From Candidatus Moraniibacteriota bacterium (GTDB taxonomy: Bacteria; Patescibacteriota; Minisyncoccia; Moranbacterales; UBA1568), in contig CP064994.1 of NCBI GenBank assembly GCA_016699975.1, positions 496,731 through 552,166 of the forward strand: 55,436 nucleotides of DNA, given 5' to 3'. The notes under the pieces were generated by a model, which had not been told where the DNA came from, searched no databases, and was given only the letters and a program-made list of their open reading frames with translations. Numbering within the stretch: position 1 is the first letter of the stretch; each line of letters opens with the position of its first letter. Shown in pieces: positions 1-55,436 of this stretch. The position numbers and the translations under genes were made by a program.

Positions 1-221
1 GGGAGATGTCGCACTCCACTTTCTCGAAACAGGTCAGGCCCTATGTCAAAAATATCGAGAAGTGCGAGCGAAAGAAAAAGCGCCCCCGTAATGCTGCAGA
101 CGATGAAGAGAGACCAGAAAGCGACATTCTTCGCGATCAGGAATCGCTTTGATGTCGGTGTAATATGACGATCCTTGATCGTTTTCACAATATCGGGAAG
201 CGGATGTCCGTTTTCATTCAT
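1..221 (-). CDS. Partial membrane protein, anti-sigma-factor-like (3' end runs off the window)
   Basis: ATG at 221-219. Translation is MNENGHPLPDIVKTIKDRHITPTSKRFLIAKNVAFWSLFIVCSITGALFLSLALL..., with one hydrophobic helix. It lies 72 nt downstream of the ECF sigma gene on the same strand. It is absent from the ORF track because the window edge truncates it. Confidence 0.45.
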   Translation of the reverse strand, partial: MNENGHPLPDIVKTIKDRHITPTSKRFLIAKNVAFWSLFIVCSITGALFLSLALLDIFDIGPDLFRESGVRHL

Positions 222-293
222 AGAATTTTGTGAGAGGAGCTTTATTTCGGAGGGAAACGCAATGTCATTAGGGAATGGCTCCTTCCATGATGG

Positions 294-891
294 TCAAAAA
301 ATTCCTTCGTTATGCGCTTTCTCGAGGAGTATTTTTCGGCCCCGATTAATGAGGGAGGCGACCGTCCCTTTTGGTTTTTCGACAATGTCCATAATTTCTT
401 CGTAGGATTTTTCTTCGAGGAATTTGAGAACGAGTACCTCGCGGTAGAGAATGGGAAGTGACTCAATAAGGCGCGTCATTTTCTCCAGGAGTTCGGCGGT
501 ATCAATTGTTTTTGGGAGATCACCGTTTTCGTAGAAGAAACGGTGGAGATCTTCGGAGTCGATCGTGACTGTGACGGGACGCGAGGACTTTTTTCGGATG
601 GAGTCGATCACGGTGTTGCGACAGATATGATAGATCCACGTCGAGAAAGCGAGATTGCCGTCGAAGTCGTTTAAATTTTTGTAGACCTTAAGAAATGTTT
701 CCTGAAGAATGTCTTCAATATCTTCGTTTGTGGCAAAAGAGATGCGCCGGACATACCTGAAACAGACGGTCCCAGTAGCGCCTTACGAGCGGAGTAAATT
801 CGTCTGGGTCCCGGAGAGATGCCAAAACGAGTTCGGCGTCCGAGGGCTCGTGCGCCACAGGAAACGAAAGCGATGGGTTTTCTTGATTCAT
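294..891 (-). pseudogene. ECF-type sigma-70 family factor, interrupted by a 1-nt frameshift near 759
   Basis: ORF 715..963 carries region 2 start (SDAELVLASLRDPDEFTPLVRRYWDRLF). The frame of ORF 294..611 is open back to 782 and reads RYVRRISFATNEDIEDILQETFLKVYKNLNDFDGNLAFSTWIYHICRNTVIDSIRKK, then region 4 (LPILYREVLVLKFLEEKSYEEIMDIVEKPKGTVASLINRGRKIL). The two frames join as ...DRLF/RYVRR... if one base around 759 is skipped. Confidence 0.75.
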
Positions 892-1116
892 GAGCCGAGG
901 AGAAGAATGCGTTTTTGTTATTCGCAGGGAAAGGTAATACGATGTTTCTTGAGGAGTTTGCACGTCGACACTCGGTCAGCGCGCGGTCTTTCAGTGAGGG
1001 AGTTGCCGCCGGAGTGATCGGGAAATACTCGAGAAATGGATATATACTGTATACAGAGAGTATAACTCGGACAAAAAAACGAAACCGGCTTTTTTATTTT
1101 TGATTTTCACCTGTCT

Positions 1117-1260
1117 ATGATTTCTCCCTTAAATGAAGATCGGGAATCGCAAGAAACGCTCTTTCACGCCTCTGTGGGAAAGTATGCTCTCTCGGAGACG
1201 CTCCGGTTCGAGCTTCGGCCTCTCGGGAGAACGCTTGAGCATCTCAAAAATACAGTCTAT
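1117..1260 (+). pseudogene. cas12a: 5' remnant of a type V-A effector gene (cas12a/cpf1 N-terminal ~45 codons only)
   Basis: Residues 16-45 of ORF 1117..1575 read FHASVGKYALSETLRFELRPLGRTLEHLKN. This matches the hallmark Cas12a N-terminal strand ([23 protein letters not shown]). Similarity stops after ~1255, and the ORF then runs into the start of the next gene. Confidence 0.55.
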
Positions 1261-1489
1261 CGGGACGGAAGAAAGAATTATGATCCCGAACTGAAAAAAA
1301 GAAAATCAAAATATTCCCCGGAACATATTCCGGGGAAATTCATTTCCGTTTCCATGCAAGAGAAGACGAGACAACAAGAGCTCCTACCAATACCTCGAAG
1401 GAAAAGAAGAACAAGAGTTTTTGAAATAAGTTTCCTTGGCATGTTCTTAGTAAGAACGTACCCGTATATCATGCTCACAATTCACACGT

Positions 1490-2158
1490 ATGTCCACACA
1501 CCGAAAAGTGCTCATCCTCTCCCTTTCTCTTCTCCTTGCCACCCTCCTTATGGGCATATGGTTTTTGTTGCCTGAATGGAAACTCTCTCCAGAAAGATTA
1601 GACCCCATGACCATCAAAGAGGCTCCACTCCCGAGGAGGGAAAAGGGAGGTCCTGCCACAAACATCGAAACTTCGAACTGGAAGACCTATCGGAATGAAT
1701 CGTTAAAATTGAGTTTTAAATATCCGAATACGTTTCGATTGGATGAGGTTGCTCGGGAGGATGGACACGTTGTGTCGGTTATGGAATATGATGAAAACAA
1801 GAGGGACTTATATAATAAGCCGATTCCCGGTTACTCTTCTCCTGTTACAATTTCTTATTGGAGAGATCTTAATGATCCCCATTTAGGAGGAGGAGACTGG
1901 GCGGGCAAAAAGCAGTATTCAAATTTTGAAGAGCTTATTGGGGATACTGAACATACCTATATAAAAGTAAAAGGGGAAATGTTTTTTGATAGAACAAAAG
2001 CATATGTTGTTTCATTGCCAGGTTATGATTTCGAGAATGAGGCAATCATGTTTGAATATGCCGGCGGATACTATCAAATAAGTTTTCCCTGGACAAACAA
2101 ACGACTCGATGAAACCCGAAAAAAGGAATTTCTTTCTTCGATAAAACTTCTGGAATAA
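1490..2158 (+). CDS. N-terminally anchored secreted protein, distant member of the local paralog family (P1)
   Basis: 222-aa ORF with TM helix LILSLSLLLATLLMGIWFLL. Carries the family motif NIETSNWKTYRNESLKLSFKYP and the family-typical C-terminus ...FLSSIKLLE. Confidence 0.75.
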   Translation: MSTHRKVLILSLSLLLATLLMGIWFLLPEWKLSPERLDPMTIKEAPLPRREKGGPATNIETSNWKTYRNESLKLSFKYPNTFRLDEVAREDGHVVSVMEYDENKRDLYNKPIPGYSSPVTISYWRDLNDPHLGGGDWAGKKQYSNFEELIGDTEHTYIKVKGEMFFDRTKAYVVSLPGYDFENEAIMFEYAGGYYQISFPWTNKRLDETRKKEFLSSIKLLE

Positions 2159-2236
2159 TATTTTGCAGAATGATATTTTTCATTTCTGCGTTAGCGTCGT
2201 TCATTAATAATTCAAATTGGCTGAAAGGAGCGGAAA

Positions 2237-2392
2237 GTGAAAGTCTTCGCTATATGCAATGTAATCATTCTCTATCTATTTGTGCATGCGGGTTATGCGC
2301 TAGACCAAACATCGACAGGGTTCTATTACCCGATCGGAACAGCGAATTCCGACTCTGCATGTGGTCCGTGTCTGGGAAGAGACAACGAATGA
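2237..2392 (+). pseudogene. Truncated copy of the M23 peptidase gene 5' end (scar A)
   Basis: SD-like AAAGGAG plus GTG. Translation VKVFAICNVIILYLFVHAGYALDQTSTGFYYPIGTANSDSACGPCLGRDNE* parallels MKAFVRFVLVILCLFANASYALDRTGTGFYYPIGTTSFDSKCGTWLGRD of the full gene at 7028. The 5' UTR (2160-2236) is also homologous to 6950-7027. Confidence 0.8.
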
Positions 2393-2448
2393 GAATAGGT
2401 AAAGCGCCAAACTCCTTATTTTATTGCAAAAATTGCAAAAACAAACAA

Positions 2449-2486
2449 TTGACAAAATTCTAGCTTTCTATTTCAATGCTCTTATG
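2449..2486 (+). promoter_or_regulatory. Predicted promoter with leaderless start: TTGACA-17-TTCAAT-6-ATG
   Basis: -35 TTGACA at 2449-2454, 17-nt spacer, -10 TTCAAT at 2472-2477, ATG at 2484. No SD. Part of the conserved module starting at 2389. Confidence 0.6.
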
Positions 2487-3125
2487 TCGAAAAAGATGTT
2501 TACGCTCTCCCTGTCTTTTGTCTTTAGCCTTCTTCTCTTTGGGAGCTGGTTTTTGTTTCGTGAACCACAAAAATCTCCGGAGAGTCAAAACACGCAAAAA
2601 ATAGTAGAGAAAAATTCGCCACAGAATGTGAAAGAGAAAAGCTCAACTGTAAACATCGACACTTCGAACTGGAAGACCTATCGGAATGAAGAATATGGGT
2701 ATTCTCTCAAATTTCCGGCTACAATGAAGCAAACGGATGAGCAGTCATTTGTTGATTATTCTGGGGGCGGTTTTTCCTTCTACTTGATTCCCTATGAACG
2801 TCTTAAAGAAAAAGAACTTATTTCAATTTCAAGAAATGATCTATTGGATTTTAGTTTAGTTCCGTTTATAGAGTCTGGAAATATTGAAACTGTTTTTCAC
2901 GAAAGACGGGGTGATAAATTGAGCATGCTTCTTGTGGAGTATGATTTCAAAAAAGAGCCGCAGAAACATGACATGGAAGCATGGAATGAGGGGAGTATTC
3001 TTGAGGAAGCTTTTTTTCAATGTGGTCCAGATATTTGTGCCATAAGAACTTATTCCGATCAGTTGTCTTCTGAAAAACGAGTTTTGTTTTCTACTCTCCT
3101 TTCCACATTACATTCTATAAAATAG
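2484..3125 (+). CDS. N-terminally anchored secreted protein, cassette paralog P2
   Basis: The in-frame ATG at 2484 gives MSKKMFTLSLSFVFSLLLFGSWFLF (TM helix). Motif NIDTSNWKTYRNEEYGYSLKFP. The track ORF 2424..3125 has an N-terminal read-through extension. Confidence 0.8.
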   Translation: MSKKMFTLSLSFVFSLLLFGSWFLFREPQKSPESQNTQKIVEKNSPQNVKEKSSTVNIDTSNWKTYRNEEYGYSLKFPATMKQTDEQSFVDYSGGGFSFYLIPYERLKEKELISISRNDLLDFSLVPFIESGNIETVFHERRGDKLSMLLVEYDFKKEPQKHDMEAWNEGSILEEAFFQCGPDICAIRTYSDQLSSEKRVLFSTLLSTLHSIK

Positions 3126-3240
3126 TGCCTCACAACAATTCCTGTATCAGTTAGTGAAGCGGGAATCTTGTAGGGCGGTATTTTCTCCTACGCAAAGCAG
3201 ACAAAGAGTTCATTTACAACTCTTTTACAAAGGAGAGAGA

Positions 3241-3397
3241 AATGCGAGTGAGCATACGGTTTCTTTTATGGATGGCCCTCTTTGATTGCAAGTGTTTCAT
3301 ATGCTCTCGATAAGACAGGAACTGGTTTCTTCTATCCAACTGGGACAGCTATTTCGATCAAAAGTGTGGGACCTGGCTTGGAAGAGACAACGAATGA
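3241..3397 (+). pseudogene. Truncated, frameshifted copy of the M23 peptidase gene 5' end (scar B)
   Basis: One frame reads ASVSYALDKTGTGFFYPTGTA and another reads FDQKCGTWLGRDNE*. The breakpoint (LGRD/NE*) is the same as in scar A, and the conserved module follows directly (3394). Confidence 0.75.
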
Positions 3398-3439
3398 GAA
3401 CAGGTAAAGCACCAAACTGCTTATTGGAAAAACAAACGA

Positions 3440-3477
3440 CTGACAAAACTCTAGCTTTCTATTTCAATGCTTTTATG
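3440..3477 (+). promoter_or_regulatory. Predicted promoter with leaderless start: CTGACA-17-TTCAAT-6-ATG
   Basis: Same module as at 2449, with a -35 variant CTGACA (3440-3445), -10 at 3463-3468 and ATG at 3475. Confidence 0.5.
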
Positions 3478-4118
3478 CCGAAAAACACCATTATTTCTAT
3501 CGCCTTTATTTCTGCAATCATCTTTTTTATTGGAGCGTATCTTGCCCTTTTTTCTCAGAAAGAAAACAATTTGATTGTTGAACAACATTCAATAAAACAA
3601 AATGTTCCCTCCAAGATTAACGATACTCGAGAGGAAGAGAAGAAAGATATACGGGATCTTCTCGATGGGAACTATATTCTTTCTTCAGTTGACATGGAAA
3701 ATTGGCAGGTATATCAGAACAAGGAAGCGGGATTTGAAGTAAAAATACCAAAAGATTGGTTCTGCGGAAGAATAGCTCTTGAACTTGATACAAAGAGAGG
3801 AGTCGCTTGTTTCCCCAAAGAGGATCTTGATGCTTATTACGCGGGAACCTTGCGTGAGGACAACATAGTGATGATAAATCTTCCGGATTTGGAAAAAATT
3901 TATCAGAGTACTTTTAAAGAAAGGCTGCTTTCTCAAAAAAAGCTGGTTCAAAGATTTATAGTCTTAGTATAGATAAAAATGATGCTGTATTCGTGGTTGA
4001 TTCAAATAATGTGAATACAGTCATTGATCAATTAGGTGCTTGGAATTTGGTCTTTTACCCTTCTGTAAAGAAGTCTATTATCGATGGATTTCTTCAAAGC
4101 TTCAAAATGACTTCTTGA
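3475..4118 (+). CDS. N-terminally anchored secreted protein, cassette paralog P3 (apparent -1 frameshift in an A7 run at 3935-3941)
   Basis: MPKNTIISIAFISAIIFFIGAYLALF (TM) and motif VDMENWQVYQNKEAGFEVKIP. The frame ends at 3972, but the adjacent frame continues AGSKIYSLSIDKNDAVFVV...SIIDGFLQSFKMTS* (stop 4116-4118), which has the family-typical C-terminus. An A8 run would restore a single ORF. Confidence 0.7.
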
Positions 4119-4214
4119 TCTTCTACATAGAGAGAAAATTTCTCTGTATGTAAGGGGTCTGGAATTTTTTATGGCCTGTTTTTTTGTACCTTGAAAATTC
4201 GGAGGAAAGAAAAT

Positions 4215-4433
4215 ATGTTTGTTCGATTCTGGATGATACTCATGTCGAATATTTCTTGGTCAAGTTATATAATACTTTCACCAACCCCCTCGCTGTCATC
4301 CTCAGCAGTTCCTACTTCAACTGTTTTTCGCCTGTATTCCCCTACACTCAAGCCTCATCAACCCGAAAGGCGTGCTGGGATACAGAGCTCTAAGACTCTT
4401 TGTATTGGTTTTTTCTCCTATTCTCATTCATAA
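4215..4433 (+). pseudogene. Heavily degraded M23-gene remnant (scar C)
   Basis: MFVRFWMILM... resembles MKAFVRFVLVIL. In another frame, ...RKACWDTEL echoes NRKVCWDTKNS from the CHAP/M23 shared module. It occupies the same position as scars A and B, in front of the third conserved module. Confidence 0.5.
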
Positions 4434-4444
4434 ATGAGAATAGG
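4417..4444. repeat. Perfect 12-bp inverted repeat (CCTATTCTCATT-CATA-AATGAGAATAGG) at the left edge of the third conserved module
   Basis: Read directly from the sequence. The right arm is the first 12 nt of the conserved module. Confidence 0.9.
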
Positions 4445-4484
4445 TAAAGTATCAAACTGCTTATTTTATTGCAGAAACAAACGA

Positions 4485-4522
4485 TTGACAAAACTCTATC
4501 TTTCTATTTCAATGCTTTTATG
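4485..4522 (+). promoter_or_regulatory. Predicted promoter with leaderless start: TTGACA-17-TTCAAT-6-ATG
   Basis: -35 at 4485-4490, -10 at 4508-4513, ATG at 4520. Confidence 0.6.
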
Positions 4523-5269
4523 TCGAAAAAAATGCTCATTTTTGCAGCGCTTCTCTTTTCTCTCGCTCTTCTTGGCGGAGTTTTGTTGTTCCGATCTGGA
4601 ATTCTTCAGGAGCAAGCAAAAACAGTTCAATCTGTACCAGAAGAGAGTGGAAACAAAGGAAAGAAAGAAAAGCCAGACGCAGAAGAAAAAACAAGACAGT
4701 TTGTCACTGATGTTGATCCGAATGTGAGTCACTGGCAGACAAAAGAGACAAAAACTTTTACGATTAAGTTCCCGAAAGAATGGCACTGGATAGAATTTCT
4801 TGGATACGATGACCAAGGTAGCGGTGGTTCCCATGTTATATCAAATAATCCAAATTTTCCCCTAAAAGAATATTCAGATTTAAGCATATTTCCTAATCGA
4901 AGTTATAAGCTTGTTTTGAAAAATAACACAGAGATTGTGATCGATTTTAATATTTATGATTATGGACCAAACACTTCCAATTTTGGGAATCCTCTGGATC
5001 CCGTTAGTGACTCAAATAAATTTTTTTATCTAGTTCCAAGAATTAATTCAACTGCTGAGTGTGAATCCTTACTAGTACAAGAGGGCAATAGTACTAACAT
5101 GACATCTGTCTATTGTTCTATTGATCAAGAAAACCACCAAAGGGATATTGTATACTATAGGGCTAGTAAGATGTTTTCTCTTATGCTTACGCTGAAATCA
5201 ACGGATCAACTATCTATTGACTCTGCCATCTTAAAGGACATTGCGGAGAGTTTTGTGCTCAAGTACTAA
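4520..5269 (+). CDS. N-terminally anchored secreted protein, cassette paralog P4
   Basis: MSKKMLIFAALLFSLALLGGVLLF (TM), a Lys/Glu-rich linker, and motif SHWQTKETKTFTIKFPKEW. The track ORF 4469..5269 has a read-through extension. Confidence 0.8.
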   Translation: MSKKMLIFAALLFSLALLGGVLLFRSGILQEQAKTVQSVPEESGNKGKKEKPDAEEKTRQFVTDVDPNVSHWQTKETKTFTIKFPKEWHWIEFLGYDDQGSGGSHVISNNPNFPLKEYSDLSIFPNRSYKLVLKNNTEIVIDFNIYDYGPNTSNFGNPLDPVSDSNKFFYLVPRINSTAECESLLVQEGNSTNMTSVYCSIDQENHQRDIVYYRASKMFSLMLTLKSTDQLSIDSAILKDIAESFVLKY

Positions 5270-5383
5270 GCATTCATTGACCTCTTCTCGATTGTACAAC
5301 TATAGATCCTTGTGCGATCTATGAAGCGGTTAAACCGTTTCTCAAAGGATATTTGTTCTTTGACAACTTGCGAGGTAAATGTG

Positions 5384-6025
5384 ATGAGAAAGACAATCTT
5401 TGTTTTTCTATTCTTGTTGCTTTTTGAGGCAGGTGCTTATGCTGGTGATCTGACTTGTTATGGATATACGTCCACAACGGATCATTTTTCCTGCAATATT
5501 TCGCCTGCAAATTCTGGAAACTGCGTGTGGTGGGCGGTGTACAAGCGTCCGGACATTGCGGAAAAGATTTCCGGAAGCGGATGGGATGGAGGTCAGTGGT
5601 ATGACAAATTGAGAGATATTGGATTTTTCGTTGGCTCCGTTCCAAAAGTCGGGGCTATCGTGGAGTTTTCAAAGCCGGGGCATGAAGCCTATGTGGAAAG
5701 CGTTCTCGATGATGGAGCATTTACTGTTTCGGAAATGGATGCAACGGGAAGTTTTGGAAGTGGTGGAGTATATAATGCCACCTACTCTCCAAATTCCGAT
5801 GGAACCTACCATCGGAATTCCGGATCGCAAAAATGGACCCTCAATGGCTTCATCTATTCCTTCAACTCCGGTCCCTCAATCCGCCTCTGTGCCCAAATCT
5901 CGGCAAATCGAAAGGTATGCTGGGACACGAAGAACTCGGTGGACAAGAGGTGCGAATCCGGTTCCGACTGCATCATCTACGATAATGCGACCAAGTGGCA
6001 GTTTCGAATACTATTATTTATCTAG
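5384..6025 (+). CDS. Secreted CHAP-domain cell-wall hydrolase (amidase/peptidase)
   Basis: Signal peptide MRKTIFVFLFLLLFEAGAYA. CHAP Cys motif GNCVWWAVYKRP and His motif GHEAYVESV. The C-terminal Cys-rich module FNSGPSIRLCAQISANRKVCWDTKNSVDKRCESGSD is shared with the M23 protein. Confidence 0.85.
   Translation: MRKTIFVFLFLLLFEAGAYAGDLTCYGYTSTTDHFSCNISPANSGNCVWWAVYKRPDIAEKISGSGWDGGQWYDKLRDIGFFVGSVPKVGAIVEFSKPGHEAYVESVLDDGAFTVSEMDATGSFGSGGVYNATYSPNSDGTYHRNSGSQKWTLNGFIYSFNSGPSIRLCAQISANRKVCWDTKNSVDKRCESGSDCIIYDNATKWQFRILLFI
5861..5970 (+). repeat. 110-nt segment nearly identical to 7610-7719 (copy 1, inside the CHAP gene)
   Basis: Manual alignment shows 3 mismatches in 110 nt, all synonymous. 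Confidence 0.9.
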
Positions 6026-6109
6026 AGGTTATTTTTTTGACGTTTCATTCTGTTTTCAATTTGAAAACAGATAGAGTGTCAAACATGCTTCTTATAGAAA
6101 AAGGTACTC

Positions 6110-6147
6110 TTGACAGTTTTGATTTCATTTGATAAATTTTTCCTATG
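6110..6147 (+). promoter_or_regulatory. Predicted promoter with leaderless start: TTGACA-17-TAAATT-6-ATG
   Basis: -35 at 6110-6115, -10 at 6133-6138, ATG at 6145. The upstream GTGTCAAACATGCTTCTTAT is a diverged version of the conserved module. Confidence 0.6.
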
Positions 6148-6858
6148 AACAAAAAAGCTCTCATTTTCGCCACCTTTCTTATTCTCACCGGTCTTGGTGG
6201 GTGGTTTCTGCTTCACAAGCAGAGAAGTATTCAAAATGTGCCGAAACAATTGCCCGTAGCTTCGCAACAGCCGGTGCAGGTAGTGGAAAAGCCACAAGGA
6301 GTTCCGGCAACAGTTCCTGGTTCCACTCTTCAGCAGCCTGCTACCCAAAGCGAGATCGAGAGCATTAAGGATTTGATTGATGGGGAATATACCTTTACGC
6401 CGATCGATACGACTAACTGGCAAACCTACCGAAATGAGGAATTGGGGTTTGAGGTGAAGATACCGAAAAATTGGGAGATGCGCGAACTGTACAGGGAGGA
6501 AAACAAAAGTATTGATATATGGTTCAGCCAAAAAGGAAAATGGTATAAGTTTGAAGGAGGAAATGAGAATGCAATCATTATAGGTATTTCTTTTAAGACA
6601 AATCCATTTTTTCAATTTTCTGAACCTATATTGAAGTTGTGGAAAGCTAGCTATAATATTTCTATTAAGCGAGCTGTGATTAATGGCTCGCCACTATATT
6701 ATTACAATGGTTTTGGTGAGGGAATAATGACCACAGCTTCTTTTCCGAAAGATTATTCATTTGATTTGTCCTCGAGCCTTATATTGGATACATATCCAGA
6801 TGTGAGGCGGGTTCTTCGTGGGATGATCCAAACAGTGAAGTTTGATGGCATAAACTAG
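6145..6858 (+). CDS. N-terminally anchored secreted protein, paralog P5
   Basis: MNKKALIFATFLILTGLGGWFLL (TM) and motif IDTTNWQTYRNEELGFEVKIPKNW. Confidence 0.8.
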   Translation: MNKKALIFATFLILTGLGGWFLLHKQRSIQNVPKQLPVASQQPVQVVEKPQGVPATVPGSTLQQPATQSEIESIKDLIDGEYTFTPIDTTNWQTYRNEELGFEVKIPKNWEMRELYREENKSIDIWFSQKGKWYKFEGGNENAIIIGISFKTNPFFQFSEPILKLWKASYNISIKRAVINGSPLYYYNGFGEGIMTTASFPKDYSFDLSSSLILDTYPDVRRVLRGMIQTVKFDGIN

Positions 6859-7027
6859 AAATATATAGATTGATAGTTTGAATGTTTTTCAAATAGTTTC
6901 TTGCAATAATTTCTTCGCAATGTATTTAGTATTTACTACGAATACGAAGAAATCTTGCAGGATGGTATTTTCATCTCTGCGCTAAAGTAGTTCGTTAATA
7001 ACCAAACTCGACCGAAAGGAAAGAGAA

Positions 7028-9154
7028 ATGAAAGCGTTTGTCAGGTTTGTTTTGGTGATTCTGTGCCTATTCGCGAATGCGAGCTATGCACTTGATCGGA
7101 CAGGGACTGGATTCTACTATCCGATTGGAACGACAAGTTTCGATTCCAAGTGTGGCACATGGCTCGGAAGAGATACTGCCAATGGTGGTTGCTATTTCGA
7201 TGGGCTCTATCACGTTGGCGTCGATATGATGACGGGAAGCACAGATGTTGACGTCTATGCGATTGCGGATGGCAAAGTCATTTATGTCGATGCTGGTGTG
7301 GATTCATGGGGTACTGGAAACTGTGCACTTTTCATCCAGCACAAGAAGCAAGGCGGAAATGATTTTATAGCGGTGTATGGACATTTGGCATGTTCGACGA
7401 TTCCGTCGCTCAATTCAGATGTCCTTGCTGGTCATTCGATTGGGAAAACCGGTCGTTATGATATTGGCGGTATTCATCTTCACTTCGCCATTCATGATGG
7501 ACCATGGGACAATATGGCAAAAAGTGGATGGGGAAGAATGTCGAATTCCAAATGGCCGAGCACGAATACCCTCACCGACCCCATTGCTTTTATCCGCAAC
7601 AATTCCCCCTTCAACTCCGGCCCCTCAATCCGCCTCTGCGCCCAAATCTCGGCAAATCGAAAGGTCTGCTGGGACACGAAGAACTCGGTGGACAAGAGGT
7701 GCGAATCCGGTTCCGACTGGACTATTCTCGACAACCAAAGCAAATGGCGATACCCCGCGACGCAGTCAGTCTGCTCGTCGACTGGGTGTTACCGTTCGAC
7801 ATCCGTTCTCGATTTCTTCATGAGGCCGGCGTATGCAGCGGCAATTGATGGCTGCGCCTCCCAAGAAACCGGTACCGGATATGGCGGCTCGGGTCCCTAT
7901 CCGACACCAGCCGATCCGGAAGAGTACGGTTCTCCCTCGTCGTCGGACCTCCCGAAATTGGTCACCGCCGGAACATCGAGTTCCGCGCCCAATCTCGAAG
8001 CGTCCGTTGATATTGAGAAGGACAAAGAACCGGATTCGAACGCATATGTCCGCGTCGGAGACCTTTACTGTGGCGTGAGAGCGAAGAATACGACCAGCGT
8101 CTCTATCGGCTCCTTCAAGAACAAGTGCATCCTCTACGATGGCAAGAAGGCGGGCAACGATCCGCCGGTCACGCTTGATTCGAAGACGGTGGATGGACTT
8201 GGGGGTGGAGACAAAGAAACGACGCATCACGCTTTTACGATTCGTGATCCCGGCTACTACACGCTCTACGGATGTGTGAATACCGGGAGTAGTCCGCCAA
8301 AGGAGAAGAGCATATCCGATAACTGCGATACGAAGACGTTCCAGGCATACAGCATTCCGGATGTGTATGTTCAGAGACTCTCCCTCCAAGGAGGAACCGA
8401 GTTTCTTCCGGGGTCAACGGTTACCATTGTTGCCGACTTCGGCAATACCGGAGACGACTTTCATGCGGGCAAGAACCGACGGATGACCGTGACTGCCGAA
8501 CTTTCGGGCTGTGTCTCTTCTCGGATGATGGATACGACCGATATCGACGAAGATGTGCTTCGTCACGGAGACAATGACCGCACCAAGTCATTTTCCTTCA
8601 TGCTTCCTCTTGCGGCGACGGGTATATGTACGGTCACCGTTATTGCGGATCCGGAAGGAGAACTCTTGCAAACACCCAACAAGGAAGAAAACCGCGGGAA
8701 CAACCGGAAATCGATCACCTTCCAAGTGACCGAGCCAACACCTCCCGCCCCACAAGTCCCCGTCATTTCTGTGACCAACGTGACGTTCATAAACGGGAGT
8801 CATGTATACACAACGGAAAAGAAGGATATTTCCATTGAAGTCAAAAATTCCGGGAACGCCGCCTCTCTCCCGATGACGGGCAGGATGTTCTACACGCCCA
8901 TTGCCGGAGGACAAGATACATCAATCGGAACATTTTCGATTGGGGCTATACCTGCAGGAGGCACGACAACCGGAATCATTCCGGAGGTTCTCTTTGCGGG
9001 AAGCGGGGAGATGACCACGACGGTGTGTTTCGACAGCATTCCCAAATGTTGGGACGGAGGAAATGTGTATGTCGATACGGTTCAATCGCCACCCGGTGGC
9101 GAAGATGAAGACGGTTCAACTATAATGAGGTTGTACCGAGGAATGATGCAATAA
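7028..9154 (+). CDS. Secreted M23-family peptidase with Cys-rich module and long repetitive Ig-like (possibly CARDB-type) C-terminal region
   Basis: Signal peptide. M23 motifs are HVGVDM, YGHL and GGIHLHFAIHD. Then the shared FNSGPSIRLCAQ...CESGSD module and a Pro-rich linker. Then ~400 aa of repetitive beta-rich sequence (e.g. LPGSTVTIVADFGNTGDD, DISIEVKNSGNAAS) that resembles CARDB-type adhesion domains. SD AAGGAAAG sits upstream. Confidence 0.85.
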   Translation: MKAFVRFVLVILCLFANASYALDRTGTGFYYPIGTTSFDSKCGTWLGRDTANGGCYFDGLYHVGVDMMTGSTDVDVYAIADGKVIYVDAGVDSWGTGNCALFIQHKKQGGNDFIAVYGHLACSTIPSLNSDVLAGHSIGKTGRYDIGGIHLHFAIHDGPWDNMAKSGWGRMSNSKWPSTNTLTDPIAFIRNNSPFNSGPSIRLCAQISANRKVCWDTKNSVDKRCESGSDWTILDNQSKWRYPATQSVCSSTGCYRSTSVLDFFMRPAYAAAIDGCASQETGTGYGGSGPYPTPADPEEYGSPSSSDLPKLVTAGTSSSAPNLEASVDIEKDKEPDSNAYVRVGDLYCGVRAKNTTSVSIGSFKNKCILYDGKKAGNDPPVTLDSKTVDGLGGGDKETTHHAFTIRDPGYYTLYGCVNTGSSPPKEKSISDNCDTKTFQAYSIPDVYVQRLSLQGGTEFLPGSTVTIVADFGNTGDDFHAGKNRRMTVTAELSGCVSSRMMDTTDIDEDVLRHGDNDRTKSFSFMLPLAATGICTVTVIADPEGELLQTPNKEENRGNNRKSITFQVTEPTPPAPQVPVISVTNVTFINGSHVYTTEKKDISIEVKNSGNAASLPMTGRMFYTPIAGGQDTSIGTFSIGAIPAGGTTTGIIPEVLFAGSGEMTTTVCFDSIPKCWDGGNVYVDTVQSPPGGEDEDGSTIMRLYRGMMQ
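7610..7719 (+). repeat. 110-nt segment nearly identical to 5861-5970 (copy 2, inside the M23 gene)
   Basis: See the copy 1 entry. Confidence 0.9.
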
Positions 9155-9176
9155 TCGCAACAGAAAGAGGAGTGAA

Positions 9177-9548
9177 ATGATGAAAAATAATGAAATCGTC
9201 AAAAAATTGGTGGCATCCCTCGTGTTCTTTGGTGGGATAGTGTGTGCCCCTGCCACTTTTGCCGCTCATGTCTGCCATACTCCAGGTCCCGGATCATTCA
9301 TGGAAGAAGATCATTCTGGAAACCGTTTTGTTGTCTGGGGTGTTTCTGGCATAACGATCCACAATGGCCTGTGGATTTCCAAGGAAGATCCGAAGGGGAG
9401 AGCATTTGCCGACTCTACTCGAATTATTCTGAGGAGGGCACAAGAGAAGGGGCTCACGGTCCACATTCGCTATGGCGATACCGATGGAAGTATTTGGTCG
9501 GTATCGGATCCTATGACCATAGCCCTGTGCCTTCAGCAAGCACCATAA
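9177..9548 (+). CDS. Small secreted protein of unknown function
   Basis: SD AGAGGAG 6 nt upstream. Signal peptide LVASLVFFGGIVCAPATFAA. 123 aa, and followed by an intrinsic terminator. Confidence 0.65.
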   Translation: MMKNNEIVKKLVASLVFFGGIVCAPATFAAHVCHTPGPGSFMEEDHSGNRFVVWGVSGITIHNGLWISKEDPKGRAFADSTRIILRRAQEKGLTVHIRYGDTDGSIWSVSDPMTIALCLQQAP

Positions 9549-9564
9549 CGAGGGCATCCTCATG

Positions 9565-9602
9565 AAACCCATTCCTGAAAAGGAGTGGGTTTGTTTTTTT
9601 GT
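9565..9602 (+). terminator. Rho-independent terminator
   Basis: Stem AAACCCATTCC / GGAGTGGGTTT (one G-U pair), loop TGAAAA, followed by a T-rich tract GTTTTTTTTTG (nine Ts). Confidence 0.8.
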
Positions 9603-9944
9603 TTGTTCCGTCTCTCTCTGTGGGAGTGATAGTACTGTCAAAAAATGAGAGGAAGTTTGAAAAAGGTTCTCTCCATCTCACGGCAGGAAAGAAGGAAAAA
9701 ATTATTTGATTTTTCCACCCTGAGAGAACGAGGTTTTTGGAAACCATCAGAAATTGTTGTGAGATCGTTTTTTTCGTCATGTATTTTTGTGAGGAAAATC
9801 ATTTTGATACGATTTCTACAAAAGATCGGTCTTATTTATCTCTTTCTTCGTTCGCAAAAGAGTGGTGCAAGGTGAGAAACGAAGATGAGGAAACCGTCTT
9901 TCTCATTGCTTCTCGTCAGAGGAAATATCTTTTGTCGATCGAGG

Positions 9945-11047
9945 GTGGTATGGGTGAGTTCAAGAATTTAATGCCCCTTTTCCAGTACCCTGGCAAAAAC
10001 TTCATTCGGCGTCAAATAGTTAAGCGCTTTCCTCGGTCGATTGTTGAGTTTGTCCTGAACTGACCGAACTTCTTTTTGGGAAATTTTATCAAACGGGCAT
10101 TTCTTCGGAAAATACTCTCGTAACAATCCATTCAAGTTTTCCACACCTCCTTTCTGCCAACTTTTGTAGGTATCGCAGAAGTAGGAAGGAAGAGAAAGTT
10201 TTTGTTTCGTTTCTCCGTGCAAAACATTCTCCGTTCCATTATCTCTCGTAATACTTCTCCTCAATTGCTGCGGAAGCCGAGAGAAATGTCCCTGTATCGC
10301 TCGTTCGCTTTCGACCGCTGTTTTGTTTGGAACTTTCTTTAATCGGCATAGCTTCATTTTTCGCTCGTACTGTACCGAGAGTACTGACTTCTGTTTTGAG
10401 AATATCACGGAATCGGTTTCCCAGTCTCCAAAGTGTGTACGCTTGGTAATGACCGCGGGTCTTTCGTGAATGGGTATTCTATCCGGAATCGTCTCTTTTC
10501 GCGGTTTTCGAGAGAACTTTGGTCGTCTCCGCTTCTGTTTTCGTCGCAGATGTTTGTACCATCCGCCGACCCTTCCTTCTCCGCGGTAAATGTAATCATA
10601 GATGGATTCGTAACTTATCGAGGTATCCGTACACGAGGAAAGATTTTTCGGAGGAGATGTTTTCAACCGGCCGGCTATCTGCTCCGGTGAATGTCCCTTC
10701 AGGAGTTCGCTTTCGACAAACTTTTTCAGTTTCTCGTTTTGCCATTTTTCCAGTTTTCTTTTGTTGGTATTTTTCTTTCGTCTTTCCGCATACGCTTCAG
10801 CTCGGATGGCAACATAGGGAAGGTGCGGACTCGAATTTCTTCGTATCTCTCGCTTGATGACGGAGTAATCTCTTCCAAGTTTCTCCGCGATCCATGTTTT
10901 CTTTTTCTTCATGCGGAGAAAGCTTTCGATTCGCTCTCGTTCAAAGAAGGTTATGGACGTTCCTTTTGGCATATTCATAGCGTTTTTGGAAGTTAACGCC
11001 GGAGTATACCAGAAAAGGGGCTTCGGGGTTTGAATTCACCATGCCTT
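9945..11047 (-). mobile_element. IS30-family insertion sequence (boundaries approximate)
   Basis: Single transposase ORF. Imperfect terminal inverted repeats: GGTATGGGTGAGTTCAAGAA (about 9948-9967) versus the reverse complement of 11026-11045, GGCATGGTGAATTCAAACCC. Confidence 0.7.
9968..10978 (-). CDS. IS30-family DDE transposase
   Basis: 336 aa. N-terminal HTH (ITFFERERIESFL, TWIAEKLGRDYSVIKREIRRN). Catalytic-region motifs GDWETD, ITRDNGTEN and SWQKGGVENLNGLLREYFPK. Confidence 0.9.
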   Translation of the reverse strand: MNMPKGTSITFFERERIESFLRMKKKKTWIAEKLGRDYSVIKREIRRNSSPHLPYVAIRAEAYAERRKKNTNKRKLEKWQNEKLKKFVESELLKGHSPEQIAGRLKTSPPKNLSSCTDTSISYESIYDYIYRGEGRVGGWYKHLRRKQKRRRPKFSRKPRKETIPDRIPIHERPAVITKRTHFGDWETDSVIFSKQKSVLSVQYERKMKLCRLKKVPNKTAVESERAIQGHFSRLPQQLRRSITRDNGTENVLHGETKQKLSLPSYFCDTYKSWQKGGVENLNGLLREYFPKKCPFDKISQKEVRSVQDKLNNRPRKALNYLTPNEVFARVLEKGH

Positions 11048-11111
11048 TGCCTCCTTGTCTTTCGGGAGGCGAAATGATAGAGTGAGGCATGAACTTTCGT
11101 TCTCACGAATC

Positions 11112-11141
11112 GAAAAAGTCGGCATATGTCCCGACTTTTTC
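11112..11141. terminator. Perfect 11-bp hairpin flanked by A and T runs (possible bidirectional terminator)
   Basis: GAAAAAGTCGG-CATATGTC-CCGACTTTTTC, followed by TTTG. Confidence 0.55.
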
Positions 11142-11195
11142 TTTGTAGGAAAAGAGGAATTATCTTAGTGGTTCGCGTGGCCCCCGATATTTTCT

Positions 11196-12275
11196 ATGGA
11201 ATCAATTCCAATTCAAAAGCAACTGAAAGAATTCAAAGCGCGTATCGACGTCGAGATGGAGCACTATCTTGATCGTGTGATTTCCGAAACGGCGCTGCGT
11301 GATCCTTTTATGACGGAGGCGCTTCGGTATGTGAAAACGCTCGCACTTGCGGGCGGGAAGCGTCTGCGCGCGGCGTTTATGTATATGGGCTACCTCGCGG
11401 GAGGAGGAGAGGATCGCGAGCGCATGATTCGGACGGCCGTCTCGATAGAACTCATTCACCTTTTTCTTCTCATTCACGACGATATCATTGATCGTGACGA
11501 AAAGCGTCACAGCACAACCACCGTGCACGAACACTTCCGCGCGCTTGGAAAACGATCCGCGTTTCGTCGCGACACGGCGCATTTCGGCAACTCGATGGCG
11601 ATCATTGTGGGGGATATGGTGGGCGCACTCGGCAACCAAATTATTTTCGAATCGGGCTTTCCGGCCGAGCGCGTGCTTCAGGCGCTTTCGAAGTTGCAGG
11701 ACATCATCTCCCTTACGGTGATCGGGGAGGCCGAAGATATTATGATTGAATACCGCGGCACAGCGAGCGAGCGCGAAATTCTCGACATGTACGAGCACAA
11801 GACCGCGCGCTATACGATTGATGGGCCGCTCCAGCTGGGACTTCTCCTTGCGGGAGAGCATTCGGAACTTGGGGATGCGCTTCAAAAATATGCGGTGCCC
11901 GTAGGTATTGCGTTTCAAATCCAAGATGATATTTTGGGGATATTCGGCTCGGAAGAAAAACTTGGAAAACCCGTCGGCTCCGACATCGAAGAGGGGAAAA
12001 TTACCATTCTGGTTTCGAAGGCGCTCGAGCTCACGACGAAAGAAGCGGGGAAGGAATTGCTTCGGATACTCGGACGGGGGCGTGACCTGTCCCCTCGAGA
12101 ATCGGCTCGTTTTCGTGAGATTCTTACGACTTCGGGCGCGCTTGATGCGGCGCGCGAGCTCGCGCGCCGCTCTCTCGAAGAGGGGAAGAGCGCCATTGTG
12201 TCGCCTGCGATCCCTGAAGAGCCGAAGCGTTTTCTCCTAGATATAGCCGAATATATGGAACGGCGGGAATGCTAA
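11196..12275 (+). CDS. trans-Polyprenyl diphosphate synthase (IspA/GGPPS family; chain length unknown)
   Basis: First Asp-rich motif LIHDDIIDRD and second FQIQDDILG. 359 aa. Confidence 0.9.
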   Translation: MESIPIQKQLKEFKARIDVEMEHYLDRVISETALRDPFMTEALRYVKTLALAGGKRLRAAFMYMGYLAGGGEDRERMIRTAVSIELIHLFLLIHDDIIDRDEKRHSTTTVHEHFRALGKRSAFRRDTAHFGNSMAIIVGDMVGALGNQIIFESGFPAERVLQALSKLQDIISLTVIGEAEDIMIEYRGTASEREILDMYEHKTARYTIDGPLQLGLLLAGEHSELGDALQKYAVPVGIAFQIQDDILGIFGSEEKLGKPVGSDIEEGKITILVSKALELTTKEAGKELLRILGRGRDLSPRESARFREILTTSGALDAARELARRSLEEGKSAIVSPAIPEEPKRFLLDIAEYMERREC

Positions 12276-12408
12276 AAGGTTTGCCAAAAATTTTTCTCAC
12301 ACACTGTTTGAATGTTTTTTTCTTTTCTCCCAATTTTCCTCGAGGATTTTTAAAAGAGGATTGTTGAACTTTCGATCATCGCATAAGCAGCGTTATTTCT
12401 TCGGTATT

Positions 12409-13119
12409 ATGCAACCTGCATCTCTCATTCCGTATCATGTCGCCGTTATCCCGGACGGCAATCGCCGGTGGGCAAAGGCAAAAGGACTCTTGCCGTGGGA
12501 AGGTCACGAGGCGGGAGCCAAAAATACCGAAGCGATTATTGAGCGTGCGCGCGAGCTTGGTATTCGCGCTTTCTCCTTTTGGGGTTCGTCGATCGAAAAC
12601 CTGACAAAGCGCCCGCTCGATGAAAAGCGCGCGCTCCTTCGGCTCTATGAAGAATATTTTTTGCGGCTGATTGAAAACGAAGCGGTGCACCGCGATCGCG
12701 CGCGTATCCGACTTATCGGTCGGTGGCGCGACCAGTTTCCGGAACGACTCAAAAATATTCTCATTCGCTGCGAAGAAGAAACCAAAGAATACGCCGAGTA
12801 TGCGCTCAATTTCTTTCTCGCCTATAGCGGTACCGACGATATGCTCTCAGCGATCCGATCTCTCATTGATGCCGGCGCGCGCACGGCGGACGTCACGCCC
12901 GAAACTCTGAAGTCGGCACTCTTGACGCGCGAACTTCCGCCCGTCGACTATCTTATTCGTACCGGCGGCGAGCCGCATCTCTCAGCGGGATTTATGATGT
13001 GGGATGTCGCCGATTCGCAACTCTACTTTTCCGAGAAGCTGTACCCGGACTTTGATGCCGACCGCTTTGCAGAAGCGATACAGGAATACACGAATCGCGC
13101 GCGACGATTTGGGAAGTAA
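12409..13119 (+). CDS. uppS: Undecaprenyl-diphosphate synthase (cis-prenyltransferase)
   Basis: HVAVIPDGNRRWAK, GHEAGAK, IRTGGEPHLSAGFMMWD. ATG 12409 is preferred over the TTG at 12361. Confidence 0.9.
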   Translation: MQPASLIPYHVAVIPDGNRRWAKAKGLLPWEGHEAGAKNTEAIIERARELGIRAFSFWGSSIENLTKRPLDEKRALLRLYEEYFLRLIENEAVHRDRARIRLIGRWRDQFPERLKNILIRCEEETKEYAEYALNFFLAYSGTDDMLSAIRSLIDAGARTADVTPETLKSALLTRELPPVDYLIRTGGEPHLSAGFMMWDVADSQLYFSEKLYPDFDADRFAEAIQEYTNRARRFGK

Positions 13120-13225
13120 GACTCCTTGGTGAGCCGGCGGCAGACGATGTCCAACACTTTCGATCCCTGTTTAGTGGTGGATGCTCGTGGTAGATGACAG
13201 GCGGGGATTTCGTTAAAAAGTTATT

Positions 13226-13731
13226 TTGAAAAATCTTCTGGAAGAATTTATTAAAGCTGTTCATCAAAATATTGATACAGGGAATTGGTATGGAGCGCTT
13301 TTCATCTCCCTTACTCTTCCTGATATTTTCGGGAAAATAGATAATCCTGAAGAGAAGAGTTCAAAGAAGCGTTATTCTTTGTGGTTTAAAAAATACGTTG
13401 AACCAATCTACACTCATGCTGTAGGAGCTTTTCATGAAAAACATATCTTTTTGACAGGTGAGGATTGTTATGCGCTTCGATGCGCTTTCTTACACGAAGG
13501 AATTGCCAACGTTTCAGCGCAATCTTCGAAAAAATTTCTTCATGATTTTATTTTTGTGAAGCCAAAAAAAGAATTGTTGTCCATAATAATAGGGCGAATG
13601 ATAGCTTGCAACTCCAGGTGGATATTTTCTGCCAGGATATAACTCGCGGTGTACATCTCTCACTTGCTGATATTCAAAATGATACTTCAAAATTCAGTAC
13701 TGTGCAGAATTTAATGAAGATTCATGAATGA
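13226..13731 (+). CDS. Hypothetical protein with an Rx4H (HEPN-like) motif; apparent -1 frameshift in the A7 run at 13564-13570
   Basis: AT-rich by eye. NWYGALFISLTLPDIFGK ... CYALRCAFLHEG. The frame ends at 13642, but the adjacent frame continues RIVVHNNRANDSLQLQVDIFCQDITRGVHLSLADIQNDTSKFSTVQNLMKIHE* (stop 13729-13731). An A8 run would give one ORF. Confidence 0.5.
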
Positions 13732-13830
13732 AAGGGTGAGATAGCATTTTGATAAGAAGTTCTTCATCATTTTTCTTTTCCCAGGGAGTCTTCATTTCTC
13801 TTTTCGTGGGTCTTTCTCTATACTGGAGGC

Positions 13831-15078
13831 ATGTTTCGACGAGGAGTGCAATCGCTTACCATGGCGGCGAGGAATTTGGCAGCGACCAAAGTGCGGACGT
13901 TTCTCACGGTCCTTGGCATCGTGATTGGGATCGCTTCGGTGTTTCTCGTGATGTCGATCGGGCGGTCGGTGCAAGAATTCATCGTGGGACAAATTCGTGA
14001 TGTCGGTTCCAACTTGGTGGGAATTTTGCCGGGTGCCTCCGATCCCAAGGGGCCGCCCGCTTCGGTCTTTGGCATTGTCACTACCACATTCACGAACGAG
14101 GATCTCGATGCGATCCTTGCGAAGGGCCGGATACCGAATATCGTGGCGGGGTCGGGATACGTGAGCGGATCAGCAAATGCTGTTTTCGGTCGACAATCGG
14201 CCGAAGTCTCGTATCAGGGTGTGTCCGCTTCGCTTCCTGAGGTCGAAAATATTCCGCTTCGTGGGGGGCGGTTTTTCTCCGAGGAAGAGGCAACAAGTCG
14301 GAGTCGAGTCGCGGTTCTTGGAGCGACGCGCGCTCGTGATCTTTTTGGAAACGCCGATCCGATCGGCAAACGATTCTCACTCAAAGATGTCAGTTTCACA
14401 GTGATTGGCGTGTTGGAAGAAAAAGGCAGTACGGGATTTTCGAGTATCGATACGAATATTTTCGTACCGCTCGAGACAGCGCAGAAACTCCTTCTCGGAA
14501 TTGATTACTTGAATTTGGCGCGCGTCAAAGTGGATGAAGAAAAAAATATTCCTGCGGTAGAGGTGGCGGTGCGAGAGATTTTGCGTGATCGACATGGACT
14601 CAAAAAGGCAGAGCCCGATGATTTCTCTGTTCGCAATACGGTGGAAGCACTTTCGGTACTGAAGAACATTACCAATATCCTTACGTTCTTTCTTGTGTTT
14701 GTGGCAGGCATCTCCCTCATTGTGGGTGGGGTTGGGATTATGAATGTAATGTTGATTGCTCTAAAGCAGCGAGTTCGCGAGGTGGGGCTCAGAAAGGCGG
14801 TTGGTGCCCGAGACGGCGACATTTTGCTCCAGTTTTTATTGGAGGCAATTTTTTTGTCGCTCTTAGGAGGCGCATTCGGATTTTTGGTGGGTATTCTTCT
14901 TACCTTTCTTTCTGCGGTTCTCATACGCTCAGCGGGGTACGAGTGGGAATTTTTTCTTACGCTTCCTTCTGCGCTCGTCGCTTTTTTGGTTTCGTTTGTG
15001 GTGGGCGTGTTCTTCGGGCTCTATCCGGCACGCCGCGCCGCGCGCATTTCTCCTATGGAAGCGCTTCGATATGAGTGA
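13831..15078 (+). CDS. ABC transporter permease, MacB/FtsX family
   Basis: 415 aa. N-terminal TM (RTFLTVLGIVIGIASV), a large extracytoplasmic domain, and a C-terminal FtsX-type 3-TM bundle (GGVGIMNVMLIALKQRVREVGLRKAVGA). Confidence 0.9.
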   Translation: MFRRGVQSLTMAARNLAATKVRTFLTVLGIVIGIASVFLVMSIGRSVQEFIVGQIRDVGSNLVGILPGASDPKGPPASVFGIVTTTFTNEDLDAILAKGRIPNIVAGSGYVSGSANAVFGRQSAEVSYQGVSASLPEVENIPLRGGRFFSEEEATSRSRVAVLGATRARDLFGNADPIGKRFSLKDVSFTVIGVLEEKGSTGFSSIDTNIFVPLETAQKLLLGIDYLNLARVKVDEEKNIPAVEVAVREILRDRHGLKKAEPDDFSVRNTVEALSVLKNITNILTFFLVFVAGISLIVGGVGIMNVMLIALKQRVREVGLRKAVGARDGDILLQFLLEAIFLSLLGGAFGFLVGILLTFLSAVLIRSAGYEWEFFLTLPSALVAFLVSFVVGVFFGLYPARRAARISPMEALRYE

Positions 15079-15093
15079 TCGTATTCTCTTCGT

Positions 15094-16347
15094 ATGCATG
15101 AACTCTTCCTCCCGCTTCAATTCGCGCTCAAGAATCTCTTTGGAAATTTGGGGAGAACGCTCCTCACATTGTTTGGCATTGTGATCGGAACGGTTGCCGT
15201 TCTCACGATCGCTTCGGCGGGAGATGCGGTCGAGCGATATGTGATGGATCAGGTGGAGAGTTTCGGAGGGAATGCCATTCAAATCGAAGTCAAGGTTCCT
15301 TCGGCGGCACATATTTCGAGTGAGAATTCGGGCGGCATTGCAAAGGGAATCCGCATTACGACTCTCACGAAAGACGATGCCGAAGCGATTGCGAAGCTGC
15401 CGAATGTTGAGGCGTGGTACGCAGGGAATATCGGGCAGGCACTTTCGAGTTATCGGGAAACGAGCAAGCAGATATTTTTTCTGGGAGCGACCGCGGGTGC
15501 GCCGAAAGTCGATAAAAACATTGTCCTCACGGAGGGCGCCTTCTATACCGAGGAGGATGATCGGGGAGCAGCAGAAGTGGTTGTTTTGGGATCGAATATT
15601 CGGAACGCATTTTTTGGTTCGGGTCCGGCGGTTGGAAAATCCATTCGCATCAAAGGGCAGAGTTATCGCGTGGTGGGCGTGTTAGAGGAGCGGGGCACGG
15701 CGGGATTTTTGAATTTCGACGATTTCGTTTATATTCCACTTGAAACGCTGCAGAAAAAAATTCTCGGAATACACCACGCCACGTTTATTACGGTAACCGC
15801 AAAAGACGAAGCGAGTGTTCCTGGTTTGGCGATCGACATTGATCGGCTCCTTCGTGATCGTCACGACATTCGAAAAGTGGGAGAAGAAGATTACTCGGTT
15901 ATGAGCGTGAAGGAGACGCAGGAGCTGGTGGCGTCCATCTTTGGGGCGGTTCGCATTCTTCTTATTGCGCTTGCCTCGATATCGCTTGTCGTAGGAGGGA
16001 TTGGTATTATGAATGTGCTCTTCGTATCGGTTGCGGAACGCACGTCGGAAATCGGACTCCGGAAAGCAGTTGGTGCGCGTCCCAAAGATATCTTGCGGCA
16101 GTTTCTGTTTGAGTCTTTGCTCGTCGCGCTTATTGGCGGGGCAATTGGTATCGCGCTTTCGATCGGCATTCTTTTCGGTGCGTTTCGTATGGCGGCATCG
16201 TTCGGGTTTCCGCTCGACTTTGTAATCTCCTTGAAAAATATTGGAATCGCACTTCTTTTTTCACTGTTGACCGGAGTGTTGTTCGGCGTGTCTCCCGCCT
16301 GGAAGGCTTCGCGTATCGACCCTATCAAGGCGATACGCGAAGGATAA
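15094..16347 (+). CDS. ABC transporter permease, MacB/FtsX family (second copy)
   Basis: 417 aa with the same architecture (GGIGIMNVLFVSVAERTSEIGLRKAVGA). Confidence 0.9.
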   Translation: MHELFLPLQFALKNLFGNLGRTLLTLFGIVIGTVAVLTIASAGDAVERYVMDQVESFGGNAIQIEVKVPSAAHISSENSGGIAKGIRITTLTKDDAEAIAKLPNVEAWYAGNIGQALSSYRETSKQIFFLGATAGAPKVDKNIVLTEGAFYTEEDDRGAAEVVVLGSNIRNAFFGSGPAVGKSIRIKGQSYRVVGVLEERGTAGFLNFDDFVYIPLETLQKKILGIHHATFITVTAKDEASVPGLAIDIDRLLRDRHDIRKVGEEDYSVMSVKETQELVASIFGAVRILLIALASISLVVGGIGIMNVLFVSVAERTSEIGLRKAVGARPKDILRQFLFESLLVALIGGAIGIALSIGILFGAFRMAASFGFPLDFVISLKNIGIALLFSLLTGVLFGVSPAWKASRIDPIKAIREG

Positions 16348-16444
16348 TGGGGAGTCGATCATTCGAAGTGAGTTTACTTATCTTTCGCAATCGCATGTTT
16401 GTTCTCGAATATCTTTTCTTTTTCTGTGGCACACGTCTGTCCCT

Positions 16445-16975
16445 GTGTCTCTCGACCCTATGAAATGGATGTCTGGAAAACCAGGAGTCGACCGTATTTT
16501 CGGTCTCCCGATCGCCTACGAGGTCTCGGCGGGCATGGTGCTTTTTCGTCGAGTGCCGGACGGAAATCGGGAATATCTTTTGTTGCAGTATCGACATCGT
16601 CACTGGGAGTTTGCTCGCGGGCATGTGGAACATGGAGAGTCGCTCATAGAAGCGGCGCGGCGCGAGACCGAAGAAGAAACTGGAATCGTTTCCCTTTCTC
16701 TTCTCCCGAAATTCCATCGCAGGATTCACTTTTTTTATAGAGCGAAAGGGCGCGAGCGAGCGGAACGAAAAAAAGAGGGTCGCTCCGTCTGGATTGTGAA
16801 GACAGTGCATTTCTTCCTCGCAGAAGTTCCAAACGATCTTTCTGTCCGTCTTTCGGATGAGAGTTTGGATGCTCTGTGGCTCTCTCCCGAACGAGCGATT
16901 CGACGCGCAACTTTCGAAAACGCGAAGAAACTCTTGCGAGCGGCGGAGCGCTTTCTCGAGAAGGTTGAATACTAA
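16445..16975 (+). CDS. Nudix hydrolase
   Basis: Nudix box GHVEHGESLIEAARRETEEETGI. The start may be the ATG at 16460. Confidence 0.85.
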   Translation: MSLDPMKWMSGKPGVDRIFGLPIAYEVSAGMVLFRRVPDGNREYLLLQYRHRHWEFARGHVEHGESLIEAARRETEEETGIVSLSLLPKFHRRIHFFYRAKGRERAERKKEGRSVWIVKTVHFFLAEVPNDLSVRLSDESLDALWLSPERAIRRATFENAKKLLRAAERFLEKVEY

Positions 16976-17104
16976 GCGACAACTCGTTCTCCATTGTGGA
17001 CGAAGAGAGAGATTATGCCTGTTGACATTTCTGGAATTTTCGGGTACAAAGAAGCAGGTTTCTTCACTAATAGCAAACAACAAATAGAGAGAGGTTTTTT
17101 AACA

Positions 17105-17386
17105 ATGAAAAATTTTTTGAGCATTCTTCTTTCCCTCGCTCTCTGCTTGAGTCTTTTGGGGTGCGAGAGCCCAAAAAAGAATTTCCCCTCGCTTCAAAAA
17201 AAAGGTGAGGAAACCTTGGCAGTCACAAGGATGATTTCCTGTGAAGAAATATTTATCGCCGAGGGGACAAGTCAGCGATATATGGCTTGCCAGGGCTATT
17301 CCCTTCTTGCAACTCTTGGAGGAGGAGCGAGACGCGCTTCTCTACGCGCCTACATTCCCGGAGTGCCATCCCGTATTTACGGATAA
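17105..17386 (+). CDS. Putative lipoprotein (3' part uncertain, possible frameshift near 17310-17320)
   Basis: MKNFLSILLSLALCLSLLGC has a lipobox. After ...SLLATL the frame turns into low-complexity GGGARRASLRAY. The overlapping frame instead reads EEERDALLYAPTFPECHPVFTDKSASMELYIVCQWK, which looks more protein-like. The switch point lies in GGAGGAGGAG. Confidence 0.45.
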   Translation: MKNFLSILLSLALCLSLLGCESPKKNFPSLQKKGEETLAVTRMISCEEIFIAEGTSQRYMACQGYSLLATLGGGARRASLRAYIPGVPSRIYG

Positions 17387-17556
17387 GAGTGCTTCGATGG
17401 AGTTGTATATTGTTTGCCAGTGGAAGGCGAAAGAGCGCAGAAAGCGATCTAATTCTGTTTGAGAAGGAAGTTCAGAGATCCCTGTTTTATAAGGCTGACG
17501 GTTCTTTTTAGAGCATCCTCCTGTTTCGTGAGGATGAATTTCGCCACACTTTCTTT

Positions 17557-17853
17557 ATGGAGGGACTTCCCGTGTTTCGATGTTCTGGTGAAATGTCTGA
17601 AAAGATCGGCAATGGGGCAATTTACGTTGCCGTTATCCTCCTTATTCTTGTAAGTGTCCTCGCCACGTGCGACATTGTTGCGCGGAAACGAGACGCGGTG
17701 GAGCATAGGCGACACCACGAAAATCGCGGTCCGGATACCCAGTCTATATACCCGCGTTGCGCTCGTTTTCTGGGGAATAATCCCCTTATGTACGACGACT
17801 GTCAAAGGGGTCAATTGCAGTATCAACTTGAACAGAGGAGTGAGAGAAAATGA
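17557..17853 (+). CDS. Small hypothetical membrane protein
   Basis: TM segment AIYVAVILLILVSVLATCDIV. Its stop overlaps the next start (ATGA at 17850-17853). A competing antisense ORF, 17449..17826, cannot be excluded. Confidence 0.35.
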   Translation: MEGLPVFRCSGEMSEKIGNGAIYVAVILLILVSVLATCDIVARKRDAVEHRRHHENRGPDTQSIYPRCARFLGNNPLMYDDCQRGQLQYQLEQRSERK

Positions 17854-17978
17854 AAAAACTGAGAGAAGTTCTGGAGGAAATGGAACGAGACAGAGCTCTC
17901 GTATTTGGATTTTGTTCTGCTGTAGTAATTTTCTTGACTATTATCTATATTATCGTGCTTGTTTTCTCAAAGATCTAG
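17850..17978 (+). CDS. 42-aa hypothetical membrane peptide
   Basis: SD GGAG ~10 nt upstream. MKKLREVLEEMERDRALVFGFCSAVVIFLTIIYIIVLVFSKI. Followed by a terminator. Confidence 0.35.
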   Translation: MKKLREVLEEMERDRALVFGFCSAVVIFLTIIYIIVLVFSKI

Positions 17979-18011
17979 TCTTAAAGAGCTAGTCTAGATC
18001 CAGATCAAAAA

Positions 18012-18040
18012 AAAGGAACGCCATGCCGTTCCTTTTTCAT
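18012..18040. terminator. Rho-independent terminator (A-run / hairpin / T-run, potentially bidirectional)
   Basis: AAAGGAACG-CCATGC-CGTTCCTTT, followed by TTCATTTTC and preceded by A8. Confidence 0.75.
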
Positions 18041-18060
18041 TTTCTCTATTATGTCAAGGC

Positions 18061-18089
18061 TTGCCGAGGGGTCGGAAACCTCTTATACT
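18061..18089 (+). promoter_or_regulatory. Predicted secD promoter: TTGCCG-17-TATACT
   Basis: -35 at 18061-18066, -10 at 18084-18089, 22 nt before the ATG at 18112. Confidence 0.45.
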
Positions 18090-18111
18090 GGGGCCACTTA
18101 GCGCTTCGAAT

Positions 18112-19824
18112 ATGAAACGATGGCTCTCGCTCCGATTGTTCGGAGTTCTTCTTCTGGCAGTACTGGCGACGCTCATTGCATTTCCGCAAGGAGCGAAGAT
18201 GATTCCGTGGCTCGGGCCGAAACTTGCTTCGCTTTCTGCAAATTTGGGGCTCGATTTGCAAGGAGGAATTCACCTTGAATATCGTGTCGACACGTCACAG
18301 ATTCCCAGCGAGAAAAAAACCGAGGCGCTTCAGGCGGCGCTCGGTGTTGTCGAGCGGCGCGTCAATGCCTTTGGGGTGGGGGAACCGGTTGTGCAGCTCT
18401 CTCGTTCTGGCAATGAAGACCGCATTATCGTAGAGCTTCCGGGGGTCAAAGATGTTGATGAGGCAAAGAAAATGCTTCGCGAAACACCTTACCTCGAATT
18501 TCAGGAAGACAATTCAGAGGTTATGGAAAAGCAGCTTGCTTCGATGAACGAGTCTGCCAAAAAGGAAGCGCAGGCGATCCTTGATCGAGTGAGGCGGGGC
18601 GAGAATTTTGGCGAGATCGCAAAAAAGGAGAGCCAGGATCCTGGGTCTGCCGAGAAGGGAGGAGATCTCGATTTCGCTTCGAAGGGAAAGTTTGTAAAAG
18701 AGTTCGATGACGTTGCCTTCAATCCCGACTTGAAAAAAGAAACTGTTTGGCCGAAGGTAGTTGAGTCTCCGTACGGCTTCCATATTCTTAAGAAAACTGA
18801 TGAGCGCGGGGAGGGAGAGAAGAAGGAAGTGCGCATCTCACATATTCTTCTCATGAAGCAGAGTCTCGCGATGCTTCCCGAGGCTGCTCGTTTTAAACCG
18901 ACCGGACTTTCGGGCAAGAATTTGAAAGACGCTTTTGTTGATTATGGTGGCAATCAGGGCATGGGTATGCCGCAGGTGTCGCTTCGATTCGATACGGAAG
19001 GCGCGAAACTTTTTGCCGATCTTACGAAGAAGAATATTGGAAAACAAATCGCTATTCTCTTGGATGGCGAAATCGTGAGCGCGCCCACAGTGCAGGCAGA
19101 AATTCCAAACGGTCAAGCGGTGATTACCGGGAACTATACCCTCAAAGAGGCGAAAGAGCTTGTTTCGCGCCTCAACGAAGGAGCGCTTCCTGCACCGATC
19201 ACGCTTATCGGTCAACAGAGTGTCTCGGCATCGCTCGGTGAAGCATCTCTCAAAAAAAGTTTGACGGCGGGAGTGGTTGGTGTCGGTGCGGTCATTGTCT
19301 TTGTCATCGCCTACTACCGATTCTTTGGTCTTATTGCTTCGATCGCTCTTCTTCTCTACACGGGACTTCTCTTTGCGATCTTCAAGCTCTCGAGTCTGAC
19401 GCCGTTTCCGATCACGCTCTCGCTTGCGGGTATCGCTGGCTTCGTTCTTTCAATCGGTATGGCGGTTGACGCCAACATTCTTATCTTCGAGCGAACCTGG
19501 GAAGAGATAAAGAATGGAAAGCATCTCACCAAAGCAATCGACGAAGGATTTCGTCGCGCGTGGCCATCGATTCGGGACGGAAATTATTCTACTCTTCTTA
19601 CGTGTCTCATCCTCATGTGGCTCGGTACGGGATTTGTGAAAGGTTTTGCGCTGGTTCTTTTGCTGGGGGTGCTCTTCTCCATGTTTACGGCGATTATTCT
19701 GACGCGCGTTCTCCTTGATGCGACGATCGGTTCGTGGGCCGAAAGACATCTTTTTCTCCTGGTGCCGAAGCGCAAGAGATATGAAGCGGAAAAAACCAAG
19801 GAATCTCCCACGCTTGTTTCGTAA
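18112..19824 (+). CDS. secD: Protein translocase subunit SecD with a parvulin (PpiC)-like segment inserted in the extracytoplasmic P1 domain
   Basis: SecD motifs are LGLDLQGGIHLEY, VELPGV, IAILLDGEIVSAPTVQAEI and the C-terminal 6-TM bundle. The inserted stretch is ENFGEIAKKESQDPGSAEKGGDLDFASKGKFVKEFDDVAFNPDLKKETVWPKVVESPYGFHILK. Confidence 0.9.
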   Translation: MKRWLSLRLFGVLLLAVLATLIAFPQGAKMIPWLGPKLASLSANLGLDLQGGIHLEYRVDTSQIPSEKKTEALQAALGVVERRVNAFGVGEPVVQLSRSGNEDRIIVELPGVKDVDEAKKMLRETPYLEFQEDNSEVMEKQLASMNESAKKEAQAILDRVRRGENFGEIAKKESQDPGSAEKGGDLDFASKGKFVKEFDDVAFNPDLKKETVWPKVVESPYGFHILKKTDERGEGEKKEVRISHILLMKQSLAMLPEAARFKPTGLSGKNLKDAFVDYGGNQGMGMPQVSLRFDTEGAKLFADLTKKNIGKQIAILLDGEIVSAPTVQAEIPNGQAVITGNYTLKEAKELVSRLNEGALPAPITLIGQQSVSASLGEASLKKSLTAGVVGVGAVIVFVIAYYRFFGLIASIALLLYTGLLFAIFKLSSLTPFPITLSLAGIAGFVLSIGMAVDANILIFERTWEEIKNGKHLTKAIDEGFRRAWPSIRDGNYSTLLTCLILMWLGTGFVKGFALVLLLGVLFSMFTAIILTRVLLDATIGSWAERHLFLLVPKRKRYEAEKTKESPTLVS

Positions 19825-19949
19825 TCAGCTGGTCATCCCACTTTTTCCGGGAAGAGAGCGTGGGGAACAGGGATCGGTCTGGTGCGTATCGTGTGTTTCT
19901 GCTTGATTCCCAATGTCGAAAAGTGAATTTTGACGTCATACATTTTCCT

Positions 19950-21071
19950 ATGTGGCAACTCATTCGTAAGAGAAAATATTTCTACGCCTTTTCTCTCCTT
20001 ATTTCTTTGGCGAGCATTCTCGCGCTTGCGACGTGGGGACTCAAGCTTGGCATTGATTTTAAAGGAGGAACGCTTCTTGAGGTGTCGTGGGACGGAAAAA
20101 AAGTGCCCGACCGAGCAGTGATCGAAGATGCGATGAAGAAAGTGCCTCGCGTTGAAAGTCTTATCGTGCAGCCGTCCGGAGAGAAGCGAACGCTTATTCG
20201 TTACGCCGCTTCGGACGAAGCGCTCAACGAGGCTGTGTTTGCTGAACTCAAGAAGAAAGATGCAGCAGTCACCCTCATCCGTTCGGAATTTATCGGTGCT
20301 TCCGTGTCGGAGAGTATTAAGCGCAATGCGGTCATTGCCCTTTTTCTTGCGGTTATTGGAATTATTCTCTACATCGCGTGGGCGTTTCGCGGCGTTTCGC
20401 GTCCCGTTTCCTCTTGGCACTATGGTATCCAGGCGACCGTTGCTCTCGCGCATGACATTCTGATTACGCTCGGAGTCTTTTCGTTCCTCGGGAAATTCTT
20501 TGGTGTCGAAGTGGGCGCTCCCTTTATTGCGGCACTTCTCACCATTCTTGGGTATTCGGTGAATGATACGATTGTCGTCTATGACCGAATTCGAGAAAAT
20601 CTTTTGCGGTCGGGAGGCCATGAGGATTTCGAATCGGTCGTGAACCGCTCGCTGAACCAGACGATTGCCCGTTCCTTTAACACATCGTTTACGGTCATCA
20701 TTGTTCTCATCGCAATCAGTATTTTTGGCGGCGAATCGATTCGGTCATTTTCGGTTGCACTTCTTGTCGGAGTCGCCGCCGGAACATATTCCTCCATCTA
20801 TATCGCGACGGCGCTTTTGGTAACCGGATATGAATTTCAGAAGAAGCGAAACTCCCGCAAAGAGTTTGGGGTGGAGCTCGAAAAAACATCAGTCTCTTCC
20901 AATAAGAAAAAGAAGATACTTGCTGATACGCCTGACTCGCCTCTTCTTGATTCTTCCGCTGGAGTGCTTGGATCTTCTCTTCCTCTTCCTGTGACAAATG
21001 GCGCTTCTCCTTCCCATCGGAATTCTGGTAAGGAACGCAAAAAGAAAAAGAATCGACGAAGACGACGGTAA
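19950..21071 (+). CDS. secF: Protein translocase subunit SecF with ~90-aa low-complexity basic C-terminal tail
   Basis: LGIDFKGGTLLEV, and the TM bundle with YSVNDTIVVYDRIRE. The tail ends ...NSGKERKKKKNRRRRR. Confidence 0.9.
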   Translation: MWQLIRKRKYFYAFSLLISLASILALATWGLKLGIDFKGGTLLEVSWDGKKVPDRAVIEDAMKKVPRVESLIVQPSGEKRTLIRYAASDEALNEAVFAELKKKDAAVTLIRSEFIGASVSESIKRNAVIALFLAVIGIILYIAWAFRGVSRPVSSWHYGIQATVALAHDILITLGVFSFLGKFFGVEVGAPFIAALLTILGYSVNDTIVVYDRIRENLLRSGGHEDFESVVNRSLNQTIARSFNTSFTVIIVLIAISIFGGESIRSFSVALLVGVAAGTYSSIYIATALLVTGYEFQKKRNSRKEFGVELEKTSVSSNKKKKILADTPDSPLLDSSAGVLGSSLPLPVTNGASPSHRNSGKERKKKKNRRRRR

Positions 21072-21124
21072 CCCTCTCATTTTTCTGTCGCCGGAAGGAC
21101 GAATCCATTTTTAACGCGCTTTTT

Positions 21125-21472
21125 ATGTGGAATCCTTTTGCCAAAAAATCTTCCTCTTCGAATCCAAAAAATGAGGTCAAGAGCGGTTCGTCGTCGGGAA
21201 AAAAGGAAACGGAAAAAAGTTTCGAAGAACAACTCGCATCACTTCCCGGCGCGCCCGATCCGAAAGACATGGGAATGTTTCAAAAGTTTGCAATGAAGCA
21301 ACTTCTCAAAATGTCGCCGACTGAACGCGAGAAAGTTTTGAAGAAGGCGCTTACTCCGAAGAATATTGAGAAACATAAAGATGAAATCTTGGCGCAGCTG
21401 GAGACAGCCCGGAAAAGCGGCATGATGACCGATGATCAATACCGATTGGCGCGCAGAAAGATGAATATTTAG
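21125..21472 (+). CDS. Hypothetical small hydrophilic protein
   Basis: 115-aa ORF with a Ser/Lys-rich N-terminus. I recognise no family. Confidence 0.5.
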   Translation: MWNPFAKKSSSSNPKNEVKSGSSSGKKETEKSFEEQLASLPGAPDPKDMGMFQKFAMKQLLKMSPTEREKVLKKALTPKNIEKHKDEILAQLETARKSGMMTDDQYRLARRKMNI

Positions 21473-21785
21473 GCGGTGCCTCAAGTGCAGCGTGCTGTCC
21501 TAAGAAAGATTTCTTATATACTTTTCTTCGAACATTAAGGGCGAATCAGTCTGTCACATTGCCTCTTGCCGCTCACGGGGAAGGAAACACTCGAATTCAA
21601 TAAAGACTGAATTTTGGGTCATACGAGATTTTGGGAGAGTTTCGAAATAGACTTGTTTGAGATCGTTTCCGAAAAGTTTGAATGAGTTGCGAAAACAATT
21701 CTCTTGCAAGAAGGAGAGAGCTTCTCTCGGCTCTTTTCCGAAAAGCACTTCTTTTGTTGACCGAGAAATTTTGAGGAGCAAATAG

Positions 21786-22982
21786 GTGATTCTTATGGAT
21801 GAAAATGAAAAGCAGAAGTTGATCGATGAACTCTTGTCGCGTGGTGTTGCGGAAGTGATCGACCGCGAACATCTGAGACATCGACTTGTTTCCGGAGAAA
21901 CACTTCGCATCAAACTCGGTATTGATCCCACAAGCCCCAACATTCACTTGGGTCGTTCGGTGACTCTGCTCAAACTTCGCGATTTTCAAGCGCTCGGACA
22001 CACGATTGTATTTATCGTCGGAGATTTTACGGGTCAGATCGGTGACACGAGTGACAAGGAGTCAGAGCGCCCGATGCTTTCCAGAGAAATGGTGCGGGAG
22101 AATATGGCGACGTATGCAGAGCAGGCGGGGAAGATTCTCGATATGACACGGGTTGAAATTCATGCGAACTCCACGTGGCTTTCGAAACTCACATTTTCGG
22201 ATATCGGAAAAGAAGCAGATGCCTTTTCGGTTGCGGAATTCATCGCTCGCGAGAATATTCGCAAGCGCCTCGACGCGGGGAAGCGAGTTTCGCTTCGGGA
22301 AATGCTCTACCCGCTCATGCAAGGGCACGACAGTGTCGAAGTGTCTGCCGATGTGGAAATCGGAGGGACCGATCAGCGATTCAATCTTCTTGCGGGGCGA
22401 AAACTTCAGGAACATGCTGGAAGTGAGCCGCAGGATATCCTCATGACAAATCTGATTCCAGGAACTGACGGACGCAAGATGAGTTCGAGTTGGGGAAATA
22501 CCATCAATCTCCTTGATCCTCCTCGAGATATGTTTGGCAAAGTCATGAGTGTCCCGGACACCCTGGTGGAGACGTACTTCATTCACTGTACGCGGGTTCC
22601 ACGTGAGGAAGTTTCGCTCGTTTTGCGTTCCGAAAATCCGCGTGATGCGAAACTTCGGCTCGGCCGTGAAATCGTTGCGATCTATCACGGTGTAGAAGCT
22701 GCCGGGGATGCGGAAGACGCTTTTGTTTCTCTCTTTTCGAAGCGGGAAGTGCCCCGCGATCTTCGGGAAGTCACGATTTCCGAGGGGAAGTCTCTTCTTG
22801 ATTTTTTGGTTGAACAGGATTTTGCGAACAGTCGCGCGGAGGCGAGACGGAAAATAGAGCAGGGTGGGGTAGAGATAAACGGCGAAAAAATACTTGATCG
22901 CGACTTCGTCTTGACAAGTCGCGAAAATCTCGCCATTATACACTGCGGAAAAAAGGATTTCGTCAAGATACACATTTTATAA
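21786..22982 (+). CDS. tyrS: Tyrosine--tRNA ligase
   Basis: HIGH-type motif PNIHLGR, KMSKS-type KMSSSWGN, GGTDQRFN, and a C-terminal S4 domain (SRAEARRKIEQGGVEINGEKI). GTG at 21786 is preceded by GAGGAG. The ATG at 21795 is an alternative start. Confidence 0.9.
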   Translation: MILMDENEKQKLIDELLSRGVAEVIDREHLRHRLVSGETLRIKLGIDPTSPNIHLGRSVTLLKLRDFQALGHTIVFIVGDFTGQIGDTSDKESERPMLSREMVRENMATYAEQAGKILDMTRVEIHANSTWLSKLTFSDIGKEADAFSVAEFIARENIRKRLDAGKRVSLREMLYPLMQGHDSVEVSADVEIGGTDQRFNLLAGRKLQEHAGSEPQDILMTNLIPGTDGRKMSSSWGNTINLLDPPRDMFGKVMSVPDTLVETYFIHCTRVPREEVSLVLRSENPRDAKLRLGREIVAIYHGVEAAGDAEDAFVSLFSKREVPRDLREVTISEGKSLLDFLVEQDFANSRAEARRKIEQGGVEINGEKILDRDFVLTSRENLAIIHCGKKDFVKIHIL

Positions 22983-23424
22983 ATTTTATCGCAAGAACGT
23001 TGCGATTGTAGGTGAGTGCTTCGATATCGCACCACATTTTTTTGAACATTAACAATATCAATTTGAAGGAGAATGATGATGGGTCGTCGAAATCCCCTGT
23101 CTTACAAGAAGGCAAAAAGGGAGATGGAGAATGTGACGAGCGGTATTTTTCCGAAAGGAATTTCTTGCTCGAAGCATTTCTGTGAAAGATTTTTTCTTCG
23201 TCGCTCAAGACTTCCTTCTGGTAGGAAGCTCGTGAGAAAAGCCCCCGCGGGAGAAATTCGAGTGGCAGAGAAAATACGAGCAGAAGAAGGGTTGGTTTTT
23301 AGAGGGTGTTCTTATTGACATCATTTTTTCCGAACATCCCTCCTTGCTCTTGATACTGTTGGGAATCCTGAGAGAAGAGTTTCCTCTCTTTCCATTTTCC
23401 GTTCCCACGGCGAAAATTTTTCAT

Positions 23425-23456
23425 GTCCGCAGTTTTTTTGCGGACTTTTTCTTTTT
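23425..23456 (+). terminator. Rho-independent terminator in the tyrS-pheS spacer
   Basis: GTCCGCA-GTTTTTT-TGCGGAC, followed by TTTTTCTTTTT. Confidence 0.7.
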
Positions 23457-23483
23457 GACAGGGCCGTATGACACGGATACAAT
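23455..23483 (+). promoter_or_regulatory. Predicted pheS promoter: TTGACA-17-TACAAT, 9 nt before the ATG
   Basis: -35 at 23455-23460, -10 at 23478-23483, ATG at 23493. No SD. Confidence 0.65.
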
Positions 23484-23492
23484 GAGTTCACT

Positions 23493-24560
23493 ATGGAAAC
23501 CAATACGTTTGATTTTCTTGAAAAAATGGAAAGAGCGGGATGTACTGCTTTTTCCGAAGCAAAGACGCTTGCCGAGTTTCGTGATTTGGAGGTGCAATTT
23601 TTAGGAAGAAAGAGCGAACTCGGTCTTTTTCTCAAATCTCTGGCTCTCCTTCCACCCGAAGAGCGACACAAGGTTGGCAAGCGTGCAAATGAGGCGAAGC
23701 GCGCCATTACTGCCGCTTCTCAATCAGCACGCGCTCGCCTTTCGGAAGCGAGCTTCGATGTAAAGAGCGAATGGATCGACGTAACGGATCAACCCTGTTC
23801 GCTTCCGGTTGGTCATCTTCATATTCTCACCACCGTCGAGAATGAGATTGTTGATATTTTTCGGTCGCTCGGGTTTGATGTCGCCGACGGTCCGGAGTTG
23901 GAAACCGAGTTCTACAATTTCGACGCCCTCAATATCCCCGCCGATCACCCCGCCCGCGATATGCAGGACACGTTTTGGATTCGCGAAGATACTCGTTCTT
24001 CTCAGGATCCCCAAGATCATCGAAGCGCACGTCTCCTCCTGCGAACCCATACCTCGCCTGTTCAGGTCCGATATATGGAAACGCATACGCCTCCTTTTCG
24101 GATTATTGTTCCAGGAAGAATTTTTCGATCCGAAGCAACCGACGCTTCGCACGAACACACATTCTACCAATTCGAATCGCTCTTTGTAGATAAATCGGTG
24201 TCGGTTGGCAATTTCAAATATGTGGCTGAACTTTTTTTCAGTCGTTTCTTTGGAAAGCGTATCGGGGTTCGATTGCGACCGAGTTTTTTCCCCTTTGTGG
24301 AGCCGGGATTCGAGTTCGATATCGCTTGTACCGTCTGTGACGGCAAAGGATGTTCGTCGTGCCACGGGACGGGGTGGTTGGAAGTCGGCGGTGCTGGCAT
24401 GGTGCATCAATCGGTTTTTGAGGCGGCAGGGTACGAGCGCGACCGATGGAGTGGATTTGCATGGGGATTTGGTACCAATCGTCTCGCGATGATGAAGTAC
24501 AAGATTCCGGATGTCCGACTCTTCCAGAGCGGCGACCTTCGATTCCTCAATCAGTTTTGA
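23493..24560 (+). CDS. pheS: Phenylalanine--tRNA ligase alpha subunit
   Basis: IPADHPARDMQDTFWI, LLRTHTSPVQVR, FRSEATDASHEHTFYQFE, FPFVEPGFEFDI, and C-terminal GDLRFLNQF. Confidence 0.95.
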   Translation: METNTFDFLEKMERAGCTAFSEAKTLAEFRDLEVQFLGRKSELGLFLKSLALLPPEERHKVGKRANEAKRAITAASQSARARLSEASFDVKSEWIDVTDQPCSLPVGHLHILTTVENEIVDIFRSLGFDVADGPELETEFYNFDALNIPADHPARDMQDTFWIREDTRSSQDPQDHRSARLLLRTHTSPVQVRYMETHTPPFRIIVPGRIFRSEATDASHEHTFYQFESLFVDKSVSVGNFKYVAELFFSRFFGKRIGVRLRPSFFPFVEPGFEFDIACTVCDGKGCSSCHGTGWLEVGGAGMVHQSVFEAAGYERDRWSGFAWGFGTNRLAMMKYKIPDVRLFQSGDLRFLNQF

Positions 24561-24582
24561 GACTTTTTTCGTTTGTTTTCTT

Positions 24583-26985
24583 ATGAAATTTTCTTACCGG
24601 TGGCTCAAACAACTTTCCGGGACCGAAAAATCTCCCGAGGAACTCGCGGCGTTTCTTACCATGCGTGCTTTCGAAGTGGAGGAGATTCTGCCTACAGGAC
24701 TCACGCTCCCCCAGGTAATCGTAGGAAAAGTAATCTCACTGGAACGCCATCCTGGGGCGGATCGTTTGCAGGTGGCTCGGGTACAATGCGGCTCCCATGG
24801 AGAACGAACCATCGTGTGTGGGGCGCCGAATATCGCGCTCTCGAATATCGTGGCGGTTGCACTTCCGGGCGCGATGCTTCCGGGTGACGTGCTCATTCGT
24901 GCGGCTGAAATTCGAGGCGTTCGTTCCGAGGGAATGATTTGTTCCGAAAAGGAACTCGGTATCGGCGAGAACCATGAAGGTATTCTCATTCTTCCCGAAG
25001 ACGCGACTCTCGGAGTCCCACTCTCGGAATTTTGGGATGCTTCCGACTGGGTGCTTGATGTGAAAATTTTGCCTGACCGCGCGCATGACTGTCTCTCGCA
25101 TGTGGGTCTTGCTCGCGAAATTGCCGCACTTGAAGAGCGCGTGTTCGATTACGATTACGAAGGGCTTACTCTTCCTCATACCGATCGCGCTCTCCCGTTT
25201 CGCATTTCCCTCCAAGCGGAGAAGAAATGTTGTCGGTATATTGGCGCGCTCGTTTCGGGAGTGACGATGGGGCCTTCGCCACGGTGGCTGGTCGAGCGTC
25301 TTTCTGTTTTTGGCATGCGATCGAGAAATTGTATTGTCGACCTAACAAATCTCGTCATGCTTGAACTCGGCGCGCCGCTCCATGCATTTGATTGGGAAAA
25401 GATTGCGGGAGAAAGTAAAAAAACGATTGGTCCGCGTTTTACAAGGAATAACGAGCGAGCAACACTGCTCGACGGGAAGACCTATGAATTCAACGAATCA
25501 GATATCGTCATTGCCGATTCGAACGGCGTGCTTGCGCTTGCCGGAATTCTCGGAGGAAAGGAATCGGCCGTGTCGGATGAGACGAAAAACGTTTTCTTTG
25601 AGGCTGCTTCCTTTGATGCGGTCTCAATCCGTCGTACGCGGACTCGTCTCGGCATAGAGACCGATGCGTCGATGCGATTTGAAAAAGACCTTTCTCCCGA
25701 TCTTCCAGAGCGTGCGCTCACACGGCTTCTTGAGCTCGTGAAGCATCTCGCGGGCGGGGAAGTGCAAGGAGTAATCGATGAACGAGGGAGAATTCCTTCT
25801 CCTAGAGTGATCGAGTGTTCCGCCGATCGTGTGACGACGCTCCTCGGAGCAGATATTTCCGTTCGCCACATGAAGAAGATTCTCGAGCTTCGCGGATGTT
25901 TGGTGGTTGAGAAAAAAAACGTGCTCGCGGTGACGCCGCCTCCGTTTCGTCTCGACCTTCGTACGATTGCTGACATTACAGAAGAAATTGGGAGAGGAAT
26001 TGGATATGAACATATTCTCCCTGTTGCCCCAGAATTTTCGCTCGGCGCTTCTTCGACCGATCCGCTTCGCGCTCTCGAGCGATCGCTGCGGGACGGTTCG
26101 GTTGCTCAGGGTCTTACTGAGATCTACGCTTACTCTTTTTACGGTGAGAAAGAAGCGCGTTTGGCTCGGCTTTTGGTGGAGCGGCACTTTGAACTCCAGA
26201 ATCCCATGAACCCGGAGCAGGCTCTCGTTCGCATATCACTTCTTCCGGGACTTCTTGATCGCTTGGCGCTCAATGTCCGGCGATTTCCGGAAGCGGCGCT
26301 CTTCGAAGTGGCGAAGGCGTATGAGAAAGTGACAAATGAAGTGCGCGAGCACCGGTTCTTCTCGGGCGTGATCGGTGATCAGCCTTCTTCCGATGGAGCG
26401 GCATTCTTTGAATTTTCAGCGCGTCTCTCTCGGATACTCAACACACTTGGTATTTTTCATACTCTTTCTCCCGGAAATTTCGACGGGACGCTGTGGCACC
26501 CGAGCCGTTCGGCGATACTGCTTGACAGACACGGGAACGTGCTCGGAACCGTCGGAGAAATTCATCCGAACGTATCTTTGGCATTTCGCATTCCCAGAAG
26601 GGGAGTTGCTTTCGAGTGCGACATCCATGCTCTCCTTGCTGCAAGAGTCGAAAAAAAGATCTTTACCCCATTTCGTCGGCTTCCCGAAACCCTTCGAGAT
26701 GTGTCATTTTTCGTTCCGAGAGAGACGCGAGCTTCCGATGTGAAGCGAGTGATATTTGAAGCGGGTAATCGCCTGGTAACCAGTGTCGATCTCTTCGATC
26801 GCTATCAAAACGAGCGAGGGGAAAAGAGTTTCGCGGTTCATATTCGATTTGGCAAAGCTGAGGAGATGGTGTCGGGAGAAGAGGCCGATCGGACGGTGGA
26901 TCACATTGGGAAAGCGCTCGAGTCGAAATTGGGTGCGAGCATACGAAAAGACGAAACGGGAATGTCTCCAGGGGAATCTTTGTGA
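24583..26985 (+). CDS. pheT: Phenylalanine--tRNA ligase beta subunit
   Basis: MKFSYRWLKQL... with a tRNA-binding (OB) domain, then B3/4, B5 and FDX-ACB-like regions. ~800 aa. The in-frame ATG at 24583 is preferred over the track start at 24511. Confidence 0.9.
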   Translation: MKFSYRWLKQLSGTEKSPEELAAFLTMRAFEVEEILPTGLTLPQVIVGKVISLERHPGADRLQVARVQCGSHGERTIVCGAPNIALSNIVAVALPGAMLPGDVLIRAAEIRGVRSEGMICSEKELGIGENHEGILILPEDATLGVPLSEFWDASDWVLDVKILPDRAHDCLSHVGLAREIAALEERVFDYDYEGLTLPHTDRALPFRISLQAEKKCCRYIGALVSGVTMGPSPRWLVERLSVFGMRSRNCIVDLTNLVMLELGAPLHAFDWEKIAGESKKTIGPRFTRNNERATLLDGKTYEFNESDIVIADSNGVLALAGILGGKESAVSDETKNVFFEAASFDAVSIRRTRTRLGIETDASMRFEKDLSPDLPERALTRLLELVKHLAGGEVQGVIDERGRIPSPRVIECSADRVTTLLGADISVRHMKKILELRGCLVVEKKNVLAVTPPPFRLDLRTIADITEEIGRGIGYEHILPVAPEFSLGASSTDPLRALERSLRDGSVAQGLTEIYAYSFYGEKEARLARLLVERHFELQNPMNPEQALVRISLLPGLLDRLALNVRRFPEAALFEVAKAYEKVTNEVREHRFFSGVIGDQPSSDGAAFFEFSARLSRILNTLGIFHTLSPGNFDGTLWHPSRSAILLDRHGNVLGTVGEIHPNVSLAFRIPRRGVAFECDIHALLAARVEKKIFTPFRRLPETLRDVSFFVPRETRASDVKRVIFEAGNRLVTSVDLFDRYQNERGEKSFAVHIRFGKAEEMVSGEEADRTVDHIGKALESKLGASIRKDETGMSPGESL

Positions 26986-27060
26986 GCTAAGAGGCGAAGG
27001 AGAGGGGAATATATGGAAGCGACTTTGGGGAGGGAAGAGGATTTTTCTCGAGATAAGTTG

Positions 27061-27089
27061 TTGACATTTTTGGTTCTTTGTATTACTAT
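27061..27089 (+). promoter_or_regulatory. Predicted promoter upstream of rnpB: TTGACA-17-TACTAT
   Basis: Read directly from the sequence. It lies ~70 nt upstream of the predicted P1 stem. Confidence 0.45.
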
Positions 27090-27157
27090 TTTGAGTTCCT
27101 CGATCGGGAAAAACGGTGTTTTTGAATGAGGGTATGAGAGCATGAGACCGTCTCGAA

Positions 27158-27602
27158 CGAGGAAGAGCGGAGCGGATAGACAATCGCCTTTGCTTCGGAC
27201 TTTCGAATTCGAAGCGGGGAGGAAAGTCCGGACACGAGCGTTCGGCGCTTCGGCGCCGAATGGCAAACGGTAGCGGGTAACACCCGTCTTTACGGGAAAA
27301 GCGGTTTCTTTGGTTTCTTGTATTCCATTGGAATTCTTTTTCAGAAAAGAGGTGCGAACAGAGACGCTCAGTCGGGAAACCGCCTGAGCCGCATCGAAGG
27401 AGCGATCTTTCAATGCGGAGTCCTCTGAGCAATCGGAGGAGTGAAACGGCTAAATCCTTACCGGCGTGCAAGGTCGTATCTTTCGCTTTCCGAATCGGAA
27501 AGCGAAAGGGGTACCGCACAGATCCGGCGAGTAATTGCTCGGACCAGAGAAATGATTGTCTCTATACAGAATCCGGCTTATTGTCCGCTCCGGCCTTCTT
27601 CG
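27158..27602 (+). ncRNA. rnpB: RNase P RNA, bacterial type A
   Basis: Conserved P4 halves GAGGAAAGTCCGGAC (27228-27242) and ACAGAATCCGGCTTAT (27566-27581). GGTAACACCC and GTGCGAACAGAGA elements. The 3' region CCAGAGAAATGATTGTCTCTATACAGAATCC parallels E. coli M1 RNA. P1 pairing is 27158-27176 with 27584-27602, followed by a T-run. ORFs 26704..27519(-) and the 5' part of 27413..29056 overlap it and are spurious. Confidence 0.9.
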
Positions 27603-27628
27603 TTTTTTTGCGAGTGTATTTCCATCGT

Positions 27629-29056
27629 ATGAAGCGTTCCGAACTTTTTTTCAGCGCTTTTCGAGTTCCCGTCGACTACGCGATGATCGTGCTCGCGGCG
27701 GTTTTCGCTTTTCTCATTCGTGATCTTCCCGAAACGCGCGCGCTCTTCGAACTCGGAAGAATCGGAAAAGTATTTTCGTTCGATCAGTACTTGAAAATTG
27801 CGCTTCTTGTGGCGCCTTTTTTTCTCGTGATATACGCTTTCGAAGGGCTCTACGATATTCGGTCCACGCGACGATTTTGGCAGGAAGCGCGAAAAGTACT
27901 TTCGGCAACGACCCTGTCCCTCGTCGTTCTTATCATTGCTATTTTTTTGAGGCGCGAGTGGTTTTCCTCGCGCTTTATCATTCTTCTTGCCTGGGGACTC
28001 TCGGTCATTCTCGTTATTTTCGGCCGTTCGCTCATTCACGCGCTGCAGCGATTTCTTCTTGTCTCTCGCGGTATCGGTGTGCATCGCGTTCTTCTTGTTG
28101 GACGAAACAGCGCGGTGAAACGACTCGCGGAGACCTTTTCCAAAAAGCCCTGGCTTGGATATCGGCTCTCCGAGGTCGTTACGACCGGAAGTATTCGAGA
28201 GATCAAAGAAATTCGCGCGAAGAAGGGAATTGATGAAATTATTGTCTGTGATCCGTCACTTCCCGACGAAGAACAAACGAAACTGCTCGATTTTTGTCAG
28301 GTGAATAACATTGCGTATAAATATGTGCCGACAACGCTTCAGACTTCGCGCTTTTCGGTGCGGATGTTTGAAGGGGAACCGTTCATCGAAGCCGAACACA
28401 CGCCGCTTGATGGGTGGGGAAAAATTTTGAAGCGCGGTTTCGATATTGTTGCTTCTATTCTCCTCCTCATAATTTTTTCGCCCATCATGGCGGTTATTGC
28501 GGCGCTCATCAAAATCGAAGATCCCACAGGACCTGTCATTTACAAGAATCGACGTATTGGCGAAAATGGCGCGCCGTTTTTTGTGTACAAATTTCGTTAC
28601 ATGAAATGGAAGTACTGCATCACCAAGGAAAATCCAGATTTCGAATCTGCGATGCGCTACGAACAGGAACTCATTACCCAGCGCAACGTGCGCGACGACG
28701 TGCTGTACAAAATCAAAGATGATCCCCGAAAGATGCGCATCGGATCATTCATCGAACGCTCTTCTCTCGACGAACTCCCGCAGTTTTTTAATGCGCTTTT
28801 TGGCAGTATGTCACTTGTGGGACCGCGTCCGCATCAGGAGCGGGAAGTGGAAAAGTACAAAGAATATCACCGTCGCCTCCTCACTATTAAGCCGGGAATA
28901 ACGGGTATGGCGCAGGTTTCCGGACGCTCGGATCTTCGTTTCGAAGACGAATATAAGCTCGACGTTTTCTATATCGAGAATTGGTCGCTCATTCTTGATA
29001 TTGCGCTGTGCCTCAAGACCCTGCGCGTTCTGGCGCGTCGACGAAAGAATGTTTAA
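27629..29056 (+). CDS. Polyprenyl-phosphate sugar phosphotransferase (WbaP/bacterial sugar transferase family)
   Basis: N-terminal multi-TM region. C-terminal domain has FDIVASILLLIIFSPIMAVIA, KFRYMK, DELPQFFNALFGSMSLVGPRP and GITGMAQV. Confidence 0.9.
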   Translation: MKRSELFFSAFRVPVDYAMIVLAAVFAFLIRDLPETRALFELGRIGKVFSFDQYLKIALLVAPFFLVIYAFEGLYDIRSTRRFWQEARKVLSATTLSLVVLIIAIFLRREWFSSRFIILLAWGLSVILVIFGRSLIHALQRFLLVSRGIGVHRVLLVGRNSAVKRLAETFSKKPWLGYRLSEVVTTGSIREIKEIRAKKGIDEIIVCDPSLPDEEQTKLLDFCQVNNIAYKYVPTTLQTSRFSVRMFEGEPFIEAEHTPLDGWGKILKRGFDIVASILLLIIFSPIMAVIAALIKIEDPTGPVIYKNRRIGENGAPFFVYKFRYMKWKYCITKENPDFESAMRYEQELITQRNVRDDVLYKIKDDPRKMRIGSFIERSSLDELPQFFNALFGSMSLVGPRPHQEREVEKYKEYHRRLLTIKPGITGMAQVSGRSDLRFEDEYKLDVFYIENWSLILDIALCLKTLRVLARRRKNV

Positions 29057-30039
29057 TGAATGCTTTTCTTGAGCAAAATTTTTTTCAATCGTGCTTCTTT
29101 GAGAGGGAGAGATTCCTCACGAGACACCTGGACTCTATGCGCATTGCAAATGGATGGAAAGAATACGAACTTCTCGATGCAGGGGATGGTGAGAAACTGG
29201 AGCGGTGGGGCACGTATATTTTGCGCCGTCCCGATCCGCAGGCGCTGTGGCCCAAAGGAAATGAAGCGCTCTGGAATCAAGCGGATGCGCACTATAAGCG
29301 CAGTCGTGACGGAGGCGGTTCGTGGGACAGGCGCTCCACTCTTCCAAAACAGTGGGTTGTCTCGTATGACGATCTTTCGTTTCGAGTAGAACTCATGGGA
29401 TTTAAACACACGGGAATTTTTCCGGAGCAAGCGTGTAACTGGGACTGGATACGGGAAAAAATAGAGAGCGCTTCAGAACCCGTCCGCGTCCTCAATTTGT
29501 TTGGGTATACGGGAGGCGCAACGGTTGCCGCGCTTGCGGCTGGAGGAGAAGTGTCTCACGTCGATGCTTCGAAAGGAATGGTGGGGCGGGCGAAGGAAAA
29601 TTGCGCGCTGAGCCGTCTCTCTCATGCTCCGGTTCGATTTTTTGCCGACGATGCAATAAAATTTGTTGATCGTGAACTTCGTCGGGGTCACCAGTACGAA
29701 GCGATTCTTCTCGACCCGCCTTCCTTTGGGCGCGGACCGAAAGGAGAGCTCTGGAAACTCGAGTCCCATCTTTTTTCACTTCTCGAAAAAATTTCGATGT
29801 TGCTCTCCGATCGGGCGCTCTTTCTCCTCTTGAACGCCTATACGACCGGACTTTCGCCCGTTGTCCTCGAAAATATGGTGAAGATGGCGACACACGCTGT
29901 CCCGGCCGGAGTGACCGAGTCGTTCGAGTTGGGTCTTCCGTTACGGCGGGAAGGCATTGTCTTGCCTTGCGGACTCTCTGTTCGGTGGGAACGCTCACAT
30001 GCATCTCTTCCTGCAAAGAGGGCTCTTCGTTCATTTTGA
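29056..30039 (+). CDS. Class I SAM-dependent methyltransferase (RlmI/RlmK-like fold)
   Basis: FKHTGIFPEQ, LNLFGYTGGATVAALAAG, ILLDPPSF. The start overlaps the upstream stop (TAATG). Confidence 0.75.
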   Translation: MNAFLEQNFFQSCFFERERFLTRHLDSMRIANGWKEYELLDAGDGEKLERWGTYILRRPDPQALWPKGNEALWNQADAHYKRSRDGGGSWDRRSTLPKQWVVSYDDLSFRVELMGFKHTGIFPEQACNWDWIREKIESASEPVRVLNLFGYTGGATVAALAAGGEVSHVDASKGMVGRAKENCALSRLSHAPVRFFADDAIKFVDRELRRGHQYEAILLDPPSFGRGPKGELWKLESHLFSLLEKISMLLSDRALFLLLNAYTTGLSPVVLENMVKMATHAVPAGVTESFELGLPLRREGIVLPCGLSVRWERSHASLPAKRALRSF

Positions 30040-30061
30040 CTTCTCTCTTTCTTGGGAAAGT

Positions 30062-30094
30062 AGCGGCGTCTCTCTGACGCTGCTTTTATTTTTT
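30062..30094 (+). terminator. Rho-independent terminator
   Basis: AGCGGCGTC-TCTCT-GACGCTGCT (one G-U pair), followed by TTTATTTTTT. An extended -10 (TGaTATACT, 30103-30111) follows. Confidence 0.7.
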
Positions 30095-30155
30095 CGAAGG
30101 TTTGATATACTGCCGATACTCGGGGTGCGCGTGTAATCCTTGAGATATTTCTTTT

Positions 30156-31412
30156 ATGTTTCGGTACACCGATATCCGGAAAGAAGACCGAGTGGTGATG
30201 GAATCGATAGCGGGAGAAATGAAGCGACAAGAAGAAGGTCTCGAAATGATCGCTTCCGAAAACTACGCTTCGAAAGCCGTTATGGAAGCGCTCGGCACTG
30301 TTTTTACCAACAAATATTCCGAAGGGTATCCTGGACGACGTTACTACGGCGGGCAAGAGTTTACCGATATTGTGGAAACGATCGCGATCGAGCGCGCGAA
30401 AAAACTCTTTGGCGCGGATCACGCGAATGTTCAGCCACTTTCGGGAGCTGCGGCCAATATGGCGGCGTATGCTGCGCTCCTCGTGCCGGGCGACACTGTT
30501 TTGGGAATGGATCTCTCACACGGTGGACACCTGACGCATGGGCATCCGGTGACGTTTCCGGCATCGATTTTTCGCTTCGTTCGATATAGGACGGAAGCGG
30601 ACGGAACCATTGACTACCGAAAGCTCGGCGAGCTTGCCCGAGAGGAGAAGCCCAAGCTCTTGCTTGCGGGTTTTTCATCGTACACGCGCGAAATCGACTA
30701 CCGAAAATTTACTGCGATTGGAAAGAAAATAGGGGCTGTTACCATGATGGATATGGCGCATATCGCAGGCCTGGTTGCCGGCAAGGCGCTTCCCAATCCA
30801 GTTGAATTTTTTGACGTCGTCACGACCACAACGCATAAGACGCTTCGAGGTCCACGGGGAGGCATGATTCTGTGTCGGGAACCGTTTGCGAAAGCGATTG
30901 ACAAAGCGGTGTTTCCGGGCGTGCAGGGAGGTCCGCATATGAATGTGATTGCTGCAAAGGCAGTCGCTTTCGGCGAAGCACTGCGCCCGTCATTTAAAAA
31001 GTACGCCGCGCATGTTCTCGAAAATGCACGCGTTCTTGAAGAGGCGTTTCGTGCCCACGGTTTCCACCTTCTCTTTGGGGGCACGGAAAATCACATGATT
31101 CTCGTTGATGTCTGGAGCACACTCGGCATAAGTGGAAAAGAAGCGGAAACGCTTCTTGATTCGATCGGGATTACGGTCAATAAAAATATTATTCCCGATG
31201 ATTCGCGAAGCGCTGTCGATCCTTCGGGAATTCGTATCGGCGTTCCGGCTGTGACGACCCGAGGTATGCGAAGTCGGGAAATGCGCCTCATCGCGAAATG
31301 GATGGATGGCGCGCTTCGATCGAAAGGGGATGCTTCGATACTCCGACCCCTCAATGCCGAGGTAAAAGCGTTGTGTAAGAAATTCCCCCTATATCGCTCC
31401 TCGAGCTCTTGA
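30156..31412 (+). CDS. glyA: Serine hydroxymethyltransferase
   Basis: LEMIASENYAS, YSEGYPGRRYYGG, TTTTHKTLRGPRGG. Confidence 0.95.
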   Translation: MFRYTDIRKEDRVVMESIAGEMKRQEEGLEMIASENYASKAVMEALGTVFTNKYSEGYPGRRYYGGQEFTDIVETIAIERAKKLFGADHANVQPLSGAAANMAAYAALLVPGDTVLGMDLSHGGHLTHGHPVTFPASIFRFVRYRTEADGTIDYRKLGELAREEKPKLLLAGFSSYTREIDYRKFTAIGKKIGAVTMMDMAHIAGLVAGKALPNPVEFFDVVTTTTHKTLRGPRGGMILCREPFAKAIDKAVFPGVQGGPHMNVIAAKAVAFGEALRPSFKKYAAHVLENARVLEEAFRAHGFHLLFGGTENHMILVDVWSTLGISGKEAETLLDSIGITVNKNIIPDDSRSAVDPSGIRIGVPAVTTRGMRSREMRLIAKWMDGALRSKGDASILRPLNAEVKALCKKFPLYRSSSS

Positions 31413-31659
31413 GGCAAAAGAGCGGTGTGCGGAGAAGCGCGGGAAGCGTGAGAAGATGGAGCACGTATTTTCAAAATTTCTCTATTGCTGAATTTTTTCC
31501 GATTCTTTCTGAATGTGAGTATACTTGTCCGAGTACTCGTCCGATCGAACGTCGTTTCTTTTGTTTTGTTTCTTTCCGGGCTCATTTTTCGTGACGGGAA
31601 AGATGATGTTTCGAAAGTGTTATTTTTGAGATGAGCGTCCGTAACAAAACTGAAAACTT

Positions 31660-32537
31660 ATGGAACACAAGAAAATCAAGAAGGCGATTTTGCCTGTTGC
31701 GGGATTTGGAACGCGATTTCTGCCGGCAACGAAAGCACAGCCGAAGGAAATGCTCCCCGTCGTTGATAAGCCGGTCGTGCAGTATCTTGTCGAAGAAGCG
31801 GTTGCGTCGGGAATCGAAGAAATTATTTTCGTGACGGGTCGGGGGAAGCGTGCAATCGAGGACCACTTTGATGTCTCGTACGAGCTCGAAGACACCCTTG
31901 TCGAGAAGAACAAACTCGATTTGTTGGAGGCGGTGCAGCGTATCGCGGGACTTGCGAAGTTTTCCTACGTACGGCAACCCGTTCCTCTCGGGGATGGACA
32001 CGCGCTTTTTCAGGCGGCGCATTTGGTGGATGATGACGAAAGCGTCCTCGTTATTTTTGGCGACTGTATTTACGACAGCAAAACGCCTGCCTCCAAACAA
32101 TTAATCGACGCCTACAACGAACTTCAGACGTCCATTATCGGACTGACGGATATTCCTCGGGAAGAAGTATCGAAGTTCGGAGTGGTTGCAGGAAACTGGA
32201 TCAGCGAGACGCGTCTCGAAGTGGAAAAAATTGTCGAGAAGCCGAAAGCGGAAGAAGCCCCAAGTACGGTTGTCGCGCCGGGAAAATATATTTTGACACA
32301 CGATGTTTTCCGTACGCTTTCCACTATGACCGAAGGAGAGTCGGGAGAAATTCGTCTTGTGGATGCTTTTAATATTATGCTCCGCGAAGGAAAAAAAATT
32401 CACGGGCAACTTCTCGAAGGTGAATGGCTCGACACCGGAGATAAATTCAACTTCCTGAAAACCACCGTTCATTTCGGACTGAAACACCGGAGGTTGGCGA
32501 CAAGTTGCGGCGATATCTTTCGACGCTCAACCTTTAA
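31660..32537 (+). CDS. galU: UTP--glucose-1-phosphate uridylyltransferase (apparent 1-nt deletion at 32487-32488 near the 3' end)
   Basis: KAILPVAGFGTRFLPATKAQPKEMLPVVDKP. After ...VHFGLKH the track ORF continues as junk to 32733. The -1 frame instead reads PEVGDKLRRYLSTLNL* (stop 32535-32537), the expected GalU C-terminus. Confidence 0.85.
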
Positions 32538-32546
32538 GTTATACTC

Positions 32547-33242
32547 ATGTATTGGATCTATCTCGCCCTCTTCGTTCTCGTGGTTCTTTTGCCCAAAATC
32601 ATCAACGGAGATCAGTTCTTCCTGCGGGAAGATGATCAGGAATCGATTCTTATTTTTGTCGTGGGAACGGCAGGTCTCTGCCTTTTCCTTTGGAAGGAAC
32701 GGCAACTTCGATTTCACCTGCGTGAGAAGGTGAAAATTCAAAAAGAAGCTTCGCGCGTTTCTCGCGATCTCGCCGATTCGTATTCGTATATCGCAGAGAT
32801 CAATCGGAAAATGGATATCCTCAAAAATATCGCGCTTGATCTTCCGGAAACCGGGTCTGTAACGCCTGAGCGCATGAAGGAAGTGTACGAGTCGATCACA
32901 GAAGCCCTCTCGCTTCTCGGAAAGACCGATTCTTTTTGCCTCTCTATTGTGGATCTTCGTTCGGGAAAGGTTGAAAAGAAACTCGAGGGCTCGGGGGAAT
33001 CGTGTCCCGTTCCCGATTTTCGGGCGCTGTCGAAGCGAAGTGAGTCCGTCATAAAAGAAGGGGAATATATTATCATCAAATCTCCAAAACGCGTGAAAGG
33101 ACACCTTGCGTTTGTGGTACTTCGAAAGAAGAATGGAGACCTTGAGGATCCGGAAATATTTAAAGCGCTTGCGGCGCAGGCGCTTTTCCTTGATTCTATT
33201 GAGCGCGAACAACCGCTCTCTCTTTCCGAAAATAACGTATGA
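32547..33242 (+). CDS. Hypothetical membrane protein
   Basis: 231 aa with two N-terminal TM helices and a coiled region. I recognise no family. Confidence 0.6.
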   Translation: MYWIYLALFVLVVLLPKIINGDQFFLREDDQESILIFVVGTAGLCLFLWKERQLRFHLREKVKIQKEASRVSRDLADSYSYIAEINRKMDILKNIALDLPETGSVTPERMKEVYESITEALSLLGKTDSFCLSIVDLRSGKVEKKLEGSGESCPVPDFRALSKRSESVIKEGEYIIIKSPKRVKGHLAFVVLRKKNGDLEDPEIFKALAAQALFLDSIEREQPLSLSENNV

Positions 33243-33596
33243 AACTCTTCGCGTCGTGGGTCCTCAATGCTGTCTCATTTCTCTTTGTGGCGAGTGTCAT
33301 TCCGGGTATTCTCGTGCGAGACTTCTGGACGGCCTTGTGGATTTCTTTTTTGTGGGGGATTCTTGGGGTGACGCTCCGGCCTCTCCTTCTCATACTCACA
33401 CTTCCTGTCAACCTGTTGACGCTCGGACTCTTTACGTTTGTCGTGAATGCGCTTCTTCTCTAACTTCTTGCTTTTTGGGACGGACGGATTTTCTATCGCC
33501 TCTTTTGGTTCGGCTTTTCTTGGAGCCCTTCTTTTCTCACTTGTCAGTTTTGTGTTGGGAATGGCGTTTCGAAAGAAAATGAATCGTGAGGAATGA
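33239..33596 (+). CDS. Phage-holin-family-4 / YvlD-like 4-TM membrane protein (apparent frameshift near 33452-33460)
   Basis: VIPGILVRDFWTALWISFLWGILGVTLRPLLLILTLPVNLLTLGLFTFVVNALLL* is continued in another frame by SNFLLFGTDGFSIASFGSAFLGALLFSLVSFVLGMAFRKK... (stop 33594-33596). Together these match the YvlD-type layout. Confidence 0.7.
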
Positions 33597-33611
33597 CGTC
33601 TGATTGCGCGT

Positions 33612-34739
33612 ATGAAGGTGGCACTGGTCCATGACTATTTGGTTCAGCACGGAGGGGCGGAACGGGTACTTGAAGCGTTTCTGGAAATTTTTCCAGAGGC
33701 GCCGATTTTCACGCTTCTCTATGATCCGGAGGCGATGCGGGGCCGATTTGGAGGACGCACTATTTACACGTCATTTCTTCAGAAGTTGCCGTGGACGCGG
33801 AAGAATCATCGCTTGTTTCCGCCGCTTATGCCGCTTGCGATCGAACAGTTCGATTTTCGCGGCTTCGATCTCGTCCTCTCAGATTCTTCGAGCTATGCAA
33901 AGGGCGTGATCACGGGGCCCGAGACCCTTCACATTTCATATATGCACACGCCCATGCGTTACGCCTGGGACGACTGCCACAAGTATGTGGAGGATTTTGG
34001 TTTTCCGCGATTCATAAAGCGGCTTGTTCCGTTTCTCATGAGCCCCATTCGTTTGTGGGATGGAATAAGCGCGAGCCGGCCGGATGCGATAATCGCAAAT
34101 TCGCGTTTTGTTGCGAATCGAATCAAAAAATATTATGGTCGAGAGGCGACGGTGATTCATCCGCCGGTCGAGACGAATATTTTTGTACCGCTCTCTCCTC
34201 ATGAGCGACAAGACTTTTTTCTTATGGTCGGGCGGCTCATTGCCTACAAGCGCCACGATATTGCGATCCGTGCTTTTAACGAACTCAAACTCCCTCTCAA
34301 AATTATTGGGCGCGGTCCCGAATACGATCGTTTGCGCCGCCTCGCGGGACCCACTATCGAATTTCTCGGGCGCGTGCCCGATTCCGAACTGCCTCGCTAC
34401 TACGGGAGCTGTCGCGCCTTTGTCTTTCCACAAGAAGAAGACTTTGGTATTGTTGCGTTTGAGGCGTTCGCCGCGGGACGCCCCCTCATCGCCTATCGCG
34501 GCGGAGATATTCCCGAACATTTGGAAGAGGGTACCATGGGGATTTTCTTCGAACGACAAACACCAGCATCGTTAATCGAAGCGGTGCGAAAGTTTGAAGA
34601 GAATCGTGTGGATCCCGAGCGTATTCGAGAGCAGGCGCTTCGTTTTGATCGGGAGCGATTTCTCGAAAAGATTCGAGCATACGTAGATCGCGAATACCGG
34701 AATTTTCGGGAGAAAAGTGCCGCGAAGGAGGAGTGCTGA
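33612..34739 (+). CDS. Glycosyltransferase family 4 (GT-B fold)
   Basis: MKVALVHDYLVQHGGAERVLE... and EDFGIVAFEAFAAGRPLIAY. Confidence 0.85.
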   Translation: MKVALVHDYLVQHGGAERVLEAFLEIFPEAPIFTLLYDPEAMRGRFGGRTIYTSFLQKLPWTRKNHRLFPPLMPLAIEQFDFRGFDLVLSDSSSYAKGVITGPETLHISYMHTPMRYAWDDCHKYVEDFGFPRFIKRLVPFLMSPIRLWDGISASRPDAIIANSRFVANRIKKYYGREATVIHPPVETNIFVPLSPHERQDFFLMVGRLIAYKRHDIAIRAFNELKLPLKIIGRGPEYDRLRRLAGPTIEFLGRVPDSELPRYYGSCRAFVFPQEEDFGIVAFEAFAAGRPLIAYRGGDIPEHLEEGTMGIFFERQTPASLIEAVRKFEENRVDPERIREQALRFDRERFLEKIRAYVDREYRNFREKSAAKEEC

Positions 34740-34868
34740 ATTTTTTGTTTCTCTCGAAACGGCAGAGAAAAAAGACCCGAAAGGGGAAGGTGGTGTTGGG
34801 AGTTTTTTGATTCGAGCACACAACAAGAATCGAGACATTTTTCTGAGAGACATGCCAATCACAAAACT

Positions 34869-35501
34869 ATGGAACTCCGAGAACTTCTTCGATTATTTTG
34901 GAAAAGCCGCGCGGCTTTTCTTTTGGTTTTCGCATCGGTACTTCTTGTCGCTGCTCTCATATACGCCGTGCAACCGATCTCGTATCGTGCGGAAGTGACC
35001 ATGAATGTCGCGCGCGCCGGAGTGCGCGAAACGAGCGATTATACTTTCGATGATTTCTATCGCCTTCAGGCAGACGAGCGTTTTGCGGATACGGTTGTAC
35101 GGTGGCTCGAATCGCCTCGCGTCGTTTCGGACATCGAACGCGCTGCGGGTCTCTCTTCGGGAAGCCTCTCATTTGATGCGGGGAGACTCTCTTCGCAGGT
35201 TATTCGCGTGCGGTTCGTGGTGCGAGATCGCGTACTTGCCGAGCGCGTTAGTCGCGAAATGTTCTCGGTCCTCAATCGCGAAACCAATTCGTTAAATGGA
35301 AAAAATCGCTCGGATGGATGGTTTGCCCTTGTTGGCGAAGAACCGTCTCTTTCGGATGGGCGAATTTCTCTTGGGACAGTGCTCTTGGGGGGAACGGCAA
35401 CCGGTCTTTTCTTGGGAATTCTGTGGGTTCTTTGCGGCTGGTATGTTCGTGGCGAGTCTGAAATCGAATCGGCAAGGAGGGGTCGATCAACAAGAGCATG
35501 A
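34869..35501 (+). CDS. Wzz/chain-length-determinant-like membrane protein
   Basis: N- and C-terminal TM helices flank a ~150-aa extracytoplasmic region. Sits in glycan-locus context. Confidence 0.55.
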   Translation: MELRELLRLFWKSRAAFLLVFASVLLVAALIYAVQPISYRAEVTMNVARAGVRETSDYTFDDFYRLQADERFADTVVRWLESPRVVSDIERAAGLSSGSLSFDAGRLSSQVIRVRFVVRDRVLAERVSREMFSVLNRETNSLNGKNRSDGWFALVGEEPSLSDGRISLGTVLLGGTATGLFLGILWVLCGWYVRGESEIESARRGRSTRA

Positions 35502-36682
35502 AGATCGGCATTGATATTCGCCCGCTCTTGGGCGGCAAACGGACGGGAGTGGAAGAATATATGCTCGAATTACTGGAGCATCTGTTTTTTCTCGACTCTG
35601 CAAATGAATATATTTTATTTTGGAATGCCTGGAAGTTGCCGCCGTGCCCGCGTGATTGGGATCGTCGCTTCCCACACGTGCGTCTTGCTTCGTTTCGTAT
35701 CCCGAATAAACTCCTGAATTTCTCTTTGTGGTATTTCGGATTTCCGAAGCTCGACCGACTGATTGGCGGGACAGATGTCTTCTTTGTTCCGAATCTCACC
35801 TTTGCGGCCTTTTCCCGCCACACGCGAGTTGTGGTAACAGCGCATGACCTTTCCTTCGAACTCTGGCCTGAAACGTTCTCATGGAAGCGCAGATGGTGGC
35901 ATTTTTTCGTTCATTTTCGCCGGCTTGCGCGTCGCGCTGATCGCATCATTTGTGTCTCTCAATCGACCAAGGACGATCTCGTCACTTTTCTCCGTCTTTC
36001 ACTTCGAAAGGTGGTGGTAGTCAAGAGTGGCATTGATCCCACATGTGTCCCGATGAGTCGCAATCATCCGTCGCTTCTTTCGGTGAAGGAGCGATATGGA
36101 TTGCCGTACCGCTTTGTGTTATCGGTCGGGACGATTGAGCCGCGGAAGAATATTGTCTCGCTTGCAGAGGCGTTTGACACGCTGGTGCGGGAAGGGAAAG
36201 CGGATGGATTCGAGCTCGTGTTAGCCGGTGTAAAAGGCTGGAAGTGGCGGGGAATTCGAGAAGCGATCGACCGACTTCCTTCTCGCAATCGCATTCGATT
36301 TTTGGGGTTTGTCGAAGATAAAGACAAGGCAGCACTTTACAATTTGGCGAGTGTTTTTGTGGCCCCATCTTTCTACGAAGGATTCGGATTTCCACCGCTC
36401 GAAGCCGCGGCGTGTGGAACGCCGGTTGTGGTTTCAAATGGTTCTTCGTTTCCGGAAACGCTGGGCGGAGGCGCCATTCTGAGCGATCCCTGACGTCCCG
36501 AAGACGTGCGCCGCGCGCTCGAAGAACTGTTGCGAGATCGCGCGCGTGCAGAAAAATTGTCCGAGCGTGGCAGGGCGCTCGCTGAGCGTTTTTCTTGGGA
36601 AAGTGCTGCGGCAAAAACGAAAGCAGTTTTTGAGACCCTCAAGAAAAAACAAAGAAGCACGAACCGACAGGCGACACGTTGA
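35498..36682 (+). CDS. Glycosyltransferase family 4, interrupted by an in-frame TGA at 36491-36493
   Basis: EGFGFPPLEAAACGTPVVVSNGSSFPETLGGGAILSDP*RPEDVRRALEELLRDRARAEKLSERGRALAERFSWESAAAKTKAVF. The segment after the stop is the normal GT4 C-terminus, in the same frame. Confidence 0.8.
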
Positions 36683-36809
36683 TCGAAATATCCTCTCCCT
36701 GTGCTGCCTCAAAAAAAGCGAACACGCTGTCGCTTCACCCTCTTCCTTTATTTCTCAAGTTCTCAAATGTGAAGATGAATGTACTTGAAATTTTTATTCT
36801 TCAGGTCCT

Positions 36810-37376
36810 ATGACTCGAAATATTCTCGCATTTCTCGGCATGCCGGGAAGTGGCAAAACAGAAGCGATTGAGTATGTGCGAAAGACGTATGGTTTCCCAA
36901 AAGTCTACTTTGGGGATATCACGTTCGATGAGATGCGTCGCCGCCAGTTGGAGACAACGCCCGAAAACGAACGGCTTGTTCGCGAAAGTCTCCGGAATGA
37001 ATACGGCGAAGATTACTATGCTCGCGAAGTAGTGCGACGAATACAGGCCCTCTCCAACGAACCGTGCATTCTGGTCGAAAGTCTCTACAGCTGGACGGAA
37101 TATGAAACGCTGAAACTCGCGTTTGGAGACATATTTACGACGATCACGGTACATGCGGCGCCCCCTCTTCGGTACGCGCGTCTTTCGAATCGCAAAGAGC
37201 GTCCGCTCACGCGCGAAGAAGCCATGAACCGAGATATCGCGCAGCTCAAGCGTCTTGATCAGGGAATGCCGATCGCGCTTTCCGATATCGTGATCTCGAA
37301 CGATACCGATCTCGAACATTTTCATGAGAAAATTGATGCTGCGCTGAAGGTGATACTCGAAAAAGAAGAGGAATGA
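36810..37376 (+). CDS. P-loop nucleotide/nucleoside kinase-like protein (dephospho-CoA-kinase-like / UPF0200-like)
   Basis: Walker A FLGMPGSGKT. 188 aa. Substrate unknown. Confidence 0.6.
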   Translation: MTRNILAFLGMPGSGKTEAIEYVRKTYGFPKVYFGDITFDEMRRRQLETTPENERLVRESLRNEYGEDYYAREVVRRIQALSNEPCILVESLYSWTEYETLKLAFGDIFTTITVHAAPPLRYARLSNRKERPLTREEAMNRDIAQLKRLDQGMPIALSDIVISNDTDLEHFHEKIDAALKVILEKEEE

Positions 37377-37581
37377 CTTGACAGATTCTTATAATTGCAG
37401 TAGGGTTCATTGAAAATGGTATGGAGAAAAGGAGCTCATTAACAACAATGTTGAGCATTGAGTGCTACCGTTTCATTTGAGTGACGTTCTCGATGGATGG
37501 TTTTTCCGACAAATTCTCATCGGTTTAAACTTTCTTTTTTCTGTATCGAGAGCGTCATTCCGACGTTTGTGAGGAGGAAAA

Positions 37582-38379
37582 ATGAAGTCAATTTTTTTAG
37601 TATCGTTCCTTTTTTGTGCTCTTATCGGCTCTGGCTCTGTAAGAGCAGATGACTCGGTTGATATACTTCAAAAAAAATTTTATCCATTTGAAAGCGTATC
37701 GAACAATAATGGGTTCGAAAGCAATCAATGCGAGGTTTCCGGCCGAGCAATGCGGAGCGATCTTGAGGCGGTCGGCATTTCTCCTGATACTCTTTTGGGA
37801 GGATTGACGAAAGAAGGGACGATGTTTCTGTCCCTTGAATGTCACGGGAGAAGGATTGTAGCGAAAACAAATAACGGTATTTACCAGACTTTGTTTTCAA
37901 TATTCTCAGTTCGGAAACAGAATTACAGGATGACTGCAAGCACCTGGCCTTCGTGGTATTCTGAGGCAAAAGGCGTTCCTGATTTGTTTTATCTCATGGT
38001 GTGGGAAAAAGAAAAAAGGAGGAGTTTATACCCCCACCCTATGGTTCGCTACAATACTTACGAAGTCATCTTTTCTATGCCTATAGAGAAGCTGGCTCAC
38101 CATCCGGATATCTACTGTCCAGAGACTAGCTCTATTATTTCAATGGATGGAAAATTTGTTCCGATCATGCTCCCGGTTGGACATAAAGAAATCTTTCCGG
38201 GAGTGACGGGAGGCGCTGCTCTTTCTGCGCTGATTCAAATAATGATGAGTCCTTCCGGGAGCACTCGGGGGGATGCGTATTTGAAAGGATTCGATTATCA
38301 TCAATCATACGTGGTCCTTTTTCCTTCAGTAGATTCCTGTAATTCTTGCAGAAGGGAGGAAAATGAAGGTGAAGAGTAA
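37582..38379 (+). CDS. Secreted hypothetical protein
   Basis: SD GAGGAGG. Signal peptide MKSIFLVSFLFCALIGSGSVRA. AT-rich by eye. Confidence 0.65.
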   Translation: MKSIFLVSFLFCALIGSGSVRADDSVDILQKKFYPFESVSNNNGFESNQCEVSGRAMRSDLEAVGISPDTLLGGLTKEGTMFLSLECHGRRIVAKTNNGIYQTLFSIFSVRKQNYRMTASTWPSWYSEAKGVPDLFYLMVWEKEKRRSLYPHPMVRYNTYEVIFSMPIEKLAHHPDIYCPETSSIISMDGKFVPIMLPVGHKEIFPGVTGGAALSALIQIMMSPSGSTRGDAYLKGFDYHQSYVVLFPSVDSCNSCRREENEGEE

Positions 38380-38547
38380 AATACATTAAATTCTGCATTG
38401 ACAATGCAGAGAAAAAGATCTTTCTAGATTGAACCATTTCTTTTTGAGCGAGCATGGGAAATTCCCTGTTCGCTCTTTTCTTTTCTAAAAGAGTGGGTAT
38501 GATAAGCATATCAAACGTTTTTCTCCTTGTTTTCCGGTACGCGCGTT

Positions 38548-40038
38548 ATGAAATATATTCCCGTTCTCGGCATGGAAGTACATGCCGAACTCAAAACGAA
38601 ATCGAAGATGTTTTGCGCGTGTGAAAATGGCCGCGGTCTCGAGAAAGAGCCGAACACGCATATTTGCCCGGTGTGTACCGGGCAACCTGGGACTTTGCCT
38701 GTGCCAAACCGTGTGGCGATCGAATACGTACAGAAGGCAGGACTCGCGCTCGGATGCACGCTTCGCCTCGATTCGAAATTCGATCGGAAGAACTACTTTT
38801 ACCCCGATCTTCCGAAGGGCTACCAGATATCGCAGTTCGACAAACCTTTGTGTGAGAACGGCAGCATGACGATCGACGGAAAAGTATTTCGCATCACGCG
38901 CATTCATCTCGAGGAAGATACCGGTAAACTTTCTCATGGAAGAGGAGGAACCTGCGTCGATCTGAATCGAGCGGGAGTCCCGCTTCTTGAACTTGTTACG
39001 GAGCCTGACTTTTCAAGCGGCAAAGAAGCGCGCCTTTTTTGCCAGAAGCTTCGTCAAATTTTTCGCTATCTCGATATTTCCGATGCGGACATGGAAAAGG
39101 GACAGATGCGCTGCGAGGTGAATATTTCTCTCTTTCGCGAGGGCGACGAAAGGCTGAGTGGCACGAAAGTGGAAATTAAAAATCTCAATTCATTCCGTTC
39201 CGTCGAACGCGCGGCCGACTTCGAAATTCTTCGGCAAACGGAAATTTTGGAAAGTGGAAAACAAGTCGTGCAAGAGACGCGCGGATGGGACGATGCGGCG
39301 GGGCGCACGGTATCGCAGCGCGCCAAAGAATCCGCTCACGATTACCGGTATTTCCCCGAGCCAGACATTCCGAAACTCATCTTTTCCAAAGAAGAAACGG
39401 AGCGTCTCCGGAAGAGTCTTCCCGAACTTCCCGATTCGAAAGAAGCGAGATTCTTAGAGGAGTTCGGGCTTTCGCTTTCGGACATCTCGTCACTTGTTTC
39501 CGAGCGAGATGTGGCCGATTACTTCGAGCGCGTGGCGAGTGAACTTCTCGAAAAGCGATCCTCCGGCGAAACCTCGGTCGATCCGAAGCGACTCCTCAAA
39601 CTTGCAGCGAATTATTTTCTGACCGAGCGCAAGCGATATGTTGCCGATCGTGGCGGGGATATGCGAAGTGTGCCCGTTTCCGCGGAAAATTATGCGGAAT
39701 TCGTGACGATCGTTGCCGAGGGAAAGGTGAATTCGAGTGCGGCCCAGCGTCTTCTTTCGGAAATGATGAAGGGCGGAGATTCTGATCCTTCCCACATTGT
39801 GGATCGTCTCCAGCTTTCTCAGATGAGTGATGAGGGAGCGCTCGAGGAAATCGTTCGATTGGTTCTCTTAGACAACGAAAAGTCAGTCACGGATTATCGA
39901 AACGGAAAACAAAATGCGCTCCAGTATTTGGTGGGTCAAACGATGAAGGCTTCGAAAGGAAGAGCAAATCCAGAAACGGCTCGCACATTTCTTCTCCGGT
40001 TCCTGGAAGGGTCGGATTCGCGAGAGGCTACACAGTAG
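38548..40038 (+). CDS. gatB: Asp/Glu-tRNA(Asn/Gln) amidotransferase subunit B
   Basis: YIPVLGMEVHAELKTKSKMFC, CPVCTGQPGTLP, NYFYPDLPKGYQISQ, RIHLEEDTGK, and a C-terminal YqeY/GatB domain. Confidence 0.95.
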   Translation: MKYIPVLGMEVHAELKTKSKMFCACENGRGLEKEPNTHICPVCTGQPGTLPVPNRVAIEYVQKAGLALGCTLRLDSKFDRKNYFYPDLPKGYQISQFDKPLCENGSMTIDGKVFRITRIHLEEDTGKLSHGRGGTCVDLNRAGVPLLELVTEPDFSSGKEARLFCQKLRQIFRYLDISDADMEKGQMRCEVNISLFREGDERLSGTKVEIKNLNSFRSVERAADFEILRQTEILESGKQVVQETRGWDDAAGRTVSQRAKESAHDYRYFPEPDIPKLIFSKEETERLRKSLPELPDSKEARFLEEFGLSLSDISSLVSERDVADYFERVASELLEKRSSGETSVDPKRLLKLAANYFLTERKRYVADRGGDMRSVPVSAENYAEFVTIVAEGKVNSSAAQRLLSEMMKGGDSDPSHIVDRLQLSQMSDEGALEEIVRLVLLDNEKSVTDYRNGKQNALQYLVGQTMKASKGRANPETARTFLLRFLEGSDSREATQ

Positions 40039-40326
40039 CAGAGGTTTTCTTGTGTGGGAATCGTGCCAGAAGATTTCTCGGTTGCCGAAATATTCTTTGA
40101 CTCTTTTTCCCTTTTTCGAAGCGATCGGTTTCCACTTTTCTTCATTGTGTTTTGGAAGAATGCGGCGCCGATTGATTCATTTTTTCAGTCTTTTTTAAAG
40201 ACTTCGAAATTTTTTCGAAGGAAAACTCTATGAATACGATTCGCGGAAATAAATCGATTCGAATCGCCGTGATCGTCACGATCCTGGTGGTCGCCATCGT
40301 GCTCTACTTTTTTGTTTAGATTTTTT

Positions 40327-40788
40327 ATGAACCAAAAAGTATCGGATTTTCTTCGAAAGGCAGGCTCGCGTGCGACCGATTACCGCGGATCGACGAGTCG
40401 AAAAGTCGCAAAAGGCATGCTTGCGGGAATCATTGTTCTTTTGTTGGGTGCGCTTGGTCTTGAATTGGGAAACGTTGACTTTGATTTGGGATCAATTCTT
40501 TCGGGAAACTCCGTTTCGGATTCCAAAATCATGCGTGACGAACGTGGGAATCTCGAACGAACGAATGAGGGCGGGTTTGTGACGAAAGTGCTCCGAGACA
40601 AAGAGGGGAAGGCGGTCCCGGAAGGAACTCCCGGCGCAAAATACACGGATGAATATAATTGTGAGGATTTTGGAACGCGAGGCGAAGCGCAAATGTTTTT
40701 CACCAATGCGGGCGGAATTGGGAACGATACGAATCGGCTGGATGGTGACAAAGATGGCGAAGCGTGCGAGTCGCTGTCTCAGAAGTAA
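40327..40788 (+). CDS. Membrane-anchored Excalibur (calcium-binding) domain protein
   Basis: TM helix MLAGIIVLLLGALGL. C-terminal YNCEDFGTRGEAQMFF...NRLDGDKDGEACESL. Confidence 0.8.
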   Translation: MNQKVSDFLRKAGSRATDYRGSTSRKVAKGMLAGIIVLLLGALGLELGNVDFDLGSILSGNSVSDSKIMRDERGNLERTNEGGFVTKVLRDKEGKAVPEGTPGAKYTDEYNCEDFGTRGEAQMFFTNAGGIGNDTNRLDGDKDGEACESLSQK

Positions 40789-41001
40789 TCTTTGTTTACC
40801 CATCTTTTTCGATCATTAGTCTAGTCTTTGCGAGTTTCCACTTCTTCGCACTGGCTTCCAACACGATTCCCCTGTGTGCTTCACGCTCTGCCCTCTTTCC
40901 TTTTTGGCGTCTCTCCCCAAAGAATTTTCTCATAATTATTCTCCGGAACAGACGCTTCTCTCTGAAACAACCTCCTCCTTCTTTCGAAATGCTTTCTTTC
41001 T

Positions 41002-41019
41002 TGGTATACTTTGCTGATG
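41002..41019 (+). promoter_or_regulatory. Extended -10 promoter (TGgTATACT) ending 6 nt before the ATG at 41017
   Basis: TG at 41002-41003, TATACT at 41005-41010, ATG at 41017. No SD. Confidence 0.45.
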
Positions 41020-41334
41020 CGCGCACGACTTCTTATCTTAAGCTTCCTTTTTCTTTCGGCAACATTGCCGTGTCTGTGTGTTTCCCGTGCTTTTATGGAG
41101 GGAAACATGGAAAACTGTACCCTGTTTTTCGAGGGGAGTTCGAATGATCACGCTTCTCATATTGAGACCTCTTCGCCAGGGGATATGGATGCGCTTTCCT
41201 ATTCGGCGTCATGGCGGGCGTTTTTGTCTGGGGTCATTTCACCGTTTTTTTCGCTCGTCTTTCTTTTTTGCCTTGGCTGGGCGATTACTGGCTTTGCTGC
41301 ACGTTTTCTTTCTTCCCCGGACGTTGTTTCTTGA
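41017..41334 (+). CDS. Hypothetical small membrane protein (Cys/His/Met-containing) upstream of the copper genes
   Basis: MRARLLILSFLFLSATLPCLCVS..., then CTLFFEGSSNDHASH..., then the C-terminal TM FFSLVFLFCLGWAITGF. Overlapping alternative ORFs exist. Confidence 0.35.
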   Translation: MRARLLILSFLFLSATLPCLCVSRAFMEGNMENCTLFFEGSSNDHASHIETSSPGDMDALSYSASWRAFLSGVISPFFSLVFLFCLGWAITGFAARFLSSPDVVS

Positions 41335-41513
41335 CGAGTGTTTTCGTCCTCCCGAATGTGCGAGAGATGCATTTCGTATTTTTCTCGCTCTTTTCCGAGC
41401 GCTCTTTTCCGGAGTGATTCATACCAAGGTTTTCTCATCCTCAGCGTCTTTTTGACGCGCGTTTTCTTGGCGTCATTCGAATGCGTTACGGAGGAATTTT
41501 TTGAAAACCACGT

Positions 41514-42926
41514 ATGAAAACTTCGCAATCAGCAACCAAGGTTCCGGATATAGCGGTTCGTTCAAAAGTCATTTCGATCGAGGGCATGCATTGTCGCTCA
41601 TGCGAGATCGTGTTGGACGAAGCGCTCCGGGGTGTTCCCGGTGTTTCGAAAACGCATATTTCTTCCCGAAAGGGAGAAGCGCGAATTTTCTTTGGCGATC
41701 GTGAGCCGGACGATTCTCAAATTCAAGAGGCGATAGAGTCGTCGGGATATGGAGTCGGGCATTCTTCCCGACCACCCTTTTTCTCCCGAAATGGAGAAGA
41801 TTATCTTGATCTCATTCTCGCGGCAATTCTCTTTGTTGTTCTCTTTTCGGCGATTCGTTTTTTCGGGGTGGAAAATATCGAATCGATGCTCCCGTCTTCA
41901 CCTCAGAATCTCGGCATCGTTTTTGTTATCGGAGCAGTCGCGGGAGTCTCGACGTGTCTCGCGCTTGTTGGGGGGCTGGTTCTTGGTGTATCTGCGCGTT
42001 TTGCAGAAGCGAATCCGACCCTTTCTTCGTGGAAGAAATTTCGTCCACATCTCTTTTTTCACGCCGGTCGACTCGGGGCGTTTGTGATAGGCGGCGGTAT
42101 TCTGGGATTACTCGGGTCTGCCTTTTCGTTTTCCCCGACGTTTTCGGGAGCGGTTTTTCTGTTCGCTGCGGTTGCACTCCTCCTTCTCGGAATCAAGCTC
42201 TTGGGAATTTTCCCTCGTATCGAACGGTTTTCCCTCACCCTTCCTCCGAGCGTCTCACGCCTCTTTCGTGCGGGGAAAAGGGTGTCGAATGATACCTATC
42301 GAGATCGAGATGCTGTTTTTTCGGGAGTGCTCTCTTTCTTCTTGCCGTGTGGCTTTACGCAAGCGATCCAGGTCTTTGCTGCGGGGAGCGCAAGTGCTAT
42401 TTCGGGAGCCCTCATCCTCGGAGTATTCGCCGTGGGGACGGCTCCGGGACTCTTGGGGATCGGCGCACTCGCTTCGTTTCTTACGGGGAAGGTGGGAAGA
42501 ATATTTTTTCGTCTCTCGGGCCTCTTGGTTCTCTTCTTTGCTCTTCTTACCTTCGGCAATGCAGTACGACTTTTTTCTCTTGAAGGAGTATCTGTTCTTT
42601 CCTCTGCCTCTCGGGATTCAGGAAAAGAGGAAAAGACCTCTCTTTCCAACTCTTCCGAAACATCGGTGCAGGTCGTACATATGGAAGAGAATGCACGCGG
42701 GTATGAACCAGACACACTTCGCATTCAAAAAGGGCGTCCGGTCCTCTGGATTATTACTGCACGAAGCCCGTATTCGTGCGCTTCGAGCCTCGTTGTTCCG
42801 AAGCTTGGTATTCGAACGACGCTTGTGATGGGTGAAAACCGATTCGAATTCACCCCGACGGAAGTTGGTACTATCCCATTCTCTTGTTCAATGGGTATGT
42901 ATAAAGGAGTGTTCATTGTGGAATAA
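41514..42926 (+). CDS. Fusion protein: HMA metal-binding domain + TauE/DsbD-like permease + C-terminal cupredoxin-like domain
   Basis: GMHCRSCE (HMA), ~7 TM helices, and a C-terminal beta domain (LRIQKGRPVLWIITARSPYSCASSLVVPKLGI...FSCSMGMYKGVFIVE). Confidence 0.8.
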   Translation: MKTSQSATKVPDIAVRSKVISIEGMHCRSCEIVLDEALRGVPGVSKTHISSRKGEARIFFGDREPDDSQIQEAIESSGYGVGHSSRPPFFSRNGEDYLDLILAAILFVVLFSAIRFFGVENIESMLPSSPQNLGIVFVIGAVAGVSTCLALVGGLVLGVSARFAEANPTLSSWKKFRPHLFFHAGRLGAFVIGGGILGLLGSAFSFSPTFSGAVFLFAAVALLLLGIKLLGIFPRIERFSLTLPPSVSRLFRAGKRVSNDTYRDRDAVFSGVLSFFLPCGFTQAIQVFAAGSASAISGALILGVFAVGTAPGLLGIGALASFLTGKVGRIFFRLSGLLVLFFALLTFGNAVRLFSLEGVSVLSSASRDSGKEEKTSLSNSSETSVQVVHMEENARGYEPDTLRIQKGRPVLWIITARSPYSCASSLVVPKLGIRTTLVMGENRFEFTPTEVGTIPFSCSMGMYKGVFIVE

Positions 42927-43050
42927 AATTGGAACCGATTAATTCGTTCCGCATTCTTCTTCTTTCAAAGAGCGGGATGCACGCGAGAGACATGCTGTTC
43001 CCATTGGAAATATCAGTGATTGAGTAATTTACTTTTATCTTTTTTCTCAT

Positions 43051-43638
43051 ATGAATCTTGATTCATTTTCTCGTCCGCTCGTCCTCTCGAGCATGGCGAT
43101 TCTCTTTGTTTCTGGGGTGGCTCTCGGGTATTTTTTCTCTCCGGAATATCGAATGGATCGATATGGAGAAACGAATATGCGCTCTTTTCGCGCTGATCGT
43201 TTCGCTGACCTCGCGTATATGAATGCGATGATTGCGCACCATCGGGGAGCCATGCTCCTTGCTGAAGCGGCACGCGAAAAGACGACTCGCGTCGAAATTC
43301 GCTCGATTGCAGAGACTATTCTTCGAGAAGAACCGAAGGCGATCGAAGAACTTGTGCGTTGGAAAAAGGAATGGTACCGAGATCCGAGAAGTGTGCGCGA
43401 CCCAGAGGTTCCTCAGCTTGGTGAGGCGGGAGCGAATTTTGATCTTCGATTTTTGAACGCGCTTCTTGCTCATCACCAAGCAGGAATTGAGATGACACGC
43501 GCCATTCGGATACGTTCGAGTCGCGGAGAAATTCTTGACAACGCGGATTCGGTGGAAGCATTTCTGCGGAAAAGCGGAGGTGATCTCGCGAGTTTGCGCG
43601 AAACTTGGTACGGTATTTCTGTTCCCTCTTCTCTATGA
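43051..43638 (+). CDS. DUF305 family (four-helix, copper-resistance-associated) protein
   Basis: N-terminal TM. Repeated motif [17 protein letters not shown] / [17 protein letters not shown]. Confidence 0.8.
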
Positions 43639-45911
43639 ACATTCCTTTGACCGTGCGTGTCTCGGGCATGCACTGTGCGAGTTGTGCTCGCATCATCACT
43701 CAAAAAGTTTCTTCGCTTCCTGGAGTGTCAGATATTTCCGTGAGCGCTCTTGGAGAAACCGCTCGCCTTACATTCGACCAGAAGCGCACGTCTCTTCACG
43801 ACATGAACGCGGCCCTTCGTCCGCTTGGATACGAATTCTCTGCGGAGGACGAGGCGAGAGAGACGAGTTCTCCGGAATCCATGGCTCACGATGATTCTCT
43901 TTCGTCTCCTGCTTTTCGGGCCCTCTTTGCAGGGCCGATCGCGATCTTTGTTTTCCTCCTCATGCTCTGGAGCGTTGCGGCTCGTCTCTTTCCATTCGTG
44001 TGGTCTTTGCCGCTTCCTATGCCGCTTGAGCGCGTGTTTCTCTTTGTTCTTTCAACCATCATTCTCTTTTCAGTTGGGCGTCCGTTTTTGGTGGCGGTCG
44101 GCCGATTTGCGAAAACGGGGGTTGCCAATATGGATACCTTGGTGGGTATCGGAACATTCGCGGCGTACCTTGTGAGTTCGGTCGCATTCCTTTTTCCGAA
44201 TTTGTGGAGAGCATGGCGTCTTCCCGACGATTCTTTTTTCGACGCGACGATCGTAGTGATCGGATTCGTCGCCATTGGAAAATATTGGGAAGCGCTTGCG
44301 AAAGCAAAGACCGGAGAAGCGCTGCGGAAACTTCGTCGTCTTGGCGCGAAAAGGGCCGCGGTCATGCGGGCGGGTTTTGAGGAATCCGTCCCCGTCGAAG
44401 AAGTCGTGGTTGGTGACACGGTTCTTCTCCGCCCTGGTTCAGTCGTTCCTGTTGATGGGATAATTCTCGAAGGGAATGCCACGGTCGACGAATCAATGCT
44501 GACGGGAGAACCTCTCCCTGCAGAAAAAGTTCCAGGAGACACGATGCTTGGGGGAACAGTGAATCTCTCTCGCTTCGTCAAAATGCGCGCAACGCGTGTG
44601 GGGAAGGAAACTGCCCTTGCTCGCATTGTGCAAACGGTCCGGGAGGCGCAGGAATCGAAAGCGCCGGTCGAGGCACTTGCCGATCGGGTTTCGAGCGTGT
44701 TTGTTCCGGCGGCCTTAGGTATTTCGCTTCTCACGGTGACTGGCTGGCTTACGATCGGAACTCTGTTTCTCTCTTTTCCAGTCGCCTTTCCGCTTGCTCT
44801 TTTTTCGGCAGTAAGTGTGCTGGTGATTGCGTGTCCGTGCGCCTTAGGGCTCGCGCTTCCTGCGGCGATGACGGTCGGCATGGGTCGTGGTGCCCTCATG
44901 GGTATCCTCATAAAAAATTCGGAAAGCCTCGAAAAGCTCGCTTCGGTTGAAACGGTGGTCTTTGACAAAACGGGGACGGTGACAGAAGGGAAGCCTGAAA
45001 TTCTTGAAACGGTTTCGCTTCACCCGAAATTTTCGCGCGATGAAATACTTCGTCTCGCAGCGTCCGTCGAGGCGGGTTCCGAACATCCGCTTGCGCGTGC
45101 GCTCGTTCTTGCTGCCCACAAGAAATCGTTGTCGCTCTCGGCGGTCTCAAATTTTTCTTCGGAAGCGGGAATGGGCGTTTCGGGAACCGTCGAAGAACGT
45201 ATTGTGACGGTTCGTCGTCCGCACGAAGAAATATCACCTAAACGGTTGCAACTCGAATCCGAGGGGAAGACCGTGGTCGAAGTGAGGGTCGCTGAGGCGA
45301 CAGTCGGACTTCTTTCGTTTGGTGATCGCATCAAAAGGGATGCTCCCGAGGCGATACGTGCTCTCAGAAAGCACGGTATTCAAACGGTCCTTCTTTCGGG
45401 AGACGGGAAGAATGCAGTCGAAACGGTGGGAAAAGCCCTTCACATAACGCGCCGCTATGCGCAGGTCCTTCCCGACGAGAAGGCCAAGGTGATACGCGAT
45501 CTTCAACAGGAAGGAGACGAGAAACAGTCGATGAAAAAAGGAGGAGTTGCTATGGTGGGAGATGGCGTGAATGACGCGGCGGCGCTTGCGACTGCGGATG
45601 TCGGTATTGCGCTCTCAACCGGAACAGATATCGCTCTTGAGTCCGCGAGCATTACACTCCTCCATGGGGATATTCGCAAAGTTCTTCGAGCCATACTTTT
45701 GGCTCGAGCGACAATTCGTATTGCGCGACAAAATCTTTTTTGGGCGTTTCTCTACAATGGTATCGGCATTCCGATCGCGGCGGGGCTTCTCTATCCATTC
45801 TTCGGCATCACGATGAGCCCGGTGTTTGCGGGTTTTGCGATGGCGCTCTCTTCGGTTTCGGTGCTTCTTAATTCACTTCGGCTTCGGACAAAGACGATAC
45901 CATCCGTGTGA
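43635..45911 (+). CDS. copA: Copper-translocating P1B-type ATPase
   Basis: N-terminal [20 protein letters not shown] (ACPCALGLA), DKTGTVT, and [10 protein letters not shown]. The start overlaps the DUF305 stop (ATGA). Confidence 0.95.
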
Positions 45912-45999
45912 GACCTCAAGTTTTCTGTTTTTCGTTCTCGTGGTATAGTGGACAGGCTCCGGAAAATTGATTCAGCTTTTCTCTCTTCATAAAACGCGT

Positions 46000-46503
46000 A
46001 TGAAAATCGCTTTTGCTCTCCTCGTTCTTGTTTCGGGCGTCACCTTGTATTTTCTTCTCCAGAAACCGAAGGTTCCCGCTCCGGAAACATCCTCTTCAAA
46101 AAGTACGGTGGCTGATACTGCTCCACAAACGTCTCCCGACAAAAATAAAAATAGAGATGAGGAATCTCGGGAAGTGACGAAGCTCGATATACGAACGACG
46201 AAAGAGGGAACGGGTGATCGGGTTGTGAAGTCGGGTGATACCGTCTCCGTACAGTACACGGGGACGCTTACCGATGGCACGAAGTTTGATTCGAGTCTCG
46301 ATCGAAACGAGCCCTTTGAGTTTATTGTGGGAAACGGCGAAGTGATTGAAGGCTGGGACGAAGGGCTCCTCGACATGAAGGTGGGAGAAAAGCGGACCCT
46401 TACCATCCCTGGGGAAAAAGCCTATGGTGAAGATGGTATTCCGGATGTGATTCCGCCGAATGCTACACTCATCTTCGATGTGGAGCTTCTGTCGATTCGA
46501 TAA
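46000..46503 (+). CDS. Membrane-anchored FKBP-type peptidyl-prolyl isomerase
   Basis: TM helix, then [56 protein letters not shown]. Confidence 0.9.
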
Positions 46504-46517
46504 TATTTTTCCGGTCG

Positions 46518-46543
46518 AGAAGAGGTTTGCCTCTTTTCTTTTT
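46518..46543 (+). terminator. Rho-independent terminator after the FKBP gene
   Basis: AGAAGAGG-TTTG-CCTCTTTT, followed by CTTTTT. Confidence 0.55.
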
Positions 46544-46546
46544 CCT

Positions 46547-46753
46547 ATGAATGTCGTTCACTATTTTGCGAAGAATGTCTGGGTGGTATTCGGCATCGTA
46601 TTGATCTGGAGGGGGCTGTGGTATCTGCTCGACGAACTTGATCGAGTGTTGTTCGGGGGAGCGCACTTCGTGACAGCAGTTATTGGAATTATTGTAGGGC
46701 TTTTTGTGCTCTATCTTCCTGACCGGGATCTCAAGGAACTGGAAAAGCTGTAG
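46547..46753 (+). CDS. Small two-TM membrane protein
   Basis: MNVVHYFAKNVWVVFGIVLIWRGLWYLLDELDRVLFGGAHFVTAVIGIIVGLFVLYL. Confidence 0.5.
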   Translation: MNVVHYFAKNVWVVFGIVLIWRGLWYLLDELDRVLFGGAHFVTAVIGIIVGLFVLYLPDRDLKELEKL

Positions 46754-46795
46754 TCGAAAGAAAAGGAGTAACTCGCGACAAGAAAAGAAACACGT

Positions 46796-47383
46796 ATGAA
46801 GACACTCGTGATAGTAGCGCATCCGAATTTGAACGGGGGGTCGAATGTGAACCGAGCCTGGCGGGAATCGCTCGTTGGAACGGATATGAATGTCCGCGAA
46901 CTCTACGATCTTTATCCCAATTGGACGATCGACATCCAAAAAGAACAAGAACTTCTCGTTTCTCATGACCGCATCGTATTCCAGCATCCTTTCTATTGGT
47001 ACAGTGTTCCGCCGCTTCTCAAGAAATACTTCGATGATGTTCTTACCTACGGCTTCGCTTATGGAGCCGGGGGTGACAAGCTTGCCGGAAAGGAATGGGT
47101 TGAAGCGATAAGTTGCGGTGGACCGCTTCCGTCCTACCAGGTTGGTGGATACAATCGCTACAGTATAAGTGAACTCCTCCGTCCGATTGAGGCGACGGCA
47201 AACCTCTGTCAAATGCTCTTCCGACCTGCCTTTACGGTCAATCGTTCGATGAATCTCTCTCCCGAAGAGATCGCGGAGAGTGCGAAGCGATATCTCGCGT
47301 ATATCTCCGATCCGAATCTCGATATCTCAACGCCGAGCAAGCTTTTTGCGAAGTTGTCCGGCGGAGACAGTGTTGTAGAGTAA
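46796..47383 (+). CDS. Flavodoxin-like-fold NAD(P)H dehydrogenase (quinone), KefF/YwrO-like
   Basis: MKTLVIVAHPNLNGGSNVNRAW..., IVFQHPFYWYSVPPLLKKYFDDVLTYGFAYG. Confidence 0.8.
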   Translation: MKTLVIVAHPNLNGGSNVNRAWRESLVGTDMNVRELYDLYPNWTIDIQKEQELLVSHDRIVFQHPFYWYSVPPLLKKYFDDVLTYGFAYGAGGDKLAGKEWVEAISCGGPLPSYQVGGYNRYSISELLRPIEATANLCQMLFRPAFTVNRSMNLSPEEIAESAKRYLAYISDPNLDISTPSKLFAKLSGGDSVVE

Positions 47384-47413
47384 ATCGCCCTCGAGCGGTG
47401 TATGAGGTGTGCT

Positions 47414-47447
47414 GAAACCGGAGCCTTTGGGCCCCGGTTTCTTTGTG
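47414..47447 (+). terminator. Probable terminator hairpin
   Basis: GAAACCGGAGCC-TTTG-GGCCCCGGTTTC (11 of 12 pairs), followed by TTTGTG. The T-tract is short. Confidence 0.55.
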
Positions 47448-47519
47448 AGAAATCTTGACAAGAACGAAATTTTCAGGTAAGGTTCCAAGTCACGCTCTTA
47501 AGTCGCGTTTTTTCTTTCT

Positions 47520-48290
47520 ATGAGCTACGAATCGGTTCTCTCGACGGTGACGCGGAAATGGGCAAGTCTCGTTCTTTCGGGACTGCTTTTTGGCGCAATC
47601 GCATTCTTTTCACTCGTCTTTCTTTCGCGCCACTTTAAGGTCTCGACGGACTTCTTGGTGGTGCAAACGGGCATGGGGCAGTCGCAGGATTTTTATGCGA
47701 TGCTCAAGTCTTCCGAATACCTCGGGAAAGTTCTTTCGGAATCAGTCGGAAGCGAAAAATTCATCGCTGCGGTTGTCGAGACGGGGGGAGTCGATGGAAA
47801 CTTTCTCCCTTCGAATCCGAAAGATCGTCTCAAAGAGTGGGAAAAAACAGTAAAGGTATCGAACAACCCGGATGTCGGTTCGCTTCATATTGAAGTATTT
47901 GCGGACAGTGATCGCGGTGGACTTCGTGTGGCGCAGGCAGTGGGCAAAGTTTTGACCGAGAAGAACTCGCTTTTTCGAAGCGGTGACGAAAAGAGTGTCG
48001 AAATTCGAACCCTCTCGGGACCCATCGTGGAAAAAAATCCGAGTATCGAACGCCTCGCGCTCGCGGGAATTGCTGGGAGCATCTTCGGTATGACGATGTT
48101 TCTTCTTTTCTCCCTTCTTCGCGAAGAAGCGCGCCTTCGAAAAGATCAGCTCTTGGACGAAGTGCTCGCCAGGCGTATTGCCAAAGAAGCCGAATCCTCG
48201 AAAACGGTTCGCCCCTTGACGGCAAGCGAAACAGAAAAGTCGAACCTCGAAACGATTTACTCGGAGAGTCATTTGGTATTTGATAAATAA
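47520..48290 (+). CDS. Wzz/chain-length-determinant-like membrane protein (second copy)
   Basis: TM helices at both ends of a ~150-aa loop, and a charged C-terminal tail. Confidence 0.55.
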   Translation: MSYESVLSTVTRKWASLVLSGLLFGAIAFFSLVFLSRHFKVSTDFLVVQTGMGQSQDFYAMLKSSEYLGKVLSESVGSEKFIAAVVETGGVDGNFLPSNPKDRLKEWEKTVKVSNNPDVGSLHIEVFADSDRGGLRVAQAVGKVLTEKNSLFRSGDEKSVEIRTLSGPIVEKNPSIERLALAGIAGSIFGMTMFLLFSLLREEARLRKDQLLDEVLARRIAKEAESSKTVRPLTASETEKSNLETIYSESHLVFDK

Positions 48291-48505
48291 GCAGCTTCGA
48301 CTTTTTCGCTTTTCTTTTCCTGTGTTTCTTTCTTGCTTCTCGTCCGATTCCCCTGTGTTCCTTGTTTCTCTCTCGTGCCGAAGCGTCGGAAATTTTTTCG
48401 GCGTTTTGCAGGAGGGATAAATGTTCTTTGAAAATCAAGAGTTTATCCCAACGAAGTACCATTCTTTGCTTAGTTTCTACAGCGCCTTCGGCGCAGGAGG
48501 TTCCA

Positions 48506-49312
48506 ATGAAACAGTTTTTGATTGTGATCGTGCTTCTCCTTGCAGGGTGTGCAGTGGCGCCCCCTGCAGAGATATTGGGGCTTGAAAGAGCAAGGGGAAG
48601 AGAAAGTAATATTGCGGACTCGGACGTGGATGTGGATTTTGAACCGCCGGCGGCAGTAGTCACTTTCATCGCACTCCCCCCACCCGAACAGGTGGTGGGA
48701 TTCGAATTCCCGGTTCCTCCGGAAATCGGAGTCCCCGGGTATTACAAAAAGATTTTCGACTCTTTCGTCAGTGACGAACAAATCCTCGTCGTGCGCCGAG
48801 CTGCGCACGTTATTGTAAAGGGAGGAGGAGAGTCAAGAATCCTCTCCGTCTATATTCGTGGAGGGAAGGCATACGTTCTTGCGAGGGCAGTGGAAGAAGT
48901 AATATTTCTCTCCCCGCGTGGAAAGCGCTACCCAATCTCTCAAAAAGAGATGAGGAAATTGTCCCCCGAAGAAATTCGAGGAATATACCTGGCAATATTT
49001 ACTGACTTCTCTAAGGAGTCTCTCCCGATAGAAGGATCGGGGGTTCGGCTTTATGTCCAAAAAGACGCGAGGGAAGTCTTGAAAATCCCTTCCCTAATAA
49101 CTACAGAGGAGAGAAGGAAATACTGTGGTTTCTACTCTATTTCGACTGGGGAAATAGCCTCAGTAGTAACGGCGAATCCCTATGGGTTACTCCCAAAAAT
49201 GTCAGCGCTTGTTTGTTCGGCTCTGACTAAACCGAATCTCCTTGAAGGAGAGGAGCGGTCACCAAACGATTTTGTAGCAGCGGAGGGATTTGCCCTCCAA
49301 GGAGACAAGTAA
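48506..49312 (+). CDS. Lipoprotein of unknown function
   Basis: SD GGAGG 5 nt upstream. MKQFLIVIVLLLAGC has a lipobox. The track ORF 48362..49312 has a read-through extension. Confidence 0.7.
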   Translation: MKQFLIVIVLLLAGCAVAPPAEILGLERARGRESNIADSDVDVDFEPPAAVVTFIALPPPEQVVGFEFPVPPEIGVPGYYKKIFDSFVSDEQILVVRRAAHVIVKGGGESRILSVYIRGGKAYVLARAVEEVIFLSPRGKRYPISQKEMRKLSPEEIRGIYLAIFTDFSKESLPIEGSGVRLYVQKDAREVLKIPSLITTEERRKYCGFYSISTGEIASVVTANPYGLLPKMSALVCSALTKPNLLEGEERSPNDFVAAEGFALQGDK

Positions 49313-50328
49313 TGAAATCGGTAATGAAGTATGTGGTGCCTTTGCTGGGAGTATTCCTGGCAATGTCTAATGCCATGGCCACTACGGTTGTAGTGAAGAG
49401 TGGGGACACTCCTCGGAGCCTGGCTCAGAAATACTGTGGCGGCGAAGGAAATTGGCAATTGATGTGGAAGGGAAATCCAAAGCGCCTGCCAATTGGGGCA
49501 ATGATCCCCCTTCCAGAAGCATGCCAAAAGAAGGGTGAGCCTCGGCATGTACCTGTGCGAAAAACCCGTATATACGAACGTATATACGAAAATGAAGGGG
49601 CAAACCCCTTATGCCCGACATTCAAACGAGATCCCCAGAGTTGTGTCAAAGTTTTTGACGCAGCCCTCAAAAAGAGGGGTTTTTCAACTGCTGAACGGAT
49701 GCAATTCTTGAGGGAGTTGAAGGATGGTGATCTTCCGGATTCCTTCCTGCCAAATGAAACTGTTATCGGTTCCCTGTCGAATGGAAATGGTGAAGAATGG
49801 GGAAACACGAAGATTTCAGTAAAGGCAGGAGGTGTCGCAACGAAGGTTCTCGCAATAGGGAAAAAGAAAGTGGGAATCATGGTTAATTGCGGCAATATTT
49901 ATTCTCCGGTTCGTGAAGAAGAGCCGGAAACTTCGGAGAGAGTGGTTTCCGAACCGAAACCGATTGTACGACCGCCTGAAGAGAAAGTGGACACTCCTCA
50001 AAACGAGGAGTTAGTTTGTAGCCCTGAAGGGACCTTTGCGGTAAAGGGAGATTTTGGGAATGGAATCAAAGCGGGGTCTGGTCGGGGGCGTGTCACCTGT
50101 CAGTTCCGAGTAACCGATCGAACCAGTGTTGGCCCGGTTCTTGGAGGGTCAACATCTCGATATAGGATCGGTTCTTGGACCGAGCATTCCAATATGATTG
50201 GCGGTGGTGGCCGGGTGAAACACCACACGCCGAACGACTGGCGTTTAGAGGCTGATGTACTTGGAGGGTGGGAGTCGACGCGTGGAAGCAACAAGGATGG
50301 TGTTACGAAGCCTCCCATCAAAGGTTAG
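49312..50328 (+). CDS. Secreted protein with N-terminal LysM-like motif (ends at an in-frame TAG; the frame stays open to 50994)
   Basis: Signal peptide. VVVKSGDTPRSLAQKYCG...NPKRLPIGAMIPLP resembles LysM. The start overlaps the upstream stop (TAATG). Confidence 0.65.
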   Translation: MKSVMKYVVPLLGVFLAMSNAMATTVVVKSGDTPRSLAQKYCGGEGNWQLMWKGNPKRLPIGAMIPLPEACQKKGEPRHVPVRKTRIYERIYENEGANPLCPTFKRDPQSCVKVFDAALKKRGFSTAERMQFLRELKDGDLPDSFLPNETVIGSLSNGNGEEWGNTKISVKAGGVATKVLAIGKKKVGIMVNCGNIYSPVREEEPETSERVVSEPKPIVRPPEEKVDTPQNEELVCSPEGTFAVKGDFGNGIKAGSGRGRVTCQFRVTDRTSVGPVLGGSTSRYRIGSWTEHSNMIGGGGRVKHHTPNDWRLEADVLGGWESTRGSNKDGVTKPPIKG

Positions 50329-50475
50329 TCCCTTCACTCTTCGATCGACGCGAAGAAGTTCTTTGCGAGTTCGGAAGAGTCTCTCAAAAAGCCTGGAAGC
50401 GAAGGAGAAGAGGAATCGATAGACTTTGGTATAACGACTAGTGCCAAACCCGACCCGAGTGAACGAGAAGGCATA

Positions 50476-50994
50476 ATGGTAGAAGGGAATCTCTTTGCCC
50501 AGATTCCAATCACCGGAAAGACTGGACCCGTGTATTATCGGGGGCAACAGGTGGCGACGGATAGTCGGAAGCCCGTTGTCGGCATCGTGGGACGAGTCGG
50601 CTTCGAGACCAAGGAAAGCAACCTTGTTCCTGAGATGGCGACAGGATTGTGGCATACTCGCGGCGCGACAAAGCCATGGGGCGGCAAGGCCACCCTTGGT
50701 GCTGCTACCAAAAACCGTCTCTATCGTGTGGCTTTAGGCGTCGAACTCCCGCGCCCTCACGGTATAGTGGAGGCAGAGGTAAACCCAGGAGGGAAGAGTC
50801 ACGTTGTAGCATACAAAAAAGCTACAACTGCCCTTGAAGAAGGGGCCCGTCCCTCGTGTGAGGCGCATAATATGTGCGCGGAACTTGAGGCGCAGCGACT
50901 GCCGCCAAGTGAGGCGAGCAGAGTAATCGAAAAGGAAACCGGAACTCCTCGCGAACAGGTGTCTTTCGAGGATCACGGTTTTAACGATCGATAG
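50476..50994 (+). CDS. Hypothetical beta-rich protein, or the C-terminal part of the preceding ORF
   Basis: Same reading frame as 49312..50328, with no stop between 50329 and 50475. GAAGG lies 4 nt before the ATG. Confidence 0.45.
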   Translation: MVEGNLFAQIPITGKTGPVYYRGQQVATDSRKPVVGIVGRVGFETKESNLVPEMATGLWHTRGATKPWGGKATLGAATKNRLYRVALGVELPRPHGIVEAEVNPGGKSHVVAYKKATTALEEGARPSCEAHNMCAELEAQRLPPSEASRVIEKETGTPREQVSFEDHGFNDR

Positions 50995-51094
50995 GTACGG
51001 ACACTGAAGTGCCGATCGGAAAACACTGGAGAGTATAAAGCAGTGTATGGGGCCGCGGATATGAGCTTCGAGTCTCGCGGTAAACAAAAAACTC

Positions 51095-51109
51095 TTGATT
51101 GACAATCAA
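51095..51109. promoter_or_regulatory. 7-1-7 palindrome TTGATTGaCAATCAA overlapping a TTGACA -35 box (possible operator)
   Basis: Read directly from the sequence. TTGACA at 51099-51104, 17 nt, then TATCTC. Confidence 0.35.
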
Positions 51110-51249
51110 ACCGGGCTGTGCTATCTCTTACGAGAAGCTACAGCCCCCTCAACAGAGCTTTCAAAGATTCTTTGAAGTCTCTGCGGAGGCGGGATTCTTC
51201 GCTTTCCCCACAAGGACGTTCCTTAAAAATCTTACCCTCAGGAGGGTAT

Positions 51250-51816
51250 ATGAAAATTTTTGCAAAGTTGCTGGCAGTAGTAATCCCTCTTTTTTTCTTC
51301 GGCAAATCGGCTCTTGCAGAAGTATTCTGCAAGAAAGTAAGAAAAGGAGATATGGTAACTATTACTATACAAGGTACGGGGGGGGTGTTTAATTCAAAAC
51401 TTGGCGAGAAGCCACTCGCCGGGATGAAAACGTTTCAAGGGACAGGACGACCTGACCGGGACATTGCAGCGAGCTGCAGTGACAATTCAGAGGCATGCCG
51501 AAGAGCGGAATGGATTGTTATTCCGGTGAATAAAATTAGGGGAACAGGTGATGGTGAGGCAACTCACCAAATCACAAAAAATACTTACGGGGCCACACCG
51601 TGCCAGTACTCCACAAAAGATTATGGAGTAACATGCCGGGTAAGGATCACCCAGGAACTTTTCTCCTCCCTCAAAGGAGGGCAAGGTAGATTGTGGTTCG
51701 GGGTGCGTTTTCCCGGCACAGGAATAACGGTGGCTGCTTACCAGCCACAAGTTGGTAATTGTGAAGTTAGGAATGATGAGGAAGGGAACCCTCACACAAT
51801 AATGACCGTTAACTAG
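51250..51816 (+). CDS. Secreted Cys-containing hypothetical protein
   Basis: SD AGGAGG. Signal peptide MKIFAKLLAVVIPLFFFGKSALA. 188 aa. Confidence 0.7.
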   Translation: MKIFAKLLAVVIPLFFFGKSALAEVFCKKVRKGDMVTITIQGTGGVFNSKLGEKPLAGMKTFQGTGRPDRDIAASCSDNSEACRRAEWIVIPVNKIRGTGDGEATHQITKNTYGATPCQYSTKDYGVTCRVRITQELFSSLKGGQGRLWFGVRFPGTGITVAAYQPQVGNCEVRNDEEGNPHTIMTVN

Positions 51817-51824
51817 TTAACGGT
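51805..51824. repeat. Perfect 20-nt palindrome ACCGTTAACTAGTTAACGGT spanning the stop codon of 51250..51816
   Basis: The sequence is its own reverse complement. Confidence 0.9.
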
Positions 51825-51896
51825 TAAGAGTCTCACAAAACCTCGAAGATCATCGAAGACGCAACTGACGTCTCGAAGCTCTTCGGGGTTATTTTT

Positions 51897-53303
51897 TTAT
51901 TCTTTTTTTCCATTTTCTTGGATCCGCACCTGCGTTGTTTCATGGGTTCGAAGAGCAAGGAGAGCCCCGAGAAGAACGAAGAAAATCCACTGGAGAGGCG
52001 TATAGCGATGAACGTTATCAGAAAGAGAGGAAAGAAGAAGAATGCCCGCATAGAGAGAAAAGAGAACGGCAAAGTCGCGCAGGGGTGCCGGAAGCAAAAA
52101 GAGAGATCGAATGTCGATGGTGAGCAAGAAAAGAAAGAGAAGAAAAGCGGAAAATCCAAACCATCCTCCTTCTACGTAAAATTTTACGAAATCATTGTGA
52201 GCATCGGTACTCCCGAAACGAGTGCCTCGCAATTTTTCTGCATACAAAGTGAATGTGGCAGGACCAGTTCCGAAATATTCCTTCTGGTCCATGCGAAGTT
52301 TGGTGGTAACGTCATGCCAGATGCCTTGCCTCCAAACAATAGAACTGTCGACGCTTCTTTCAAATGTTTCCGAAAATCGTGCTTGTATCGAGGGCACGAA
52401 GAGAATGAGGATGAGGGGTGTTACCAGGAGCGGAAAAAGGAGGAATCGGAATTTCCAGAGTGCTACAAAAAGGGCAAACAAGAAAAGGGCAATCCATGCT
52501 ACTCGCGTGTAGGTGAGAATCGTGAGGCTTATGATGGGAATTATGATGAGAGAAAAGGAAAGAAGAGTGATGACCGGGAAAGTGTGAAAGGTTCTCTTCT
52601 TTTCTTCTTCGGAAGTTGGAAAGAAATTCATCACGAGAACAACAGCGAGTGAGTACAGATACAGTGCGAGGACATTTGGATGTACAAAAGTTCCATAGAT
52701 GCGAGGAGCACTGACGACATTGTCCGACATGCCTATGCCTAAAAGAATTGGCGAAATGCTTCGATGATCGGGATGATACCAGAGAGGAGAAGAATGAGGA
52801 GAACTTTTTGAAATCTTTCAGAGAACGTACTGAAATGTAGGCGAGGAACCCCATGGAAAAAATGGAAATCATGCGAGCAATTTCCTGCAGGCTTTTATGG
52901 GCGCGATGCTCTGTGGCGTGAGGAGAATTGCCGAGCCAATCAATATGAAGAATGCCCTCCAGGGAGTAAAGCGAGGAAGTTTCTTTGCATACAGAACGAA
53001 AATGAACAGGCTAATAAAGAGAAAGAATCCGCCAAGAAGTTGGGAAAGACTGAAGGATAGAGTATCGGACAAAAAGAAGACCGTTTGCTCGGAAATGTGA
53101 TCGAGGATCATCCGAGTAAAAAAGAGGATCCCAAGAAGTGCCAATGGTTTGTGGAGCAACATTATGGAAACGAATGTTCCGGTAATGGCAAAAGAAAACC
53201 AAAGATTTACTTCCAAAAGAAGATTGGCGATGAGAGATCCAGAAAATACACTGACGGTCGCCAGCCAAAAAGAAAGAGGTCGAAAAGAAAATTGGGTCTT
53301 CAT
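51897..53303 (-). pseudogene. O-antigen ligase/polymerase-like (Wzy_C) membrane protein, split over four frames
   Basis: Pieces are 53303-52869 (multi-TM N-terminus), 52872-~52806 (MISIFSMGFLAYISVRSLKDFKK), ~52806-52742 (VLLILLLSGIIPIIEAFRQFF) and 52757-51897 (LGIGMSDNVVSAPRIYGTFVHPNVLALYL...TYTRVAWIAL...AHNDFVKFYVEGG). They join smoothly if one base is added in GGG 52899-52901, T5 52805-52809 and A4 52741-52744. Confidence 0.75.
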
Positions 53304-53327
53304 AATGTCACGAATGATTGAGGAGGT

Positions 53328-54568
53328 TTAGGAAATCTTTCTCTGTTCTCTCGCATCTTTGTAGGCGGTGAGTATTTCTTGCACGTATCGCTCCGGGGTG
53401 TAGTCGCTTGCAGTACGATAGGCTTCTTGAGTGATCTTTTCAATATCGAATTCGGAGAGGGATCGTATTTTCTTGGCGAGATCATTCGGATCTCCAGGAG
53501 CAAAAAGAAACCCATTTTCTCCGTCGCGAATAATATCAGGAATGCCGCCTATTGCCGAGGCAAGTACCGGAGTTCCGGATCGCAGAGAGTCCATAAGGAC
53601 AAACGGTTGGTTTTCGTACCATGCTGCCGGAACAATGATTTCTTTTGCGCGTGCCATGCGTTTTGCAAGGGCTTCACCGTATTCCGGACCAATGAAAGTG
53701 ACTCGATTTTCGAGATGGAGGTCGGTCACGAGTTTTTCGAGCTCGCTTTGACTCGGTCCAAAACCGACGATTTCAAGTTTTCTTTCGGGAACAAGAGGGA
53801 GGGCACGGAGAATGGTGTCGACTCCTTTTTCGGGCGAAAGCCTCCCAAAGAAAAGTGATATAGGGGGGCGATCACTCCAGGGAAGATGTGATCCTCCTTG
53901 TTGTGTCGGTTCTGAAAGGAGGGGATGATGAATTCTTCGAATGGCGCGCTTGAATCCCAATTCGTGGTATTTCTTGATAAGGAAGTCGCTGGGAGAGAGA
54001 AAGACGTCTACTGCCTGGTAACTTCCGAGAATTTCATGAAGCCATTTTTCCATTGTGTACACGAGACTCTTCGGAAAAGAATCTTTTACTGCTCGATCAA
54101 GGAGAGTTCGAATTCCGGAAGCGTGATTCCAAATTTTCGCTGTTCGAAAATTGAAGAGGAAATAGTTCGGAGAAATAGCTTTAAAATCACAAAGCGTAAG
54201 AACGATGGGAACCGAATTTTTTTTGAGCGTAAGGAGTATGGAAGGTGAGAGTTGATGATAGACATTGAAGCAGTGCGCTACGTCGGGATGAAAACTTCTA
54301 ATGAGTTTGGTCAGATTTTCGTTCGCTTGCTTGTTCCAGAGAATGCGAAATGCAGTCCGGATTTTTTGCTGAAGTGATTTCCCTCGTCTGAGAAATCAAC
54401 TTCGTCGACAAAATAGGATTCCCATTCCGTAGGTTCATTTTTTTGGTGATGCATGGAAAAGAAAGCAACCTCATGTCCCGCGTCGCGAAGCATCTTTGCT
54501 GTTTCAAGGTATATTTTTTCGGCACCACCGAATCGAAAATGAAATTTGTGAATGAGGAGTATCCTCAT
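53328..54568 (-). CDS. Glycosyltransferase family 4 (apparent -1 frameshift in the T6 run at 54362-54367)
   Basis: N-terminal ORF 54311..54568 reads MRILLIHKFHFRFGGAEKIY... The frame of the C-terminal ORF 53328..54062 is open back to ~54385 and reads KIRTAFRILWNKQANENLTKLIRSFHPDVAHCFNVYHQLSPSIL... One extra A on the coding strand fuses them. C-terminal GT4 motif is ENQPFVLMDSLRSGTPVLAS. Confidence 0.8.
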
Positions 54569-55407
54569 AATACATCGAGGGAATTAGTGAGCGATAAGAA
54601 GTTTTTCCGTTTTTCTTTTCCGAAGGAGGAAAATTTTTCGAGGAGCCAAGAGAGAAATTTGGAAGGAAAAAGTCGAAGTACAGAAAAGAGAAATGTATTT
54701 TTTGCTCCATAGATTGCAACAGATTTTTTGTGCTTGAGGGATCGGTATCCGAAAATGGCAACTTCTTCGGCAGTGGGAAATCTTTTTGAAGAAAGAGAAT
54801 TCATCCCATTATTTTTATAGAATGAGGTTTGCGTCGGTCCCGGAAGAAGAACAGTGACGGAAACGGCAAGAGCCTTGAGTTCTATACGAAGCGTCTCTGA
54901 AAGCGAGAGGAGAAACGATTTGGTAGCTCCATAGACACAGAGTCCTGGAACTGGAAGGAAAGCGGCGGTAGAACTGACAAACAGAATGCTTCCTTGGGCT
55001 TTTATTAATTCTGGAAGGAGTAATTTTGTAAGGAGCGTCGGCGCGAGAACGTTCACATGAATGGATGCCAGCTCTTTTTTCCAAGCATTCGAAAGGAAAT
55101 CTCCCTGTGTAGCGATCCCTGCATTATTTATAAGATAGTGCACCGGAAGGCCGATCCCCCGAATTTTTTCTGGAATGCTTGAAAGAAAAGACTCATGTGC
55201 GAGATCTCCTTCACAGAAAGTGATGGAATGAGCTCCTTCTTTTGTGAGGGCATTTTGAGTTTCTATTGTCGTCTTGAAATTTCGATCAATTAAAAAGAGC
55301 GAACAGCCCTGTTTCGCAAAGATACTTGCAAATGCTCGACCTATTCCGCTCGAAGCCCCCGTTATGACGGCAAGAGCGAGAGTATTTCCTGTTTCTCCTG
55401 AAATCAT
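54565..55407 (-). CDS. Short-chain dehydrogenase/reductase (SDR) family oxidoreductase
   Basis: ITGASSGIGRAFA (TGxxxGxG), NNAG, and YGATKSF (YxxxK). The stop overlaps the GT4 start (ATGA). Confidence 0.9.
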   Translation of the reverse strand: MISGETGNTLALAVITGASSGIGRAFASIFAKQGCSLFLIDRNFKTTIETQNALTKEGAHSITFCEGDLAHESFLSSIPEKIRGIGLPVHYLINNAGIATQGDFLSNAWKKELASIHVNVLAPTLLTKLLLPELIKAQGSILFVSSTAAFLPVPGLCVYGATKSFLLSLSETLRIELKALAVSVTVLLPGPTQTSFYKNNGMNSLSSKRFPTAEEVAIFGYRSLKHKKSVAIYGAKNTFLFSVLRLFPSKFLSWLLEKFSSFGKEKRKNFLSLTNSLDVL

Positions 55408-55436
55408 ACGTGATTATTTTAAACGAAGCCGAGGCG

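Follow-up and report, generated by a model that had tools for sequence, protein, structure and literature searches.

RESULTS

Layout of the Locus

The window, a stretch of 55,436 nucleotides from a Patescibacteria host, contains the gene of a secreted cell-wall-cutting enzyme (hereafter, lysin), and 5' of it lie tandem genes for membrane-anchored partner proteins together with stubs of enzyme genes. The order of the array is 0-A-B-C-(CHAP stub)-E-M23. Three tandem units of ~1 kb, each with a module and an open reading frame (ORF) for a membrane-anchored protein, are regularly spaced (991–1045 nt). The features are as follows.

1490–2158, +, gene 0, first member of the array: N-terminal transmembrane (TM) anchor, linker, NWKTYRNE motif, type-0 body
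1660–1699, +, NW-motif anchor, copy 1: 40-nt patch 98% identical to 2651–2690, in a context of ~66%
2153–2387, +, scar A: 5' UTR and first 50 codons of an M23 lysin allele; in-frame ORF 2237–2392
2388–2483, +, module A: TTGACA-N17-TTCAAT, then 6 nt, then ATG; includes a 9-nt duplication
2484–3125, +, gene A, ORF with type-A body
3164–3392, +, scar B: 5' UTR and ~50 codons of an L015-like M23 allele
3393–3474, +, module B, 14 nt shorter than module A
3475–4118, +, gene B, type-B body, frameshifted: ORF stop at 3972, remainder in the frame of 3993–4118
4198–4390, +, scar C: M23 relic with an internal deletion and its end in the Cys-rich linker
4409–4519, +, module C, including ~25 nt of native upstream sequence absent from modules A and B
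4520–5269, +, gene C, ORF with type-C body
5384–6025, +, displaced CHAP catalytic domain with a linker copy (5859–5999), cut off from the lysin C-terminal region
6033–6144, +, diverged module homologue, 64%–68% identical to modules B and C
6145–6858, +, gene E, ORF with type-E body, paired with the intact lysin gene
6946–9154, +, intact lysin gene: 5' UTR (6946–7027), signal peptide, M23 domain, Cys-rich linker (7608–7748), C-terminal CARDB-containing region

The Putative Promoter/Start-Codon Modules

A preliminary description of this DNA had proposed three units built around a conserved module, and repeat-family detection placed the module starts at 2388, 3393, and 4433. A 31-nt core of the module occurs exactly three times in the window (0 expected by chance), and the gapped identity of the three copies is 90%–91%. 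The conserved block has sharp edges: it runs from ~2368 (A versus B) or 2388 (versus C) to ~2500, reaching through the first five codons of the partner gene, and identity within it (88%–93%) is far above that on either side (≤60%). The 9-nt tandem duplication reported for copy A is present as an extra ATTGCAAAA. Module C reaches ~25 nt to the left of AATGAGAA, where 4409–4490 aligns to 6033–6115, upstream of the gene at 6145.

A promoter-like site (TTGACA-N17-TAAATT, 6110–6138) that matches the consensus at 10 of 12 positions lies 5' of gene E. Because module A has the same geometry as this site, we suggest that it provides the promoter and start codon of a leaderless or near-leaderless mRNA; its -10 element (TTCAAT) is non-canonical, and a promoter consensus scan gave no report of the module site. 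AAAGGAG-like (Shine-Dalgarno-like) ribosome-binding sites are kept by the lysin genes and by scars A and B, and none was found at the partner genes. The lysin is probably co-transcribed.

The Partner Proteins and Their Body Types

Partner proteins are 20%–39% identical in amino-acid sequence overall. As originally noted, only the N-terminus and the motif are conserved: the invariant columns are confined to the N-terminus and W..K.P, and past the motif no DNA similarity between bodies is detectable (z < 1). The assignment of the genes at 1490–2158 and 6145–6858 to the same family was also borne out; the N-terminus and linker of gene 0 are 61%–70% identical to those of gene A (z 10–16). Among A, B, and C, the segment that holds the TM helix and linker is only 62%–74% identical, though it adjoins a module of ~90% identity. 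The ORFs of genes 0, A, and C are intact. Gene B is frameshifted at an A7 run (3935–3941); in contig L014, which is 99.4% identical, the run is A8 and the reading frame stays open.

Types C and E are homologous across the whole domain (hhalign probability 97%), and 43 homologues of gene C, not counting the protein of the window itself, were found, with identities as low as 32%. The AF2 model of the gene E product has a pLDDT of ~95–98 over the domain, and its best Foldseek matches are PsbP/CyanoP; type E is thus predicted to have a PsbP-like fold. The Mycobacterium tuberculosis adhesin Apa, in which a PsbP-like fold also occurs, is among the Foldseek hits. Gene 0 gave a weak PsbP_2 match (E 0.005), below the cut-off. 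In the partner, which is membrane-anchored and faces outward, a TM helix is followed by a low-complexity linker and then by a domain of PsbP-like fold.

The bodies had been taken to be hypervariable. We found instead a set of discrete types of long standing, which are conserved among distant genomes and are under purifying selection (dN/dS 0.11–0.32). The value for type A versus L015 is 0.17, and those for types A and C (0.17–0.32) are pairwise comparisons in which the orphan branch is not isolated.

The Lysin and Its Exchangeable Catalytic Domain

Pfam matches the intact lysin to M23 (37.3 bits) and CARDB (28.5 bits), and the stub at 5384–6025 to CHAP (42.4 bits). The linker copies at 5859–5999 and 7608–7748 are 89% identical over 141 nt. 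In L022/L023 (here and below, L numbers denote comparison loci, which are metagenome-derived sequences, some of them short contigs), sequence corresponding to window 4498–5970 (85%) is joined to 7618–8701 (90%), giving a lysin of the form CHAP-linker-C-terminus: the CHAP domain runs on into the C-terminal region that M23 holds in the window. The C-terminal part of the L022 CHAP lysin and residues 198–558 of the intact lysin share 92.5% identity. We conclude that catalytic domains have been swapped between M23 and CHAP lysins. The lysin is predicted to be a modular peptidoglycan hydrolase, secreted through Sec, whose N-terminal catalytic domain (M23 or CHAP) can be exchanged. Both the Cys-rich linker and the CHAP gene are part of this system, a link overlooked in the preliminary description.

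Lysin-Gene Stubs Derive from Different Alleles

The scars had been read as copies of the 5' end of the resident M23 gene that break at one point. Alignment to the M23 5' end was confirmed for scar A (2153–2382 to 6946–7173, 68%, E 5e-27) and scar B (3164–3387 to 6951–7173, 66%, E 3e-19), both of which end at the junction GGAAGAGACAACG/AATGAGAA. Scar A is an in-frame ORF of 51 codons, and scar B, judged from the ORF list and the sequence, reads as M23 only with two or more changes of frame. Scar C does not fit this description: positions 4271–4390 match 7565–7686 (66%, E 8e-10), which covers the last part of the M23 domain and enters the Cys-rich linker (NTLTDP...CWDT), and 4198–4245 has a weak, non-significant resemblance to a ribosome-binding site and signal peptide. 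It is an internally deleted relic rather than a decayed 5' copy with an equivalent breakpoint. Every lysin remnant in the array is inactivated.

Scars A and B are not copies of the resident gene. When scar B is taken together with the 80 nt upstream of it, identity is 85% to the M23 5' region of L015/L017 but only 70% to the resident M23. Over 2651–3379 (body A and scar B), identity to the gene, intergenic region, and M23 5' end of L015/L017 is 75%–92% per 60-column window (mean ~83%); the module and N-terminus are only 40%–62% identical to L015. Between scar A and the resident M23, the differences lie mostly at synonymous sites (pS 0.80, pN 0.23), which indicates that the divergence built up under selection. 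Together, these results indicate that the units come from different, long-diverged functional gene-lysin pairs. The earlier proposal that a single ancestral unit was multiplied by unequal crossing-over is therefore insufficient as an origin.

Body Type Is Paired with Lysin Catalytic Class

In nearly every locus examined, a partner gene lies directly 5' of a secreted lysin gene or one paralogue away; in L018, a transposase lies between the two. The lysin downstream of type C is of the CHAP class in the window as well as in L022/L023, L024, L025, L026, and L028/L029. Downstream of type E it is M23, in the window, L002, L012, L013, L027, and L030; type A lies directly 5' of an intact M23 gene in L003/L009 and L015–L017, and type B lies upstream of M23 in L010. 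No mismatch between body type and catalytic class was seen in the loci examined. Body type is thus paired with lysin catalytic class (C with CHAP; A, B, and E with M23), a relationship missing from the preliminary description.

Recombination Among Relatives

L014 corresponds to window 306–1699 (96.6%) joined to 2651–4087 (99.4%). It is without exactly one 991-nt unit, its junction falls in the NW motif, and it carries a hybrid ORF. Copy-number polymorphism, which the preliminary description had predicted, therefore exists as strain-level loss or gain of a unit; for both L014 and L022, two states do not tell loss from gain. L009 and L010 are 79% identical from the N-terminus to the motif and 87% identical over the intergenic region and M23, but their bodies are unrelated. 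The motif block is repeated internally or in tandem in L012 (95%) and L026 (86%). The body swap and the hybrid gene show that the locus is a recombination-driven mosaic, as had been suspected, and not the product of simple duplicate decay.

DISCUSSION

The Role of the Partner Proteins

The tracking of catalytic class by body type points to a partner of the lysin rather than a free-standing surface antigen, and the partner may bind the catalytic domain of its own lysin. We tentatively favor the reading that it confers self-protection (immunity), while judging this somewhat less than an even chance. If so, the genes retained upstream would be orphan immunity genes against the lysins of related strains. 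Toxin/immunity gene arrays of other bacteria look similar, but here the order is reversed and the proteins are different, so that the present array resembles a mirror image of orphan immunity arrays. Three comparisons speak against specific immunity: the M23 regions of L009 and L010 are close in sequence, yet their partner bodies are of types A and B; the M23 proteins of the window and L015 (72% identical over 589 amino acids) adjoin partners of types E and A; and type-A partners occur beside lysins with quite different C-terminal regions (L003, L015).

The pairing of near-identical M23 domains with unrelated bodies in L009 and L010 would suit free-standing surface proteins (adhesins, host-recognition proteins, or phage-receptor decoys) that are diversified by recombination under frequency-dependent selection, with the stubs as incidental homology arms. 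The outward-facing, TM-anchored build with its long low-complexity stalk, the shuffling of discrete old types among strains, the coexistence of several types, each with its own promoter-like module, and the fold of Apa are all consistent with such a role. We nevertheless consider it unlikely, because partner genes stand beside secreted lysin genes almost everywhere, body type follows catalytic class without exception in the loci examined, and the swapped unit includes the lysin catalytic domain, a co-inheritance that would be unexpected for a free-standing antigen.

Synteny and the type-class pairing would also fit if the partner were a positive cofactor of the lysin (a class-specific tether, activator, or targeting subunit) and the upstream units were functionless, decaying relics. 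M23/LytM-type hydrolases are commonly under the control of partner proteins, and both the frameshift in gene B in this genome and the inactivation of the lysin remnants agree with decay. The other upstream genes (0, A, and C), however, are intact, with low pairwise dN/dS for types A and C on the comparisons described above; the three orphan units retain a ~90% identical promoter/start block; a sister strain has an intact gene B; and there is no obvious benefit in keeping expressed cofactors of lost enzymes. A cofactor role thus appears doubtful, and self-protection remains our preferred reading.

A Model for Assembly of the Array

The array was probably built by homologous recombination at four conserved anchors, which stacked displaced modules of a partner gene and the catalytic part of its lysin; this estimate applies to the displacement mechanism and does not extend to immunity. 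In this model, the evolutionary unit would be not the gene but the partner body, the intergenic region, and the lysin 5' part or catalytic domain. The unit is bounded by four short conserved anchors, which would act as recombination substrates: the promoter/start-codon module, the motif D-T-S-N-W-K-T-Y-R-N-E where the PsbP-like domain begins, the first ~50 lysin codons (...CGTWLGRD), which are conserved, and the Cys-rich linker. Crossovers at these anchors, between units of the same genome and with diverged alleles of other strains, would add, delete, or replace units, and after each displacement the former partner gene, with a stub of the lysin gene that went with it, would remain 5' of the current pair. 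The junction of scars A and B probably formed in a single event, an illegitimate join between M23 codon ~50 and the native upstream region, and was probably then propagated while the cassettes to its left were swapped. That the TM and linker segments are less alike than the adjoining module in A, B, and C implies more events than this simple model states.

Plain tandem duplication of the module, gene, and M23 start, with divergence in place and no further recombination or import, would account for the regular spacing of the units and the identical junction in scars A and B, but it is very improbable: the bodies lack detectable DNA similarity where adjacent non-coding or pseudogene segments are 63%–91% identical, the breakpoints of scar C and the CHAP stub differ, and it is already contradicted by that contrast, by the L015-like body A and scar B, and by the synonymous divergence of scar A. 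There is similarly little chance that the array is an assembly artefact in which alleles of co-occurring strains were strung together, or that the variant contigs are chimeric: all sequences are metagenome-derived, repeats of 40–140 nt lie at the variant junctions, and chimeras might in principle form at repeats in short metagenome contigs, but the L014 repeat is only 40 nt, L022 and L023 agree and come from two different sequencing runs, the scar-module junction sequence occurs in two distinct contexts, the source contig has a length of 1.05 Mb, body A, scar B, module B, and gene B stand in the same adjacency, at 99.4%, in L014, an independent assembly from another sample, and tandem arrays of the family are also present in unrelated genomes (L013, L026).

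Organization of the Locus

The feature is real and is more structured than was first described. It consists of tandem genes for membrane-anchored partner proteins (0, A, B, C, and E, letters that also denote the types of protein body), relics of lysin genes (scars, or stubs), a CHAP gene, and finally an intact M23 lysin gene.

Features of the array in the window

1490-2158, partner gene 0
2388, start of module A (each module is a promoter-like 5' block of ~95 nt)
2484-3125, partner gene A
3393, start of module B
3475-4118, partner gene B
4433, start of module C
4520-5269, partner gene C
5384-6025, CHAP domain followed by a copy of the lysin linker (141 nt, 89% identical to 7608-7748)
6145-6858, partner gene E
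7028-9154, lysin with signal peptide, M23 domain, Cys-rich linker, and CARDB-containing C-terminal region

The M23 domain of the lysin scored 37.3 bits against PF01551 (cut-off 28.7), and its metal-binding motifs (HxxxD and HxH) are seen as YHVGVD and HLHF. The CHAP gene scored 42.4 bits against PF05257 (cut-off 26) and contains NCVWWA and GHEAYVE, which we take to hold its catalytic Cys and His.

Repeated Modules and a Putative Promoter

A repeat search found the three modules of the preliminary description, with spacings of 1005 and 1040 nt. Their 31-nt core occurs exactly three times in the window, where none is expected by chance, and the modules are 90-91% identical when gaps are allowed. 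The proposal that the modules are more conserved than their surroundings was borne out by a three-way alignment, in which identity was 88-93% inside the block and no more than 60% on either side. The conserved block begins at ~2368 (A versus B) or 2388 (versus C) and ends at ~2500, running through the ATG and five codons. Module C extends ~25 nt further left, and 4409-4490 is homologous to 6033-6115, upstream of gene E; modules B and C are 64-68% identical to this upstream region. The homology indicates that the module is the native upstream region of the family, truncated in copies A and B by the junction that these share.

We read the module as a probable promoter, with TTGACA-N17-TTCAAT placed 6 nt before the ATG. 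Its geometry is the same as that of a site before gene E that matches the consensus at 10 of 12 positions, and it implies a leaderless mRNA. A scan for consensus promoters did not report the module promoters, which are assigned here by homology to the site before gene E. The lysin gene, which has a strong ribosome-binding site and no promoter match, is probably co-transcribed. We rejected the possibility that the modules encode an N-terminal extension starting at an upstream TTG (2424 or 4469), because the 17 codons differ by ~5 nonsynonymous and 2 synonymous changes (manual count) and because homologues begin at MN/SKK.

Origin of the Lysin Stubs

The M23 gene is matched over its 5' UTR and opening ~50 codons by scar A (68% identity, E 5e-27) and by scar B (66%, E 3e-19), and the two scars end at a common breakpoint, the junction of GGAAGAGACAACG with AATGAGAA, as the preliminary description had it. 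Scar C had been regarded as their equivalent, and this part of the description does not stand: scar C matches significantly at 7565-7686, where the M23 domain ends and the Cys-rich linker lies, and its trace of the gene start is weak.

The scars had also been read as copies of the start of the resident M23 gene. The differences between scar A and that gene are mainly synonymous (pS 0.80, pN 0.23), and scar B with the 80 nt upstream of it is 85% identical to the M23 5' region of two related loci, L015 and L017, compared with 70% to the resident gene. When scars A and B were compared with the M23 5' ends of the window, L002, and L003 alone, identities of 49-67% were indecisive. The proximity of scar B to L015/L017 and the synonymous divergence of scar A argue that the scars are relics of other once-functional lysin alleles and not decaying copies of the resident gene, and simple duplication followed by decay was rejected as an explanation of the array.

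Such stubs may not be universal among arrays, because in L013 a spacer of ~300 nt between two tandem genes contains no obvious lysin stub by eye; self-comparison of this locus found the shared 5' coding block alone. Nor is the pattern of array plus relic unique to the window: on an unrelated Patescibacteria contig (L026, 4001-5688), two tandem type C genes have in common a 187-nt block, 86% identical, around an NW-type motif, and likewise a 45-nt copy of the intergenic sequence upstream of the CHAP-CARDB lysin.

Mosaicism and Recombination Anchors

Comparison of the array with related loci from other genomes and metagenome contigs revealed mosaicism, seen as jumps in identity between adjacent segments. 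Window positions 2651-3379, from the NW motif (the NW..Y.N block at the start of the PsbP-like domain) to M23 codon ~46, are 75-92% identical to L015 in 60-column windows (mean ~83%), and the counterpart in L015 is the segment of gene body, intergenic region, and M23 5' end. The module and N-terminus upstream of 2651 are only 40-62% identical to L015. Cassette A is, by these comparisons, foreign in origin. The similarity to L015 stops ~15 nt short of the junction common to scars B and A.

A 40-nt patch at the NW motif is 98% identical between genes 0 and A, and the junction of a copy-number variant lies inside it. L014, a locus from a different sample, consists of window 306-1699 (96.6% identical) fused to 2651-4087 (99.4%), and its hybrid gene joins the N-terminus of gene 0 to body A. 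It thus lacks exactly one 991-nt unit relative to the window, a polymorphism of the kind that the preliminary description predicted. The motif marks the boundary of exchange at other loci too: L009 and L010 are alike up to it and from the intergenic region onward, and their bodies are unrelated, and in L012 and L026 the motif block is repeated within one ORF or between tandem genes. The case in L012 (1111-2316) is a single 401-aa ORF, upstream of an M23 gene, with two PsbP-like bodies, each preceded by a 148-nt stalk/NW-motif block (1254-1401 and 1788-1935, 94.6% identical); it is an in-frame product of the NW-motif recombination anchor.

The linker of the lysin behaves similarly. Two loci from two sequencing runs, L022 and L023, correspond to window 4498-5970 fused to 7618-8701, and their lysin consists of CHAP domain, linker, and C-terminus, with the C-terminal 361 residues 92.5% identical to the window M23 protein. 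CHAP and M23 domains therefore sit on one constant part and are the exchangeable enzymatic domains. Relative to L022/L023 the window carries an extra 1.65-kb segment (CHAP tail, module E, gene E, and M23 domain) between the two linker copies; sequence comparison supports the recombination steps, and the individual differences in L014 and L022 are readable either as gain or as loss.

The unit that recombines would then span gene boundaries and comprise the partner body, the intergenic region, and either the 5' part or the catalytic domain of the lysin. In the mechanism that we propose and consider likely, units are added, deleted, or replaced by homologous recombination at the module, the NW motif, the lysin 5' end, and the linker, which serve as four anchors. 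When the active module is replaced, its partner gene and a stub of its lysin are left stranded upstream. The junction shared by scars A and B arose, on this view, from one illegitimate join that was then copied, and the cassettes to its left were exchanged later. Similar blocks, copy-number differences, and mosaicism are all present, and on these features the locus appears to be a tandem paralogue cluster of the lpl/esaG type.

An assembly artefact was rejected, because L014 comes from a different sample and L022 and L023 from two runs. A diversity-generating retroelement was also rejected, because the bodies differ throughout and not at adenines only; the repeat search found no template/variable repeat pair, and no reverse transcriptase was present among the interpreted ORFs of at least 200 aa in 1-11 kb (the five array genes, CHAP, M23, an IS30-like transposase, and a split sigma-factor gene).

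Sequence and Predicted Fold of the Partner Proteins

The five proteins of the family in the window are 20-39% identical overall, and all that they have in common is an N-terminal TM segment and the motif NW..Y.N...F..K.P. Past the motif the bodies cannot be aligned, as had been noted, and their DNA similarity is no higher than that of shuffled controls. The bodies were nevertheless wrongly called hypervariable. We obtained dN/dS values of 0.17 for type A (window versus L015), 0.26-0.32 for type C, and 0.11 for type E, which indicates that the types are old and constrained and that the bodies are not hypervariable by mutation. Gene B is frameshifted in a run of seven A residues (3935-3941), where L014 (99.4% identical) has eight and an intact ORF; the difference could reflect slipped-strand (phase) variation, recent pseudogenisation, or a sequencing error.

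In an AF2 model of type E, a TM helix is followed by a disordered stalk and then by an alpha/beta domain (pLDDT ~95-98 over residues 80-237). The ten best matches of the model in a Foldseek search of the PDB were of PsbP/CyanoP type (probability 1.0, target-normalised TM-score 0.44-0.54), and the extracellular domain of type E is accordingly predicted to have a PsbP-type alpha/beta fold. The motif W.TY.N...GF...P..W corresponds to the first strands of the PsbP-type domain (E93-97, E102-106, and E110-118 in the type E model). Type C is homologous to type E over the whole domain (hhalign 97%, 17% identity). The model of type A, from a 5-sequence alignment, failed (pLDDT 41), and hhalign aligned types A and E at the N-terminus and motif and nothing further, so the fold is assigned from the models to type E only.

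Against Pfam PsbP_2 (PF18933, cut-off 27), gene 0 scored 17.3 bits and the other four window proteins gave no match; some relatives of the partner family do match PF18933, which with PF01789 represents the PsbP/CyanoP/Mog1-type fold. NCBIfam contains no family for the partner proteins, and a profile search of the PDB found no sequence relatives. Unlike PsbP proteins, the partners are TM-anchored and lysin-paired and have no link to photosystem II.

Pairing of Partner Type with Lysin Class

In other genomes, a single gene of the family lies directly upstream of a lysin gene.

Partner body type and the lysin that follows it

Type E; L002, L012, L013, L027, L030; followed by M23
Type A; L003/L009, L015-17; followed by M23
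Type B; L010; followed by M23
Type C; L022/23, L024, L025, L026, L028/29; followed by CHAP
Another body type; L019-21; followed by a different CHAP lysin

The window has the same arrangement, in that the CHAP gene comes after gene C and the M23 gene after gene E. The pairing by catalytic class (C with CHAP; A, B, and E with M23) has no exception in ~16 loci, a set in which the paired lineages are not phylogenetically independent and reach down to 33-38% identity. Below the level of class the pairing fails, and similar M23 domains carry A, B, or E partners.

The strict pairing of type with class, the co-transfer of the partner gene with the catalytic domain, and the intact upstream copies with a promoter-like module argue that the anchored protein works with the catalytic domain of the lysin. 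Its candidate role, by analogy with the systems discussed below, is immunity (self-protection), a reading that we prefer tentatively and consider quite possible; the main point against it is that similar M23 domains carry unrelated partner types. In a bolder version of this reading, which taken as a whole is somewhat unlikely, the locus would be a hitherto undescribed mirror-image polymorphic lysin system of Patescibacteria, with a Sec-secreted bacteriolysin, an exchanged N-terminal catalytic domain, a leaderless PsbP-fold immunity gene, and expressed orphans. It would serve in conflict with related episymbionts or the host, and its PsbP-fold partners would make up a hitherto unknown family of proteinaceous peptidoglycan-hydrolase inhibitors. 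That the partner is a free-standing surface or adhesin protein is doubtful, given the evidence of pairing and co-transfer. A role as a tether or activator, which like immunity would have the partner act on the lysin, seems to us improbable.

Comparison with Known Systems

In silent-cassette systems (pilE/pilS and vlsE), conserved flanks, divergent cassettes, and recombination generate variation at a single expression site that is fed by promoterless fragments. The array shares the conserved flanks and divergent cassettes. Unlike silent cassettes, each unit has its own promoter-like module, ATG, and full-length ORF, and we therefore rejected this explanation.

The evolutionary process matches that of three other systems. 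[quoted passage not shown] 2017, PMC5361080). Likewise, in the array the combination of body A and scar B is similar to the active pair of L015, and a module of E and M23 has taken the place of the CHAP module. The orientation is mirrored relative to V. cholerae, with the partner gene upstream, the variable catalytic domain N-terminal, and the orphans 5' of the active pair. The locus also differs in having no T6SS, a lysin with a Sec signal peptide, and, as putative immunity protein, a TM-anchored PsbP-fold partner.

In the lpl cluster of Staphylococcus aureus, recombination at a conserved intragenic block shuffles gene halves and alters copy number (Tsuru & Kobayashi 2008, PMC2568036). There too the recombining unit spans adjacent genes, and the NW-motif anchor and the cassette at 2651-3379 are comparable. 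In lpl all neighbours are paralogues of one family, whereas here the downstream partner is a different gene, a lysin or stub, and recombination uses four anchors, of which one is a probable promoter. The esaG/tipC strings of type VII secretion (T7SS) immunity genes in Firmicutes are non-identical tandem paralogues with short blocks of high similarity, and recombination between these blocks explains how close strains came to differ by loss or expansion of genes (Garrett et al. 2022, PMC9484751). The unit by which L014 and the window differ is a difference of this kind. The esaG/tipC strings belong to other protein families and another secretion route and lack interleaved toxin-gene stubs, and their immunity function has been demonstrated experimentally, whereas immunity at the window locus is putative.

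In polymorphic toxins (CDI and Rhs), a constant secreted part recombines with exchangeable enzymatic domains, an adjacent small gene travels with the enzymatic domain, and displaced cassettes still carry part of the conserved region (Zhang et al. 2012, PMC3482391). The locus resembles these in its modular enzyme, with a constant part and an exchangeable domain, and in displaced cassettes that keep conserved sequence; its adjacent gene varies together with the enzymatic domain at the level of catalytic class and not at a finer level. Polymorphic toxins vary C-terminally and have the immunity gene downstream, whereas at this locus variation lies in the N-terminal domain and the partner gene is upstream; moreover, only two catalytic classes (M23 and CHAP) were seen, with several partner types per class. 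N-terminal polarity, Sec secretion, the PsbP-fold anchored partner, stubs as homology arms, the module as an anchor, and the host phylum set the locus apart from known systems. Full-text searches of the literature found the analogous systems and no description of the partner family or of the locus in Patescibacteria.

Significance

Patescibacteria (CPR) genomes are ~1 Mb in size, and to our knowledge almost nothing is known of the molecules that these organisms use on hosts or on each other. Here ~0.5% of a ~1-Mb genome is devoted to one recombining locus around a secreted wall-degrading enzyme. We regard its value as moderate to high, since it is a concrete, testable candidate for a conflict or host-interaction system in Patescibacteria and has population-level recombination intermediates. 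With four mapped anchors and strain-level intermediates, it is also a clean natural case of a unit of evolution that crosses gene boundaries, and it provides evidence for homologous recombination and allele import in natural Moraniibacteriota-like populations. If the immunity reading is true, the PsbP-fold family would join the known peptidoglycan-hydrolase inhibitors. The locus is an annotation hazard as well, because orphan partner genes, lysin stubs, and hybrid ORFs are easily miscalled (the L014 hybrid gene, for example, received a 175-aa call).

Chromosomal Setting and Related Genomes

The window is a piece of bacterial chromosome, with genes for aminoacyl-tRNA synthetases, SecDF, GatB, SHMT, and envelope glycosyltransferases, and database entries place its proteins on a contig of 1,048,819 bp. 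No tRNA genes were found in the window, nor any Rfam families at gathering threshold. GC content is 36-38% over 1.5-7.0 kb (the partner-gene array), compared with ~50% in the rest of the window and ~52% in the lysin gene; such a low-GC island (1500-7000) would fit DNA that was imported or turns over fast.

The locus has its closest relatives in MAGs labelled Candidatus Moraniibacteriota and in one labelled Bdellovibrionales, and the wider protein family (344 proteins) was found in Patescibacteria, including Moraniibacteriota, Falkowbacteria, and Vogelbacteria. The Bdellovibrionales label, that of MAG binchicken_co128_378, looks doubtful, because the other close relatives and the wider family are from Patescibacteria. 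Both L001 and L002 belong to this MAG: L001 begins inside a lysin whose C-terminal half is 83% identical to that of the window, and in L002 the M23 lysin is complete and its C-terminal region is of another kind. That a contig end falls inside the L001 lysin suggests strain mixtures or repeats at the locus.

Several other genes of the window were noted as well. An ECF-type sigma factor gene (294-963, minus strand) adjoins the array; an additional T at position 758 breaks it into two ORFs, and in L014 it is intact (195 aa). Directly downstream of the lysin, 9177-9548 encodes a small secreted protein (123 aa, with a signal peptide and no Pfam match), and the region is kept in L001 at 77% nucleotide identity. 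An IS30-like transposase gene (HTH_38 plus a weak rve_3 match; 9968-10978, minus strand) lies 0.8 kb downstream of the lysin, and in L018, a complete Moraniibacteriota genome (CP064975.1), a homologous M23-CARDB lysin is broken by two copies of a Transposase_mut insertion sequence. The SecD protein (18061-19824) is unusual in that a foldase is fused to this accessory subunit of the translocon: a PpiC-type peptidyl-prolyl isomerase (rotamase) domain, residues ~160-248, separates the P1 head from the first P1 segment. Two tandem MacB-type permease genes (MacB_PCD plus FtsX; 415 and 417 aa) occupy 13831-16347.
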